Assembly: GCA_965209115.1 (NCBI GenBank) | Contig: CBDBQD010000002.1 | Span: forward strand, 261,042 to 325,041 | Origin: Acidimicrobiales bacterium | GTDB lineage: Bacteria > Actinomycetota > Acidimicrobiia > Acidimicrobiales > CATQHL01 | Direction of reading: 5' to 3' | Length of the DNA stretch: 64,000 bases | In this document: in pieces, positions 1-64,000 of the stretch | Position numbering within the stretch: the stretch's first letter is position 1 | Layout: each line of letters begins with the position of its first letter | Made by a program: the position numbers and the translations under genes | Notes under the pieces: generated by a model | What the model was told of the DNA's origin: nothing | The model's database searches: none | What the model saw: the letters and a program-made list of their open reading frames with translations, nothing else

Positions 1-303
1 GAGGACCTGCGGTCCTACGAGTCCGACAGCTGGCGGGGTCGCGGCGACCCCACCGCCTCCCAGACCGCCTGGGCGCTGCTGGCGCTGATGGCCGCCGACG
101 AGTTCGGCGAGCCGACCTGCCGCGGCGTGGAGTGGCTGGCCCGCGCCTGCCGTCCCGATGGCACCTGGGAGGAGCCCCAGTACACCGGCACCGGCTTCCA
201 GGGCTACTTCTACATCAACTACCACCTCTACCGGCAGGTGTTCCCGACCATGGCACTGGGCCGCTTCCTGCGGGCCACCGCCGGGGAGGAGTCGCTGCGA
301 TGA
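1..303 (+). CDS. shc: squalene-hopene cyclase, C-terminal end (5' part outside window)
   Basis: Frame 1 is open from position 1. Peptide SQTAWALLALMAA...GTWEEPQYTGTGFQGYFYINYHLYRQVFPTMALGRF is the typical terpene cyclase C-terminus. hpnG and hpnH follow directly. Confidence 0.85.
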   Translation, partial: EDLRSYESDSWRGRGDPTASQTAWALLALMAADEFGEPTCRGVEWLARACRPDGTWEEPQYTGTGFQGYFYINYHLYRQVFPTMALGRFLRATAGEESLR

Positions 304-923
304 GCCTCGAGTTCTGGTGCCCCCTGCGCCTGGAGGCGGCGGCGGCTCGGCGAGGGGCGCCCGGCACAGGGGTGGTGCGCACCGGCATGGGGCCGCGCCG
401 CGCCGCGGCCTTCGCGGCCCGGCGGCAGGTACCGGGGGACCGGTCCGGGGCCATCGTGCTGGGGCTGGCCGGCGCCGTCACCGATTCGCTGGAGCCGGGC
501 GACGTGATCGTGGCCGAGGCGGTGCGCGGGCCCGGACCCGATCGCTCCGCCTGGGGACAGGCGGCCGAGACTGTCCGGGTGGCGCTGCGCGAGGCGGGAG
601 TCTCGGCGGTGCGCGGCCCGGTGCGGTCGGTCGCCCGCGCCGTGCGCGGGGCGGAGCGGCGCCGCCTCGCCGGCGACGGAACCCTGGCCGCCGACATGGA
701 GTCGTGGTGGCTGCTGGCTGCGGATCCGGCGCCGTTGGCGGTGGTCAGGGTCGTTTGCGACACGCCCGCCGCGGAGCTGGTGTCGTTGTCGCTACCGTGG
801 CGGGCGCGTCGGGCCCTGGCGGTCATCTCCCGGATCGCCGCGACGCTGAGCACCCGGGAGACACCGATCGCACCCGACAGATGGCGAGGGCTGGAGAGAG
901 CAGCCCCTGGAGGTGGTTCCTAA
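300..923 (+). CDS. hpnG: hopanoid-associated phosphorylase (HpnG-like, nucleoside phosphorylase family)
   Basis: ATG at 300 overlaps the shc stop (ATGA). Peptide IVLGLAGAVTDSLEPGDVIVAEAV is a PNP/UDP-type motif. It lies between shc and hpnH. Confidence 0.6.
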   Translation: MSLEFWCPLRLEAAAARRGAPGTGVVRTGMGPRRAAAFAARRQVPGDRSGAIVLGLAGAVTDSLEPGDVIVAEAVRGPGPDRSAWGQAAETVRVALREAGVSAVRGPVRSVARAVRGAERRRLAGDGTLAADMESWWLLAADPAPLAVVRVVCDTPAAELVSLSLPWRARRALAVISRIAATLSTRETPIAPDRWRGLERAAPGGGS

Positions 924-1927
924 TGGGCATCCCGCTTAGACAGGCCGCCCGGGTCGGCGCCTACATGTTCGCCAACAAGCTCCGGGGCCGCCAGAAGTAC
1001 CCGCTGATCGTGGAGATGGAGCCGCTGTTCGCGTGCAACCTGGAATGTCCCGGCTGCGGCAAGATCCAGCACCCCACCGAGGTCCTGCGCAAGCGCCTCA
1101 GCGTCGAGGAGTGCGTGGGCGCCATGGAGGAGTGCGGGGCGCCGATGGTCTCCATCGCCGGCGGCGAGCCGCTGCTGCACCCGCAGATCGGCGACATCGT
1201 GGAGGCGTTGCTGGAGCGGAAGAAGTTCGTGTACCTGTGCACCAACGGCGTTCTGCTGCGGCGCAAGATGGACCAGTTCAAGCCCTCGCCCTACTTCTCC
1301 TGGGCGGTGCACGTGGACGGGCTGCGCGAGCGCCACGACATCGCGGTGGCGCGGGAGGGCGTCTTCGACGAGGTGGTCGAGGCGATCCGGGAGGTCAAGA
1401 AGCGCGGCTTCCGGGTCACCACCAACAGCACCTTCTTCAACACCGACACGCCCGAGTCGGTGCGCGGCGTTCTGGACTTCCTGAACGACGACCTGGGGGT
1501 GGACTCGCTCATGATCTCCCCGGGCTACGCCTACGAGAAGGCCCCCGACCAGGAGCACTTCCTGCAGGTGGCCGAGACCAGGCGGCTGTTCCGCGAGGCC
1601 TTCGCCGACGGGCGCCGCAAGCGCTGGCGCCTGAACCACTCGCCGCTGTTCCTGGACTTCCTCGAGGGCAAGGTGGACTACCAGTGCACCCCGTGGGGGA
1701 TCCCCAGCTACTCGGTGTTCGGCTGGCAGCGGCCCTGCTACCTCATGGCGGACGGGTATGCCGAGACCTACCGGGAGTTGCTCGAGACGACCGACTGGGA
1801 CAGCTACGGGCGCGGCCGCGACGAGCGCTGCGCCAGTTGCATGGCGCACTGCGGCTACGAGCCGTCGGCGGTGATCGCCACCGCGGGCTCGCTGCGCCAG
1901 TCGCTGCGGGCGCTCGTGGCGGGCTGA
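923..1927 (+). CDS. hpnH: adenosyl-hopene transferase, radical SAM
   Basis: ATG at 923 overlaps the previous stop (TAATG). CNLECPGC radical-SAM cluster motif. The peptide is colinear with HpnH throughout (KYPLIVEMEPLFACNLECPGCGKIQHP...CYLMADGYAETYRELLETTDWDSYGRG). Confidence 0.85.
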   Translation: MGIPLRQAARVGAYMFANKLRGRQKYPLIVEMEPLFACNLECPGCGKIQHPTEVLRKRLSVEECVGAMEECGAPMVSIAGGEPLLHPQIGDIVEALLERKKFVYLCTNGVLLRRKMDQFKPSPYFSWAVHVDGLRERHDIAVAREGVFDEVVEAIREVKKRGFRVTTNSTFFNTDTPESVRGVLDFLNDDLGVDSLMISPGYAYEKAPDQEHFLQVAETRRLFREAFADGRRKRWRLNHSPLFLDFLEGKVDYQCTPWGIPSYSVFGWQRPCYLMADGYAETYRELLETTDWDSYGRGRDERCASCMAHCGYEPSAVIATAGSLRQSLRALVAG

Positions 1928-2050
1928 GGGTCGCCCCGGCCGGCAACGCCCCCGGCGGCTTCCGCCCCGCGCCGCCGCCGCAGCCCGTCCCGCTTCCAGA
2001 CCTCGCTCGCCTCCTTCGCTCGGGGGTCGTCGGGGCGTAGCCTCCGTGAC

Positions 2051-3406
2051 GTGCGCAGCCGCCATGGAGTCGCCGCAGTCCTGACGGCGGCGGCCCTGCT
2101 GGCCGTCGCCTGTTCCGGCGCTCCGTCCGATCAGTCCGAGCCGGCTCCGGCGGGCGCCGGCTCGCCCCCCGCGGCGGGGGTGACGCCGGCCGCGGCCACC
2201 GACCCGGCAGCCGATGTCGACGCCCGGGATGATGGCGCCGCCGGGGGTCCCGAGCCGGTGAGGATCGGTGTGATCATGGCTGCCGGCGGCCGCCTCGCAC
2301 CCCACGACGGGCCCGTGCTCGACGCCCTCGCCTACGCGGTGCGGCAGGCCAACTCCTCAGGGGGTCTGCGGGGAAGGCCGCTGGAGTTGCTGTTCGAGGA
2401 TTCCGATTCCGAGCTCAACACGGCCCACGCCGCGACGCGGCGGCTGATCGACAGGGACGTGACCGTGATCTTCACGTCCTGCGACCCGTACTTCAGCCGG
2501 CCTGTGCGCGAGGCGGCCCACGGCGCCGGCACGCTCGTGATCGTGCCGTGCGGGCCCGAACCCCTGCCCACGTTGGCGGCGGGTCGAGATCGGGTGTTCT
2601 CCGCCGGAACCTCCGCGCAGGCCTACGGGCGGGCGCTCGCCGAGTACGCCGTCGACGCGGGGATCTTCTCGGCGGCGACCCTCGTGGAGGCCGACAGGGC
2701 CGAGGCCGTCCAGATGTGCGACAGCTTCGACCGCCGCTTCGCCGAACTGGGAGGCTCGCGGGGCTTCACACTGCGGTTCGACCGCTTCTGGATCGCCGCG
2801 CAGCCCGTCGTCGGGGCGCAGGCGACGGCCCGGGCGCTGGAACGGGCGGCCGAGCATCCCGCTGTGGTGCTCTGCGCCGCGGTCGGCGGGCGCGGCATCC
2901 GGATGTTCGAATTGCTGCGGTCGGCGGGCATCGGCACCGAGGTTCTGGCGCCGGCGGCGCTGGACGGCGTGGCCTGGCAGCGCGGCATCTTCGGGTTGGA
3001 ACCGCTCACGGTGATCACCGAGGCGTCCACGTTCGGCGACGACCCGAGCGCGCAGGTGAACGCCTACTTCGCCTCGATCATCACCGGCGACCTGCGCCGG
3101 GAGCCGGAGAGCGCCGGCCGGGACGTCGATCCCCGTGGTCTGGCGCAGGTCGAGGACCGTGTCGGCTGGGCGGTCACCGGTGCCGAGGCGCTGTGGATCT
3201 TCATCCGGGCCGTCCAGCGCACCGCCAGCCTGGACCCGGCCGTGCTGGCGGCCGACATCGAGCGGTTCGAGGACGTCGAACTCTGGATGGACTCCGCCAC
3301 CTTCAGTCCCTCCCGGCACGCCGTCAGCGGGAGGGCCTTGCGCGTCATCCGCCACGACGGCGGCGCCAGCCGGCTGATCGAGTTGCGCATCCCCACCGGG
3401 TTCTAG
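2051..3406 (+). CDS. periplasmic-binding-protein type 1 (Leu/Ile/Val-binding-like) solute-binding lipoprotein
   Basis: GTG start. Signal peptide with lipobox AALLAVAC|SG, a low-complexity linker, then a LivK-like fold (RIGVIMAAGGRL...). No permease or ATPase gene is adjacent. Confidence 0.6.
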   Translation: MRSRHGVAAVLTAAALLAVACSGAPSDQSEPAPAGAGSPPAAGVTPAAATDPAADVDARDDGAAGGPEPVRIGVIMAAGGRLAPHDGPVLDALAYAVRQANSSGGLRGRPLELLFEDSDSELNTAHAATRRLIDRDVTVIFTSCDPYFSRPVREAAHGAGTLVIVPCGPEPLPTLAAGRDRVFSAGTSAQAYGRALAEYAVDAGIFSAATLVEADRAEAVQMCDSFDRRFAELGGSRGFTLRFDRFWIAAQPVVGAQATARALERAAEHPAVVLCAAVGGRGIRMFELLRSAGIGTEVLAPAALDGVAWQRGIFGLEPLTVITEASTFGDDPSAQVNAYFASIITGDLRREPESAGRDVDPRGLAQVEDRVGWAVTGAEALWIFIRAVQRTASLDPAVLAADIERFEDVELWMDSATFSPSRHAVSGRALRVIRHDGGASRLIELRIPTGF

Positions 3407-3409
3407 CCA

Positions 3410-3556
3410 GCCCGCCTGCCTGCCGCCGCCTGCCCGCCTGCCTGCCGCCGCCCGCAGCCTCTTCGTCATTCCGGCGGCCTCTTCGTCATTCCGGCGGCCT
3501 CGTCGTCATTCCGGCAGCCTCTTCGTCATTCCGGCGGAGGCCGGAATCCAGCCTCC
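3410..3556. repeat. intergenic tandem-repeat block ending in a REP-like hairpin
   Basis: GCCCGCCTGCCTGCCGCCGCC occurs twice (3410-3430, 3432-3452). Four tandem 20-nt units CCTCTTCGTCATTCCGGCGG follow (3458-3537; the third is a variant), closed by AGGCCGGAATCCAG, which pairs with the last unit. Confidence 0.85.
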
Positions 3557-3570
3557 AGAAGCCCCAAGGC

Positions 3571-4497
3571 TCAGTAGCCGAGGGCGACGTGCACAGGCCC
3601 CAGCAACGGTTCGCCCGCCGCGTAGCGACGCACATTCTCGGTCACCCTGTGGTTCAGCAACTCGATCCCCATCTCGGGTGTGTTGCCCACGTGCGGGGTG
3701 ATGATGCAGTTCGGCAGATCCCACAGCGGGTGGCCGTCGGGCAGCGGTTCGGGATCGGTGACGTCCAGCGCCGCGCCGGCGATGGTCCCCGCACCCAGGG
3801 CTTCGGTGAGATCATCGGTCACGACGTGCTCGCCGCGCGCCACGTTGACCAGCCAGCAGTGCTCCGGCATCGTGGCCAGCGCCTCGGCGTCGATGATGCC
3901 CCTGGTCTCGGCGGTGAGGGCCAGCGCCACGACCACCGCGTCGGAACCGGCGAGCGCCTCGCCGAGCGCCGCGGGCCCGACGACCCGGACATCGGTGGTG
4001 CCCGGGAGCGGTTCGGGATGGCGGCGCAGCACCGTCACGTCGCACTCGAACGGCGCCAGCAGCTTCAACAGCTCGACGGTGATGCCGCCGCCGCCCAGGA
4101 CCGTGATGGCGGCGCCGCGCAGGTTGCGGCCCTCGGGTCCCAGCCAGCTCCGGGCCGGCATGTAGCTGGTGAAGCCGCGCATTCCCGCCAGCAGCATGCC
4201 CAGGGCCATCTCCGCCACCGGCTCGGCGTACACGCCCTTGCCGCACGTCCAGAGCCGCTCGCCGTCCAGGAACCGCAGGTAGGGCTCTATGCCGGCGTAG
4301 GGCAGCTGGATCCAGCGCAACTGCGGCGCGGCGCGCAGCACCGGGCCCAGCAGGTCGGGGTTCTGCGGGTCGGCCCAGATCAGCCCCTCCGCCTCGGCGG
4401 CGGGCACCACGATCCCCCCGCCGGCGCTGACCGCTCCCGCCAGATCGTCCCGCCGCCAGCATTCGGGCTCGATGGCCACCAGGGGTCGGCGTGTCAT
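3571..4497 (-). CDS. D-isomer-specific 2-hydroxyacid dehydrogenase, NAD-binding
   Basis: VLGGGGITVELL Rossmann motif, NVARGEHV and ALDVTDPEPLP...IITPHVG catalytic region. Start set at ATG 4497 (MTRRPLVAIEP) because the longer ORF runs through a REP hairpin. Confidence 0.8.
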   Translation of the reverse strand: MTRRPLVAIEPECWRRDDLAGAVSAGGGIVVPAAEAEGLIWADPQNPDLLGPVLRAAPQLRWIQLPYAGIEPYLRFLDGERLWTCGKGVYAEPVAEMALGMLLAGMRGFTSYMPARSWLGPEGRNLRGAAITVLGGGGITVELLKLLAPFECDVTVLRRHPEPLPGTTDVRVVGPAALGEALAGSDAVVVALALTAETRGIIDAEALATMPEHCWLVNVARGEHVVTDDLTEALGAGTIAGAALDVTDPEPLPDGHPLWDLPNCIITPHVGNTPEMGIELLNHRVTENVRRYAAGEPLLGPVHVALGY

Positions 4498-4521
4498 GAT
4501 CGTTCCTTTGGCTTCTCGTTC

Positions 4522-4549
4522 GTCATTCCGGCGCAAGCCGGAATCCAGG
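4522..4549. repeat. REP-like palindromic element
   Basis: GTCATTCCGGCGCAAGCCGGAATCCAGG: an 8-bp stem ATTCCGGC/GCCGGAAT with a short loop, in a divergent intergenic region. Confidence 0.7.
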
Positions 4550-4675
4550 CTCCGGCGAACCTGCTGGTGCCGTCCCTCGCGGCTCCACCGGCACGGAGAC
4601 CGTCCGGGTGCCAAGGCTAGATTGCAGGTCCGGTCGCGAGTTGGGCAGTCACGACTCGGGCGAGTGGGAGGGCGC

Positions 4676-6214
4676 ATGAGAGTACCGCTGACCGTGGGGG
4701 ACTTCATCGACCGGGCGGCGCACGTCTATCCCGACCGGCCGGCGCTGATCGACGAGCCCGACCAGCCGGCGCCGAGCTGGGGGACGCTCAGCTACGGCGA
4801 GGTGGCACGACGGACCCGGGCGATGGCCGCCTCCCTCGACCGCCTCGGGCTCGGTACCGGAGAACGGGTGGCGATCGTGTCGCACAACGCCGCCCGGCTG
4901 GTCACGACGATGCTGGGGGTCAGCGCCGCGGGGCGCATCTCGGTGCCGGTGAACTTCCGCCTCAACGCCGCCGAGGTGGACTACATCGTCTCGCACTGCG
5001 GGGCCCGATTGCTCCTGATCGACCCCGAGCTGACCGGCGACCTGGCCGGCGTGGACTGCGAGCACCGTTTCATCATCGGCCCCGAGGCCGACGAGGCGCT
5101 CTTCTCCGACAGCGACGTGGAGCCGCGCCCCCACCAGCCCGACGAGGACGCCACCGCCGCCATCAACTACACCAGCGGCACCACGGCGCGTCCCAAGGGT
5201 GTCCAGGTCACCCATCGCACCATCTGGCTCAACGCCGTGACCTTCGGCTGGAGCGCCGGGGTGAGCGACCGCGACGTCTACCTGCACACGCTGCCCATGT
5301 TCCACTGCAACGGCTGGGGCATGCCGTACGCGCTCACCGGGGTCGGCGCCACCCAGGTGGTGATCCGCAAGATCGACGGCGCCGAGATCCTGCGCCGCAT
5401 CCAGCGCCACGGGGTCACCTACCTGTGCGGGGCGCCGGCGGTGGTGGCGGCGGTCCTGGCGGCGGCCGAGGACTGGCAGGGACCCATCCCCGGCTCGGGC
5501 ACCGTGCGGATGACGGTGGCGGGGGCGCCCCCGCCGCGGCGCACCATCGAACGCATGGAGACCGAGCTGGGCTGGGAGTGCATGCAGCTCTACGGGCTGA
5601 CCGAGACGGCGCCCTACCTGACCATGAACCGGGTGCGTCCCGAATGGGACGCCCTGACGGCCGCCGAGCGGGCCGAGCGGCTGGTGCGCCAGGGCGTGCC
5701 GGCGCTGGGCATCAAGCTGCGCGTCTCGGCCGACGGCGAGGTGGAGGCCCGGGGCAACCACGTCATGGAGGGCTACTGGGAGCAACCCGAGACCAGCGAC
5801 GAGGCGCTGGCCGGCGGCTGGTTCCACACCGGCGACGGGGGCTACCTGGACGGCGACGGCTACCTCGTGCTGACCGACCGGCGCAAGGACGTGATCATCA
5901 GCGGCGGCGAGAACGTCTCCTCGATCGAGGTGGAGGACTGCCTGTTCGCCCACCCCGCCGTCGCCGAGGTGGCGGTGATCGGCGTGCCCCACGAGCGCTG
6001 GGGCGAGACCCCCAAGGCGCTGGTGGTTCTGGCTCCCGGGGCCACCGCCACCGACGCCGAACTCATCGCCCACTGCCGCGAGCACCTGGCTCACTACAAG
6101 TGCCCCACCTCGGTGGAGTTCCGGGAGGCTCTGTCGCGCACCGCCACCGGCAAGCTCCAGAAGTACAAGCTCCGCGCCCCCTACTGGGCCGACCAGGAGC
6201 GCGCCGTCAACTGA
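4676..6214 (+). CDS. acyl-CoA synthetase / AMP-dependent ligase
   Basis: AMP-binding motif YTSGTTARPKGV, then GYWEQPE...WFHTGDGGYLDGDGYLVLTDRRKDVIISGGENV...TATGKLQKYKLR. ATG at 4676 lies after the REP element. Confidence 0.85.
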   Translation: MRVPLTVGDFIDRAAHVYPDRPALIDEPDQPAPSWGTLSYGEVARRTRAMAASLDRLGLGTGERVAIVSHNAARLVTTMLGVSAAGRISVPVNFRLNAAEVDYIVSHCGARLLLIDPELTGDLAGVDCEHRFIIGPEADEALFSDSDVEPRPHQPDEDATAAINYTSGTTARPKGVQVTHRTIWLNAVTFGWSAGVSDRDVYLHTLPMFHCNGWGMPYALTGVGATQVVIRKIDGAEILRRIQRHGVTYLCGAPAVVAAVLAAAEDWQGPIPGSGTVRMTVAGAPPPRRTIERMETELGWECMQLYGLTETAPYLTMNRVRPEWDALTAAERAERLVRQGVPALGIKLRVSADGEVEARGNHVMEGYWEQPETSDEALAGGWFHTGDGGYLDGDGYLVLTDRRKDVIISGGENVSSIEVEDCLFAHPAVAEVAVIGVPHERWGETPKALVVLAPGATATDAELIAHCREHLAHYKCPTSVEFREALSRTATGKLQKYKLRAPYWADQERAVN

Positions 6215-6536
6215 GTCATCCGCCGGCGCAGACCATCTCCAGATAGTCGTCTCCAATCGCTATTTCGTAAACGCACTCTTCCGAATAGTGCGCAGCGCCG
6301 CCTCCGAGCAATGCGGTGTCGTCGGCCGTCACGAGGTGACGGAGGAGGACGGGAACGGCATCGTGGGTGCCGGACGTGCCCGGTCCCGCTCAATCGGCGC
6401 GGTTCTCTGTATCGTGCCACCCGGCGGGGGTGCCGGTCATCGGTCGCCCGGCGACCCCCGGGATCAGCGGCGATCTCTTCTGCTTCCCCATCCGCCATTG
6501 CCGACGGGTTGAGTCGGTGCACGCAAGGAGCAAACC

Positions 6537-7550
6537 ATGGCCTACAGGGCTGAGTACATATGGGTGGACGGATCGGTGCCCACCGCCGAGGTGCGATCCA
6601 AGACGAGGGTCCTCGCCGACGGTGAGGAACCCGGTATCTGGGGCTTCGACGGCTCCAGCACCAACCAGGCGGAGGGCAGCGACTCCGACGTCGTGCTGAA
6701 GCCGGTCTTCAGCTGTCCCGACCCGCTGCGCGGCGGCGACAACGTGATGGTGATGAGCGAGACGTTCCTGCCCGAGACCATGGAGCCGCACCCCACCAAC
6801 ATGCGGGCGAAGACGCGCGCGATCCTCGACAAGTATGGTGACCAGGAGTTCTGGTTCGGGCTCGAGCAGGAGTACACCATGCTCGACCCGGTCACCAAGT
6901 GGCCGTCGGGCTTCCCCCCCAACGGCTTCCCCGGCCCGCAGGGGCCGTACTACTGCGGCGTGGGTGCGTTGCGCATCCACGGGCGCGAGGTGGTCGAGCA
7001 GCACACCGACTGGTGCCTCGGCGCAGGCCTGGCGATCTCGGGGACCAACGCCGAGGTGATGCCCGGCCAGTGGGAGTTCCAGATCGGCCCGCTGGACCCG
7101 CTCGCCGTCGGCGACCACATCTGGGTGGCCCGCTACCTGCTGTACCGCGCCGGTGAGGACCACGAGATCGAGATCAGCCTGGCGGCCAAGCCGATGCAGG
7201 GCGACTGGAACGGTGCGGGCATGCACACCAACGTGTCCACCGCCTCCATGCGCCGGAACTACGAGGCCGTGGTGGCCGCCGCCGAGGCGCTGGGCGCCGC
7301 CGGCAAGCCCGAGGAGCACATCGCGGGCTACGGCGACGGCATCGAACTCCGGCTCACCGGCGCGCACGAGACCGAGCGCTACGACACCTACAGCTACGGG
7401 GTCTCGGACCGGGGCGCCTCGGTGCGCATCCCCTGGCAGGTGCACAAGGACGGACGGGGCTACATCGAGGATCGCCGGCCGAATGCCAACGCCGATCCCT
7501 ACGTGGTCACCGGGTTGCTGGTCCAGACCATCGGCGAGGCGCTTGCCTGA
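6537..7550 (+). CDS. glnII: glutamine synthetase type II
   Basis: 337 aa. MAYRAEYIWVDG...GFDGSSTNQAEGSDSDVVLKP...WFGLEQEYTML...GTNAEVMPGQWEFQIGP is diagnostic of GSII. Confidence 0.85.
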   Translation: MAYRAEYIWVDGSVPTAEVRSKTRVLADGEEPGIWGFDGSSTNQAEGSDSDVVLKPVFSCPDPLRGGDNVMVMSETFLPETMEPHPTNMRAKTRAILDKYGDQEFWFGLEQEYTMLDPVTKWPSGFPPNGFPGPQGPYYCGVGALRIHGREVVEQHTDWCLGAGLAISGTNAEVMPGQWEFQIGPLDPLAVGDHIWVARYLLYRAGEDHEIEISLAAKPMQGDWNGAGMHTNVSTASMRRNYEAVVAAAEALGAAGKPEEHIAGYGDGIELRLTGAHETERYDTYSYGVSDRGASVRIPWQVHKDGRGYIEDRRPNANADPYVVTGLLVQTIGEALA

Positions 7551-7736
7551 GGATCCGAGCCGTCCGTAGCCCCTCGGGGGACTGCGGTCGTCCGGGCGGC
7601 GGCGTCGGGGCTGCCGTTTGCTCCTTCGATTCGACTGCCGAGCGGGGGCTCGGCATTCTCGGAGGCGTCGCGAATCGGCCCCCTCCACCCCCGCCCTCCG
7701 GGGCTTTGCGGCTGCCCGTGGGGCGTGAGGCCCTGT

Positions 7737-9368
<1,632 letters not shown>

Positions 9369-9439
9369 AGGTGGCTCGTCGGTGTTCCGTGGGACGCTGC
9401 GAATGCCCGGTGGTGACGCCGGTCGATTCGCTGCGCAGT

Positions 9440-9488
9440 GGATTCCGGCCTCCGCCGGAATGCCGGGAGCGTCCGCTCCCGGCATGAC
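9440..9488. repeat. REP-like element, opposite orientation, with an extra nested hairpin
   Basis: GGATTCCGGCCTCCGCCGGAATGCCGGGAGCGTCCGCTCCCGGCATGAC. The reverse complement is GTCATGCCGGGAGCGGACGCTCCCGGCATTCCGGCGGAGGCCGGAATCC. Confidence 0.65.
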
Positions 9489-9548
9489 TCAGCGGTTCCC
9501 GACCGGCTGGTGTTTCTCCACGTCAACGGTACCCGGCGCGGGTGCTGT

Positions 9549-10037
9549 TCAGCCCGCGACGGGGGTCCCGGCGTAGGGGGACGGGTCGTCGCGGATCGGG
9601 ATCCTCGGCTTGCTCCAACTCATTGCCTTGGCCAGCCCGTTCGCCACGGCCCGCCACGAGCGCGGCCTCCAGCCCTCGGCCGCGCCGATGACCTCCAGGG
9701 AGTGGTTCAGATGCACGATGGCGGGCAGCCGCTCGAGTCCCAGGCCCTGCACCATCTCGCGATCGGGATCCGCGAAGGTCAGGAACCGGTCCGCCCAGGG
9801 GCCCAGGAACTGCCGTGCCTGCTCCTCGGTGCCGCATACGAGCCAACCAACCCGGCAGTCGGCGCCGGAGAAGTTGCCCATCACGCGGCCCGCCGTCGGC
9901 AGGATCCAGCCGCTCTCGTGGGTGAAGGGATCCAGCGCCACGACCACGAGGTGGAACGTCGTGACCCATTCCTCGACCGGACGGGGCTTGCCCGTCAGCG
10001 GCGTCAGTACCAGATCGGGTGGTGGTGACGTGGCCAC
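9549..10037 (-). CDS. hypothetical thioredoxin-fold-like protein (no CxxC)
   Basis: Only the last ~160 codons of the 532-aa ORF have protein-like composition (VATSPPPDLVLTPLTGKPRPVEEWVTTFHLVVVALDP...ERLPAIVHLN). GTG at 10037 is in frame. Confidence 0.4.
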   Translation of the reverse strand: MATSPPPDLVLTPLTGKPRPVEEWVTTFHLVVVALDPFTHESGWILPTAGRVMGNFSGADCRVGWLVCGTEEQARQFLGPWADRFLTFADPDREMVQGLGLERLPAIVHLNHSLEVIGAAEGWRPRSWRAVANGLAKAMSWSKPRIPIRDDPSPYAGTPVAG

Positions 10038-10244
10038 GGGCTCCGAAGCTAGCGCCCCGCGGCCGACTCCCGGCGCAAGGGCACTTCCCCCGTCCTGGAT
10101 CGCTGGGACCCGCCCGGACGGTGGTCGTGCAGGGTGGTTGCCGTTGGGGGACACTGCGGGAGTGCAGTGGCCGATGCCGGAACCCTCGCCCGCCACGAGC
10201 CCTGAATCCTGCTGTGGCCGCGACGGGCCGCCCCCCGCGTCGCC

Positions 10245-11159
10245 GTGAGTTCCGAACCGGCGACCGGTTCCTCGAACCCACGACGGCCTCCGGCTCCGGC
10301 GGTGTCGTCCAGCGCCGGGTTGCAGGGTGCGCTGCTGGCTTGGGCGGCCCCCCGGCTCCGCGACCTCCCCTGGCGGCGGACCCGCGATCCCTGGCGTGTC
10401 CTGGTGGCCGAGGTGATGCTGCAGCAGACCGGTGTGGCGCGGGTGCTCGAGCGCTACGAGTGCTTCTGCGAGCGGTTCCCGACGCCGGAGGCCTGTGCTG
10501 CGGCGCCGGCGAGTGCGGTCATCGAGGCGTGGAGCGGGCTGGGTTACAACCGCCGCGCGGTGCACCTGCACGCCGCGGCATGCCGCATCGCGTCCGCCGG
10601 TAGTTTCCCGACCACCCTCGAGGGACTCCTGGAGTTGCCGGGCGTCGGGGCGTACACCGCCCGGGCCGTGCTCGCCCTCGCCTTCGAGCGCGACGTCGGC
10701 GTGGTGGATACCAACGTGGGACGCCTGCTGGCACGCCTGACCGGGCGCCGCCTGACCCGGACCGAGGCACAACGGACGGCCGACCGCCTCGTGCCCGCGG
10801 GGCAGGGGTGGCTCTGGAACCAGGCTCTCTTCGACCTGGGGGCCGCGGTCTGCACCCGCAGTGCCCCGGCCTGTGTGCAGTGCCCGGTGGGCGAGCACTG
10901 CGCCTGGAGCAGCAAGGGCCCGGACCCGGCTGAGGGTTCGGCAGGCGTCAGTGTTGGTCAGTCCCGCTTCGAAGGATCCGACCGCCAAGGCCGGGGACGT
11001 CTCGTGGAGGCACTCCGATCCGGCCCACAGCCGGCCTCGGCGGCGCCGCGCCTCATGGCCCTCGAAGCCGACCCGCCGCGAGCGCGGCGCATCCTCGCGT
11101 CGCTCCTGCGCGACGGTCTCGTCATGGAGCGAGACGGCGCGCTGCAACTCCCCCGGTAG
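10245..11159 (+). CDS. mutY: A/G-specific adenine DNA glycosylase (HhH-GPD, 4Fe-4S)
   Basis: WRVLVAEVMLQQT, GLGYNRRA, the HhH motif LPGVGAYTARAVL...DTNVGR, and the cluster CxxxxxxCxxCxxxxxC (CTRSAPACVQCPVGEHC). Confidence 0.75.
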   Translation: MSSEPATGSSNPRRPPAPAVSSSAGLQGALLAWAAPRLRDLPWRRTRDPWRVLVAEVMLQQTGVARVLERYECFCERFPTPEACAAAPASAVIEAWSGLGYNRRAVHLHAAACRIASAGSFPTTLEGLLELPGVGAYTARAVLALAFERDVGVVDTNVGRLLARLTGRRLTRTEAQRTADRLVPAGQGWLWNQALFDLGAAVCTRSAPACVQCPVGEHCAWSSKGPDPAEGSAGVSVGQSRFEGSDRQGRGRLVEALRSGPQPASAAPRLMALEADPPRARRILASLLRDGLVMERDGALQLPR

Positions 11160-11180
11160 CGGCCGGTAGCGGCGCCGCGC

Positions 11181-12062
11181 TCAGGCGATGGAGCCTCGGA
11201 AGGGCTCCATGCCCTCCACGCCGAGTTCGACGCGGAGCAGGCGGCCGATCATGGGTGCTTCGGCGGTGACTTCGGTGATGTCGCCGAAGTCGGTGACCCA
11301 CATGTCGGTGCCGTCGAAGCAGCAGTTCAGCGGCACGTACGGGCACTCCAGGTAGTCCAGGTAGGTGCCGTCGGGCGCGATGACGTCGATGACGCCGGAC
11401 ATGAACGCGGTGATCCAGTAGTTGCCGTCGGCGTCGAGTTTGAAGCCGTCGGGGATGTGGCCGTCGGGGAGCGTGCAGATGTGCTCGATGGCGCCGTCGG
11501 GGCGCCGGCGGCGGACGTCGAGTGTGTACGACTCCACCCAGACGACGCTGCCGTCGGGGTCCACCGCGCAGCCGTTGGTGTAGACGGGTTCCAGTTCCTG
11601 CAGCACCCGCCCACCTCCGTCGGGGAAGAGTTCGAAGATGCGGCTGGGGTCGGGCTTGTTGGCCTGATCCCACTCGCCGGAGTCCGTGAAGTACAGCGAC
11701 CCGTTCGGTCCGAAGGCCAGGTCGTTGGGGGCGTTCAGCGCCACGCCGTCGATCTCGGTCGCCACGTAGCTGACGGTCCCGTCGGGGCGGATCCTCTGAA
11801 TCGACGGGGTGACTTGGTCGCGCGCCTTCCAGGCCCCCACCGTGCCGCCGTTCTGGGTGACGTACACGTCGCCGTCGCTGCCGACGACGCAGGCGTTGGT
11901 GCCGCCCCCGCAGTAGCCGTACACGGAGATCCCCTTGCCGTCCTCGCAGACCTTCACGTCGCTGGTGTAGGTCTCCACGAACACGACGCGCCCGTCGGGC
12001 AGCACGTCGGGGCCCTCGGGGTGTCCCAGTCCCTCACCCATCACCTCAATCGGTCGCTGCAT
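11181..12062 (-). CDS. SMP-30/gluconolactonase/LRE family protein
   Basis: Six-bladed propeller signature (GEGLGHPEGPDVLPDGRVVF...NAPNDLAFGPNGSLYFTDSG...PDGFKLDADGNYWI). Confidence 0.8.
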   Translation of the reverse strand: MQRPIEVMGEGLGHPEGPDVLPDGRVVFVETYTSDVKVCEDGKGISVYGYCGGGTNACVVGSDGDVYVTQNGGTVGAWKARDQVTPSIQRIRPDGTVSYVATEIDGVALNAPNDLAFGPNGSLYFTDSGEWDQANKPDPSRIFELFPDGGGRVLQELEPVYTNGCAVDPDGSVVWVESYTLDVRRRRPDGAIEHICTLPDGHIPDGFKLDADGNYWITAFMSGVIDVIAPDGTYLDYLECPYVPLNCCFDGTDMWVTDFGDITEVTAEAPMIGRLLRVELGVEGMEPFRGSIA

Positions 12063-12310
12063 GACGCCCTCCTTCGGATGTCTGTGCTGGTGTGTTCTGC
12101 CGCCCGGTCAGATTATGGCCCGCCGGGGTGTCCCGGAAGTCGGCTCAATCGCCCACCCGCCGGCCGCGCGTCCCCGGGTCGGCTGGGCGATGAGAGAGGG
12201 GGTGCGCGTCCGCGGTCGGCCCTGCTGATTCGTGCTTCTCGAGAGCTATTTGCGGCCGGTCGGATGCCTGCCGCGTGCTAGTTTCGTGACGGTACGCGCG
12301 GAGGAGGGGC

Positions 12311-13968
12311 ATGGGCGCTTTCGCTTGTTTGCGGTCGGCGGGCTGGCGCCGTGCGGGCGGCTTGGTGTTGGTGTGCGCGCTGGTGTGCGCCGCGTTGCCG
12401 GCTTCGGCGGTCGCGGAGGTCTCCCCGCCGGTCGCGAGCGGCGTGTTGTCGGGTGTGGGTGTGGCGGTGGGGGCGACGGTGTCGGTGGACGCGTCGGTCG
12501 GGTTCTCGGGTTCGGTTGATTCGTATGCGGCGCGGTCTTCCGACGAGGCCGTGGTGTCGGTGGTGGTGTCGGGTTCGGTGGTGTCGCTTCGCGGCGTGGC
12601 GGTGGGGGACGCTCATGTGACGGTGCAGGCGACGAATTCGGCGGGGAGTGTGTGGCAGCGGTTCGCGGTGCGGGTCGTGGCGGCGGAGCCGGCTCCGACG
12701 CTGCGGGAGGCGTTGGGGGATTGGTCGCTGCGCGTCGGCGTGGCGGAGAGGGTGGATCTGGCACCGGTGTTCGCCGGCCGTGTGGTCGCCTACAGCGCCG
12801 CGAGCAGCGACGAGGGTGTGGCGTCGGTGTCGGTGTCGGGTTCGGTGATGTCGGTGACCGGCGTGGGCGCGGGGTCGGCGAAGGTGAGGTACACCGCGAC
12901 GAACGCCGGGGGCAGCGCCAGCTCGTCGCTGACGGTCACCGTGGCCGCCGATCCTCCCGCTGCGCCCACCGTCGCCGGGGCGTTGGCGGCGCGGACGTTG
13001 GTGGCGGGGTCGGCGGCGGCGCGACCGGCGGCGACTATGTCGTGTCGCCGGCGGGGCTGGTGGTGACGGTGCCGGTCGGCCAGTCGGCGGCGGCGCTGAC
13101 GGTGACGGCGGTGAACGACGCGGTTCTCGACGCGGGCGAGTCGCTGGGGATCAGCGCGTCGGCTACAGGCGGCGGGATCGCGGGGACGTTGACGTCGAAG
13201 GCTTTGGCTGTGGCGATCGCCGACAACGACTTTGCCGTGGCGATCGGGGGCGTCTCGGCGTGCACGGCCGGCGGGTCGGTGTCGCTGTCCGCGTCGGCGC
13301 CGTCTGCCGTGTCGCCGGTGAGTTTCTCGTGGAGCGGCGCTGCGTCGGGGGTCGGCTCGCCGATCGCGTTCACGTGCCCGGCGGCGGGGCGCCACACGGT
13401 CAGCGTGATCGCCACCGACGGCGCGAAGGGCACCGGCAGCGACACCCACACCCTCGTCGCCGCCGACAAACCGCCGCAAGGCTTGACGGGCAGGGTGGCT
13501 ATCTCGCGGATGCCGCCGACGCCGGTGGGCGGGCACACGCTGAACCTTTCCTATGTGACCGCCGGCGGGTCGAGGATTCTGCCCGCGTTGCGGTTCTTGC
13601 CGTTCGCTGACCTGGAAACGACGTGGCAGTACACGAGTGTCGTCCGCGCGACGGTGTCGGGCAAGGCGCGGGATCTCGGCCGCATCGCCTACCGGAAGAC
13701 CACCGCCGCCGGCGAGCGCATTGAGATCGCCTTCCTGCCCGCCGGGGGGAGTCTCGTTCGGCCGAGTCCGAAGCGGTTCATCAACTACAGCGCCATGACC
13801 CTCTACACCTGGTACACGAGTTCGCGTTTCACGTTCACACTCAGCGCCGGCGCGAGTTCGCTGTCCGACGGTGCCGCGTCCCTCGCAGGGCGCCTCGCGC
13901 AAGCGTTGGCCGCCGGTGAGGGGATCTGCGAGGAGTGCTTCGGCGCCGAGGCGGACCTCGAGTCGTGA
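12311..13968 (+). pseudogene. secreted Ig-like/Calx-beta-like/PKD-like multidomain protein 'A', reading frame broken near 13020-13040
   Basis: ATG 12311 with RBS GGAGGAGG and a signal peptide. Three Ig-like modules are colinear with the gene at 26977. That frame stops at 13066. The rest (GDYVVSPAGLVVTVPVGQSAAALTVTAVND..., a PKD-like FSWSG...TVSVIATDG, a shared C-terminal domain, and the tail GICEECFGAEADLES) continues in another frame to 13968. Confidence 0.6.
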
Positions 13969-16900
13969 TCGTGGGGCGCGAACGAGCCGTCGGTGTCGCG
14001 CTGGTCGTCTGCCTGGCGTCGGCGGCGTGCGCGGGCGGCGGGGCGGGGGTTCCCGGCGGCGACTCGCCCGCCGGCGGCGCTGTGTCGGCTCCGGCGGCGG
14101 CGTCGGGGGTGTCGCCGGGGGCTCCGGCTGCGCCGGCGCGGGGTTCGGAGATGCTGCCGCCGCGGCCGGATGTCTCGGTGCCGGCGCCGGGCGCGTCAGC
14201 GTCGGTGGCCGGCGCGTCGGGGCGGGGCGACGGTGGCGCGGTGGACGAGTGCGGGGGTGTGGAGGAGGTGTGCGGGTTCGTGTCGGTGAGTGTGGGTACT
14301 GATGGTGGTTGCGGGTTGCGGGCGGGCGGCGAGGTGGTGTGTTGGGGTGGGCGCGGTCCGCTGTTCTGTGTCGTCGAGGCCGGTGAGGAGGAGGTGTGCG
14401 GCGAGATTGCCGGCGGTTCGGCGATGGCGCCGGGGGGCGCGTTCGTGGCGGTGGACGCCGGTCCGGGTTACTCGTGCGGGGTGCGTGCGGGCGGCGCGCT
14501 GGCCTGCTGGGGGCTTGTGCGGGAGAGGTGGTTGTTGCCGCCGCCTGTGGGGGCCTTCACGGCGGTGAGCGTCGGTGGGGGTTCGGCGTGCGGGGTGCGT
14601 GTCGGCTGGCGGGTGACGTGCTGGGGCACGACCAGGCGGCAAGGTCCGATCTCCGGATTGGTGCCGCCGGAGGATCTGTTCGTGTCTGTGTCGGTGGACC
14701 ACGGGGCGGTTTTTGCGTGCGGGGTGCGCGTCGACGGCGCGATCTCGTGTTGGAGCGAGGATCCGGATGTCATCTCCTTCTTCAGGATCCTCCCGAGGGA
14801 GCTCCTGTCGACGCGGGAGGGCAGGTTCAGATCGGTGTCGGTGGGGTGGTGGTACGGCTGCGGGATCCGGGTGGACGCGACGCTGGAATGTTGGGGGTTT
14901 CAGGACTACGGAGCGCACCTGCCGCCGGAGGGGGAATTCGTGTCGGTGGACACAGGACCCCGGTTCGCCTGCGGGGTGCGCGCCGACGGGGAGGTTGTGT
15001 GCTGGGGCGTGGAGAATCGTGCGCCGTGCGAGAACCTTACGTGGTGTCTGGGGTGGGATCTGTACCCGGGGTCGGCGCCGGAGGGGCCGTTCACGTCGGT
15101 GAGCGTGTCGCGGGCTGACTTCTGGTCGGCGACGATCTGCGGGTTGCGCGCGGGCGGCGAGTTGGTGTGCTGGAACGAGGAGGCGGTGTTTCATCGCCCG
15201 CCGCCGGGGTCGTTCGTGGCGCTGGACGTCGGCGGGGACGAGGCGTGCGTGGGCGTCCCGGGCTTGGAGGGCAGGAGGATCTGTTGGGACGCGGGTGCCG
15301 CGTGCGGTGTGAGTCTGGACGGGGGTGTGCGGTGTTGGGGCGCGGGCGCGTCGGGGTGGTCGCCGCCCGGCGGCGTGTATGTGTCGGTGAGCGTCGGTTC
15401 GGCGCATGCGTGCGGGCTGCTGGTGGGCGGGGAGGTGGCGTGCTGGGGCGATGCGGGGGGTGCGCCGCCGGGGGGCGCGTTCGCCGCGGTCAGCGCGGGT
15501 ACTGACTTCTCGTGCGGTCTGCGTCCTGGCGGGGAGGTGGTGTGTTGGGGGTCGAACGCTCATTGGCGGGCGAGCCCGCCGCCGGGGCGGTTCGCGTCGA
15601 TTAGCGCCGCCGGAGGGTTCGCCTGCGGTCTGCGCGCCGACGGCGAGGCGGTGTGCTGGGGCGACGACAGCGCTTCGGCGTATCGGTGTAAGTATGCGAT
15701 TCCGGAGGCTCTGAGGGAATCGGATCGGTGTCGCAGCGACGACCGCGGCGGCCGAGTGACCGTGCCTTCCGGGGCGTTCGCGTCGATCGCGGCCGCGGAG
15801 GGGTACGCGTGCGGTCTGCGGCCCGACGGCGAGGTCGTCTGTTGGGGAGAGGATCGGAGCGATGGCAGCTTCGTCCCGCCGGCGCTGCCGGGCCCGGCCG
15901 CGGAGATCACAGCGCACGGGGGGACCCTCTGCGCTCTGCGCGGCGACGGCCGCGTGGACTGCCTTGACGGCGGCGGGCGGTGGCCCGACAACGATCCGTG
16001 GGTGCCGGTGGCTCCGAGAGGGGCGTTCACCGCTGTCGCTGCGGGCCACCTGCACGCCTGCGGGATCCGTCTGGATCAGACGGTGGAGTGCTGGAGCCCG
16101 CGGTGGCCTCCCGGCGCCGGCGTTCCGGATGCCCGCTTCGGCGAACCGCCGCTGGTCGTCGAGGTGCCCGACGGCGACAGCGGGGCGCCTTCGCCGACGG
16201 CGCGTGGAGTGTATTCGACGCTGAAATGGGTCTTGGAGGGGCCGCAGGGGCGCTTCGACGCGCTCGCCGTCGGGGGCGCGGAGGTGACCTGCGGGCGGCG
16301 CCTCGACGGCGCCGTGGACTGCTGGGGACCGTTGCCGGACGTCGATCCTCCCATGAGCGTCCTCCACCCCGGCGTTCTCGCGGCCGACGCCGGCTACGGG
16401 TCTTCGTGCTGGGTGCTCACCGACGGGACCACCTGTCGGCACCTCCAGCCGGGTGGCCGTCCGTTGATCGAGGGCGCGTTCGTCGATGTCGGCGTGGGAC
16501 AGGACTTCGCCTGCGCGCTCGGCGGCGGCGACGTGGTCTGCTGGGGGGCGAACCAGCACGGGCAGTCCGCGCCGACTCCGCCGCCGTGGATCCCCGGCCC
16601 GCCCTACAGCGCTCTCGCCGTCGGGCATTCCCACGCCTGCGCGTTGCGCGCCGGCGGCGAGGCGCTCTGCTGGGGCGACAACCGCTGGGGCCAGACCGAC
16701 GCGCCCTCCGACCCGATGGTGGCGATCTCAGCGGGCGACCGGCACACGTGCGGACTGCGCGGCGACGGCGAGGCGGTGTGTTGGGGCGACGATTCGCATG
16801 GCCAGACCCGAAGCCCGAAGGGCGCGTTCACCGCGCTCGGCTCCGGGCAGTGGCACACGTGCGGCTTGCGCACCGACGGCGAAGCAGTGTGTTGGGGCGA

Positions 16901-17048
16901 CGGCACCTACTGGTACCGTTTCATCGACCCGCCCGCAGACGCGCCCGCCGAGCCGCCGGCGGGCCCGTTCACTTCGCTCGCCGTGGGCCAGTGGCACACC
17001 TGCGCGCTGCGCCCCGACGGCACCGCCGCCTGCTGGCTCAGCTACTGA
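13965..17048 (+). CDS. secreted RCC1-like beta-propeller repeat protein A1 (signal peptide with Cys)
   Basis: GTG 13965 overlaps the upstream stop (GTGA); GTG 13935 is an alternative. Signal peptide VALVVCLASAAC|AGG. Many repeats of the form CG[LV]RxxGxxxCWG, and the last blades are canonical RCC1 (HACALRAGGEALCWGDNRWGQTD). Ends CWLSY*. Confidence 0.75.
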   Translation: MIVGRERAVGVALVVCLASAACAGGGAGVPGGDSPAGGAVSAPAAASGVSPGAPAAPARGSEMLPPRPDVSVPAPGASASVAGASGRGDGGAVDECGGVEEVCGFVSVSVGTDGGCGLRAGGEVVCWGGRGPLFCVVEAGEEEVCGEIAGGSAMAPGGAFVAVDAGPGYSCGVRAGGALACWGLVRERWLLPPPVGAFTAVSVGGGSACGVRVGWRVTCWGTTRRQGPISGLVPPEDLFVSVSVDHGAVFACGVRVDGAISCWSEDPDVISFFRILPRELLSTREGRFRSVSVGWWYGCGIRVDATLECWGFQDYGAHLPPEGEFVSVDTGPRFACGVRADGEVVCWGVENRAPCENLTWCLGWDLYPGSAPEGPFTSVSVSRADFWSATICGLRAGGELVCWNEEAVFHRPPPGSFVALDVGGDEACVGVPGLEGRRICWDAGAACGVSLDGGVRCWGAGASGWSPPGGVYVSVSVGSAHACGLLVGGEVACWGDAGGAPPGGAFAAVSAGTDFSCGLRPGGEVVCWGSNAHWRASPPPGRFASISAAGGFACGLRADGEAVCWGDDSASAYRCKYAIPEALRESDRCRSDDRGGRVTVPSGAFASIAAAEGYACGLRPDGEVVCWGEDRSDGSFVPPALPGPAAEITAHGGTLCALRGDGRVDCLDGGGRWPDNDPWVPVAPRGAFTAVAAGHLHACGIRLDQTVECWSPRWPPGAGVPDARFGEPPLVVEVPDGDSGAPSPTARGVYSTLKWVLEGPQGRFDALAVGGAEVTCGRRLDGAVDCWGPLPDVDPPMSVLHPGVLAADAGYGSSCWVLTDGTTCRHLQPGGRPLIEGAFVDVGVGQDFACALGGGDVVCWGANQHGQSAPTPPPWIPGPPYSALAVGHSHACALRAGGEALCWGDNRWGQTDAPSDPMVAISAGDRHTCGLRGDGEAVCWGDDSHGQTRSPKGAFTALGSGQWHTCGLRTDGEAVCWGDGTYWYRFIDPPADAPAEPPAGPFTSLAVGQWHTCALRPDGTAACWLSY

Positions 17049-17113
17049 ACCACGCCGATGAGCCCCGCCCGGCGAATCGCTGTCCGCGTCGGCGCCGAGG
17101 CCGATCTCGAGCC

Positions 17114-20100
17114 GTGATTTCGGGGCGCAGACGAGTCGGCGGTGTCGCGCTGGTCGTCTGTCTGGCGTCGGCGGCGTGCGCGGGCGGCGGGGTGGGGGTT
17201 CCCGGCGGTGACTCGCCCACCGGTGCCGCGGTGGCGGCTCCGGCGGCGGCGTCGGGGGTGTCGCCGGGGGTTCCGGACGTGCTGGCGCGGGGTTCGGAGA
17301 TGCCGCCGGCGCCGCCGGGTGTCTCGGTGCCTGCGCCCGGGGCGTCCGCGTCGGTGGCGGGGGCGTCGGGGCGGGGCGATGGTGGCGTGGTGGAGGAGTG
17401 CGGGGGCGTGGTGGAGGCGTGCGGGTTCGTGTCGGTCAGTGTGGGTACTGATGGTGGTTGCGGGTTGCGGGCGGGCGGCGAGGTGGAGTGCTGGGGTGGG
17501 CGCGGTCGGGTGTTCTGTGTCGTCGAGGCCGGTGAGGAACAGGTGTGCGGTGAGATTGCCGGCGGTTCGGCGATGGCGCCGGAGGGCGCGTTCGTGGCGG
17601 TGGACACCGGTCCGGGTTACTCGTGCGGGGTGCGTGCGGGCGGCGCGCTGGCGTGCTGGGGGCTGCGTCGGTATGCGCCGGAGAGGTGGTTGTTGCCGCC
17701 GCCTGTGGGGGCCTTCAGGGCGGTGAGCGTCGGCGACGATTCGGTGTGCGGGGTGCGCGTCCGCGGGCGGGTGACGTGCTGGGGCACGACCAGGCGGCAA
17801 GGTCCGATCACTGGATTGGTGCCGCCGGAGGATCTGCCGCCGGAGGATCTGCCGCCGGAGGATCTGTTCGTGTCTGTGTCGGTGGAGCAGAGGTCGTCTG
17901 CTGCGTGTGGGGTGCGTGTCGACGGTGCGATCTCGTGTTGGAGCGTGGACAACCCCTTCTTCAGGTCCCTCCCGAGGGAGTTCCGGTCGACGCGGGAGGG
18001 CAGGTTCAGATCGGTGTCGGTGGGGTGGTGGTATGTCTGCGGGATCCGGGTGGACGCGACGCTGGAATGTTGGGGGTCTCACGAGTTCGGTGCGCACCTG
18101 CCGCCGGAGGGGGAATTCGTGTCGGTGGACGCCGGGACCGGGTTCGCCTGCGGGGTGCGCGCCGACGGGGAGGTTGTGTGCTGGGGCGTGGAGAATCGTG
18201 CGCCGTGCGAGAACCTTACGTGGTGTTTGGGGTGGGATCTGTACCCGGGGTCGGCGCCGGAGGGTCCGTTCACGTCGGTGAGCGTGTCGCGGGCTGAGTT
18301 CTGGTCGGCGACGATCTGCGGGTTGCGCGCGGGCGGCGAGTTGGTGTGCTGGAACGAGGAGGCGGTGTTTCATCGCCCGCCGCCGGGGTCGTTCGTGGCG
18401 CTGGACGCCGGCGGGGACGAGGCGTGCGTCCCGCGCTTGGAGGGCAGGAGGATCTGTTGGGACGCGGGCGCCGCGTGCGGTGTGAGTCTGGACGGGGGGG
18501 TGCGGTGTTGGGGCGCGGGCGCGTCGGGCTGGTCGCCGCCGGACGGCGCGTACGTGTCGGTGAGCGTCGGTTCGGCGCACGCGTGCGGGCTGCTCGCGGG
18601 CGGGGAGGTGGCGTGCTGGGGCGACGCGGGGGACGCGCCGCCGGGGGGCGCGTTCACCGCGGTCAGCGCGGGTACTGACTTCGCGTGCGGTCTGCGTCCC
18701 GGCGGGGAGGTGGTGTGTTGGGGGTCGAACGCTCATTGGCGGGCGAGCCCGCCGCCGGGGCGGTTCGCGTCGATCAGCGCCGCCGGGGGGTTCGCCTGCG
18801 GTCTGCGCGCCGACGGCGAGGTGGTGTGCTGGGGCGACGAGAACGCCCTGGCGTTTCGGTGTAGGCATTCGACGGCCTGGAGTCTGACGAAGGCCGGGAG
18901 CCTGTGGGATTTGGATCGGTGCCGCAGCGACGACCGCGGCGGCCGGGTGACGCCGCCGGCCGGGCCGTTCGCGTCGATCGCGGCCGCGGGGGAGTACGCG
19001 TGCGGTCTGCGGCCCGACGGCGAGGTGGTTTGTTGGGGCGACGATCGGGACGAACCCAGCTTCGTCCCGCCGGCGCTGTCGGGCCCGGCCGCGGAGATCA
19101 GCGCGCACGGGGGAACCCTGTGCGCGCTGCGCGGCGACGGCCGCGTGGACTGCCTCGACGGCGGCGGGAGATGGCCCTACGACAATGATCCCTGGGCGCC
19201 GGTGGCTCCGAGTGGGACGTTCACCGCTGTCGCTGCGGGTCACCTGCACGCGTGTGGAGTCCGTCCGGATCAGACGGTGGAGTGCTGGAGCCCGCGGTGG
19301 CCTCCCGGTGCCGGCGTTCCGGACGCCCGCTTCGGCGATCCGCCGTTGATCGTCGCGGTGCCCGACGGCGACAGCGGGGAGCCCTCGCCGGCGGCGCGTG
19401 GAGTCCCCCGGGCGCTGGAATGGGTCTTGGAGGCGCCGCAGGGGCGCTTCGATGCGCTCGCCGTCGGGAGCGCGGAGATTACCTGCGGGCGAAGTCTCGA
19501 CGGCGCCGTGGACTGCTGGGAACCGATTCCGGATGCTGATCCTCCCATGACCGTCCTCCACCCCGACGTTCTCGCGGCAGACGCCGGCTACTGGTCGTCG
19601 TGCTGGGTGCGCACCGACGGGACCACCTGTCGACGCTTCGAGCGGCACTTCCAGTCGCATGACGGTCCCTTGATCGAGGGCGCGTTCGTCGATGTCGGCG
19701 TGGGACAGGACTTCGCCTGCGCGCTCGGCGACGGCGGCGATGCGGTCTGCTGGGGAGCGAACCAGTACGGGCAGTCCGCGCCGACTCCGCCGCCGTGGAT
19801 CCCCGGCCCGCCCTACCGCGCCCTCGCCGTCGGGCATTCCCACGCCTGCGCGCTGCGCACCGGCGGCGAGGCGCTCTGCTGGGGCGACAACCGCTGGGGC
19901 CAAACCGACGCGCCCCCCGACTCGATGGTGGCGATCTCAGCAGGCCACCGGCACACCTGCGGCTTGCGCAGCGACGGCGAAGTGGTGTGCTGGGGCGACG
20001 ACCTGCATGGCCAGACCCGAAGCCCGAAGGGCACGTTCACCGCGCTCGGCGCCGGGCAGTGGCACACGTGCGGCCTGCGCTACGACGGCGAGGTGGCGTG

Positions 20101-20257
20101 CTGGGGCGACGGCTTCTACAGGGACCGTTTCATCGATCCAACCCTAGATGCGCCCACCGAGCCGCCGGCGGGTCCGTTCAGTTCCCTCGCCGTGGGCGAG
20201 TGGCACACCTGCGCGCTGCGCCCCGACGGCACCGCCGCCTGCTGGCTCAGCTACTGA
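17114..20257 (+). CDS. secreted RCC1-like beta-propeller repeat protein A2 (tandem paralogue)
   Basis: GTG 17114 gives VISGRRRVGGVALVVCLASAAC. Colinear with A1 and A3. Ends CWLSY*. Confidence 0.75.
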   Translation: MISGRRRVGGVALVVCLASAACAGGGVGVPGGDSPTGAAVAAPAAASGVSPGVPDVLARGSEMPPAPPGVSVPAPGASASVAGASGRGDGGVVEECGGVVEACGFVSVSVGTDGGCGLRAGGEVECWGGRGRVFCVVEAGEEQVCGEIAGGSAMAPEGAFVAVDTGPGYSCGVRAGGALACWGLRRYAPERWLLPPPVGAFRAVSVGDDSVCGVRVRGRVTCWGTTRRQGPITGLVPPEDLPPEDLPPEDLFVSVSVEQRSSAACGVRVDGAISCWSVDNPFFRSLPREFRSTREGRFRSVSVGWWYVCGIRVDATLECWGSHEFGAHLPPEGEFVSVDAGTGFACGVRADGEVVCWGVENRAPCENLTWCLGWDLYPGSAPEGPFTSVSVSRAEFWSATICGLRAGGELVCWNEEAVFHRPPPGSFVALDAGGDEACVPRLEGRRICWDAGAACGVSLDGGVRCWGAGASGWSPPDGAYVSVSVGSAHACGLLAGGEVACWGDAGDAPPGGAFTAVSAGTDFACGLRPGGEVVCWGSNAHWRASPPPGRFASISAAGGFACGLRADGEVVCWGDENALAFRCRHSTAWSLTKAGSLWDLDRCRSDDRGGRVTPPAGPFASIAAAGEYACGLRPDGEVVCWGDDRDEPSFVPPALSGPAAEISAHGGTLCALRGDGRVDCLDGGGRWPYDNDPWAPVAPSGTFTAVAAGHLHACGVRPDQTVECWSPRWPPGAGVPDARFGDPPLIVAVPDGDSGEPSPAARGVPRALEWVLEAPQGRFDALAVGSAEITCGRSLDGAVDCWEPIPDADPPMTVLHPDVLAADAGYWSSCWVRTDGTTCRRFERHFQSHDGPLIEGAFVDVGVGQDFACALGDGGDAVCWGANQYGQSAPTPPPWIPGPPYRALAVGHSHACALRTGGEALCWGDNRWGQTDAPPDSMVAISAGHRHTCGLRSDGEVVCWGDDLHGQTRSPKGTFTALGAGQWHTCGLRYDGEVACWGDGFYRDRFIDPTLDAPTEPPAGPFSSLAVGEWHTCALRPDGTAACWLSY

Positions 20258-20322
20258 ACCACGCCGATGAGCCCCGCCCGGCGAATCGCTGTCCGCGTCG
20301 GCGCCGAGGCCGACCTCGATCC

Positions 20323-23300
20323 GTGATCACGGGGCGCGAACGAGTCGGCGGTGTCGCGCTGGTCGTCTGCCTGGCGTCCGCGGCGTGCGCGGGTGGCGGG
20401 GCGGGGGTTCCCGGCGGTGACTCGCCCTCCGGGACCGCGGTGACGGCTCCGGCGGCGGCGTCGGGGGCTCCGGACGCGCCGGCGGGGGGTTCGGAGGTGT
20501 CGCCGGCGCCGCCGGGTGTCTCGTTGCCGGAGGCCGGGGCGGCGGGGCGGGGCGATGGTGGTTTGTTGGACGAGTGCGGGGGTGTGGAGGAGGCGTGCGG
20601 GTTCGTGTCGGTGAGTGTGGGCACTGATGGTGTTTGCGGGTTGCGGGCGGGCGGCGAGGTGGTGTGCTGGGGTGGGCGCGGTCGGGTGTTCTGTGTCGTC
20701 GAGGCCGGTGAGGAACAGGTGTGCACCGATGGTTCGGCGATGGCGCCGGAGGGCGCGTTCGTGGCGGTGGACACCGGTCCGGGTTACTCGTGCGGGGTGC
20801 GTGCGGGCGGCGCGCTGGCGTGCTGGGGGCTGCGTCGGTATGCGCCGGAGAGGTGGTTGTTGCCGCCGCCTGTGGGGGCCTTCAGGGCGGTGAGCGTCGG
20901 CGACGATTCGGCGTGCGGGGTGCGTGTCGGCGGGCGGGTGACGTGCTGGGGCACGACCAGGCGGTACGATCCGGTCGACGGATTGGTGCCGCCGGAGGAT
21001 CTGTTCGTGTCTGTGTCGGTGGACCACAGGTCGTTCTTTGCGTGCGGGGTGCGTGTCGACGGTGCGATCTCGTGTTGGAGCGCGGACGCGGATGCCAGCC
21101 TCCTCGCCGAGTTCCTCCCGAGGGAGTTCCGGTCGACGCGGGAGGGCAGGTTCAGATCGGTGTCGGTGGGGTGGTGGTATGTCTGCGGGATCCGGGTGGA
21201 CGCGACGCTGGAATGTTGGGGGTCTCACGAGTTCGGTGCGCACCTGCCGCCGGAGGGGGAATTCGTGTCGGTGGACGCCGGGACCGGGTTCGCCTGCGGG
21301 GTGCGCGCCGACGGGGAGGTTGTGTGCTGGGGCGTGGAGAATCGTGCGCCGTGCGAGAACCTTACGTGGTGTTTGGGGTGGGATCTGTACCCGGGGTCGG
21401 CGCCGGAGGGTCCGTTCACGTCGGTGAGCGTGTCGCGGGCTGAGTTCTGGTCGGCGACGATCTGCGGGTTGCGCGCGGGCGGCGAGTTGGTGTGCTGGAA
21501 CGAGGAGGCGGTGTTTCATCGCCCGCCGCCGGGGTCGTTCGTGGCGCTGGACGCCGGCGGGGACGAGGCGTGCGGCCCGCGTTCGGGGGGTCGGAGGATT
21601 TGTTGGGATGCGGGCGCCGCGTGCGGTGTGCTCTCGGGCGGGAGTGTGCGGTGTTGGGGCGCGGGCGCGTCGGGGTGGTCGCCGCCGGACGGCGTGTATG
21701 CGTCGGTGAGCGTCGGTTCGGCGCACGCGTGCGGGCTGCTCGCGGGCGGGGAGGTGGCGTGCTGGGGCGACGCGGGGGACGCGCCGCCGGGGGGCGCGTT
21801 CACCGCGGTCAGCGCGGGTACTGACTTCGCGTGCGGTCTGCGCCCCGGCGGGGAGGTGGTGTGTTGGGGGTCGGACGCTCATTGGCGGGCGAGCCCGCCG
21901 CCGGGGCGGTTCGCGTCGATCAGCGCCGCCGGGGGTTTCGCCTGCGGTCTGCGCGCCGACGGCGAGGCGGTGTGCTGGGGCGACGAGAACGCTTCGGCGT
22001 ATCGGTGTCGGCATTCGAAGGCCTGGGTTCTGAGCGATTCGGATCGGTGTCGCAGCGACGGCCGCGGCGGCGGCGTCACGCCGCCCGGACCGTTCGCGTC
22101 GGTCGCGGCCGCGGAGGGGTACGCGTGCGGTCTGCGCGACGGCGGCGAGGTGGTCTGTTGGGGCGACGACCGGGGCGAGCCCAGCCTCGTCCCGCCGGCG
22201 CTGCCGGGCCCGGTCGCGGAGATCACAGCGCACGGGGGAACCCTGTGCGCCCTGCGCGGCGACGGCAGCGTGGACTGCCTCGACGGCGGCGGGCGGTGGC
22301 CCGACAACGATCCGTGGGCGCCGGTCGCTCCGAGCGGGGCGTTCACCTCTGTCGCTGCGGGCCACCTGCACGCCTGCGGGATCCGTCCGGATCAGACGGT
22401 GGAGTGCTGGAGCCCGCGGTGGCCTCCCGGCGCCGGCGTTCCGGACGCCCGCTTCGGCGAACCGCCGCTGATCGTCGAGGCGCCCGACGGCGACAGCGGG
22501 GCGCCTTCGCCGGTCGCGCGTGGAGTCCCCTGGCGGCTGGAATGGGTCTTGGAGGGGCCGCAGGGGCGCTTCGATGCGCTCTCCGTCGAGGCGGACGTGA
22601 CCTGCGGGCGGCGCCTTGAGGGCAGGGTGGAATGCTGGGAACCGACGGTGTATTACAATGCCGAGAGCGCCCTCGACGACCGTGTGCTCGCGGCAGACGC
22701 CGCCTACTGGTCGTCGTGCTTCGTGCACACCGACTGGGCGGGATGCGGTTCGCTCGAACGGTTTCGCGGTCTTTCGATCGAGGGCGCATTCGTCGATGTC
22801 GGCGTGGGACACCTCTTCGCCTGCGCGCTCGGTGCCGGCGGCGATGCGGTCTGCTGGGGGGCGAACCAGTGGGGGCAGTCCTCGCCGAATCCGCCGCCGT
22901 GGATCCCCGGCCCGCCCTACCGCGCCCTCGCCGTCGGTCATTCCCACGCCTGCGCGCTGCGCGCCGGCGGCGACGCGCTCTGCTGGGGCGACGACCGTTG
23001 GGGCCAGACCGACGCGCCCCCCGACTCGATGGTGGCGATCTCAGCAGGCCACCGGCACACCTGCGGACTGCGCAGCGACGGCGAAGCAGTGTGTTGGGGC
23101 GACGATCTGCACGGCCAGACCCGAAGCCCGAAGGGCGCGTTCACCGCGCTCGGCGCCGGGCAGTGGCACACGTGCGGCTTGCGGGTTGACGGCGAGGCAG
23201 TGTGCTGGGGCGACGGCTTCTACGGCGGCGGCCGATACACCGACTTCTTCATCGATCCGCCCGCAGATGCGCCCACCGAGCCGCCGGCGGGTCCGTTCAG

Positions 23301-23376
23301 CTCCCTCGCCGTGGGCGAGTGGCACAGCTGCGCGCTGCGCCCCGACGGCACCGCCGCCTGCTGGCTCAGCTACTGA
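20323..23376 (+). CDS. secreted RCC1-like beta-propeller repeat protein A3 (tandem paralogue)
   Basis: GTG 20323 gives VITGRERVGGVALVVCLASAAC. By eye, roughly 21147-21570 is base-for-base identical to 18001-18424 in A2. Ends CWLSY followed by TGA. Confidence 0.75.
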   Translation: MITGRERVGGVALVVCLASAACAGGGAGVPGGDSPSGTAVTAPAAASGAPDAPAGGSEVSPAPPGVSLPEAGAAGRGDGGLLDECGGVEEACGFVSVSVGTDGVCGLRAGGEVVCWGGRGRVFCVVEAGEEQVCTDGSAMAPEGAFVAVDTGPGYSCGVRAGGALACWGLRRYAPERWLLPPPVGAFRAVSVGDDSACGVRVGGRVTCWGTTRRYDPVDGLVPPEDLFVSVSVDHRSFFACGVRVDGAISCWSADADASLLAEFLPREFRSTREGRFRSVSVGWWYVCGIRVDATLECWGSHEFGAHLPPEGEFVSVDAGTGFACGVRADGEVVCWGVENRAPCENLTWCLGWDLYPGSAPEGPFTSVSVSRAEFWSATICGLRAGGELVCWNEEAVFHRPPPGSFVALDAGGDEACGPRSGGRRICWDAGAACGVLSGGSVRCWGAGASGWSPPDGVYASVSVGSAHACGLLAGGEVACWGDAGDAPPGGAFTAVSAGTDFACGLRPGGEVVCWGSDAHWRASPPPGRFASISAAGGFACGLRADGEAVCWGDENASAYRCRHSKAWVLSDSDRCRSDGRGGGVTPPGPFASVAAAEGYACGLRDGGEVVCWGDDRGEPSLVPPALPGPVAEITAHGGTLCALRGDGSVDCLDGGGRWPDNDPWAPVAPSGAFTSVAAGHLHACGIRPDQTVECWSPRWPPGAGVPDARFGEPPLIVEAPDGDSGAPSPVARGVPWRLEWVLEGPQGRFDALSVEADVTCGRRLEGRVECWEPTVYYNAESALDDRVLAADAAYWSSCFVHTDWAGCGSLERFRGLSIEGAFVDVGVGHLFACALGAGGDAVCWGANQWGQSSPNPPPWIPGPPYRALAVGHSHACALRAGGDALCWGDDRWGQTDAPPDSMVAISAGHRHTCGLRSDGEAVCWGDDLHGQTRSPKGAFTALGAGQWHTCGLRVDGEAVCWGDGFYGGGRYTDFFIDPPADAPTEPPAGPFSSLAVGEWHSCALRPDGTAACWLSY

Positions 23377-23406
23377 ACCCGGACCGGGGACGCGGACGAC
23401 GGGGAC

Positions 23407-23472
23407 ATGCTGGCCGCCGAGTCGGTGGGTTGCTTGGAGTGTTTCGAGGAGGACGGCGAGATGGAGCCGTGA
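23407..23472 (+). other. orphan copy of the conserved acidic CxxC tail (MLAAESVGCLECFEEDGEMEP), in frame with A3 beyond its TGA
   Basis: The codons after TGA 23374-23376 stay in the A3 frame and encode TRTGDADDGDMLAAESVGCLECFEEDGEMEP*. The sequence could also be a 21-codon ORF starting at ATG 23407. Confidence 0.35.
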
Positions 23473-23487
23473 GGCCCGGCGGCGGGG

Positions 23488-23700
23488 TTGCGGGGGTGTG
23501 GAGGAGGCGTGCGGGTTCGTGTCGGGACCACCCCCACCACGGGAAGCGCCACGCTGAGCGTCGCCACGACCGGCGACTCCGCCGACAAGGCCGACGGGTC
23601 GGTGCCCGTGACGCTGAACGCGGACACGGGCTACACGGTGTCCTCGTCCCAGAGCGCGGCCACCGTCGCCGTTGCGGACGACGACGACCCGCCCCGGTGG
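23488..23700 (+). pseudogene. decayed cassette remnant: RCC1 N-terminal fragment fused to a Calx-like fragment
   Basis: GGTGTGGAGGAGGCGTGCGGGTTCGTGTCGG matches the (E)CGGVEEACGFVS(V) segment of A1-A3. TGSATLSVATTGDSADKADGSVPVTLNADTGYTVSSSQSAATVAVADDDD follows. No signal peptide and no repeat body. Confidence 0.4.
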
Positions 23701-23747
23701 GTGCTGATCTGCTGCGGGCCGTCGGCTGTTTCGGGCGCCGGTATCGT

Positions 23748-24320
23748 GTGGCTATCGGGCCCACCTTCGATGTTCGCCACGACGCCCCGCAACTGTCGGC
23801 CGATCATCGCCTCGTGTTGACGATCCTTCGCCGTCGCATCGGCGGCTCGACGGTGCAGGCCCTGGCCGACACGTCCGGCCTTCCGGCGGCAGTCGTGCGG
23901 GAATGCATCGACGCGATGCAAAAGGAGGGCCTGGTCTGCTGTGAGACCGCGCGCCTGCTTTGGGGCTACGGGACCCGTGTGGGCGAAGTGTGGAAGCTGA
24001 GCCTCTCCGAGCGCTGCCTCGACGTGCTCGCGACCCTGCCGCGGCCTGCGGGTGCCCCCGGACCGGCGCCGGAGCGGGTCCCGCCGCAGTTCTGGAGCCT
24101 CTTCAGTTCAGGCACCCATCCCGCGGAACTCTCTCTGCCCGCCGACGCCGTGGCCGTCGCCGGGCGGATGATCGACAGCGAGGACACAGCCGCACGGGCA
24201 TGGGCGTTGAGCAACCTCCCCCTCACGGCGTTGCGGACTCTCCGCACGATGCGCGGCTACGACACCGACCCCGCCGCCGGCCGCATCGACGTCGCGCTGG
24301 CCCACAGAACCGAACCCTGA
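23748..24320 (+). CDS. winged-helix DNA-binding protein, putative AbiEi-like antitoxin
   Basis: wHTH segment LTILRRRIGGSTVQALADTSGLPAAVVRECIDAMQKEGLV. It ends 8 nt before the AbiEii-like gene. The start (GTG 23748) is uncertain. Confidence 0.45.
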   Translation: MAIGPTFDVRHDAPQLSADHRLVLTILRRRIGGSTVQALADTSGLPAAVVRECIDAMQKEGLVCCETARLLWGYGTRVGEVWKLSLSERCLDVLATLPRPAGAPGPAPERVPPQFWSLFSSGTHPAELSLPADAVAVAGRMIDSEDTAARAWALSNLPLTALRTLRTMRGYDTDPAAGRIDVALAHRTEP

Positions 24321-24328
24321 GCGGCGCA

Positions 24329-25069
24329 ATGTCCGGACTCGACGACTGGAGCGACCATCTCAGCGAAGAGATGCGCGAAGTGTGGCCGATGCTCGCCAAG
24401 GCCGTCGGGGGCCTGGACGGCTCTCTCGTCGGCGGCACCGCGCTGGCCATCCACCTGCGCCATCGCGTGTCCTTCGACCTGGACTTCATGACCCTCCGGC
24501 CCTTCAGCGGCCGGCGGATCAGCGCGGCACTGGCCGAACAGACCGAAGACATCGACATCTCGCTGGCCGAAGACGACGCGGTGCACGCCACCCTCTGCGG
24601 CGTCGCGGTGCAGGTGTTCTCCGCCCCACACCGCGGCGACAACCCGGGCTTCGTCCGCAACATCCGGCCACCTGCCCCGATCGCCGGCCTGCCGGTCGCG
24701 TCTCTGCCCGACCTGCTCGCCTCCAAACTCGACGTCATCCTCTACCGCCCGAAGCTCCGCGACTACATCGACCTGAAGGCCATCGACGACGACGGCTCGT
24801 ACTGCCTCGAGGACGGACTCCTGTTCCACATGCACCGCTACGGGACACGACCCTCCAGCCGCGACCTCGCGCGGATCGTGGACCTGCTCGCAGACCCCGG
24901 AACCCTCCAAGAGGACCGGGTCTTCGACGGCGCGCGAGACGCCACGCTCGCTCACCTGAGAACACGAGTGCCCGATCTCCACAATCACCTGCAGCATCTC
25001 CGCGCCACGCACCCAGAACCGCCCGTCGAACGATCAACGCACAGAGAACCGCTCGGCCCCCTCCCGTAG
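24329..25069 (+). CDS. nucleotidyltransferase AbiEii/AbiGii-family toxin (type IV TA)
   Basis: LVGGTALAIHLRHRVSFDLDFMT matches the GGTAL...R.S.DLDF signature of AbiEii. About 246 aa. Confidence 0.7.
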   Translation: MSGLDDWSDHLSEEMREVWPMLAKAVGGLDGSLVGGTALAIHLRHRVSFDLDFMTLRPFSGRRISAALAEQTEDIDISLAEDDAVHATLCGVAVQVFSAPHRGDNPGFVRNIRPPAPIAGLPVASLPDLLASKLDVILYRPKLRDYIDLKAIDDDGSYCLEDGLLFHMHRYGTRPSSRDLARIVDLLADPGTLQEDRVFDGARDATLAHLRTRVPDLHNHLQHLRATHPEPPVERSTHREPLGPLP

Positions 25070-25237
25070 GAGCACTCCGACACCCGGCCGCATCGGCACA
25101 CCGCCGGAACCCCGCCGACAGCCTCGCTTCGTGCGCTGGGCCCAGGAACACCTGACGCCACGGTTCCGGCCGGCCCCGCCCGCAGCCTCCTCGCATACGA
25201 CCACTGACCCTTGGAACTACTCATCTAGGCTGGTGCT

Positions 25238-25648
25238 ATGGCAGTTGTCGCGGTGCCCGGGACGCGGTGGCGTGTGCCGATGACAGCGGCCCGCGCGGTT
25301 GCGGCCTTCGACGTGCCGCGCATTCAGCGGCCGCAGGCCGCGTTGGCGCAGTTCGTGAAGGACTGGAACCGCAGCGCCGGTCCCGCACGCCGGGGCCTCC
25401 TGGCGCCGCCGGGCCCCGGCGGCTCGGCTCGGGCGCTCGCCGCTGTCGCCGCGGTGGCGCACGCGCTGTTGGACCGCGACGGCGGGGCGGTCCCGGCGTG
25501 GGTCGCCGCGGCTCGGGCGAGTGAGGACATCACCACCTGCGGCGCGGCTGTGACCTCGCCCTTCGGCCGGCGGATCGTCGAGAAGTCGCCGCCCAAGTGC
25601 GCCCAGCACCGCGTCTACTTCGACGGGGCGCTGCTGGATCGCCGTTGA
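25238..25648 (+). CDS. hypothetical protein, upstream partner of an NTase-like gene
   Basis: ATG start, reasonable composition, and a stop that overlaps or abuts the next ORF. No motif recognised. Confidence 0.4.
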   Translation: MAVVAVPGTRWRVPMTAARAVAAFDVPRIQRPQAALAQFVKDWNRSAGPARRGLLAPPGPGGSARALAAVAAVAHALLDRDGGAVPAWVAAARASEDITTCGAAVTSPFGRRIVEKSPPKCAQHRVYFDGALLDRR

Positions 25649-25668
25649 GTGGGCTCGCCCGCGGCCCG

Positions 25669-26238
25669 ATGCTGGGGCGCCGCGAACTGCTCGACCTGTT
25701 CGGCGAGCTTGACGCGCTGCTCGCCGGCGACGTCGCCCACGAGTTGCTCGTCGTGGGCGGCGCAGCGATGGCGTTGCGGTGGGAAGGCCGCCTCAGCGAC
25801 GACGTCGATGTCGTCGATGTGCCCATACCGGCGGAGGTCCAGACGGCGGTCAGGGCGTTGGCCGAGGAGCAAGGCCTTTCGCCTGGCTGGCTGAACGCCG
25901 GTGCCGCCGCCTTCGCCCCGAACATGCAAGCCGACGCCACCGTCGTCTATCGCGGTCAGCGGCTCGTGGTCCGCGCCGCCGGCGCCGAGTACCTGCTGGC
26001 CATGAAGCTCCGGGCCTCTCGCGACCAGGACCTCGACGACGCCGTCTTGCTGGCCCGCGCAACCGGCCGCACCACACGCGAGACCCTGTATGAGCTGATC
26101 GCCGAGGGCTACTGGCGAGGAACCATCATCGCCGACCTCGAAGGGTTCGTCGGTGAGGTGCTCGAAGGCCTCGCCGCCGACACCCCGGAACTCGACGCCC
26201 CGTACGGCGCCCCGGAGCCGCCGGGCCTCGACATCTAG
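25669..26238 (+). CDS. DUF6036-like nucleotidyltransferase-fold protein
   Basis: ELLVVGGAAMALRWEGRLSDDVDVVD (NTase-like GG...R.S.D.D) and AEYLLAMKLRASRDQDLDDAVLLA. An alternative TTG start at 25645 overlaps the upstream stop. Confidence 0.55.
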   Translation: MLGRRELLDLFGELDALLAGDVAHELLVVGGAAMALRWEGRLSDDVDVVDVPIPAEVQTAVRALAEEQGLSPGWLNAGAAAFAPNMQADATVVYRGQRLVVRAAGAEYLLAMKLRASRDQDLDDAVLLARATGRTTRETLYELIAEGYWRGTIIADLEGFVGEVLEGLAADTPELDAPYGAPEPPGLDI

Positions 26239-26318
26239 CCGGCCCGCAGCCCCTGGCGGTCCCGCGCGGCTCTCGAACGGCCAGATGTCCGGCGCTCACG
26301 CCCGCGCCGACACGTACT

Positions 26319-26440
26319 TCGCGGCGACGGCAGCGTGGACTGCCTGGACGGCGGCGGCGCATGGACCTACCGGGATCGGTGGTCGCCTGTCGCTCCCGCG
26401 GGGCCCTTCACCGCTGTCACTGCGGGCCACCTGCGCGCCG
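26319..26440 (+). pseudogene. internal fragment of an RCC1-like paralogue
   Basis: It encodes RGDGSVDCLDGGGAWTYRDRWSPVAPAGPFTAVTAGHL. Compare ALRGDGSVDCLDGGGRWPDNDPWAPVAPSGAFTSVAAGHLHACG in A3 (22255-22380). No start, and both ends are truncated. Confidence 0.65.
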
Positions 26441-26444
26441 GGCG

Positions 26445-26809
26445 TCAGGCCCCCATGGCGTGGTAGCCGCCGTCCACGTGCAGGATCTCCCCCGTGGTGG
26501 CGCCCAGCCAGTCCGACAGCAGCAGCACGCACGCCCGCGCCACGGGGTCGGCGTCGTTGACGTCCCAGCCCAGGGGGGAGCGCTGGGTCCAGGCCTCCTC
26601 GAACGCCTCGAAGCCGCGGATCGAGCGGGCCGCCATGGTGCGCACCGGACCTGCCGCGACGAGGTTGACCCGGATGCCCCGGGGGCCGAGGTCGCGGGCC
26701 AGGTAGCGGGCCACCGACTCCAGCGCCGCCTTCGACACGCCCATCCAGTCGTAGACGGGCCACGCCACCGTGGCGTCGAAGTCCAGCGCCACCAGCGACC
26801 CGCCGGCGG
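26445..26809 (-). pseudogene. duplicated 3' fragment of fabI
   Basis: It encodes GGSLVALDFDATVAWPVYDWMGVSKAALESVARYLARDLGPRGIRVNLVAAGPVRTMAARSI...ILHVDGGYHAMGA. This is colinear with residues ~138-258 of the intact gene at 36124-36488. Homology breaks after CCAGCGACCCGCCGG. Confidence 0.85.
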
Positions 26810-26976
26810 TCGGTTGGATCGCCCAGCCCGCCGTAGGGCGTCCCCGGGCCGGCTCGGCGCCCATGGCGGGAGTGCCTTTGTGGTTGGTCGGTGATTCGTG
26901 CTTCTCGAGTGTTGTCTCGGCATCCTCGCACGCCTGCTGCCTGCTAGTTTGGTCGCGGCTCTCGGAGGGGAGGGGC

Positions 26977-29900
26977 GTGGGCGGTTTTGGTTGTCTGCGG
27001 TCGGCGGGTTGGCGTTGTGTCGGCGGGCTCGTGTTGGTGTGCGCGCTGGTGTGCGCCGCGTTTCCGGCGTCGGCGGCCGCGAGGGTCTCCCCGCCGGTTG
27101 CGAGCGGCGTGTTGTCGGGTGTGGATGTGGCGGTGGGGGCGGCGGTGTCGGTGGACGCGTCGGTCGGTTTCTCGGGTTCGGTGGATGCCTATGCGGCGCG
27201 GTCTTCCGACGAGCGTGTGGTGGCGGTGGCGGTGTCGGGCTCGGTGTTGTCGCTTCGCGGCGCGGCGGCGGGGGAGGCGCATGTGACGGTGCAGGCGACG
27301 AATCCCGCGGGGAGCGCGTGGCAGCGGTTCGCGGTGCGGGTCGAGGCGGTGCCGCCGCCGACGCTGCGGGACGCGTTGGGGGACTTGTCGCTGCACGTCG
27401 GCGCGGCGGAGAAGGTGGATCTGGCACCTCTGTTCGCCGGCAGTGTGGCCGCCTACAGCGCCGCGAGCGGCGACGAGGGTGTGGCGTCGGTGGCGGTGTC
27501 GGGTTCGGTGATGTCGGTGACCGGCGTGGGCGCGGGGTCGGCGGCCGTGAGGTACACCGCGACGAACGCCGGCGGCAGCGCCGGCTCGTCGCTGACGGTC
27601 ACCGTGGCCGCCGATCCTCCCGCCGCGCCCACCGTCGCCGGGGCGTTGGCGCCGCGGACGGTGGCGGCGGGATCGGCGGCGGCGGTCGACGTGGCGGCGA
27701 GTTTCGCCGGTGTCGTGGAGTCCTACGAGGCGACGTCGAGCGACGAGAGCAGGCTCACCGTCGCCGTGGCCGGCTCGGTCGTGTCGCTGACCGCTCTCTC
27801 CGCCGGCGCCGTGACCGTGACCGTCTTCGCCGCCAACTCGGCCGGGTCGGCGTCTCAGACGTTCGATGTCGCGGTCGTTTCCGGGTTGGAGGTCGCGGCG
27901 GCCGCGCCGGCGTACTGCCTCACCGGCGAGGGCCGCCCGGTGGTCGTTTCCTCTTCGGCGGCGGGGAGCGCGGCCGGGGCGGGCGCTTCGACTTTGGGCC
28001 GCGAGGGCGTCGCGTCCGTCGAGGTGGCCTACACGGTCAGCGGCGGCCGCGGGCCGTACACCGTCGTCGTCGGCGTCGCCGCGGCGGGCGCCCGCCTGTC
28101 CTTGCCGGCGGAGGGCGTCGGCGCGGTGGAGGTGAGTTGCGCCCGAGCGGGCGTGAACCTCAACGACGTGGCCGCGAGGGCCAACGCCGTCGAGGCGGGC
28201 CCCAAGACCGTCCGCCTCGCGGTCAGAGACGCCGACGGCGCCACCGCCGCCGCCGAAGTCACCTTCACCGTCGCCGAGGACGTCTACACCACCGCCTACA
28301 ACGGCGGCACCATGCGCGCCGGGCGGACCTACGTCATCGGCGACCCCGACGCATGGGCGCTCATAACCCTGCCCGCCGGACTCGACCTACGCTTCGAAGG
28401 CGTCAGCGAGGTGGACGGCGAGTTTGAGGCGGGCTACTTCGTCGACACGGCGTCCGGGTCGCTCGTCGTCCTCGACTGGAACACCGGCGCCGAAGTGCAC
28501 CGCAGCATCTCATCAGCCGCGCCGCCGCGCTCAGCGGGCGATTCCGCAGCAGCGACACGAAACGTCGACTCCCTGTTCGACGCTCTGGGTGCGTCAACGT
28601 CGATCCCTGCTGGTGTTGTTTACGCTGGTAGCGCCGCCGACTTCTCCGGCGATGATTGGCGACCATATGAAGGACTCCCGGCGGATACCAGGGTCATGAT
28701 GCACGAGAGCATGCTCAAGGGCGACCCGCTCACTGTCTGCAACGCCGCCACAGTCGAAGACTTCTATCTTGAGGACTTCAAGCTAAAGAGTCTCGACGGG
28801 ACGCCGGAAGGGGACAAGAAACGTCGCGAACTGCTGAAGGATTTCAATGAGGCATTCGCAGCGGCGGTAAAGGACTGGAATGAGGCCCTATATCGAGAGA
28901 AAGAAAAGGACGGCACTCCCCACAGGGTATTCGATATAGTCTCTCAAACCGGTAACTGCGATGGCGAGAAAGAGACCTCTCTAGACAACGCAGATGTAGA
29001 TATTATAGTCCATAAGCGAACGATGGGCACCGAAAATGTGTGCGACGGAAAGATAGGTAATAAAGCCACCGAGTGCTTTGCGCGCCATCACCTACACGGA
29101 CTGACGTGCAAATACTCACTCGGGTGTGCGAGAGTCGTTATCGAAGGCTTTCCACTACTTATGCAAGCCAACAAGACGTACCATACAATTGTCACAGCAA
29201 GCGATTCCTCGCGATTCAGGTCTACTATTGCGCATGAAATTGGTCATTTCCTAGGTCCCGGTGACTACAAGCAGAGCTGTCCAGTAGATGGAGACCTTAG
29301 CATTAAGACCCTCTACACCTACACGAAGTTGTCAGGCTGCCTTAGTCCACTTGATATGCCTATTGCGGAACGTGATAAGATTGATGTGCATGCTATCTAT
29401 CACCCAGACAAGTTGGTTAATGTGCGTGTCGTTGATGGGGATCTGGTGGGAAGACTGCCTTTGGATGCGGAGAATAATCTCGAGTTGAACGCGCACGTTA
29501 TCGTAGCGTGGAGTCGCCCGATCTCTGGTGGTGACTATTCTTATGTGGGCTCCTTCGTTGTGCACACCACAAGTGGTTCGGGAAGGATGAGAACCACAAC
29601 ACTCAATGAATCGGTCGCTGATGGTTCGTTTGAGATTCCGTTGGGTGGGTTGGATCCGGCGGGGCGGGAGTTCTTGGTGGCGGGCGTGACGCGAGGTGAC
29701 CACTATCGGCTCAAGGACGATCCGGCGCCTTGGACGGCGCACTGGGAGGTGCCTGCGGAGAAGTTGGGGCCGGGGTCTTGGGTGGCGGGTCATGCGTGGA
29801 CGTTGGGCGACCCCGCGACGCTCGCGGTGCCCGGGGCGGCACCGGGGCCGCAGCCGCCGCCGCAGCCGCCGCCTCCTCCCCCCTTGGTGGATCCGCCGGT

Positions 29901-30669
29901 GCCGGGGAATCTGCGGGTGGTCGGGACGTCGCAGAACACCGTGAGGTTGAGTTGGGGCGCTGTGAGCCCTGTGACGAGCTACGACTATCACACCACGGAT
30001 CCGGGTTCGAATACGTGGTGGATCACCCGCGGGATTCGGGGCACGTCGTTCACGGTGCCCGGCCTGACCGCTTCGACGCAGTACCGGTTCAAGGTGCGCG
30101 CCGTGAACGGCGACCGCACGTCGGCGTGGTCGCCGTCGGTGACCGCGAGCACGGACGGAGTCGATCCTCCACCGCTCACCTCGCCGATTTCGGTCTCGGG
30201 GACGGTGTCGGTTCGGCGGATCCCGCCGCGGGGTGCCAAGGGGCTCACGCTGGAGTACTCGTTCACACCCACCGGGGGGTCGCGGATCGTTCCGACGGGC
30301 CGCTTCGTGGTGTACGCGGAGCTGGGGACGGATTGGAAGCAGTCGAGCGTCGTCGCGGGCCCCACCTCGCAGGGGACTCGGGACTTCGGGCGGATCCTGA
30401 CTCGACGCGAGAGCGCGGGCCGCGGGCGCATCGAGGTGGCTTTCCGGCCGCTCGCGGGGAACGACGTCCTGCCGAGCCCGCAGCGGTTCATCGCCTACGG
30501 CGCGATGACGCTGAACAGCTGGTACACGAGCTCGGAGATCACCTTCACGATCCCGAAGCAGTCGAGCGCCCGGGCGGAGGGCTCCGCCTCCCGTTCCGGG
30601 GACATGCTCACTGGCGAGTCGGTGGGTTGTTTGGAGTGCTTCGAGGAGGACGGCGAGATGGAGCCGTGA
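26977..30669 (+). CDS. large secreted multidomain protein 'B': Ig-like x4, PKD-like, Zn-protease-like (HExxHxxGxxD), FN3, shared C-terminal domain, acidic CxxC tail
   Basis: GTG 26977 follows RBS GGAGGGGAGGGG, by homology to gene A's start. Signal peptide LVLVCALVCAAFPASAAA. HEIGHFLGPGD at 29233-29265. Pro-rich linker, then FN3 (NLRVVGTSQNTVRLSWGAV...YRFKVRAVNGDRTSAWS). Ends GESVGCLECFEEDGEMEP*. Confidence 0.75.
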   Translation: MGGFGCLRSAGWRCVGGLVLVCALVCAAFPASAAARVSPPVASGVLSGVDVAVGAAVSVDASVGFSGSVDAYAARSSDERVVAVAVSGSVLSLRGAAAGEAHVTVQATNPAGSAWQRFAVRVEAVPPPTLRDALGDLSLHVGAAEKVDLAPLFAGSVAAYSAASGDEGVASVAVSGSVMSVTGVGAGSAAVRYTATNAGGSAGSSLTVTVAADPPAAPTVAGALAPRTVAAGSAAAVDVAASFAGVVESYEATSSDESRLTVAVAGSVVSLTALSAGAVTVTVFAANSAGSASQTFDVAVVSGLEVAAAAPAYCLTGEGRPVVVSSSAAGSAAGAGASTLGREGVASVEVAYTVSGGRGPYTVVVGVAAAGARLSLPAEGVGAVEVSCARAGVNLNDVAARANAVEAGPKTVRLAVRDADGATAAAEVTFTVAEDVYTTAYNGGTMRAGRTYVIGDPDAWALITLPAGLDLRFEGVSEVDGEFEAGYFVDTASGSLVVLDWNTGAEVHRSISSAAPPRSAGDSAAATRNVDSLFDALGASTSIPAGVVYAGSAADFSGDDWRPYEGLPADTRVMMHESMLKGDPLTVCNAATVEDFYLEDFKLKSLDGTPEGDKKRRELLKDFNEAFAAAVKDWNEALYREKEKDGTPHRVFDIVSQTGNCDGEKETSLDNADVDIIVHKRTMGTENVCDGKIGNKATECFARHHLHGLTCKYSLGCARVVIEGFPLLMQANKTYHTIVTASDSSRFRSTIAHEIGHFLGPGDYKQSCPVDGDLSIKTLYTYTKLSGCLSPLDMPIAERDKIDVHAIYHPDKLVNVRVVDGDLVGRLPLDAENNLELNAHVIVAWSRPISGGDYSYVGSFVVHTTSGSGRMRTTTLNESVADGSFEIPLGGLDPAGREFLVAGVTRGDHYRLKDDPAPWTAHWEVPAEKLGPGSWVAGHAWTLGDPATLAVPGAAPGPQPPPQPPPPPPLVDPPVPGNLRVVGTSQNTVRLSWGAVSPVTSYDYHTTDPGSNTWWITRGIRGTSFTVPGLTASTQYRFKVRAVNGDRTSAWSPSVTASTDGVDPPPLTSPISVSGTVSVRRIPPRGAKGLTLEYSFTPTGGSRIVPTGRFVVYAELGTDWKQSSVVAGPTSQGTRDFGRILTRRESAGRGRIEVAFRPLAGNDVLPSPQRFIAYGAMTLNSWYTSSEITFTIPKQSSARAEGSASRSGDMLTGESVGCLECFEEDGEMEP

Positions 30670-30733
30670 GGCCTGGCGGAGGGGGTTGTGCGGTGAGTTC
30701 GGCTGTTGCGGCGGCGGCGCGTGAGGGGGGGTC

Positions 30734-33367
30734 GTGAGGGGACTGTTTGGGGCGGCGGCGGGGCTGGTGTCGTTGTTCGCGGGGCTGTGCAGTTCGCCGG
30801 AGCCGGTGGAGGCGCCCGATTCGGCGGCGGGGGATGTCGCGCCGGCGGGCGGGTTCGTGGCAGTGAGCGTGGACGGCCGGTCGCTCGGTTGCGGTCTGCG
30901 GGCCGATGGTTCGGTGCGGTGTTGGGGTTGGGGCCCGGCGGCGGTCTCGCCGGAGGGCCGGTTCTCGGCGGTGAGCGTCGGCGGCGGCGTCGCGTGCGGG
31001 GTCCGCGGGGGCGGGGAGGTCCATTGTTGGGGCGAGGAGTCCGGGGGGCTGCTGTCGCCGCCGGCGGGGGCGTTCTCCTCGGTGAGTGTGGGCAACGGGT
31101 CGGCGTGCGGGGTGCGCGCCGGCGGGCGTGTGGCGTGTTGGGGCGGGGGGGCGTCGGGGTGGCCGGTGCCCGACGGCGGGTTCCGCATGGTGGACGTCGA
31201 CAGCGGGTCGGCGTGCGGGGTGCGCGAGGACGGCGCGGTGGTCTGTTGGGACGGATGGGGGGGTGACCCGCGTCTGGTGGTCGAAGGCCCGTTCCGGCTG
31301 GTGGACGTGTGGAGCGATGGCTTCCGGTGCGGCGTGCTGGAGAGCGGGGGGTTGGAGTGCTGGGACCGAAATGGACGCAGGTCGTGGTCGTCGCCTGCGG
31401 GCACGTTCGTGGACGTGGCTGTGAACGAGAGGTTCGCCTGCGGCGTTCGCGACAGCGGCGAAGTGGCCTGTTGGGGCCAGCGGGAGTCGGAGTTTTGCTA
31501 CTGGGGGACAGGCGAGTACTGCGGAGGCTGGGGCAACGATCCGTTGCCTGGGGGGCCGTTCACGTCGATCAGCGCCGGGCCGTGGCCGCTGGCCATGAGG
31601 GACACGCTCTGCGGCGTGCGCGCCGACGGGCGGCTGGCGTGCTGGAACGACGGGTCGCCCCGCCGCCGTCCCCCGGCCGGGGAGTTCGCGGCGGTCGACG
31701 TCGGCGAGGCGGTGTGCGGGCTGCGCCCCGGCGGCGAGGCGGTGTGCTGGGGGGCCGGCGTGGGCTGGCAGGCGGACATCCCCCCCGGGGAGTTCACGGC
31801 GGTGAGCGGTTCCCGCTCGCACGCCTGCGGGCTGCGCCCTGGGGGCGGGGTGGAGTGCTGGGGGGACAACACATGGGGGGCGGCGGCGCCGCCGCCGGGC
31901 GAGTTCGCGGCGGTCGACGTGGCGGGGCGAGTGTCGTGCGGGCTGCGCCCCGGCGGCGACGTGGAGTGCTGGGGCGAGCCATTGGGCGGCGAGGCGGAAC
32001 CGCCGGCGGGGCCGTTCGTAGCGGTGGAGGCGAGCTCGGACCATGTGTGCGGTCTGCGTCCCGGCGGCGAGGCTGAGTGCTGGGGGCCGCGGTGGGTCGA
32101 TTTGTCGCCGGTGGACGCCTTCCCTGAGCGCGATTTCGGTGCTCCGGGGTGGGGGGGCACCTATCCGGGCGGCGCGTTCCGCGCTGTCAGCGCGTCCGGT
32201 CTGGTCGCCTGCGGGATACGCCCCGCGGGGTCCGTCGAGTGCTGGAGCCCGTACTGGCCGCCGGGTCTGGGGGTTCCCGACCCCGACGACCCGTGGGGCG
32301 GCAGCGCCGTCCTGTTCGAGCCGCCCCGCCGCGGCGTGCCTCGGGAGCTGGAGTGGGTGCGGGGCGACCTGCCCGGGGGGCCCTATGTGGCGTTGGACTC
32401 GGGGTGGCAGCACACCTGCGGCTTGCGCGCCGACCGCGCCGTGGAGTGCCACGGCCCTGATGCCCGTTCGCCCGACGGCGAGTTCGCCGCCGTCGATGTC
32501 GGCCTGTGGGACGGCTGCGGGCTCCGGCCCAGCGGCGAGTTGGCCTGCTGGAACCTCAGGTGGGAGGGCTGGGCGGATTGGGTGCCGGATCTGCCGCTGG
32601 CGCCGGGCGAGCGGGTCGTCGCGCTCGATTCGGGCTCGAGCGGGGCCTGCGGACTCACCGATGCCGGCGACGTCGTCTGCGCGGTCGGAGAACGGCCGGC
32701 CGCGGAAGCCCGCGACAGCGACGTGCCCCGACGGCTCGCCGGGCCGTTCGGGAGTTTCAGCGTCGGTTCGGGAGCGCTGAGCGAGAGTTGGGACGAGGGT
32801 TTCTCCAAGCAGAGCGCCCACGTGTGCGCCGTCGGCGGCGGCGGGCTGTTGGAGTGTCGGGGCTACAACCTCAGCGGCCGGACGGCGCTGCCGCCGCCGT
32901 GGTTGGACGACCCGCCCTACCGGGCGGTGGCGGCGGGGTTCGCGCACACCTGCGCGATCGGCGCCTCCGGCGGGGTGGTGTGCTGGGGCGACGACCGCTA
33001 CGGCCAGACCGACAGCCCCGAGGGGGTGTTCACCGACGTCGGCGCCGGGCAGTGGCACACCTGCGGGTTGCGCTCCGACGGGGAGGTGGTGTGCTGGGGC
33101 GACGGCCCCGCCGATTACGACCAGCACTTCGACGACCCGCCGCCGGGAGAGATCGGTGTGCCGCCTCGGGGCCCGTTCAGTTCGCTCGCCGTGGGCGAGT
33201 GGCACAGCTGCGCGCTGCGCCCCGACGGCACCGCCGCCTGCTGGCTCAGCTACGGCCCCCAGACCTGGGCCATGTACGCCAGCGACATGGACACCGGCGA
33301 CCTGCTTCCCGGCGAGTCGGAGGGTTGTCTGGAGTGCTTCGAGGAGGACGGCGAGATGGAGCCATGA
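30734..33367 (+). CDS. secreted RCC1-like beta-propeller repeat protein B1 with acidic CxxC tail
   Basis: GTG 30734. Signal peptide AAAGLVSLFAGLC|SS. CGLRxDGxxxCWG repeats throughout. After CWLSY it continues GPQTWAMYASDMDTGDLLPGESEGCLECFEEDGEMEP*. Confidence 0.75.
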   Translation: MRGLFGAAAGLVSLFAGLCSSPEPVEAPDSAAGDVAPAGGFVAVSVDGRSLGCGLRADGSVRCWGWGPAAVSPEGRFSAVSVGGGVACGVRGGGEVHCWGEESGGLLSPPAGAFSSVSVGNGSACGVRAGGRVACWGGGASGWPVPDGGFRMVDVDSGSACGVREDGAVVCWDGWGGDPRLVVEGPFRLVDVWSDGFRCGVLESGGLECWDRNGRRSWSSPAGTFVDVAVNERFACGVRDSGEVACWGQRESEFCYWGTGEYCGGWGNDPLPGGPFTSISAGPWPLAMRDTLCGVRADGRLACWNDGSPRRRPPAGEFAAVDVGEAVCGLRPGGEAVCWGAGVGWQADIPPGEFTAVSGSRSHACGLRPGGGVECWGDNTWGAAAPPPGEFAAVDVAGRVSCGLRPGGDVECWGEPLGGEAEPPAGPFVAVEASSDHVCGLRPGGEAECWGPRWVDLSPVDAFPERDFGAPGWGGTYPGGAFRAVSASGLVACGIRPAGSVECWSPYWPPGLGVPDPDDPWGGSAVLFEPPRRGVPRELEWVRGDLPGGPYVALDSGWQHTCGLRADRAVECHGPDARSPDGEFAAVDVGLWDGCGLRPSGELACWNLRWEGWADWVPDLPLAPGERVVALDSGSSGACGLTDAGDVVCAVGERPAAEARDSDVPRRLAGPFGSFSVGSGALSESWDEGFSKQSAHVCAVGGGGLLECRGYNLSGRTALPPPWLDDPPYRAVAAGFAHTCAIGASGGVVCWGDDRYGQTDSPEGVFTDVGAGQWHTCGLRSDGEVVCWGDGPADYDQHFDDPPPGEIGVPPRGPFSSLAVGEWHSCALRPDGTAACWLSYGPQTWAMYASDMDTGDLLPGESEGCLECFEEDGEMEP

Positions 33368-33431
33368 GCCCCGGCGGCGGGGTTGCGCGGGTGGGTTCGG
33401 CTGGTGCGGCGCTGTCGTGTGAGGCGGGGCT

Positions 33432-34481
33432 GTGAGGGTTCTGTCGGTGGCGGTGTCGTTGGTGTCGTTGTTCGCGGGGCTGTGCGGCGCGCCGGAGCAG
33501 GTGGAGGCGCCGGAGCCGGCGGTGGAGGACTCGCCGGCGGCGGACGGGTTCGTGGCGGTGAGCGTCGGCGACGACTTCGGCTGTGCCCTGAGTGGGGACG
33601 GTTCGGTGCGGTGTTGGGGTCGGGGTGTGCCGGCGCCGCCGGAGGGGAGCTTCTCGGCTGTGAGCGTCAGTGCCCGGTTGGCTTGTGGAGTACAGGTCGG
33701 AGGGCAGCTGGCGTGCTGGAGTCTCTCCAGGGATCTGGATGCGGCGGCGCCGCCGGAAGGCGAGTTCTCCGCGGTGTCGGTGAGCGTAACGGGGGCTTGT
33801 GGGTTGCGTCTCGACGGTGGGGTGGCGTGTTGGGATCCCTACGGGGTCGGGGAGGAATGGTCGTCGCCGGAGGGCGAGTTCGTGGCGGTGTCGGTGGGTC
33901 CCGGGGCGGCGTGCGGCGTGCGGGTGGATGGAGCGGCGGTGTGCTGGAAGGTCAGTTCGGCAGGCTGGGTCGTCGATCCGGGTCCGTTCGTGACGCTGGA
34001 TGTGGGGACGAGTCACGGTTGCGGGATCCGGGTGGGCGGCGAGGTGGTTTGCTGGCCTCCACTGGCGCTGGGGGGCGACGCGGTGCCGGCATACGGGCAG
34101 TTGTCGCCGCCGGCGGGGACGTTCGTGGATGTGGCGGTGAACGTGTTGTTCTCGTGCGGCCTCCGCGTCGACGGCGAGGTGGTGTGCTGGGGCGCCCGTC
34201 GGCCGAACGAGTGCTACTCCGAGTGGGATGTGTGCCCGGGTTGGGCCGCGGACCCGGTTCCGCCGGGGCCGTTCGCGGCGTTTGACGTGGCGTCGGGTCG
34301 CCATGGGGTCGAAGGTACGGTCTGTGCGGTGCGCGTCGACGGGGAGGTGGTGTGTTGGGGAGAGGGGCAGCCCCGTCTGCGCCCGCCGGGCGGCGAGTTC
34401 GTGGCCGTGGACGTCGGCCGCGACGCGGTGTGTGGTCTGCGCCCCGGCGGCGAGGCGGAGTGTTGGGGTCGGGTGGATTGA
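33432..34481 (+). CDS. RCC1-like repeat protein B2 (N-terminal part of a B1-like gene, ended by in-frame TGA)
   Basis: GTG 33432. Signal peptide VAVSLVSLFAGLC|GA. Colinear with the first half of B1. Stop at 34479-34481. Confidence 0.6.
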   Translation: MRVLSVAVSLVSLFAGLCGAPEQVEAPEPAVEDSPAADGFVAVSVGDDFGCALSGDGSVRCWGRGVPAPPEGSFSAVSVSARLACGVQVGGQLACWSLSRDLDAAAPPEGEFSAVSVSVTGACGLRLDGGVACWDPYGVGEEWSSPEGEFVAVSVGPGAACGVRVDGAAVCWKVSSAGWVVDPGPFVTLDVGTSHGCGIRVGGEVVCWPPLALGGDAVPAYGQLSPPAGTFVDVAVNVLFSCGLRVDGEVVCWGARRPNECYSEWDVCPGWAADPVPPGPFAAFDVASGRHGVEGTVCAVRVDGEVVCWGEGQPRLRPPGGEFVAVDVGRDAVCGLRPGGEAECWGRVD

Positions 34482-34490
34482 CTCGGGCAG

Positions 34491-36074
34491 GTGCCCGGAG
34501 GCGTGTTCAAGGCGGTGAGCGTGGACCGTCTGCGTGCCTGCGGTCTGCGTCCGGGCGGCGAGTTGGTGTGCTGGGGGGACAACACGTGGGGTGCTGCGGC
34601 GGCGCCGCCGGGCGAGTTCGCGGCGGTCGACGTGGAGGGGCGGCTGTCGTGCGGTCTGCGTCCCGGCGGAGAGGCGGAGTGTTGGGGTGAGCCGTTTGTC
34701 GGCGGGGCGGAGCCTCCGCCGGGGCCGTCCGCCGCGATCGAGGTGCGCGATACGTGGCGAGGAGCGTACGCGTGCGGGCTGCGCGCCGACGGCGCCGCGG
34801 AGTGCTGGGGGCCGCGGTGGGTCGACGAGTCACCGGAGGACGCTTTCTCCGAGCCCGATTTCGATGGCCCGCGGTGGCGGGGGACCTATCCGGGCGGCAC
34901 GTTCAGTAGCGTCAGCTCGCGTTCATGGCTCGCCTGCGGAATCCGCCCCGCCGGGACCGTTGAGTGTTGGGGCCCGGACCTGCACCCGGGTCTCGGCGTG
35001 CCCGCCCCGGAGACTTCCGCCTTGGCCGCCGAGCGCGACCAGGGCGGCGCCCGACCTGTCGGGGTGCCTGCGGAACTGGAGTGGGTGCGGGGCGACCTGC
35101 CCGGGGGGCCTTACGTGGAGCTGAGTTCGGGTTGGTATCACACCTGCGGCGTGCGCGCTGACCGCACCGTGGAGTGCTTCGGCGCCACCGGTCGCTCCCC
35201 CGAAGGCGAGTTCACCGCCATCGACGTCGACGCTTCCGGGGTTTGCGGAGTCCGCTCGGGCGGCGGGGTGAGTTGCCGGTACCTCAGATGGGAGGGCTGG
35301 GCGGACCGGGTGCCGGATCTGCCGCTGGCACCGGGCGAGCGGGTCGCAGCCTTGGATTCCACAGCTGACGGGCTTCACGTGTTGCTCAACACCGGTGACA
35401 TCGTTCGTGTCTTCGGCTTTGAGGGCCGCCGAACCGAGCGCATCGCGGGGCCGTACGTGCTGTTCAGTGCGGGACACGGCTTGGTGGTGCATCACTGGGC
35501 GCCGCACCCCTCCGAGGAGGCCGCCCATGTGTGCGCCGTGGACGTCGGCGGGCTGTTGAAGTGTCGGGGCTACAACCTCAGCGGCCGGACGGCGCTGCCG
35601 GCGCCGTGGTTGGACGACCCGCCCTACCGGGCGGTGGCGGCGGGATTCGCGCACACCTGCGCGATCGGCGCCACCGGCGGAGTGGTGTGCTGGGGCGACG
35701 ACCGCCACGGCCAGACCGACAGCCCCGAGGGGTCCTTCACCGAGCTGGGCGCCGGGCAGTGGCACACCTGCGGGTTGCGCGACGACGGTGAGGTGGTGTG
35801 CTGGGGCGACGGCCCCGCCGATTACGAGCAGCACTTCGACGACCCGCCGCCGGGAGAGATCGGTGTGCCGCCTCGGGGCCCGTTCAGTTCCCTCGCCGTG
35901 GGCCAGTGGCACAGCTGCGCGCTGCGCCCCGACGGCACCGCCGCCGGCTGGCTCAGCTACGGCCCCCAGACCTGGGCCATGTACGCCAGCGACATGAGCG
36001 CCGGCGACCTGCTTCCCGGCGAGTCGGAGGGTTGTCTGGAGTGCTTCGAGGAGGACGGCGAGATGGAGCCATGA
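34491..36074 (+). CDS. RCC1-like repeat protein B3 (C-terminal part of the same B1-like gene, no signal peptide) with acidic CxxC tail
   Basis: Same reading frame as B2. Colinear with the second half of B1. Ends GESEGCLECFEEDGEMEP*. It may be expressed only if the TGA is bypassed or GTG 34491 is used as a start. Confidence 0.5.
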   Translation: MPGGVFKAVSVDRLRACGLRPGGELVCWGDNTWGAAAAPPGEFAAVDVEGRLSCGLRPGGEAECWGEPFVGGAEPPPGPSAAIEVRDTWRGAYACGLRADGAAECWGPRWVDESPEDAFSEPDFDGPRWRGTYPGGTFSSVSSRSWLACGIRPAGTVECWGPDLHPGLGVPAPETSALAAERDQGGARPVGVPAELEWVRGDLPGGPYVELSSGWYHTCGVRADRTVECFGATGRSPEGEFTAIDVDASGVCGVRSGGGVSCRYLRWEGWADRVPDLPLAPGERVAALDSTADGLHVLLNTGDIVRVFGFEGRRTERIAGPYVLFSAGHGLVVHHWAPHPSEEAAHVCAVDVGGLLKCRGYNLSGRTALPAPWLDDPPYRAVAAGFAHTCAIGATGGVVCWGDDRHGQTDSPEGSFTELGAGQWHTCGLRDDGEVVCWGDGPADYEQHFDDPPPGEIGVPPRGPFSSLAVGQWHSCALRPDGTAAGWLSYGPQTWAMYASDMSAGDLLPGESEGCLECFEEDGEMEP

Positions 36075-36123
36075 GCCCCGGCGGCGGGGTTGCGCGGGTG
36101 GGGCGGGCTGGTGCGGCGCTGTC

Positions 36124-36891
36124 TCAGGCCCCCATGGCGTGGTAGCCGCCGTCCACGTGCAGGATCTCCCCCGTGGTGGCGTCCAGCCAGTCCGACAGCA
36201 GCAGCACGCAGGCCCGGGCGACCGGGTCGGCGTCGTTGACGTCCCAGCCCAGCGGGGCGCGTTGGGTCCAGGCCTCCTCGAAGGCGTCGAAGCCCGGGAT
36301 CGAGCGCGCCGCCATGGTGCGCACCGGGCCCGCCGCCACGAGGTTGACGCGGATGCCCCGCGGCCCGAGGTCGCGGGCCAGGTAGCGCGCCACCGACTCG
36401 AGGGCCGCCTTCGCCACGCCCATCCAGTCGTAGACGGGCCAGGCCACGGTGGCGTCGAAGTCCAGCGCCACCAGCGACCCGCCGGAGCCCATCAGGGGTG
36501 TGACGGCGTCGGCCAGCGCCTTCAGGGAGTACGCCGATACCTCCAGGGCGACTGACACGTCCTCCCAGCCTGCGGCCATGAAGTCACCGCCGAGGCAGAC
36601 CTGGGGGGCGAAGCCGATGGCGTGCAGGGCGCCGTCCACGCCGCCCCAGCGCTCGGCCAGCGCGTCGCGCACCGCGGCGATGTGCTCGGGGCGGGTGACG
36701 TCGAGTTCCAGCACTTCGGGTGTCGGGTCCAGCTTGCGGGCGGTGCGCTCGGTGAGGCGCAGGCCACGCCCGGCACCGGTCAGGATCAACTCCGCCCCCT
36801 CGGCCGTGGCGAGTTGCGCCACCGCGAACGCGAGGGAGGCGTCGGTCAGCACGCCGGTGATCAGCAACCGCTTACCCGACAAGAGGCCCAT
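36124..36891 (-). CDS. fabI: enoyl-[acyl-carrier-protein] reductase (NADH)
   Basis: MGLLSGKRLLITGV... has an InhA-like N-terminus, and ...ILHVDGGYHAMGA is the C-terminus. The ORF extends to TTG 36900; ATG 36891 is preferred. Confidence 0.9.
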   Translation of the reverse strand: MGLLSGKRLLITGVLTDASLAFAVAQLATAEGAELILTGAGRGLRLTERTARKLDPTPEVLELDVTRPEHIAAVRDALAERWGGVDGALHAIGFAPQVCLGGDFMAAGWEDVSVALEVSAYSLKALADAVTPLMGSGGSLVALDFDATVAWPVYDWMGVAKAALESVARYLARDLGPRGIRVNLVAAGPVRTMAARSIPGFDAFEEAWTQRAPLGWDVNDADPVARACVLLLSDWLDATTGEILHVDGGYHAMGA

Positions 36892-36915
36892 CACGGTCAA
36901 GCTACCCTAGGCCCC

Positions 36916-37575
36916 ATGCGCATCGGTGTTCTGGGCGGAACCGGCCCGGCCGGGAAAGGCTTGGCCGTCCGGCTGGCGAGTGTCGGTTTCGAGGTGATCC
37001 TCGGCTCGCGTTCGAAGTACCGCGCCATGGAGGCCCGCGACAAGCTCGTGGCCGTCTGGCCCGAGCGAGGCCTGTCGATCGGCTCGGGCGACAACGAGAC
37101 GGCCGCCGGCTGCGACCTGATCGTGCTGGCGACGCCCTGGGACGCCGCCGCCGCCACCGTGCAGTCCGTCGAAGAGCACCTCGACGGCAAGGTCGTGGTG
37201 TCGATGTGCAACGCCCTGGCGAGGGTGGCGCACGAGTTCCAGCCGCTCGTGCCGCCGCGCGGCTCGGTCGCGGCGAGCATCCAGGCGGCGATTCCCAGGG
37301 CCAAGGTGGCGGCCGCTCTGCACCATGTGCCGGCCAAGGAACTCGGCGAGATCGACCACTTCGTGGACTCCGACGTGCTCATCTGCTCGGACCACCCCGA
37401 CGCCACCGAGGCAACGGCGGACGTCGTCGCCCAGGTCCCGGACCTCCGGCCGCTGGATGCCGGTGAGCTGTCCAACGCGGCGCCCATCGAGGCGTTCGCC
37501 GCCGTGCTGTTGCAGTTGAACCACCGCTACAAGACCCGCGTGGCGCTGCGCTTCACGGGGCTGAACGAGGAGTGA
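36916..37575 (+). CDS. npdG: NADPH-dependent F420 reductase
   Basis: MRIGVLGGTGPAGKGLAVRLASVGFEVILGSRS, about 219 aa, a typical NpdG/FNO layout. Confidence 0.8.
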   Translation: MRIGVLGGTGPAGKGLAVRLASVGFEVILGSRSKYRAMEARDKLVAVWPERGLSIGSGDNETAAGCDLIVLATPWDAAAATVQSVEEHLDGKVVVSMCNALARVAHEFQPLVPPRGSVAASIQAAIPRAKVAAALHHVPAKELGEIDHFVDSDVLICSDHPDATEATADVVAQVPDLRPLDAGELSNAAPIEAFAAVLLQLNHRYKTRVALRFTGLNEE

Positions 37576-38810
37576 CCGCCCGCCAACCGGCCGAAGTGGT
37601 GCGGCAGGCGGAGGGCGCGGCGCAGCCGATGCGGATCTACGACACGATCGCCGGCGAGGTCGTGCCCTTCGAGGTCGGCCCGGTGGTCACCATGTACACG
37701 TGCGGGATCACGCCGTACGACGCCACGCACCTGGGTCACGCCGCCACCTACCTGACCTACGACGTGCTGCAGCGGCGTCTGCGCGACAGGGGCCACGAGA
37801 CCCGCTGCGTGCGCAACGTGACCGATGTCGACGACGACATCCTGCGCAAGGCCCGCACGCTGGGCGTCCACTACCTGGACCTGGCGGCCGCCGAAGTGGC
37901 CCGGTTCGATTCCGACATGGCCGCTCTGGGCATGCTGGCGTGCTGGAGCGAGCCGCGGGCCACGTCGGCCATCGCCGACATCCGCGGTTTCATCGGCATG
38001 GTGCTCGACCGCGGCCATGCCTACGTGGCGGGAGGGGCGGTCTACTTCGAGGTGGCCACCTTCGACGGCTTCGGCGAGTTGAGCAAGCTGGACCGCGACG
38101 AGATGCTCGTTCTCGCCGCCGAGCGCGGCGGGAACCCCGACGATCCGGCCAAACGCGATCCCCTGGACTTCGTGCTCTGGCAGCCTTCGGCGCCCGACGA
38201 GCCGCAGTGGGGGTCGCTGTGGGGTCCCGGACGGCCCGGCTGGCACATCGAGTGCTCCACGCTGGCGATGCGCGAACTCGCCACCACCATCGACCTGCAC
38301 GGGGGCGGCTCCGATCTCATTTTCCCGCATCACGAGTGCGAGCGGGCGCAGTCCACCGCCGCGACCGGCGAGCCGTTCGCCCGCCACTGGATGCACCAGG
38401 CCATGGTCCGCATGGACGGCGAGAAGATGTCCAAGTCGCTCGGCAACCTCGTGTTCGTGAGCGACCTGTTGAAGGAGTACGACCCGCGCGCCGTGCGGCT
38501 GGCCGCCCTGGCGCACCACTACCGGGACTCCTGGGAGTGGCGTCCCGCCATGATGGTCGAGGCCGCGGAGCGCCTGGAGCGCTGGCAGCGCGCCGCCACC
38601 GGTGACGGTCCGCTCGCCGAGGTGCGTGCCGCCCTCGATCACGACCTCGACACGCCGGCCGCACTGGCGCGCATCGACGACGCCGTCGGCGGGGGCCAGG
38701 GCGTCGCCGCCTCCGCGATGCTGCTGGGGGTGGACCTGCGCGCCGGTGAGGCGCCCCGCCCGGAGCGGCCCGGCGACGCCGCGTGCGATCCGGGCGGCGC
38801 TCGCCGGTAG
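37572..38810 (+). CDS. mshC: L-cysteine:1D-myo-inositol 2-amino-2-deoxy-alpha-D-glucopyranoside ligase (mycothiol biosynthesis)
   Basis: CysRS-like but about 412 aa with no anticodon domain. MYTCGITPYDATHLGHAATYL, ERGGNPDDPAKRDPLDFVLW, GRPGWHIECS, GGGSDLIFPHHE, KMSKSLGNLVFVS. GTG 37572 overlaps the npdG stop. Confidence 0.8.
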   Translation: MTARQPAEVVRQAEGAAQPMRIYDTIAGEVVPFEVGPVVTMYTCGITPYDATHLGHAATYLTYDVLQRRLRDRGHETRCVRNVTDVDDDILRKARTLGVHYLDLAAAEVARFDSDMAALGMLACWSEPRATSAIADIRGFIGMVLDRGHAYVAGGAVYFEVATFDGFGELSKLDRDEMLVLAAERGGNPDDPAKRDPLDFVLWQPSAPDEPQWGSLWGPGRPGWHIECSTLAMRELATTIDLHGGGSDLIFPHHECERAQSTAATGEPFARHWMHQAMVRMDGEKMSKSLGNLVFVSDLLKEYDPRAVRLAALAHHYRDSWEWRPAMMVEAAERLERWQRAATGDGPLAEVRAALDHDLDTPAALARIDDAVGGGQGVAASAMLLGVDLRAGEAPRPERPGDAACDPGGARR

Positions 38811-38820
38811 CGTTCTCCAC

Positions 38821-40785
38821 ATGGTTCGTGTGCTGCTGCCGGACGGCTCGGCGCGCGCCCTTCCCGACGGCGCCACCGCTGCCGACCTGGCCGCGGTGAT
38901 CGGCCGGCGGCTCGCCCGCGACGCCGTGATAGCCAGCGTCGGCGGCGCCGAGGTGGACCTGTCGGCGCCGCTGGTCGACGGTGCAACCACCGAGATCATC
39001 ACCGCCGCCAGCGAGCGGGGCCTGCACACGCTGCGCCACTCCACCGCGCACGTCCTGGCGCAGGCGGTGCTGGGGCTCTACCCGGGCGCCACCTTCGCCA
39101 TCGGCCCGCCGGTGGCCGACGGCTTCTACTACGACTTCGAACTGCCCGGCGAGGCCACCTTCAGCGACGACGATCTGGCGCGGATCGAGGCGCGGATGCG
39201 GGAGATCATCGCCGCCGACCAGCCGTTCGTGCGCCGCGAGGTTGACGCCGCCGAGGCTCTGGAGGTCTTCGCCGACCACCCCTACAAGCGCGAGATCATC
39301 GAGCGGGTCAGCGCCGGCGCCGACGGGCAGGACGACGCCGATCTGGCCGGCGAGGCCGGCACCGGCGGCCCCGTGAGTTGCTACGCCAACGGCGAGGACT
39401 TCGTGGACCTCTGCTTGGGCCCGCACGTGCCATCCACCGGTCGCCTCGGCCACTTCGCCCTGCAGCGGGTGGCGGGCGCCTACTGGCGCGGCGACAGCGA
39501 CCGACCCATGCTGCAGCGCATCTACGGCACCGCTTGGGCCAGCGCCGCCGACCTGAAGGCCCACCTGCACCGCCTCGCCGAGGCGGCCCGGCGCGACCAC
39601 CGGCGCCTGGCCCGCGATCTGGATCTGGTGTCCTGGCCGGAGGAACTGGGGCCGGGGCTGGCGGTGTGGCATCCCAAGGGGGCGCTGGTGCGGCACCTCA
39701 TGGAGGACTACAGCCGCCGCCGCCATGCCTCCGGCGGCTATGAGTTCGTGTACACCCCGCACCTCGCCAAGGCCAACCTCTGGGAGACCAGCGGCCACCT
39801 GGACTTCTACGCCGAGAGCATGTATCCCCCGATGGAGCTGGACGGGGCCGCCTACTACCCCAAGCCCATGAACTGCCCGTTCCACGTGATGATCTACCGG
39901 TCCGGCCAGCGCTCCTACCGCGACCTGCCGCTGCGGCTGTTCGAGCTGGGCGCCGTCTACCGCTACGAGCTGTCGGGGGCGGTGCACGGCCTGCTGCGGT
40001 CGCGCGGCTTCACCCAGGACGACAGCCACATCTTCGCCACTCCTGAGCAGGTGCCGTCGGAACTGGCCTCATTGCTCGACTTCGTGCTGTCGGTGCTGCG
40101 GGCCTTCGGCTTCGACGACTTCCAGGCGAAGCTTTCCACGCGCCCGGCAACCAAGGCGGTCGGCCCCGTCGAGATGTGGGACCTCGCAACCGAGGGGCTG
40201 CGCGCCGCGCTCGAATCGGCGGGGCTGGACTACGTCACCGATCCCGGCGGCGGCGCCTTCTACGGACCGAAGATCGACGTCGACGTGACCGACGCCATAG
40301 GCAGGGCCTGGCAGCTCTCCACCCTGCAGGTCGACTTCAACCTGCCGGAGCGGTTCGACCTGCACTACACCGCCTCCGACGGGCAGCGCAACCGCCCCGT
40401 CATGATCCATCGGGCGCTGTTCGGCTCGGTGGAACGCTTCTTCGGCGTGCTGCTGGAGCACTACGCGGGCGCGTTCCCCACCTGGCTGGCACCGGTGCAG
40501 GCGAGCGTGCTGCCGGTCGCCGCCGACCACGCGGGCTACGCCGCCGATGTGGCCGAGCAGTTGCGTGCCGCGGGGCTGCGCGTCGAGGTGATGGCCAGCG
40601 ACGAGCCGCTGGGGCGGCGGGTGCGTGCCGCCAAGCTCCAGAAGGTTCCCTACGTGCTGGTCGTGGGCGCCAGCGACGTGGCGGCGGGCACCGTCGGCGT
40701 CAACCCGCGGGCCGCCGAGACCGAGCGGGACGTCCCGCTGGCCACCCTGACGGCCCGGATGCTGGCCGAGGCGGCGCCGCGCTGA
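38821..40785 (+). CDS. thrS: threonine--tRNA ligase
   Basis: TGS domain, HSTAHVLAQA editing motif, class II core (NCPFHVMIY...FTQDDSHIF...) and an anticodon-binding C-terminus. Confidence 0.9.
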   Translation: MVRVLLPDGSARALPDGATAADLAAVIGRRLARDAVIASVGGAEVDLSAPLVDGATTEIITAASERGLHTLRHSTAHVLAQAVLGLYPGATFAIGPPVADGFYYDFELPGEATFSDDDLARIEARMREIIAADQPFVRREVDAAEALEVFADHPYKREIIERVSAGADGQDDADLAGEAGTGGPVSCYANGEDFVDLCLGPHVPSTGRLGHFALQRVAGAYWRGDSDRPMLQRIYGTAWASAADLKAHLHRLAEAARRDHRRLARDLDLVSWPEELGPGLAVWHPKGALVRHLMEDYSRRRHASGGYEFVYTPHLAKANLWETSGHLDFYAESMYPPMELDGAAYYPKPMNCPFHVMIYRSGQRSYRDLPLRLFELGAVYRYELSGAVHGLLRSRGFTQDDSHIFATPEQVPSELASLLDFVLSVLRAFGFDDFQAKLSTRPATKAVGPVEMWDLATEGLRAALESAGLDYVTDPGGGAFYGPKIDVDVTDAIGRAWQLSTLQVDFNLPERFDLHYTASDGQRNRPVMIHRALFGSVERFFGVLLEHYAGAFPTWLAPVQASVLPVAADHAGYAADVAEQLRAAGLRVEVMASDEPLGRRVRAAKLQKVPYVLVVGASDVAAGTVGVNPRAAETERDVPLATLTARMLAEAAPR

Positions 40786-40810
40786 TGAGCGGGCCCGGGA
40801 GAGAATCGCG

Positions 40811-41335
40811 ATGAGTGAGTTGGGCCGACTCTGGGCCGGGTGGCGGGCCGACTACGTGGCCGCGGTGAGCGCGGAGGCGGACGAGGAGGGCTCGGGGTTC
40901 TCCTCGCCCTTCGAGGCGATCGGGCAGGGCGACCTCCCCGACAGCGAGACCTTCGTGCTGTGGCGCGGCGAGCACACCTATGCCGTGCTGAACGCCTTTC
41001 CCTACACGACCGGGCACCTGCTGGTGGTGCCGTATGTCCCCGCCGCCTCGCCCGACGACCTCGACGACGCCACCTGGGACGAACTCTGGTCAGCGGTGCG
41101 CGCCGCGGTGCGGGCGCTGCAGGCCGCCTACGACCCCGACGGGGTGAACGTGGGGCTCAACCTGGGCCGGGCGGCGGGCGCCGGCGTGCCCGGCCACCTG
41201 CACGTCCACTGCCTGCCCCGCTGGGCGGGCGACACCAACTTCATGACCACCGTGGGCGGGGTGCGGGTGCTGCCCGAGGCGCTGGAGGACACCTGGCGCA
41301 AGCTGCGGAGCGCCTGGCCACCCGCCGCCGGGTAG
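40811..41335 (+). CDS. HIT family protein (Ap4A phosphorylase-like)
   Basis: Histidine triad GHLHVHCLPR. The position after thrS matches the actinobacterial thrS-HIT-pgsA order. Confidence 0.8.
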   Translation: MSELGRLWAGWRADYVAAVSAEADEEGSGFSSPFEAIGQGDLPDSETFVLWRGEHTYAVLNAFPYTTGHLLVVPYVPAASPDDLDDATWDELWSAVRAAVRALQAAYDPDGVNVGLNLGRAAGAGVPGHLHVHCLPRWAGDTNFMTTVGGVRVLPEALEDTWRKLRSAWPPAAG

Positions 41336-41344
41336 CGTCGGATC

Positions 41345-41941
41345 ATGCCCTCCGAGACCGAGACCGAGGCCGAGGCCGAGGCCGAGCAGCCGCTGGCAGC
41401 CGCCGTCCCCCCCGGCGAGGACAGCGGCACGGACGCCGGCGACGAGCTGCCCCCCGAACTGGACGTGAGCGGCTACGTCGGGCCGTACGTCTTCCCCAAC
41501 AACAGCCGCCGGCGCGTGCCGGGCGCCCTCTACGCGTTCCTGGGCGTCGTGGTGATCGCCACCTGGGCGCTGACGCTCAGGAGCAATCCGAACATCGTCA
41601 ACGGCGGGTTCCTGGCCGCGGGCATCGCCCTGTGCGTGCTGGGTGCCTACCACTTCCGGGCCGGCTGGGAGCTGCGCGTCGAGGAGACCGACGCCCTGAT
41701 GGAGGCGGTGCGGGCGGTGGGCTTCCCGGTGGGCCACGCCTCGGCGCAGATGGGTTGGCGCGGCTGGTTCTCGCGCCCCACCTGGCGGATCCTGGTCTTC
41801 TCCAACGAGATCCGGCCCCTGAGGCGCGGGCTGGTCCTCGTGGACGGTGTGGAGCCGAAGGTGCTGGACGTCATCGTGGAGGACAACCCCGAGGACTGGT
41901 CGAACCTAACCGACAGCGACATCCATGGGCCGCCGGACTAG
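41345..41941 (+). CDS. hypothetical membrane protein
   Basis: Acidic N-terminus (ETETEAEAEAE), then two hydrophobic helices (ALYAFLGVVVIATWAL, FLAAGIALCVLGAY). Good coding composition. Confidence 0.5.
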   Translation: MPSETETEAEAEAEQPLAAAVPPGEDSGTDAGDELPPELDVSGYVGPYVFPNNSRRRVPGALYAFLGVVVIATWALTLRSNPNIVNGGFLAAGIALCVLGAYHFRAGWELRVEETDALMEAVRAVGFPVGHASAQMGWRGWFSRPTWRILVFSNEIRPLRRGLVLVDGVEPKVLDVIVEDNPEDWSNLTDSDIHGPPD

Positions 41942-41986
41942 CGGTCCGGTCGTCGTGGCGGGCCGGTAGCGGGGCCGGCAGGGGTC

Positions 41987-42556
41987 GTGTTCGACGGGCG
42001 CTGGCGGGTGGGGGTAGACCGTGTCGTCGACCCGACCGGCAGGGTGCTCTGGCGGCTCGGCGTGCGCGCCGATCATGTCACGCTGTTCGGCGTGGCGGCC
42101 TCGGCGGCCACCGCCGCCATGGTGGTCATCGACCGGTTCGGGTTGGCGTTCACCTTCATCGTCCTCACCGGACTGGGGGATCTGCTGGACGGCCCGGTCG
42201 CCAAGGCCGCCGGGACGGCTAGCAGGCGCGGCGCGTTCCTGGACTCCGTCTGCGACCGAGTCTCGGACACCCTGATCCTCGGAGCGCTCACCTATCACCT
42301 GCTCGACGATGGGGTTCTGGCCCTGCTTCCGGTGGCGGTGCTGGCCTCGGGGCAGTTCGTCTCGTACCTGCGCGCCAAGGCCGAGTCGCTGGGGCTGGAC
42401 GCCCGCGGCGGGCTGGCCGAGCGAGCCGAGCGGTTCGTGGTGCTGTGCTTCGGGCTGCTGGTTCCTGCCTGGCTGCCGTACGTGCTGTGGGCGCTGCTGG
42501 GGCTGACCCTGGTGACCGTGGTGCAGCGTTTCACCAAGATCTGGCGGCAGTTCTGA
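41987..42556 (+). CDS. pgsA: CDP-alcohol phosphatidyltransferase (phosphatidylinositol phosphate synthase-like)
   Basis: Motif D-x2-D-G-x2-A-...-G-x3-D-x3-D, seen as GDLLDGPVAKAAGTASRRGAFLDSVCDRVSD. Confidence 0.8.
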   Translation: MFDGRWRVGVDRVVDPTGRVLWRLGVRADHVTLFGVAASAATAAMVVIDRFGLAFTFIVLTGLGDLLDGPVAKAAGTASRRGAFLDSVCDRVSDTLILGALTYHLLDDGVLALLPVAVLASGQFVSYLRAKAESLGLDARGGLAERAERFVVLCFGLLVPAWLPYVLWALLGLTLVTVVQRFTKIWRQF

Positions 42557-42609
42557 GCGGTCCCCGCCGGCGCGGTCGGCACCTGCGGGCGCGGCTTCGC
42601 CGACGTCTG

Positions 42610-43512
42610 GTGCTGGAGCAGTACCGGCTCGGCGCCCGGTTCCTGCCGCACCTGCCCGACCGGCTGGTCGACGGCGGGACACGGCTGCTGGCCGGCACCC
42701 TGGCGCTGCGGCGCGGCGAGCAGCGGCTGATCGTCCAACGCAACCTGCGGCGGATCGGGACGGTCGGCGAGGAGTCCTCGAAGGGCGAGCTACAGCGTGC
42801 CGTGCGCGAGACGTTCGTCGCCTACGGGCGCTACTACGTCGACTGCGCCCGCCTCGCCGCCGCCGACCCGGCCGAGGTGGAGGCCGGTTTCACTTTCGAG
42901 GACTACCAGCACATCTCCGACGCCAGGCGCACCGGACCGGGGGCCATCCTGGTGCTGCCGCACGTCGGGAGTTGGGAATGGGCGGGCGTCTGGTTGGCCC
43001 AGCGACCGGGGATGAAGGTGACCGCGGTCGTCGAGCCGATCGATCATCCCGAGTTGTTCGAGTGGATGAGCAGGTTCCGGCGCCGGATCGGCATGGAGAT
43101 CGTGCCCGCCGGACCGGAGGCTCTCGGCGCGCTGACGAGGGCCCTGAACGACGGACACGTGGTCTGCCTGCTCGCCGATCGGGACATCGGCGGCGGCGGG
43201 GTGGAGGTGGACTTCTTCGGTGAGCGCACCACCCTCCCCGGCGGGCCGGCGGTGCTGGCGCGGCGCACCGGCTCGCCGATCGTGGGCGTCGTGGTGTCCA
43301 GCCGCAACGGGAAGTGCCACGCCGTATGCATGCCGCCGATGGTGGTCAGCCGCGCGGGACGACTCCGCGACGTCGTCGGCGAGACGACGCAGGCTCTGGC
43401 CCATCGGCTGGAGGAGATGATCCGGACCGCCCCGACCCAATGGCATCTGATGCAGCCCAACTGGCCGAGCGATCGCGCGGCTCTCGCGGCATTCCGGGAC
43501 GGCTCGGAGTGA
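42610..43512 (+). CDS. lauroyl/myristoyl acyltransferase family protein (PIM acyltransferase-like)
   Basis: HtrB/PatA-like (GAILVLPHVGSWEWAG...VCLLADRDIGGGGVEVDFFGERTTLPGGPAVLA). The start is uncertain: GTG 42610 was chosen to avoid a long overlap with pgsA. Confidence 0.7.
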   Translation: MLEQYRLGARFLPHLPDRLVDGGTRLLAGTLALRRGEQRLIVQRNLRRIGTVGEESSKGELQRAVRETFVAYGRYYVDCARLAAADPAEVEAGFTFEDYQHISDARRTGPGAILVLPHVGSWEWAGVWLAQRPGMKVTAVVEPIDHPELFEWMSRFRRRIGMEIVPAGPEALGALTRALNDGHVVCLLADRDIGGGGVEVDFFGERTTLPGGPAVLARRTGSPIVGVVVSSRNGKCHAVCMPPMVVSRAGRLRDVVGETTQALAHRLEEMIRTAPTQWHLMQPNWPSDRAALAAFRDGSE

Positions 43513-43545
43513 GTGCCGGCGCAGGCGCCCGCTAGCGTGAGTTCC

Positions 43546-44607
43546 GTGCGCGTGGGGATGATCAGCCCCTACAGCTTCACCCTTCCCGGCGGCGTGCAGA
43601 TGCAGGCCCTCTACCTGGCACGCGCCCTGCGGCGCCGCGGCCTGGCGGTGAGCCTGCTGGGACCGTGCGACGGCCCCCCGCCCGAGCCCGACATCATCCC
43701 CATCGGCAACTCGCTCTTCATCGCGGCGAACGGTTCCTTCGCGCCGATCGCCTTCGACATCCCGGCGTTCCAGCGCAGCTACGCAGTGTTGCGGGATCAG
43801 CGCTTCGACCTCCTGCACGTCCACGAGCCGCTGGTGCCGGCGCCCTCGCTCGCCGCCCTTGTCTCCAAGCGCGCCCCGCTGGTGGCCACGTTCCACGCCG
43901 CCGGCGGGTCCGCCGCCTACGAGAACGTCTCGCCGGTGCTGCGCTGGGTCTGCAATCGCCTGGATTGGCGCGGCGCCGTCTCCGCCGAGGCCGCCGATCT
44001 GGCCCGCCGCCACCTGGGTGGGACCTACGAGGTGCTGTTCAACGGCGTCCCGGTGGAGCGTTTCCGCCAGACCAAGCCACACCCCACCGAAGGTCCCACG
44101 ATCTTTTTCGTGGGTCGCCACGAGCCGCGCAAGGGCCTGGAGGTGCTGCTGGCGGCCATGCGCAGGCTGCCGCCCGACGTGGTGCTGTGGGTCGGGGGCG
44201 AGGGACCCCAGACCGAGATCCTGCAGAGGCGCACGGCCAATGACCGCCGCATCAGGTGGTTGGGCCGCCTCAGCGAGGACGAGAAGATCAGCCGTCTCTG
44301 TGGCGCCGACGTGTTCTGCGCGCCGTCGCTGCACGGCGAGTCCTTCGGCGTGGTGCTGCTGGAGGCGATGGCGGCCGAGACGGCGATCGTGGCCACCGAC
44401 ATTCCCGGCTACACCCGCGTGGCTCGTGCCGGGGTCGAGGCCTCGCTGGTGCCGCCCGGGGACGCCGAGCGCCTTGCCGGGGCGCTCCGGGAAGTGCTGG
44501 CGACGCCGGGCGACCTGGTGACGCGGGGAATCGAGCGGGCCGAGCAGTTCTCGATGGACCGGCTCGCCGAGCGCTACGCCGCCGTCTACGAGAGGGTGCT
44601 GGCGTGA
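43546..44607 (+). CDS. pimA: GT4 glycosyltransferase, phosphatidylinositol alpha-mannosyltransferase-like
   Basis: VRVGMISPYSFTLPGGVQMQALYLARAL is a PimA-type N-terminus. E-x7-E region ESFGVVLLEAMAAE. An alternative start is GTG 43513. Confidence 0.8.
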   Translation: MRVGMISPYSFTLPGGVQMQALYLARALRRRGLAVSLLGPCDGPPPEPDIIPIGNSLFIAANGSFAPIAFDIPAFQRSYAVLRDQRFDLLHVHEPLVPAPSLAALVSKRAPLVATFHAAGGSAAYENVSPVLRWVCNRLDWRGAVSAEAADLARRHLGGTYEVLFNGVPVERFRQTKPHPTEGPTIFFVGRHEPRKGLEVLLAAMRRLPPDVVLWVGGEGPQTEILQRRTANDRRIRWLGRLSEDEKISRLCGADVFCAPSLHGESFGVVLLEAMAAETAIVATDIPGYTRVARAGVEASLVPPGDAERLAGALREVLATPGDLVTRGIERAEQFSMDRLAERYAAVYERVLA

Positions 44608-45245
44608 CGGTGCTGATCATCGTCGTGGCCGCCGCCGGCGCCCTGGGGGTCCTGATTGCCGCCGCGCTGCTGGCGGCGGGCCGGATCGCGGGACGTTTGG
44701 CCGGGGCGCGCGCCCCGCTCGCGGCCGAGGCCGAACGGATGGAGGTGTACGTCGAGGCGCTGTGCCTGGGTGCCGGCCTGCCGGTCCCGAGGCTGGCGGT
44801 GATCGACGACGCCGCTTGCGGCGCGCTGGCCTACGGGCGCGGCCCCCGCACCGCCACGGTGGCGGTGACCAGCGGGCTGCTGGACGTCCTGGCCCCGGTG
44901 GAGTTGGAGGGCACGCTGGCTCACCTGCTGACGCGCATCGCCGACGGCACCGCGCGCCGCGACACCCGGCTTTGTGCCCTGGCGCTGCTGGGCGGCCCCT
45001 TCGGGGCGTCCTGGGCGTCGCGGCGCCTCGACGGCGCCCGGGTCGTGGCGGCGGACGTCAGCGCGGCGCAGCTGACACGCTTCCCACCGGGGGTCGTGGG
45101 TGCGCTGGCCCGCATGGAGGAGAGCGCTCCCGCGCTCAGGCGCCGCTCGCCGGCGATCCGCCATCTCTGGATGCACGAGGCCCTCGGACCGGGCCGCCGG
45201 AGGGTCCCTGTGGCCGACCGGATCACCGTTCTCGGCGACCTGTGA
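44604..45245 (+). CDS. membrane protein related to M48 peptidases, HExxH motif degenerate
   Basis: GTG 44604 overlaps the pimA stop. N-terminal TM helix. ELEGTLAHLLTRI sits where M48 proteins carry L.AHE..H. Confidence 0.45.
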   Translation: MTVLIIVVAAAGALGVLIAAALLAAGRIAGRLAGARAPLAAEAERMEVYVEALCLGAGLPVPRLAVIDDAACGALAYGRGPRTATVAVTSGLLDVLAPVELEGTLAHLLTRIADGTARRDTRLCALALLGGPFGASWASRRLDGARVVAADVSAAQLTRFPPGVVGALARMEESAPALRRRSPAIRHLWMHEALGPGRRRVPVADRITVLGDL

Positions 45246-45332
45246 GCGCCCCACGCCGGCACCGCCGTCCCGGTGTGGCTGCCGGCGCCTTTCGCCGACC
45301 GTGAGCCGAGCGCTGCGTCGTACACTGGAACC

Positions 45333-46268
45333 ATGACTGCCGCCGCGGATCCTTCCGAAGCCAACGCAACGGCTCCACCCGCCCCGCTGGGGCGCGCCCA
45401 GGGCACCATGCGGGTCAAGCGCGGCCTCGCCGAGATGCTCAAGCGCGGCGTCATCATGGACGTCGTCACCGCGGAGCACGCCCGGATCGCCGAGGACGCC
45501 GGAGCGGTGGCCGTGATGGCCCTCGAGCGTGTGCCGGCCGACATCCGCCGCGACGGCGGCGTGGCGCGCATGAGCCCGCCGGAGATCATCGAGTCCATCG
45601 TCGAGGCGGTCACGATCCCGGTCATGGCCAAGGCCCGCATCGGCCACTTCGCCGAGGCGCAGGTGCTCGAGGCCCTCGGCGTGGACTACATCGACGAGAG
45701 TGAGGTGCTGACGCCCGCCGATGAGGCCCACCACATAGACAAGTGGCAGTTCACGGTCCCCTTCGTCTGCGGCGCCACGAACCTCGGCGAAGCGCTCCGG
45801 CGGATATCGGAGGGTGCGGCGATGATCCGCTCCAAGGGTGAGGCCGGCACCGGCAACATCATCGAGGCGGTGCGCCACCTCCGGTCCATCACCGGCGACA
45901 TCCGCCGGATCACCGTCGCCGACAGCGCGGAGCTGTACGACTGGGCGAAGCGATTGCAGGCCCCCGTGGCGCTGGTGCGCGAGATCGCCGAAGCGGGCCG
46001 GCTGCCGGTGCCGCTGTTCTGTGCGGGAGGCGTCGCCACACCCGCCGACGCCTCGCTGGTCATGCAGCTGGGCGCCGAGGCCGTCTTCGTGGGTTCGGGC
46101 ATCTTCAAGAGCGACAACCCTGCGCCCCGCGCCAAGGCCGTCGTGGAGGCGACCACCAACTTCGACGATCCCGCCATCCTGCTGAAGGTCAGCCGCGGGC
46201 TCGGCGAGGCGATGCCCGGACTCGAGTTGGGCAACCTGGAGACCCGGCTGGCGGAGCGGGGTTGGTAG
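45333..46268 (+). CDS. pdxS: pyridoxal 5'-phosphate synthase lyase subunit
   Basis: [17 protein letters not shown]...[33 protein letters not shown]... Confidence 0.9.
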
Positions 46269-46290
46269 GCCGACCCGTGAAGGCCGATTC

Positions 46291-46863
46291 TTGAAGGTGG
46301 GGGTGCTGGCGCTTCAGGGCGCCGCAGAACTGCACCTGGCGGCTCTGCGGAGCATCGGGGCCGCCGCCGTGCCGGTTCGCCGGCCCGACGAACTCGCGGA
46401 TGTGGATCGGTTGATCCTGCCGGGCGGGGAGTCCACGACGATCTCGATGATGCTCGACGGCAACGGCCTCGCCGGGCCGCTGGCGGAGCGTCTCGCCGGC
46501 GGCATGAGCACGCTCGGAACCTGCGCCGGTCTGCTCCTGCTGGCCGCTGAGGTCAGCGACGGGCGGGACGACCAGCACTGCTTCGGCGCCCTCGACATCT
46601 CGGCACGCCGCAACGCCTACGGGCCCCAGACGGAGTCCTTCGAGGCCGACCTGCCGATTGCAGCGTTGGGTCCGTCACCGATGACGGCGGTCTTCATCCG
46701 CTCGCCGATCGTGGAGCGCGTCGGGCCCGAGGTGGAGGTGCTCGCCCGCCTCGACGGCCATCCCGTGCTGTGCCGCCAGGGTCGCGCCTGGGGCTGTACG
46801 TTCCATCCCGAGCTGTCGGGCGATCTGCGCCTGCACCGCCTGTTCTGCGAGGAGATGGCGTAG
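46291..46863 (+). CDS. pdxT: pyridoxal 5'-phosphate synthase glutaminase subunit
   Basis: KVGVLALQGA...LILPGGESTT...GTCAGLLLLA...FHPEL (Cys-His triad glutaminase). TTG start. Confidence 0.9.
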   Translation: MKVGVLALQGAAELHLAALRSIGAAAVPVRRPDELADVDRLILPGGESTTISMMLDGNGLAGPLAERLAGGMSTLGTCAGLLLLAAEVSDGRDDQHCFGALDISARRNAYGPQTESFEADLPIAALGPSPMTAVFIRSPIVERVGPEVEVLARLDGHPVLCRQGRAWGCTFHPELSGDLRLHRLFCEEMA

Positions 46864-47619
46864 ATGTCGGGTCACTCCAAATGGGCCACCATCAAGCACC
46901 GCAAGGGCGCGGCCGACAAGCGGAGGGGGAAGCTCTTCGCCCGCCTCATCCGGCAGGTGGAGGTGGCTGCCCGCGCCGGCGGCGGCGACCTCGACGGCAA
47001 CCCCACGCTGCGCACCATGTACCAGAAGGCGCGCGACGCCTCGGTGCCCCTGGACACCATCGAGCGGGCCATCAAGCGGGGCACCGGCGAGCTGGAGGGG
47101 GTGGCCTACGAGCCGTTCACCTACGAGGGCTACGCCCCGGCCGGGGTGGCGCTCTACGTCGAGGTGCTGACCGACAACCGCAACCGCACCTCCTCGGAGG
47201 TCCGCTCGCTGTTCCGGGCGCACGGGGGTTCGCTGGCGGAGCCGGGGGCGGTGGCCTGGCAGTTCCGCCGGGGCGGGGTGATCACCGTCTCCCGAGCCGT
47301 CGATGAGGAGGAGCTGATGATGGCCACCCTCGACGCCGGGGCCGAGGACATCGTCGACGAGGGCGACACCTGGCGGGTGACCTGCGCGCCGACGGACCTG
47401 CCGGCGCTATCCGCCGCCCTGGAGGCCGCCGCCATCGCCGTGGAGAACGCCGAGTCCACGATGCTGGCGACGCAGGCAGTGCCCGTCACCTCGATCGAGC
47501 AGGCCCGCTCGGTGCTGCGCCTCGTCGGCGAGCTGGACGACCACGACGACGTCCAAGGGGTGCACGCCAACTTCGACATCCCCGACGAAATCCTCCAGGA
47601 TCTGGCCGCCTCCGTCTAA
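46864..47619 (+). CDS. YebC/PmpR family DNA-binding transcriptional regulator
   Basis: MSGHSKWATIKHRKGAADKRRGKLFARL... Confidence 0.9.
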   Translation: MSGHSKWATIKHRKGAADKRRGKLFARLIRQVEVAARAGGGDLDGNPTLRTMYQKARDASVPLDTIERAIKRGTGELEGVAYEPFTYEGYAPAGVALYVEVLTDNRNRTSSEVRSLFRAHGGSLAEPGAVAWQFRRGGVITVSRAVDEEELMMATLDAGAEDIVDEGDTWRVTCAPTDLPALSAALEAAAIAVENAESTMLATQAVPVTSIEQARSVLRLVGELDDHDDVQGVHANFDIPDEILQDLAASV

Positions 47620-47629
47620 CCTCGTACGA

Positions 47630-48148
47630 GTGTTCGTTCTCGGTATGGATCCTGGTCTCTCACGCTGCGGCTACGCCTGCCTGTCCGGCCGTGGTACAGC
47701 CGCCCGGGCCGTGGCGGCGGGCGTCATCACCACGCCGCCGGGCCAGCCGGTGCCGCAGCGGCTGGCGATGCTGCAGCGGGAGATCCGCGGCCTCCTCGGC
47801 GAGCTCACGCCCGCGGTGGTGGCACTGGAGAGGGTGCTGTTCCAGGTCAACGTGCGCACGGCGATGGGCGTGGGGCAGGCGGCGGGCGTGGTCATGGCCG
47901 AGGCGGTGGCCGCGGGTTGCGAGGTGGTGGAGTACTCCCCGAACCAGGTCAAGCTGGCTGTCTGCGGCGACGGGGCGGCCGGCAAGGACCAGGTGGCCCG
48001 GATGGTGCAGATGCTGCTCGGCCTGCCCGAGCCGCTGCGTCCCGCCGACACCTCCGACGCTGCCGCCGTGGCCCTCTGCCATCTGGCCCAATCTCCGACG
48101 GTTCCGCCGCCGGCCACTGCGGGGACGGCACCCCTGCCGGCGCGGTGA
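47630..48148 (+). CDS. ruvC: crossover junction endodeoxyribonuclease RuvC
   Basis: VLGMDPGLSRCGYA..., acidic catalytic residues, and its position before ruvA and ruvB. Confidence 0.85.
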   Translation: MFVLGMDPGLSRCGYACLSGRGTAARAVAAGVITTPPGQPVPQRLAMLQREIRGLLGELTPAVVALERVLFQVNVRTAMGVGQAAGVVMAEAVAAGCEVVEYSPNQVKLAVCGDGAAGKDQVARMVQMLLGLPEPLRPADTSDAAAVALCHLAQSPTVPPPATAGTAPLPAR

Positions 48149-48738
48149 TCGGATCGCTGCGCGGCCGCCTGCTTGACCGCCACGGTGACGAGTTGCTGGT
48201 GGAGGTGGGGGGCATCGGCTACCGGGTGACGGTGGGAGAGGCCGCCCAGCGGGCCGTCGGGCCGTTGGGCGGCGAGGTGTTGCTGTACGTCCACCACTAC
48301 GTGCGCGAGGACGCCGAGACGCTCTACGGCTTCGGTTCGCCCGCCGAGTTGCGCTGCTTCGAGGCGATGCTGGGCGCCAACCGCGTGGGGCCCGCTCTGG
48401 CCCTGTCGATCCTCGGTGTTCACGACCCGGCGGCGCTGCAGGCGCTGCTGGCGGCAGGCGACATCGACGCGCTGTGCCTGGTCCCGGGGGTCGGAGCCAA
48501 GACCGCGCAGCGGTTGCTGGTCGAGTTGCAGGCGCGCCTGGGGGTGCCGGAGTTCGCAGCCGCGGCCCCCACGGCAGGGATCCCCGCCGGCGGCCCCCAC
48601 AGCGACGTCCGGGCCGCGCTGGGGCAGTTGGGCTATCGCGACGACGAGGTCAACCGGGTGGTGTCGGGACTGCCCGCCGACGGCGACCCCTCCGAGCTGC
48701 TGCGCGACGCGCTGCGGCAGCTGGCGGGCGCCCGCTAG
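48145..48738 (+). CDS. ruvA: Holliday junction DNA helicase subunit RuvA
   Basis: GTG 48145 overlaps the ruvC stop. VIGSLRGRLL...LYGF...LCLVPGVGAKTAQRLLVEL (HhH motif). Confidence 0.85.
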   Translation: MIGSLRGRLLDRHGDELLVEVGGIGYRVTVGEAAQRAVGPLGGEVLLYVHHYVREDAETLYGFGSPAELRCFEAMLGANRVGPALALSILGVHDPAALQALLAAGDIDALCLVPGVGAKTAQRLLVELQARLGVPEFAAAAPTAGIPAGGPHSDVRAALGQLGYRDDEVNRVVSGLPADGDPSELLRDALRQLAGAR

Positions 48739-48771
48739 CCGGGCCGGTCGGGCTGACTGCGGGAGACGGCG

Positions 48772-49860
48772 ATGCGGACCGAGGTGCTGGCGGCAGGCGC
48801 CGACGCCGGCGAGCAGCGCGAGGAGCACGCCGACCGCTTGGGCATCCGCCCGGTGCGGCTGGCGGACTTCGTCGGCCAGAGCGAGTTGAAGCGGCACCTC
48901 GGCATCATCTGCGGCGCCGCCCGCCAGCGGGCCCAGACCACCGAGCACCTGCTGTTCGCGGGACCACCCGGGTTGGGCAAGACGACCCTGGCGGGCATCG
49001 TGGCCGCCGAGATGGGGGTGGCGCAGCAGACCACCTCGGGGCCGGCGCTGGAGCGGGCGGGAGACCTCGCGGCCATCCTGACCAAGCTCGGCGAGGGCGA
49101 CGTGCTCTTCATCGACGAGATCCACCGGCTGAGCCGTGCCGTGGAGGAGATCCTCTACCCAGCCATGGAGGACTTCAGGGTGGACATCGTGCTGGGCAAG
49201 GGACCGGCGGCCCGCTCGATTCCCCTGGACCTGCCCCGCTTCACGCTCATCGGGGCCACGACGCGGATCTCCATGATCACCGGGCCGCTGCGGGACCGCT
49301 TCGGCTTCACGGCCCGGCTGGACTTCTACCCGCCCGCCGAACTCGAGCAGATCGTGGCCCGCACCGCCGGCATCCTGGAGGTGGACATCACGCCGGTCGC
49401 CGGTGCGGTGATCGCCCGCCGGGCGCGGGGCACCCCCCGCATCGCCAACAGGCTGCTGCGCCTGGTGCGGGACTTCTCCCAGGTGGAGGGCGACGGGCGG
49501 ATCGACGAGGCGACCGCCGAGGCCGCCCTGGCGGTCTTCGGCGTGGACGGCCGGGGGCTCGACAAGCAGGATCGGGCAGTGCTGGACGCCCTCTGCCGCG
49601 GCTTCGGCGGGGGACCGGTGGGCCTGTCCACCCTGGCCATCAGCGTCAGCGAGCCCTCGGAGACGGTGGAAGAGGTCTACGAGCCGTTCCTGATCACCCA
49701 GGGGCTCATGATGCGCACCCCGCGGGGGCGCGTGGCCATGCCGGCCGCCTGGGAGCATCTGGGGCTCGAGCCGCCCAGCGGGCAGCCGGCCGTGGGCGGG
49801 TTCGCCGGCGACGCCGAGGCCGGCAGCGACACAGAGAGGCCCCCCGGCCTGTTCGATTGA
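48772..49860 (+). CDS. ruvB: Holliday junction DNA helicase RuvB
   Basis: Walker [27 protein letters not shown]. Confidence 0.9.
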
Positions 49861-50882
49861 TGCGGACCGGCGAGGTGGACTACGCGCTGCCGCAGGAGGC
49901 GGTGGCGCAACAACCCGTCGAGCCGCGCCATGACGCCCGGCTGCTCGTCGACGGGGGAAACGACGACGAGGTGCAGCATCGCCGGGTGCGCGACCTGCCG
50001 CGCCTGCTGCACCCCGGCGACGCCGTAGTGGTCAACGACACCCGCGTGGCGCCCGCCCGCATGCACCTGCGCAAGCCGACCGGCGGGCGGGTGGAGGTGC
50101 TGGTCACGACGCCGGGGCCGGAGGTCACCGCCGAGGCACTGGTGCGGCCCGGGCGCCGGGTGCCGCCCCGAACGGTGCTGCGGGATGGCGCAGGGCGGGA
50201 CGTGCTGCGGGTGGGGGTGGCCCGCCCTGACGGCACCCGCGAGGTGACCGCTCTCGCCCACCGCAGCATCTCGGCGCTGCTGGAGGAGCTGGGCGAGGTG
50301 CCGCTGCCGCCCTACGTGCACAGCCCGGTGCCCGCCGAGCGCTACCAGACGATCTACGCCCGGCGTCCCAGCTCCGCCGCCGCCCCCACGGCCGGCCTGC
50401 ATCTCAGCGAGCAGGTGTTGGCCGAACTCGGTGCCGCCGGGATCGGCGTGGTGCCCCTGGATCTGGAGATCAGCGTCGCCACGTTCCGCCCGATCACCGC
50501 CGAGCGGCTCGAGGACCACGTGATGCACAGCGAGCGCTACACCGTCCCGGCCGAGACCTGGGCGGCCTGCGGCGAGGCCCGCCGGGTCGTGGCGGTGGGC
50601 ACCACGGTCGTCCGCGCCCTGGAGACGGCGGCGGCCGGCGGCGATCTGGCGGGTTCCAGCGACCTCTTCATCCGGCACCCGTATCCCTTCGCGGTCACCG
50701 ACGTGCTGCTCACCAACTTCCACATGCCGCGTTCGAGCCTGCTGTGCCTGCTGGCGGCGTTCGTGGGCGAGCGCTGGCGGCGGCTCTACGAGATCGCCCT
50801 CGAGTCGGGCTACCGGTTCGGGTCCTTCGGTGACGCCATGCTGGTGAGCAGGCTGCGCGCGGGACCACCTCCGGGGGAATGA
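49860..50882 (+). CDS. queA: S-adenosylmethionine:tRNA ribosyltransferase-isomerase
   Basis: ATG overlaps the ruvB stop. DYALPQEAVAQQPVEPRHDARLLV...APTAGLH...GYRFGSFGDAML. Confidence 0.85.
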   Translation: MRTGEVDYALPQEAVAQQPVEPRHDARLLVDGGNDDEVQHRRVRDLPRLLHPGDAVVVNDTRVAPARMHLRKPTGGRVEVLVTTPGPEVTAEALVRPGRRVPPRTVLRDGAGRDVLRVGVARPDGTREVTALAHRSISALLEELGEVPLPPYVHSPVPAERYQTIYARRPSSAAAPTAGLHLSEQVLAELGAAGIGVVPLDLEISVATFRPITAERLEDHVMHSERYTVPAETWAACGEARRVVAVGTTVVRALETAAAGGDLAGSSDLFIRHPYPFAVTDVLLTNFHMPRSSLLCLLAAFVGERWRRLYEIALESGYRFGSFGDAMLVSRLRAGPPPGE

Positions 50883-51985
50883 TGCTGAGCTTCACCGAGA
50901 CCGCCCGCTGCGGCGGAGCCCGGGCCGGGGAGGTCCGCACGCCGCGGGGATCCTTCCCCACCCCTGCGTTCATGCCGGTCGGGACCCGCGGGGCCGTGCG
51001 CACCCTCACCAGTGCCGACCTCGAGGACCTCGGCGCCGCCGTGGTGCTCGCCAACACCTACCACCTCATGCTGCGTCCCGGGGCCGAGCTGATCGCCGAG
51101 CGCGGCGGCCTGCACCGCTTCATGGACTGGTCGGGCCACGTCCTCACCGACTCCGGCGGCTACCAGGTGATGAGCCTGGAGCCGAAGCTGGACGACGAGG
51201 GCGCCACGTTCCGCTCCATTTACGACGGCAGCACGCACACCCTCACGCCCGAGCGGGCCGTCGAGGTGCAGGCGCTGCTGGGCTCGGACATCGCCATGGT
51301 GCTGGACGTGTGCCCGCCGCTGCCGTCGCCGCGGCCCGTCATCGAGGCCGCCGTGGATCGGACCGCCGCCTGGGCGGCCCGCGCCCGCGCCGTGCACCGG
51401 TCGATCTCCCCGCCGTCACAGCTGCAGTTCGGCATCGTGCAGGGCGGTCTGGAGGTGGACCTGCGCCGCAGCAGCGCGGCCCGGACGCTGGAGATCGGCT
51501 TCGACGGCTACGCCATCGGCGGGCTGTCGGTGGGCGAGGAGCGCCACGAGCGGCTCGAGCCGCTGGCGGCCACCACCGAGATGCTGCCCGCCGACCGCCC
51601 CCGCTACCTCATGGGCGTCGGCGACCCGCTCAGCATCCTCGAGGCGGTGAGCGCGGGGGTGGACATGTTCGACTGTGTGTTGCCGACCCGCCTGGCTCGC
51701 CACGGCACCGTCCTGACCTCCGAGGGGCGCCTCAACCTGGCCAACGCGCGCTTCGCCCGAGACGACGGGCCGCTGGATCCGGCGCTGGCGGACGACCCGG
51801 CCGGCCGCTGGTCGCGCGCCTACCTGCGCCACCTGCTGATGGTCGGCGAGACGGCCGCTACGAGGGTCCTCACACTGCACAACCTGGCGTGGCTCTTCGA
51901 CCTGATGGCGTCGACGCGCGTCGCCATCGCGCAGGGCCGCTTCGAGGCGCACGCCGCGGCGATTCGGGCCGTCTGGGAGCGCTGA
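50879..51985 (+). CDS. tgt: queuine tRNA-ribosyltransferase
   Basis: TPAFMPVGTRGAV...LANTYHLMLRPG...TDSGGYQV...FDCVLPTR. Confidence 0.9.
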   Translation: MMLSFTETARCGGARAGEVRTPRGSFPTPAFMPVGTRGAVRTLTSADLEDLGAAVVLANTYHLMLRPGAELIAERGGLHRFMDWSGHVLTDSGGYQVMSLEPKLDDEGATFRSIYDGSTHTLTPERAVEVQALLGSDIAMVLDVCPPLPSPRPVIEAAVDRTAAWAARARAVHRSISPPSQLQFGIVQGGLEVDLRRSSAARTLEIGFDGYAIGGLSVGEERHERLEPLAATTEMLPADRPRYLMGVGDPLSILEAVSAGVDMFDCVLPTRLARHGTVLTSEGRLNLANARFARDDGPLDPALADDPAGRWSRAYLRHLLMVGETAATRVLTLHNLAWLFDLMASTRVAIAQGRFEAHAAAIRAVWER

Positions 51986-52106
51986 TCGCCCGGCGGGAGC
52001 CGTGCCGGCCGAATCGTCACACGACCACCGACGGGCTAGCCTTCAGGGCCGCGCTCGGTTCGATCCGGCGTCGACGCGACCACAAACGAACCACAAGGCG
52101 GGTGAC

Positions 52107-52463
52107 GTGCGCAGCCTTCTATTCCTCCTGATCCTGCTCGTCGCGCAGGCCTGCGCGCCCACCACCGAGGACGGCGGCGGCGGGTTCGGCAGCTTCCTGC
52201 CGCTGATCATCATCCTGGCGCTGCTGTGGCTGGTGCTGTTGCGCCCGCAGCAGAGGCGGGCGAAGAACCGCCGGGAGATGCTGTCGAGGCTCGAGGTCGG
52301 CGACGAGGTGCTGATGTCGAGCGGGGTCTACGGCCGGATCGCCAGCTTCGACGAGCAGACCGTCTTCGTGGACATCGCCGACAATGTCCGGGTCAAGGTG
52401 ACGCGGGATTCCATCGCCGAGCGGATCACGTACCACGAGGAGTGGGACGGCGAGTCGAACTGA
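52107..52463 (+). CDS. yajC: preprotein translocase subunit YajC
   Basis: One TM helix, then LLRPQQRRAKNRREMLSRLEVGDEVLMSSGVYGRI. GTG 52107. Confidence 0.8.
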   Translation: MRSLLFLLILLVAQACAPTTEDGGGGFGSFLPLIIILALLWLVLLRPQQRRAKNRREMLSRLEVGDEVLMSSGVYGRIASFDEQTVFVDIADNVRVKVTRDSIAERITYHEEWDGESN

Positions 52464-52544
52464 GTCCGGCGACGCCCGATCCCCGCCGGCGTTCCCGCCC
52501 GCCCGCCGCCCGTTCCCGAGTGAGTCCGGTCCGGGGTCGTTGCG

Positions 52545-54113
52545 ATGATTGAGAGGTTCGCCGCCGCATTGCGCCGCAACCGGTCGCTCGTCGGCATCCT
52601 CACCATCGCCGTCGGCCTGCTCGTCGGGAACCTGGTGACCCACCAGGAGCCACTGCTGGGGCTCGACCTGCAGGGCGGCGTGGAGGTGGTGTTGCGCCCG
52701 GTGCCCGGCGAGACCGAGGTGACGCCCGAAGCGCTCGAGCAGGCCCTGGAGATCATCCGCAACCGGGTCGACGCCCTCGGCGTGGCCGAGCCCGACATCA
52801 CCGTGCAGGGCGAGAACATCGTGGTGCAGCTGCCCGGTGTGGACGACCAGGACCGGGCGATCGCGCTCGTCGGGCAGACCGCCGAGCTGCGCTTCCGGCC
52901 CCTGCTGGCCCGTTCGGTGTCGCTCGCCGAGATCGAGGCCTACCAGGCCGCCGTCGAGGAGTCCGGCGAGGAGGAGCAGGCCGGGGCCGAGGAGCCCGAC
53001 GATGGCGGCCGGCTCGATGTCGAGGACCTGCTCAACGGCGTTGTGAGCACCACGGCGGAGGATGATGCCGACGCCGTGGTGATCCTGCCCTCCAGCCCCG
53101 ACGTGAACGGGCAGGTGTTCCACTTCCTGCTGGGCCCGGCGCTGGTGACCGGCGCCGCGCTCGAGAGCGCCACGCCGGTCCTGGAGTTCGCCCAGTGGAA
53201 CGTGCAGGTCACCGCCCTCGAGGGGGCCGAGGGCATCGACAGGTTCAACGCGGCCGCCCGCACCTGCTACTACGAGGCGCCCGATCCGCTGCTGTGCCCC
53301 GCCGGTCAGCTCGGCATCGTGCTGGACGGCACCGTCGAGTCGGCGCCGGTGGTCAACGCCCGGACGTTCGAACGTGACCGCATCAACATCACCGGCGCCT
53401 TCAGCGAGGCCGAGGCACGCGACCTGGCGCTGGTGCTGGACTACGGCGCCCTTCCGATGGTCTTCGAGGATCCCGCCGAGGCCGGCCTGGTGCGCACCGT
53501 GTCGGCGACGCTGGGCCGCGACGCCCTGCGCGCCGGGCTCATCGCCGGCATCGTCGGCCTGGGGCTGGTGGCGCTGTACATGCTCGCCTACTACCGGTTC
53601 CTGGGCGCCGCCGCGCTCGGCAGCCTGATGGTGTCGGGGGTGCTGCTGTGGGTGATCCTGTCGTTCCTGTCCGAGACGCGCGGCCTGGCGCTGACGCTGG
53701 CCGGCGTGACCGGCCTGATCGTGGCCATCGGCGTGTCGCTGGACTCCAACGTGGTCTACTTCGAGCACCTCAAGGAGGACGTGCTACGCGGCCGGACGCT
53801 GCGCAGCTCGGTAGACCAGGCGTTCCCGGTGGCGTTCCGGACGATCTTCTGGGCCAACCTGGCGACGCTCATCGGCGCCGGCATCCTCTGGCTGCTCACC
53901 ATCGGCTCGGTGCGCGGCTTCGCGGCCATGTTGGCCATCGCCTCGATCCTTGACCTCGTCGCCACCTACTTCTTCCTGCGCCCGGTCGTGCGGGCCCTGG
54001 CGCGCCGCAGCGCCGAGCGCCCGGCGCTGGTGGGCATGGCGACAGTCGTAGCGGCGGCTGCGGCTGCTCCCGCGGCGCCGGCCGTGACCCCGGCCACCGG
54101 CGAGGCCCGATAA
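52545..54113 (+). CDS. secD: protein translocase subunit SecD
   Basis: LGLDLQGGVEVVL..., a periplasmic domain and 6 TM helices in the typical SecD layout. Confidence 0.9.
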   Translation: MIERFAAALRRNRSLVGILTIAVGLLVGNLVTHQEPLLGLDLQGGVEVVLRPVPGETEVTPEALEQALEIIRNRVDALGVAEPDITVQGENIVVQLPGVDDQDRAIALVGQTAELRFRPLLARSVSLAEIEAYQAAVEESGEEEQAGAEEPDDGGRLDVEDLLNGVVSTTAEDDADAVVILPSSPDVNGQVFHFLLGPALVTGAALESATPVLEFAQWNVQVTALEGAEGIDRFNAAARTCYYEAPDPLLCPAGQLGIVLDGTVESAPVVNARTFERDRINITGAFSEAEARDLALVLDYGALPMVFEDPAEAGLVRTVSATLGRDALRAGLIAGIVGLGLVALYMLAYYRFLGAAALGSLMVSGVLLWVILSFLSETRGLALTLAGVTGLIVAIGVSLDSNVVYFEHLKEDVLRGRTLRSSVDQAFPVAFRTIFWANLATLIGAGILWLLTIGSVRGFAAMLAIASILDLVATYFFLRPVVRALARRSAERPALVGMATVVAAAAAAPAAPAVTPATGEAR

Positions 54114-55210
54114 TGAACCAGGGCGAGATGACGATGCGAGACGGCCTGCGACGCATGTACGCCAACCAGGTCAAACTGGACTTCGAGCGCCTCTGGCGCC
54201 GGTCGGTGGTGCTGTCGGTGGTAATCCTGCTCATCGCTGGCGGCGCCTGGCTCTTCAGGGGCCTGAACCTGGGGATCGAGTTCGAGGGCGGCACGTTCTG
54301 GGAGGCGCCGCTGGGGGAGCACTCGATTGCTGAGATCCGCGGGGCCCTGGCGACGGTGGGGCAGGCCGACGCCCGCATCCAGGAACTCGGCGGGGGCGTG
54401 GTGCGGGTGCGCGCCGAGGTGGCGCCCGGCAACACCGCGGCGGTCTCGGCGGTGTCGGCGGCGCTGGCCGAGCTCGGCGGAATCAGCCCCAACGACGTCT
54501 CCTTCTCGGCGGTCGGGCCGTCCTGGGGGGCGGAGATCACCAGCAAGGCGCGCCTGGCGCTCATTGTGTTCTTCATCGTCATCGCCGTCTACATCTGGCT
54601 GCGGATGGAGTGGAAGATGGCGGTGTCGGCCCTCGTGGCGGTCGGGCACGACATCCTCGTCACCGTCGGGTTCTACGCGCTGTTCGGCTTCGAGGTGACG
54701 CCGGCCACGGTCATCGCCTTCCTCACCATCCTGGGGTATTCGCTGTACGACACGCTGGTCGTCTTCGACAAGATCCGGGGCAACGCCCGCACCCGCAAGG
54801 ACCCGTACTTCGAGGTCGTCACCCGCTCGGTCAACGAGGTTTTCATGCGATCGATCAACACCACTGTCACGTCGGTGCTGCCGGTGCTGTCGCTGCTGAT
54901 CATCGGCCGCTTCGCGCTCGGCGCGGTGACGCTGCAGGAGTTCTCGATCGCCCTGCTGGTGGGTCTGCTGGCCGGCACCTACTCGTCGCTGTTCGTGGCG
55001 GCGCCCCTGGTGGCCTGGCTGCACGTCTGGGTCACCGGCGAGCGACCGGGGCAGCGCCGGCCCACCGGTGAGCGCCGCCCCGCTGCCGAGCGCCGCCCAG
55101 TCGCCGCGCCGCCGCGCCCCAAGCGGTCCGGCAGCGGACCCGTCGGGCGGTCAGGGGTCACCACCAGCCGCAGCCACCCGGCGCGGCCCGCCAAGAAGCG
55201 GCGCAAGTGA
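54113..55210 (+). CDS. secF: protein translocase subunit SecF
   Basis: ATG overlaps the secD stop. LNLGIEFEGGT...GYSLYDTLVVFDKIR... A basic Pro/Arg-rich C-terminal extension. Confidence 0.9.
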   Translation: MNQGEMTMRDGLRRMYANQVKLDFERLWRRSVVLSVVILLIAGGAWLFRGLNLGIEFEGGTFWEAPLGEHSIAEIRGALATVGQADARIQELGGGVVRVRAEVAPGNTAAVSAVSAALAELGGISPNDVSFSAVGPSWGAEITSKARLALIVFFIVIAVYIWLRMEWKMAVSALVAVGHDILVTVGFYALFGFEVTPATVIAFLTILGYSLYDTLVVFDKIRGNARTRKDPYFEVVTRSVNEVFMRSINTTVTSVLPVLSLLIIGRFALGAVTLQEFSIALLVGLLAGTYSSLFVAAPLVAWLHVWVTGERPGQRRPTGERRPAAERRPVAAPPRPKRSGSGPVGRSGVTTSRSHPARPAKKRRK

Positions 55211-55250
55211 CCGGTCCCGTGCTCCTCGCCCCCGACAGCTGCCTGCCGCG

Positions 55251-55787
55251 ATGAAGTTCTCCGAGGCCGAGCGCCTCTGGCGGGAACTGGTCCGGGAGAT
55301 TCCCGACTTCCCCGTGGCGGGGGTCGGTTTCAAGGACATCACGCCCGTGCTGGGGCACCCGGGCGCCTTCGGGGCCTGTGCCGACGCCCTGGCGGCGCGC
55401 TTCGCCGACGCCGGCGTGGAGGTGGTCGCCGCGGCGGAGGCGCGCGGCTTCATCTTCGGCATCCCGGTGGCCGAGCGCCTCGGCGCGGGGTTCGCCGCGG
55501 TGCGCAAGCCGGGGAAGCTGCCGGCGGAGACCGTCGGCGTGACCTACGAGTTGGAGTACGGCAGCGACAGCCTCGAAATGCACGTGGACTCCCTCGCCGC
55601 CGGGGCGCGGGTGCTCGTCGTGGACGACGTGCTGGCCACCGGCGGCACCGCCCGGGCCACCTGCGACCTCGTCGAGCGCGCCGGCGGGCAGGTGGCGGGC
55701 CTCGCCTTCTTCGTGGAGCTGGCCTTCCTGGGCGGGCGCCGCCGCCTCGACGGGCTGCGCGTGGAGTCGCTGGTCGTCTACGAGTGA
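55251..55787 (+). CDS. apt: adenine phosphoribosyltransferase
   Basis: FPVAGVGFKDITP...VLVVDDVLATGGTA (PRPP-binding motif). Confidence 0.9.
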   Translation: MKFSEAERLWRELVREIPDFPVAGVGFKDITPVLGHPGAFGACADALAARFADAGVEVVAAAEARGFIFGIPVAERLGAGFAAVRKPGKLPAETVGVTYELEYGSDSLEMHVDSLAAGARVLVVDDVLATGGTARATCDLVERAGGQVAGLAFFVELAFLGGRRRLDGLRVESLVVYE

Positions 55788-55968
55788 GACACCGACCGAG
55801 TCGTCCTCCGAACAGTCTTGCTCGAAGCTCCTATGAGGTTACGTCCGTCCGACCGGTCGGTGCGCGTCCTCGACCGGCAACAGGCCGACAGATCGAGAAC
55901 AAGGTACCGCAGCCAGCATTCCGGAGAGTCAGACCCACCACCCGCCGGGGACACCGAACAGTGTGAAT

Positions 55969-55996
55969 GTCATTCCGGCGAACGCCGGAATCCAGG
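55969..55996. repeat. REP-like palindromic element
   Basis: GTCATTCCGGCGAACGCCGGAATCCAGG at the left edge of the apt/relA island. Confidence 0.7.
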
Positions 55997-56078
55997 AATC
56001 AATGGACCGATCAGCATCCACGTCTGATTCTTCCGGGAGTCTCCGAGCCGGGTGCCCGCCGAGGACCAGCGGATGCTT

Positions 56079-56555
56079 TCAGCCGTTCCGAGATGCATTC
56101 ACTGTCGTGACGATTTCCTCCACGACTTCCTGGACGGGCTCGTGCTCCCAGTAGCGCAGCACGATCCATCCCGCTTCGCGCAGTCGCTGGTCGGTGTCGG
56201 AGTCCCGCCACTTGTTGCGTGCGATCTTCGCTGACCAGTAGTCGGCGTTGGTTCTCGGCTGGGTGTAGTGCTCGGGGCAGCCGTGCCAGAAGCAGCCGTC
56301 GATGAACACGGCGACCTTCGCGGGGCGGAACACCATGTCCGCGGTTCGCTGCAGCCCCGGTATCGGCCGGGCAGCGACCCGGTACCTCAGGCCCCGCCGG
56401 TGGACGGCGGACCGGACACGCAGTTCCGGCTTGGTGTCCCTGCTCCGGTTGGCGACCATCGACCGCCGGACCGCCTCGTCGACGGCCCAGGAGTCAGCCT
56501 GCGCCCGCACACGGCGCGACGACTCCGGTGCCGCCTCGTCAGTCACCTGGGCCAT
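56079..56555 (-). CDS. vsr: very short patch repair endonuclease
   Basis: SRDTKPELRVRSAVHRRGLRYR...DMVFRPAKVAVFIDGCFWHGCPEH...YWSAKIARNKWRDSDTD...GWIVLRYWEHE. Confidence 0.85.
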   Translation of the reverse strand: MAQVTDEAAPESSRRVRAQADSWAVDEAVRRSMVANRSRDTKPELRVRSAVHRRGLRYRVAARPIPGLQRTADMVFRPAKVAVFIDGCFWHGCPEHYTQPRTNADYWSAKIARNKWRDSDTDQRLREAGWIVLRYWEHEPVQEVVEEIVTTVNASRNG

Positions 56556-56669
56556 TATCCCACGGCCTCACGGCGCGGCAGGCGGTGAGCGCGAGGCGAG
56601 CGGAGAGGTGCCACGACCGGGGCGCCGAGTGTCGATCCGCGTGTCACACCCCGGTGGTGCAATAGGGCC

Positions 56670-57761
56670 ATGACGCACGAAGCGCCCGGCAACGACCACC
56701 GCCGAGGACTGACCTCCGATCAACGGTTCAAGATGCTCCCCGACGACGACATCGCGGAGGCAGAGTCCATTGGGACTCGTCGCTGTATGAGAGCCGCCGA
56801 GTTCTTCGCGGGGATGGGCCTGATGCGGGCCGGGTTGGAGAGCGTGGGCGTGAGGACCACCTTCGCCAACGACATCGACAGAACGAAGGCGGCGCTCTAC
56901 CGGGCCAACTGGGGAGACGAGGCGCTTGTGGTCGAGGACATCCGCAACCTGCGCGGCGACGACATCCCTGATGCCGAGATCGCCACGGCGTCGTTCCCGT
57001 GCGTGGACATGTCACTCGCGGGCAACCTCGCCGGGCTCGGAGGCGAGGAGTCCGGGTTGGTCGTCGAGTTCTGCCGCATCCTCGCCGAGATGGGTGAACG
57101 GCGGCCGAGTGCCGTGATCGTCGAGAACGTGCCCGGGTTCCTCACTGTGAACGGCGGCGGGGACTTTGCGAGGGTCGTCGAGATGCTCGAGGCGCTCGAC
57201 TACGCGGTGGAGTCCGTCGTCATCGACGCCGCTTCTTTCGTGCCCCAGAGCCGTGCGCGCGTCTTCCTGCTGGGGGCGCGGGGATCGCAGCCCGCACTCC
57301 CGACAGCCCCTGACGGCGCGGGGCTGAGGTTGGCGGACGTGGCCAGCCCCGACGGAGACTGGTGGCCTCCCGAACGGCGTGACGCCTTCCTTGATTCGAT
57401 GTCGCCGTTGCAGCGCGGCCGGATCGACTGTTGGCGCGACGACTCCCGGGTGCGGTGCCTGGGCGCGTACCGCCGGACGCGCGGCGGGCGTGCCGTCTGG
57501 GAGGTCCGCAGCGACGAGATCGCCGGTGCGCTGCGCACGACCCGGGGCGGGTCGTCCCGACAGGCATTGGTGCGGGTCGGGCGCGGCGACTTCGCCGTGC
57601 GCTGGATGAACGTCGAGGAGTACGCCCGCCTCCAGGGCGCGGAGGCGTTGCGCTATGACGCCGTGTCGGACCGCCAGGCCATGTTCGCGCTCGGAGACGC
57701 CGTGTGCGTGCCCGTCATCGAGTGGCTCGCCAAGAACTGGCTGACGAGACTCGCGGCGTGA
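56670..57761 (+). CDS. dcm: DNA (cytosine-5)-methyltransferase
   Basis: Motif I EFFAGMG, motif IV SFPCVDMSLAG, motif VI VIVENVPGF, and C-terminal RLQG...GDAVCVPV. The true start may be an internal ATG (56733 or 56787). Confidence 0.85.
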   Translation: MTHEAPGNDHRRGLTSDQRFKMLPDDDIAEAESIGTRRCMRAAEFFAGMGLMRAGLESVGVRTTFANDIDRTKAALYRANWGDEALVVEDIRNLRGDDIPDAEIATASFPCVDMSLAGNLAGLGGEESGLVVEFCRILAEMGERRPSAVIVENVPGFLTVNGGGDFARVVEMLEALDYAVESVVIDAASFVPQSRARVFLLGARGSQPALPTAPDGAGLRLADVASPDGDWWPPERRDAFLDSMSPLQRGRIDCWRDDSRVRCLGAYRRTRGGRAVWEVRSDEIAGALRTTRGGSSRQALVRVGRGDFAVRWMNVEEYARLQGAEALRYDAVSDRQAMFALGDAVCVPVIEWLAKNWLTRLAA

Positions 57762-58164
57762 CATCAGACTCGCCGCCCGAGGTAGACGCGCTATATGCAG
57801 GCGTCACGCGCCTGTTTGACCTCACCGACTCGCTCGGCCGCAAAGTCGGCGACTGCACCCGCGGCGTCTACCTGTTCATCGACTACGACGACGAGCCGAT
57901 CTACGTCGGGCAGACCATTTGCCGCCGTCAGTGCGCGGAGCGCTCCTGTCCACCGATGCCCGGCAGAGCCGAGAGCATCCCGACCTTCGCCTGGCCCGCC
58001 GCGTGCGCACCATCGCGGACTTGGCCCGCGTCATCAGCGAGCGACAAGTGAAGCTCGGCATCCGCCAAACGCTGTGGGTGCAGTCCCGACGGCTCGAACA
58101 CCTGGCCCGAGCAAGACTGGAGGAACTGGGAGGCAGTGCCCACGACTTTCACGAGACGGTCTGA
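57758..58164 (+). pseudogene. GIY-YIG domain nuclease candidate, frame broken just after the YVGQT motif
   Basis: GTG 57758 overlaps the dcm stop. GVYLFIDYDDEPIYVGQT is a GIY-(x)n-YIG motif. That frame degenerates to junk and stops at 58051, while a second frame (57919-58164) continues with protein-like sequence (LSTDARQSREHPDLRLARRVRTIADLARVISERQVKLG...). Confidence 0.5.
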
Positions 58165-58256
58165 TGCAAGTTGAGAGCGCGAGCCGTTGGGCGCCTGCGA
58201 ACATCTGATGGCCCGCGAGCTCTCGCAACAGGATCGCTGCCGGGCGATCGCTGCGG

Positions 58257-58689
58257 CTACTTCGTCGCCTCGTTGAGTCCGAACGCTGACTCGACGGTCC
58301 CGATTGTGGGCGTGTCGCGCAGCTTGCAGAAGGTCTGCCGCGGGGTGAAGAGTTCCTTCTCTGAGAAGGCCTTCTCGACGGGCCGCGTTGCCAGCCACTT
58401 CACAGGAACGATCATCTCGATCACCTCCGGATCCTCCGACGCGGCATTCTGCCTCCACCACGCCGCGCTTATGTCCGACTGATCGAGTAGCGGTTGGAGT
58501 TGCCCGTCTACGTCGACCTGCGCGTCTCGCGCCGGGATCATCTCGTCTGTGATCCGGCCGATCGGTGTCGATCATGGCTGGGTCCTCGGCGAGCATGTCC
58601 TCGAGGCGCTGCTCGGAGTCCAGCGGCGACGACACCAACGGGTGCGGTCCGTCGTCGGTCATTCGCCAGATCGCCATTTCGACGGCCAT
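58257..58689 (-). pseudogene. hypothetical protein, apparently frameshifted near 58560-58575
   Basis: ATG 58689 gives MAVEMAIWRMTDDGPHPLVSSPLDSEQRLEDMLAEDPAMID and then Arg-rich junk. Another frame continues to stop 58257 (...SEDPEVIEMIVPVKWLATRPVEKAFSEKELFTPRQTFCKLRD...). The GC content is lower than in the flanks. Confidence 0.3.
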
Positions 58690-58845
58690 CGGCCCTCCCG
58701 CCAGTCGAAGTCCATGATGCCATCCTCAGCGTGCTGCTGTGATCTGGCTCAGGATCCGATTCAGCAAGGAACTCGGCGACGAGGGCAGCCGTCGCTGGCA
58801 GAGGACGGCGGGAAGCACCCCAACCGGACCGAAACGGTGGATTCA

Positions 58846-58890
58846 GGATCAATTATTAATATTGATATTATATGTAAATGATTATCGTGC
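58846..58890. promoter_or_regulatory. AT-rich palindromic patch (candidate promoter/operator or insertion scar)
   Basis: GATCAATTATTAATATTGATATTATATGTAAATGATTATCG in a ~70% GC background. It contains the inverted repeat AATATTGATATT / TTAATATT. Confidence 0.3.
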
Positions 58891-59036
58891 AGGTGTCGCC
58901 TGGCGTCACCCTTCGCGGGCCCCTGGTGCGGGTCGCGCTCGGGGACGAAGGCGTGCCCCGCAGCGCTCACTCCGCCCCGAGGGCGGGCCGTGCGGCCCGC
59001 GGCGCCCCGGCGGCGCAGGTGGGCCAGACCGGTTAG

Positions 59037-59329
59037 ATGGCTGGCCTCGGGGCGGGCTGGGAGTGGCTGGAGATCCATCCGTCGGCCAACAGACACGGTG
59101 TGGCCAACGCGGACATTGCTCACGCGGTTCGCAACGCGGTGGTCGTCGTGCCCATCGACCCAGAGGCTGACCGTCCGAAGGAGTTGCTGATCGGCCCGGA
59201 TCGGTCGGCCGCCTACTGGAGGTAATATATGTTCACCGCTCCGCGAACAGATCGACGCTGATTCACGCTATGCCGCTGCGCAGGACGTTCATAGGCCACT
59301 TGCCGCAGACTCGGGCGAGGGGCCGATGA
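59037..59329 (+). pseudogene. small toxin-like protein (family ending ...LEV...IHAMP.R), one frameshift near 59205-59215
   Basis: Frame 1 gives WLEIHPSANRHGVANADIAHAVRNAVVVVPIDPEADRPKELLIGPDRSAAY and then a stop. Another frame continues LLEVIYVHRSANRSTLIHAMPLRRTF... to TGA 59327-59329, which overlaps ATG 59326 of the next gene (ATGA). Confidence 0.4.
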
Positions 59330-60369
59330 CCGTATCCCGAATCTCATCGGCCGGCGGCGGAGTTCTGCGCCCCGAGGAACTAGACGAGATCTTGGCAGAG
59401 ATCGAGGGGCCGGAATTCGAACGGAAGGCCCTTGCAGCCCTCAGCCAGTCCGCGACGCCGCTCAAGCGCCAGCGCATGGTGTCCAAGATGCTGCTGGACC
59501 GCTGGACCGCATCCGACGGGCGGTCACGCAATGTGCTCGAGGTGGATGCCGTCGATGGCTCATACCGGTACACCGACACCCGCGAGGCCGCCTATTCGTC
59601 TGTGTACGCCGACCCGTCGCTGGTGTCTGAGGTCGAACAGATGTGGTCGCGCTTCGAGAGCGGTGCCGCGCCCGCCCCAGCGGTCCGCTCAGAAGGCGTC
59701 GGCCCGCCAGCTTCCGATGAGCGGGCGATACTAGACCTGCTGGCAGTCCACTACGCCCGCAACATGCTCGTGTTGGATCTGGCTGAGTCGCTGCGGAACA
59801 GCAGCCCAACGATGCGTTTCTGGAGCGACTCGCCCGCCGGGATGCTCGACGGAGTCTTCGGGCGCCTGACCGCTGCGTGCCCCGAAGGCCCCGAGGCCCA
59901 CTGGACAGCACAATCCCACTGCGATCTCACCGTGGACGGAGTGTTCACCACCAGGTTCGCCCGTACCCAGCCGGCGCTCCTGGAGCAATCTCTGAGCAGG
60001 TTCCGCGAGGCGGCCCTCGTATGGGTGCGCGTCGAGGGCGAGCATCCGCTGGTCATCTCCGACAAACCCGTCATCCCCTTCGATGTGACCCACCAGCAAC
60101 TATCCCAACGCGAGACGTCCCTCCTCGGCCAGGCCGACGGCGCGGCGATGCCCCTCGGTCCCAACTGTCTCGCGCTCGCGTTCTGGACCGAATCGGCGAT
60201 CTCAGAAGCGATTGCCAACGAGTCGGTCCGCTTCGACCACCACGCCCTCAACAGGATGCAGAACCGCCAAGCCAGACGCTACCTGTACGCACACCCCGGA
60301 AGCGACTTCGCCCACTGGGTCGAGCAGAACTGCAAACCTGCAGCAGACCGCAAAGGCGACCTGTACTGA
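59326..60369 (+). CDS. hypothetical protein, DUF4238-like
   Basis: 347 aa with good composition. LAVHYARNM..., PLVISDKPVIPFD, AAMPLGPNCLALAF and ALNRMQNRQARRYLYA resemble the DUF4238 layout. Recalled from memory, not searched. Confidence 0.45.
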   Translation: MTVSRISSAGGGVLRPEELDEILAEIEGPEFERKALAALSQSATPLKRQRMVSKMLLDRWTASDGRSRNVLEVDAVDGSYRYTDTREAAYSSVYADPSLVSEVEQMWSRFESGAAPAPAVRSEGVGPPASDERAILDLLAVHYARNMLVLDLAESLRNSSPTMRFWSDSPAGMLDGVFGRLTAACPEGPEAHWTAQSHCDLTVDGVFTTRFARTQPALLEQSLSRFREAALVWVRVEGEHPLVISDKPVIPFDVTHQQLSQRETSLLGQADGAAMPLGPNCLALAFWTESAISEAIANESVRFDHHALNRMQNRQARRYLYAHPGSDFAHWVEQNCKPAADRKGDLY

Positions 60370-60444
60370 CAGCCGGCGAGTGATCGTCGGCCCGCTCTGC
60401 GATGCTGTTGGGGTGGGCTGCAGGCCGAACGCGGGGCTGAGAGC

Positions 60445-62727
60445 GTGAGCACCGGCGTCACCTCCGACGCGACCGGGGTCGTCGCCGAGGGCGTCGGCGC
60501 CTCCCCCTTCGGGGCGCTGCAGCCCTGGCGGGGACATCCGGCCGCCGGGCCGATCACGTCGCTGCTGGTCGAGCACTCGTCGCACTTCGCAGGCGCGGAC
60601 ACCGAACTCATCGAGCGGGCCTACGCCTGGGCCGCCGGCGCCCACCGGGCCCAACGCCGCAAGTCGGGCGAGCCCTTCGTGGAGCACCCCCTCAGCGTGG
60701 CGCGCATCGTCGCCCGACTGGGCCTCGACGACGTGAGCGTGGCGGCGGCCCTGCTGCACGACGTCATCGAGGACACCGACCGCACGCTCTCCGACGTGGA
60801 GACCGACTTCGGCCCCGACGTGGCCAAGATCGTGGACGGCGTCACCAAGCTGGACCGCGTCGAGTTCACCACCCGGGAACGCCACCAGGCCGCCTCGCTG
60901 CGCAAGATGCTGGTGGCGATGGCCAAGGACCTGCGGGTGCTCATCATCAAGCTGGCCGACAGGCTGCACAACATGGCCACCCTCGCCGCCCTCTCGCCGG
61001 CCAAGCAGCAGCAGGTGGCGCGCGAGACCCTCGACGTCTACGCCCCGCTGGCGCACCGGCTGGGCATGCAGGACCTGAAGAGCCGGCTGGAGGACCTGGC
61101 CTTCGCCGCGCTCCACCCGAAGTGGTACGCCCAGATCGACCACCTGGTGGCCGAGCAGGATCCCGAACGCGACCTGTACCTGGCTCAACTGCTGGTCACC
61201 GTGGAGGGCCGGCTGCTCGAGCTGGGCGTCGGCGCCGAGGTGACGGGCCGCCCCAAGCACCTCTGGAGCATCTACGAGAAGATGGTGCTCAAGAATCGTG
61301 AGTTCAGTGACATCTACGACCTGGTGGGAATCAGGGTCATCACCGACAGCGTGCGTGACTGCTACGCCGTCCTGGGTGCCGTCCACGCCATCTGGAAGCC
61401 GCTCCAGGGGCGCTTCAAGGACTACATCGCCATGCCCAAGTTCAATCTCTACCAGAGCCTGCACACGGCGGTGGTGGGACCCCAGGGCAAGGTTGTGGAG
61501 GTGCAGATCCGCACCCGGGAGATGCACGAGCGGGCCGAGCACGGTGTTGCCGCCCACTGGGACTACAAGGAGGACAGCGGCGACGATCTGGCGTGGCTGA
61601 GCCGGATCATCGACTGGTCCGAGGAGAGCGACGACCCCGAGCAGTTCCTCGGGAACCTGAAGACCGAGTTCGAGCAGGACGAGGTGTTCGTCTTCACGCC
61701 CCGGGGCGACGTGGTGACCCTGCCCGTGGGCGCCACTCCGGTGGACTTCGCCTACGCCATCCACACCGAGGTCGGCCACGGCTGTATCGGCGCCCGCATC
61801 AACGGCCGCCTCGTGACACTCACCACGAAGCTCTCCACAGGCGACACCGTCGAGGTGATGACCTCCAAGGATCCCGACGCCGGCCCGTCGCAGGACTGGC
61901 TGCAGTTCGTCGTCACCAGCCGGGCGCGCTCGCGGATCCGCCAGTGGCACATGCGCGAGCGGCGCGTCGAGGCTCTCAACCGGGGCCGCGACGAGATCAC
62001 CGCCGAGTTGCGCAGGGAATCGCTGCCGATCGCCCCCGTGATCCGCTCCGAAACGCTGCGCGAGGTGGCGCGGGCCCTCAACTACGACGACACCGACGCC
62101 CTGTTCGTGGCGGTCGGCGAGCGCCACCTGTCGGCCCGCACCGTCATCGAGAGGGTCGCCCGGCGGCTGCGCGGCGAGGACGCCGAGGGGGCCCAGCCCG
62201 CCGAACGGGTCTCGGCGACCGCCCTGGCGCCGCGACGTTCCTCACAGAAGCGCTCCGGCGGGGCGGGTGTGCACGTGGAGGGTCTCGGCGACGTGTGGGT
62301 GCGCCTGGCCAAGTGCTGCACACCGGTCATGCCCGACGAGGTCATCGGTTTCGTGACCCGCGGCAGGGGTGTCTCGATCCACCGGGCGGACTGTGCCAAC
62401 GCCGTGGCCCTCGGCGAAGACGGTGAGGCGGCGCGGATCATCGACGTGGAGTGGGAGGAGGGGGCCGCCACGGTCTTCACCGCGGCGATCGAGGTGCGCT
62501 CCCTCGACCGGCCGCACCTGCTGCGCGACGTGGCGGTGGCGGTCTCCGAGCAGCAGGCCAACATCACCTCGGTGAACGCCCGCGCCGGTGCCGACGGTGC
62601 CTCCATCATGCGCTTCGAGTTGGAGCTCTCCGACGGGGCGCAACTCTCCTCGGTGCTGCACGCGGTGCGCCGCGTCGGCAACGTCTACGACGCCTACCGG
62701 GTCCTACCAGGCGGCGGCCGCGGCTAG
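60445..62727 (+). CDS. relA: bifunctional (p)ppGpp synthetase/hydrolase
   Basis: HD domain (EHPLSVARIVARLGLDDVSVAAALLHDVIEDT), synthetase domain (YDLVGIRVIT...YQSLHTAV...VEVQIRTREMH), TGS (VFVFTPRGDVVTLPVGATPVDFAY) and an ACT-like C-terminus. Confidence 0.9.
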   Translation: MSTGVTSDATGVVAEGVGASPFGALQPWRGHPAAGPITSLLVEHSSHFAGADTELIERAYAWAAGAHRAQRRKSGEPFVEHPLSVARIVARLGLDDVSVAAALLHDVIEDTDRTLSDVETDFGPDVAKIVDGVTKLDRVEFTTRERHQAASLRKMLVAMAKDLRVLIIKLADRLHNMATLAALSPAKQQQVARETLDVYAPLAHRLGMQDLKSRLEDLAFAALHPKWYAQIDHLVAEQDPERDLYLAQLLVTVEGRLLELGVGAEVTGRPKHLWSIYEKMVLKNREFSDIYDLVGIRVITDSVRDCYAVLGAVHAIWKPLQGRFKDYIAMPKFNLYQSLHTAVVGPQGKVVEVQIRTREMHERAEHGVAAHWDYKEDSGDDLAWLSRIIDWSEESDDPEQFLGNLKTEFEQDEVFVFTPRGDVVTLPVGATPVDFAYAIHTEVGHGCIGARINGRLVTLTTKLSTGDTVEVMTSKDPDAGPSQDWLQFVVTSRARSRIRQWHMRERRVEALNRGRDEITAELRRESLPIAPVIRSETLREVARALNYDDTDALFVAVGERHLSARTVIERVARRLRGEDAEGAQPAERVSATALAPRRSSQKRSGGAGVHVEGLGDVWVRLAKCCTPVMPDEVIGFVTRGRGVSIHRADCANAVALGEDGEAARIIDVEWEEGAATVFTAAIEVRSLDRPHLLRDVAVAVSEQQANITSVNARAGADGASIMRFELELSDGAQLSSVLHAVRRVGNVYDAYRVLPGGGRG

Positions 62728-63638
62728 GAGTCGATGCGGCCGAGAGTTGCTGCCAGCGCGCTGGCCACTTCGGTGTGTTGGAACTCGAAGCCGTCGTTCA
62801 GGAGGGCTTCGGGGATCACGCGGGTGCTCTGGGTCAGGCCGGCCAGGGCCTCGGCGCCCAGCAGGAGGCGCGGCAGCAGCAGGGGCACGGGCAGGACGGC
62901 GGGGCGGCGCAGGACCCGACCCAGCGCCCGGGTGAACTCGGCGTTCGTCACCGGGTTGGGTGCGGTGAGGTTGACCGGTCCCGACACGTCGCTGTCCAGG
63001 AGGTGGCAGACGGCGGCGATGGTGTCGGTGAGCGAGATCCAACTCACCCAGCGGCCGGCGGGGCCCAGACGTCCGCCGAGGCCGAGCCTGAACAGGGGAA
63101 GCTGGCGGCGCAGGAACGGCCCGTCGGCTGACAGGACCACACCGGTGCGCAGCAGCACCGTGCGCACCGGCGCCTGCGGCCGGGCCGCCGCCTCCCATTC
63201 CTGGCACAACTCGGCCAGGAACCCGTGCCCCGGTCCGGTGCGCTCGGAGACGACGGTGTCGCCCCGCTCGCTGTAGAAGCCCATGGCCGAGGCGCTGACG
63301 ATCACCGCGGGCGGTCGCGAGAGCCCGGAGACTGTCGTGGCCAGGAGCGACGCGCTCTCGACCCGGCTGTCGCGCAGCACCTGCTTGCGGGCGGCGCTCC
63401 AGCGGCGGTCGCCGATGCCCGCGCCCGCCAGGTTGACGACCGCTCCGGCGCCCTCCAGGTCGGCGGGCGCCAGGCTGCCGGCGGCCGGATCCCAGGAGAT
63501 CTCGTCGGCGGCGACGGCGGGGCGACGCACCAGCCGCAGCACGGCCGCGCCCCGGTGCCTGAGTTCAGCGACCAGGGCCCGGCCGATCAGGCCGCTCGAC
63601 CCCGCCACCACGACGGGCATGTCATCGGACCGGTTCAT
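62724..63638 (-). CDS. TIGR01777-type epimerase family protein (YfcH-like, SDR fold plus DUF1731)
   Basis: VVVAGSSGLIGRALV Rossmann motif and C-terminal ...IPEALLNDGFEFQHTEV. ATG 63638 is preceded by GGGAGA. Confidence 0.8.
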   Translation of the reverse strand: MNRSDDMPVVVAGSSGLIGRALVAELRHRGAAVLRLVRRPAVAADEISWDPAAGSLAPADLEGAGAVVNLAGAGIGDRRWSAARKQVLRDSRVESASLLATTVSGLSRPPAVIVSASAMGFYSERGDTVVSERTGPGHGFLAELCQEWEAAARPQAPVRTVLLRTGVVLSADGPFLRRQLPLFRLGLGGRLGPAGRWVSWISLTDTIAAVCHLLDSDVSGPVNLTAPNPVTNAEFTRALGRVLRRPAVLPVPLLLPRLLLGAEALAGLTQSTRVIPEALLNDGFEFQHTEVASALAATLGRIDS

Positions 63639-63941
63639 GGGCTCTCCCAACGCCGCCGCACGCTGCACGTCCACGCTAGGACCGCCACCGCCGCTAGCGT
63701 CGCCGCGGTGAGCACGCGGCTGCTGATCGCACTGACCCTGCTCTGCGGGCTGGCGATCCTGGCGGCGTTCGCCTTCCAGGTGCTGATGCGCTGAGCCCCG
63801 CCCCGCCGGCGACCTGCTCGGGCCCGGCGGCGCCGCGCCGGCGAGGATCATCGGGGGATTCGCTCCCCGATTCCTGTTGCTGCTGGAAACTCCTGTGGCT
63901 ATTGTTGCCGGTGGCGAGTGGGGTTGAGGCCCGTACAGAAC

Positions 63942-64000
63942 ATGTCCAGACGTGCGCGGCTTCTCGCCGCCTGCCTCCTCGTCCTCCTGCCGGCCCTTCC
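63942..64000 (+). CDS. N-terminus of a secreted protein (3' part outside window)
   Basis: ATG 63942 gives MSRRARLLAACLLVLLPAL, a signal-peptide-like sequence. It is truncated by the window end. Confidence 0.3.
   Translation, partial: MSRRARLLAACLLVLLPAL

Follow-up and report, generated by a model that had tools for sequence, protein, structure and literature searches.

Acidic CxxC tails in an Acidimicrobiales gene island: a probable closing element of an undescribed C-terminal domain, shared with RCC1-like neighbours through duplication and fusion

Our analysis of a 64,000-nucleotide stretch of an Acidimicrobiales genome (the window) indicates that the acidic CxxC tail recurring in it is probably the closing structural element of an undescribed C-terminal domain (CTD), and that its sharing with RCC1-like proteins is a by-product of duplication and fusion. 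A sequence-only reading of the window had suggested a possible tag carried by unrelated secreted proteins; the tail appears instead to be the CTD's own end in B-type proteins, and it came to the RCC1-like proteins from a duplicated B 3' fragment. Because it is the normal end of one family, copied by local tandem duplication, we doubt that it serves as a portable sorting tag. The homology, distribution and duplication structure of the copies and the states of the genes that carry them were all observed directly.

The window has a G+C content of 72% and contains a set of housekeeping genes (cysS/mshC-like, thrS, pdxST, ruvB, tgt, yajC-secDF and relA). Two minus-strand genes, an SMP30-like one at 11181-12107 and fabI at 36124-36906, flank a 24-kb island that consists of two paralogous clusters, A-A1-A2-A3 and B-B1-B2/B3, with the following features:

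12311-13968, plus strand: gene A, a broken B-type paralogue with a large internal deletion, a frameshift near 13022-13030 and, at 13912-13968, the diverged tail AGEGICEECFGAEADLES followed by a stop codon
13965-23376, plus strand: tandem RCC1-like genes A1 (13965-17048), A2 (17114-20257) and A3 (20323-23376), ending in the ancestral CWLSY and a stop codon
17049-17117, plus strand: decayed A-type tail remnant after A1, TTPMSPARRIAVRVGAEADLEP and a stop codon, with the CxxC part deleted; its twin follows A2 at 20258-20326
23377-23472, plus strand: orphan intact class-1 tail, in frame directly 3' of the TGA of A3
26445-26820, minus strand: fabI 3' fragment, a 92% duplicate of the 3' end of fabI
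26971-30669, plus strand: gene B (P0001), intact, encoding a secreted B-type protein with a signal peptide, Ig-like repeats, an HExxGH metzincin-like part, FN3, the CTD and the tail
30175-30597, plus strand: CTD of B with its acidic linker, a predicted, undescribed beta-sandwich of two repeats of ~55 aa
30598-30669, plus strand: tail of B, GDMLTGESVGCLECFEEDGEMEP and a stop codon, with anchor 1 GDML.GE, CxxC in the spacer and anchor 2 GEMEP
30670-30733, plus strand: spacer from B to B1, the first ~55 nt of which recur after every class-1 tail copy
30734-33367, plus strand: gene B1, intact and RCC1-like, with an N-terminal signal; a 37-aa extension (33254-33364) continues beyond the ancestral end CWLSY, and the tail core lies at 33296-33367
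33432-36074, plus strand: B2/B3, a single broken B1 paralogue with TGA at 34479-34481 and a tail copy at 36003-36074

A1-A3, B1 and B2/B3 are members of the Pfam family RCC1_2 (PF13540; E-values from 1e-18 to 1e-59), with several copies of the repeat matched in B1 (1.6e-41), B3 (3.1e-26), A1 (3.3e-59) and B2 (2.2e-18). The fabI 3' fragment is the marker of a segmental duplication that brackets the B cluster. The closest public loci belong to MAGs of Acidimicrobiales bacterium, and other loci retrieved by the same RCC1-based scan belong to MAGs of the sponge-associated genera Ca. Poriferisodalis and Ca. Poriferisocius. The literature we retrieved held no mention of Poriferisodalis, and RCC1 was absent from the best-ranked papers on sponge Acidimicrobiia.

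A degenerate codon pattern running from CxECF through the end of the tail and its stop codon matched the window at 13927-13968, 23431-23472, 30628-30669, 33326-33367 and 36033-36074 and nowhere else, with 0 matches in 100 shuffles, which confirms the five copies described previously. The peptides, each followed by a stop codon, are GDMLTGESVGCLECFEEDGEMEP in B, GDLLPGESEGCLECFEEDGEMEP in B1 and B3, MLAAESVGCLECFEEDGEMEP after A3 and AGEGICEECFGAEADLES in A. Two of the five copies, those of B and B1, end intact genes, since B3 is broken, A is frameshifted and the copy after A3 lies behind a stop codon. B2 and B3 are B1-like and share a frame, separated by a TGG to TGA nonsense change at 34479-34481 where B1 has Trp; the B3 open reading frame (34491-36074) covers just the second half of a B1 paralogue and lacks a signal peptide. 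The proposal that three full-length proteins of different architectures end in the tail does not hold, as B3 is a fragment and B1 and B3 share one architecture, which leaves two tail-bearing architectures. Protein A had likewise been said to end in a diverged tail. The tail is there, but the gene is broken: its 5' part (12311-13066), with a signal peptide and Ig-like repeats, matches P0004 and is nearly identical to this protein of a related MAG over the first ~130 residues, and it is out of frame with the 3' part (12982-13968; junction at ~13022-13030), which matches P0008 and P0246.

Similarity at the DNA level extends for ~55 nt beyond the stop codon of the tail, with 53-93% pairwise identity there and 74-100% in the coding core, and this continuation past the stop codon identifies the tail copies as DNA-level duplicates. 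They had been thought to differ almost only by synonymous changes, an argument for selection on the peptide rather than mere copying; over 18 codons the window copies differ by 4 synonymous and 2 non-synonymous changes, 2 of the synonymous ones in the untranslated orphan, and with relatives added the variable sites numbered 6, 7 and 10 at the three codon positions. The synonymous argument is therefore weak, and it is in B that selection on the peptide finds support. Between the window and the relative L002, omega was 0.33 for the whole B gene, 0.27 for its CTD and 0.18 for its tail (23 codons; 6 synonymous and 6 non-synonymous differences), compared with 0.38 for the RCC1 body, 0.58 for the RCC1 extension, 0.40 for the RCC1 tail core and 0.10 for fabI. 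The tail peptide is thus under purifying selection on B, and on the RCC1-like proteins it is no more constrained than the protein body.

The conservation past the stop codon could also mean that the segment is kept for a nucleic-acid role (a translation start context, a regulatory RNA or a small mobile repeat) and that conservation of the peptide is secondary. The orphan after A3 is intact though untranslated, and the sequences preceding A1, A2 and A3, namely the end of A and the remnants after A1 and A2, close in GTGA: all three genes have a GTG start codon sharing two letters with the TGA of the preceding tail or tail remnant. We nonetheless regard such a role as very improbable. RNA folding 3' of the tail stop was inconsistent (z-scores from +1.2 to -2.6), no Rfam family matched after the tail, and terminator-like sites were no commoner than in shuffled sequence, with none in the conserved stretch just past the tail stop. 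Moreover, the 65 nt from the B stop to the B1 start place the GGAGG run of the tail too far away for a ribosome-binding site, copies occur at this type of locus only, and both the stronger conservation of the coding core and the low omega of the B tail point to the peptide.

The B-type family provides evidence for the preferred reading, a domain-closing tail. A homology search with B retrieved B itself, its orthologue P0002 (70% identity) and several remoter relatives; a CTD of ~125 aa with an alignable acidic tail is common to eleven B homologues, P0001 included, and to window A. Their tails fall into four classes, GE[ST]VGC[LV]ECF..GEMEP (class 1), G[DE].ICTTCDAG.GDLEP, PPGETVC[GA]HC at the stop codon, and a Cys-free class with forms such as GE.LPEWD.IEGRLE and P[VI]WD.TEG.ME; the window A tail, GEGICEECFGAEADLES, is related to the G[DE].ICTTCDAG.GDLEP class. 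A profile of the CTD plus tail searched against 1.84 billion representatives gave 280 matches at E<=1e-3, of which 114 reach E<=1e-10 and 26 reach E<=1e-30, and the CTD profile also matched B, the 3' part of A and loci L002, L003, L006, L010, L011 and L012. Among the best 150 of the 280 representatives, 99 have the CTD at the C-terminus, and about 65 of these 99 end in an acidic tail of 30-58 aa with a common plan: an acidic linker, anchor 1 ([LM]xxxxPG[ED]), a variable spacer and a terminal anchor 2 ([ED]Gx[LM][EDS]), the latter found as GGLMSDE, EGRLE, GEMEP or ADLEP. Both window paralogues conform to this plan, B with DMLTGE...DGEMEP and A with LAQALAAGE...EADLES. The tail reaches beyond one genome, with copies in the relatives L001, L002 and L004 and diverged forms at the ends of many CTD proteins, and it appears to be the ancestral C-terminus of the B-type family, with CTD and tail together forming an undescribed module.

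Database comparisons agree with the earlier view that the tail is no known sorting signal or domain. The tail peptide had no match in NCBIfam (E<=0.1, six proteins), Pfam or PDB, and the CTD of B had none in Pfam even at E<=1, in NCBIfam or among PDB sequences; Foldseek comparison of the predicted CTD fold with PDB returned only noise (YEATS domains, best E 0.034, TM ~0.2). It was also rightly noted that neither a TM helix nor a basic anchor follows the motif: the end of the tail, FEEDGEMEP up to the stop codon, is wholly acidic and free of hydrophobic stretches. A word-index search with the 41-aa tail gave no match and is unreliable, since it also missed P0001 and P0126, proteins of the window itself that are in that database. 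A 45-bit DNA pattern of the tail was found 0 times in GTDB species representatives and once in JGI metagenomes, sets that do not include the window genome and its near relatives; this pattern is too strict, missing the CFPDNGEMEP end of P0002 and the TGG read-on in L002, and these scans show only the rarity of near-identical tails.

An AlphaFold2 (AF2) model of the CTD plus tail of B, one model from a 12-sequence alignment, gave a confident beta-sandwich for the CTD (pLDDT 86, pTM 0.85) and a linker below 50. Within the tail, the anchor-1 block reached pLDDT 84 and the final four residues, EMEP, 91, against 62 for the CxxC block; both anchors formed short strands, and CxxC lay in the loop between them. 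These scores and strands predict that the tail packs against the CTD of its own protein, a docking that we infer from the model. In the AF2 model of B1 the propeller was well modelled, and most of the extension (model residues 367-394 and 397-400) had pLDDT below 50, its columns resting on three sequences only; the tail on this RCC1-like protein is thus predicted to be disordered.

The cysteines of the tail admit another interpretation, in which CxxC and the acidic residues form a metal-binding or thiol-disulfide-exchange site with a catalytic or sensing role. CxxC is invariant in 8 of 8 class-1 copies from four genomes, acidic residues flank it, and the proteins that carry it are exported. 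The CxxC disulfide is strained, and elsewhere CxxC is often redox-active or metal-binding. The wider family speaks against a general redox or metal tag of the kind envisaged in the sequence-only reading, because CxxC is not conserved there: among the ~65 tail-bearing proteins in the best 150 of 280 representatives, only 16-17 have it in the tail spacer, and about three quarters of the tail-bearing members have PEWD or G.AAG instead. Neither a thioredoxin-like context nor His or extra Cys ligands were found nearby. A Cys pair in the CTD without CxxC in the tail was counted in 38 proteins, the converse in 14 and both in 2; CxxC thus occurs almost only where the CTD pair has been lost, which suggests a structural disulfide, and we consider a metal or redox site to be improbable. 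The pattern looks like the relocation of a disulfide from the CTD to the tail, although this anticorrelation may trace to only one or two evolutionary events.

As regards the RCC1-like proteins, 45 of the 120 best B1 homologues have CW[LYF][SN]Y as their C-terminal end, mostly as CALRPDGTA.CWLSY, and in the GTDB Acidimicrobiales loci L005-L013 the RCC1-like gene stops at CWLSY with nothing tail-like downstream. The end of A1-A3 is therefore ancestral and the tail-bearing forms are derived. The latter comprise B1 and B3 in the window, P0192 in MAG GCA_028819945.1 (L004), which ends in WLSYGPQTGDTEAGDMLTAETVGCLECVEEDGEMEP and a stop codon, and the single RCC1 gene of L002, in which the stop codon has changed to TGG and which ends in GEMDTGETVGCVECFEEELEMEPWDPAWG and a stop codon. 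The source of the extension lies next door: a B-type gene followed by an RCC1-like gene occurs twice in the window and in L002, L003, L006, L010 and L012, and successive tail copies in the B cluster are separated by 2698 and 2707 nt. Duplication of part of the adjacent gene added 30-43 codons to RCC1-like genes, and the tail on their products is a lineage-specific by-product of duplication and fusion, confined to close relatives of the window. Another Acidimicrobiales MAG (L011) supports this as what appears to be an independent case of the same kind of duplication. There, a B-type 3' fragment follows each of two tandem RCC1 genes, both out of frame and unfused, the first bearing its own class-2 tail (GRLAGGLAPGEEFCGTCDAPEIDMVPLPD) and the second ending short of CxxC. 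Three related genomes retain the RCC1 extension, and its omega lies below 1, so that it may have some function there.

The arrangement in the A cluster raises the question of programmed TGA read-through, which would give tail-bearing isoforms of A1-A3 and join B2 to B3. A tail or remnant does lie in frame after the TGA of A1, A2 and A3, and B2 and B3 are in frame across theirs. We give this explanation hardly any credence. TGA is the usual stop codon in the window, ending 16 of 25 genes; the in-frame remnants of A1 and A2 lack the motif core; and no recoding element was found. P0192, the orthologue of A3, has GGC where A3 has TGA and reads through into the tail, and A3 shares TACTGAACC with A1 and A2, TGAACC included, and from there continues with an extension like that of P0192. 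This switch agrees with a gene-conversion tract by which the stop codon returned, leaving the copy after A3 as an orphan; the RCC1 extension was lost by gene conversion in A3 and has decayed in A1 and A2. Since most genes here stop at TGA and gene conversion agrees with the data, we put aside selenocysteine insertion or other TGA recoding.

A further possibility is that the tail is a true linear motif for sorting, attachment or interaction, bound by a partner (for example, an RCC1-like propeller as surface receptor) or docking in trans into another CTD by donor-strand-like complementation. Many large secreted proteins have the conserved two-anchor motif at their very end, several Acidimicrobiales genomes keep B-type and RCC1 genes as close pairs, and the RCC1 tail is free and disordered in AF2, as expected of a linear motif. 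G[GD]LMTE also occurs N-terminal to a repeat or in an interdomain linker (P0313, P0295), and its presence in linkers means that the tail motif may have a role of its own. However, AF2 docks the tail in cis, most RCC1 proteins lack it and window A1-A3 have lost it. Three wider-family CTD proteins (P0244, P0245 and P0256) also lack an RCC1 neighbour in the flanks examined (L085-L087) and lie instead beside recombinase, ResIII, DUF6094, RadC and SSB genes, so that RCC1 was rejected as the universal partner of the CTD family; RCC1 neighbours are limited to the B-type subfamily. A processing enzyme or co-occurring partner gene was found neither in the 64-kb window nor in the flanks of L002, L003, L004 and L085-L087. 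We therefore hold a sorting or interaction signal to be unlikely, if the least unlikely of these alternatives. A more specific version is doubtful to a greater degree: the CTD plus tail may be a surface-attachment or assembly module of Acidimicrobiales living in sponges, its terminal strand able to swap from one molecule to another and the RCC1 tail copies docking in trans on a B-type CTD, donor-strand style, or on the propeller and thereby tethering the protease-bearing B to a membrane-proximal partner. If the tail does act in trans, it would reveal a new way of assembling surface proteins in monoderms.

According to the explanation that we favour, that of a domain-closing tail, the CTD-plus-tail module would terminate large secreted proteins of sponge-associated Acidimicrobiales, its two anchor motifs packing, past a short acidic linker, as short strands onto the two-repeat beta-sandwich of the CTD. 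A sub-lineage without the internal Cys pair of the CTD would have acquired CxxC in the spacer, most likely as a disulfide staple, possibly as a metal clip, in the extracytoplasmic space; the disulfide role and the order of events are likewise what we infer. Tandem duplication units would start within the last part of the B-type gene, where the RCC1 start context also lies, and because they began there a B 3' fragment would have been deposited after each RCC1 copy; in the window clade one such fragment would have fused in frame beyond the old RCC1 stop. This removes a tempting false lead, in that a motif shared by 'unrelated' neighbours can come from a duplication unit that starts in the 3' end of the upstream gene and is then fused in frame. 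It also defines a module without Pfam, NCBIfam or PDB relatives at the end of numerous giant surface proteins in sponge-associated Acidimicrobiales, proteins that probably take part in host interaction, and it offers a tidy putative example of a disulfide moved from a domain core to a tail.

Among known systems, the sorting signals LPXTG, PEP-CTERM, GlyGly-CTERM and PGF-CTERM (recognized by sortase, exosortase, rhombosortase and archaeosortase, respectively) are alike in being short conserved motifs at the extreme C-terminus of large proteins with signal peptides. They differ from the present tail, in which no TM helix or basic cluster follows the motif, no NCBIfam model matches and the motif goes with a single upstream domain, not with many families; in the window and the relatives' loci, only B-type proteins and adjacent RCC1 genes carry it, and no sortase-like gene was found in the window or beside those loci. 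The CTD of the type 9 secretion system (T9SS) is another parallel, being a beta-sandwich of ~100-130 aa at the end of diverse large surface proteins built of Ig, FN3 or LRR units. That domain is recognized and then removed, shows no Pfam, NCBIfam or fold similarity to the one described here and lacks the added acidic tail; Acidimicrobiales are not known to have a T9SS. The CxxC motif does not resemble that of thioredoxin-like proteins, as there was no Pfam match to the thioredoxin family and AF2 puts it in the loop that joins two short strands. Repeat beta-proteins with closing ('Velcro') or C-terminal latch strands likewise have a terminal strand that packs back, with conserved anchors and a variable loop (an AF2-based prediction in our case), the differences being the long acidic linker (~15-30 aa) and the CxxC clip of one subfamily. 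Bacterial RCC1-like proteins (RCC1_2, PF13540) usually end in CWLSY, and the acidic CxxC extension occurs only in the window's close relatives. For that extension the comparison is with genes in tandem arrays lengthened by loss of a stop codon or by fusion with a duplicated 3' fragment, from which nothing essential differs: it is ordinary genome evolution, here visible with unusual clarity and twice independently, in the window clade and in L011.

The duplication pattern found in the window occurs independently in L011, a related locus in another metagenome-assembled genome (MAG; Acidimicrobiales CBDEFI010000002.1, 220-6518), where an out-of-frame 3' fragment of a B-type gene follows each member of a tandem RCC1 gene pair. 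The first of these fragments retains the class-2 CxxC tail (the G[DE].ICTTCDAG.GDLEP type), and the second is truncated, ending before the CxxC tail.

Relatives differ in gene order around the B cluster (B-B1-B2/B3), and this locus is a rearrangement hot spot. In two related loci, we found the orders fabI>B>RCC1>npdG (L002) and RCC1>fabI>npdG (L004). In the window, a 3' fragment of fabI (26445-26820, minus strand) lies upstream of gene B and shares 92% identity with 36124-36500 (minus strand); the fragment being duplicated upstream of B, fabI sequence is therefore present on both sides of the B cluster.

Remnants and chimeras were also observed in related loci. In L010 (MAG Acidimicrobiales CBDCPC010000001.1, 294-2005), an orphan ORF end, ..GGVECFADQADMEP*, adjoins a transposase-like ORF, and closely downstream of it lies P0253, a short chimeric protein that combines RCC1-like repeats, FN3, the ~125-aa C-terminal domain (CTD) of B-type proteins and the tail. 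In the tail-bearing RCC1 gene of L002, the tail stop is mutated to TGG, which adds six residues, and 3' of this gene lies the scar ..AACRLSYG.. (16360-16470), left over from a second RCC1 copy's 3' end. In L003, where an RCC1 gene lacks the tail, the sequence immediately past its stop codon reads *G*TPVEGRLDPR* in the same frame (18874-18930); the faint likeness of TPVEGRLDPR to the Cys-free tail end IEGRLD may be due to chance.

The CTD of gene B (30175-30597) consists of two ~55-aa repeats with the pattern G+I..R...G+hEF.F.P.GG.RI.P....F......RW..SS.I. Searches of Pfam, PDB and Foldseek found no relative. Other proteins, without the acidic tail (P0274, P0295, P0299 and P0313), also have this repeat as their C-terminal end.

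Within gene B, G+C content falls to 61% at 28000-30000, compared with ~73% elsewhere, and this low stretch covers the HExxGH metzincin-like part. Pfam returned only sub-threshold matches to M43, reprolysin and matrixin for the HExxGH part. The protease segment of P0004, an A-type paralogue in a relative's genome, differs from that of B, which suggests cassette exchange or a foreign origin.

Elsewhere in the window, we identified the following genes:
56079-57761, a minus-strand gene for a Vsr-like endonuclease, beside a Dcm-like cytosine methyltransferase gene
23760-24320, a weak IclR/MarR-like HTH gene
25660-26238, a DUF6036/AbiEii-like nucleotidyltransferase gene

G+C content is lower (65%) at 58-60 kb, after the Vsr-like/Dcm-like pair. 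The HTH and nucleotidyltransferase genes, which lie between the A (A-A1-A2-A3) and B clusters, have the appearance of a small insert of the toxin-antitoxin or defence type.
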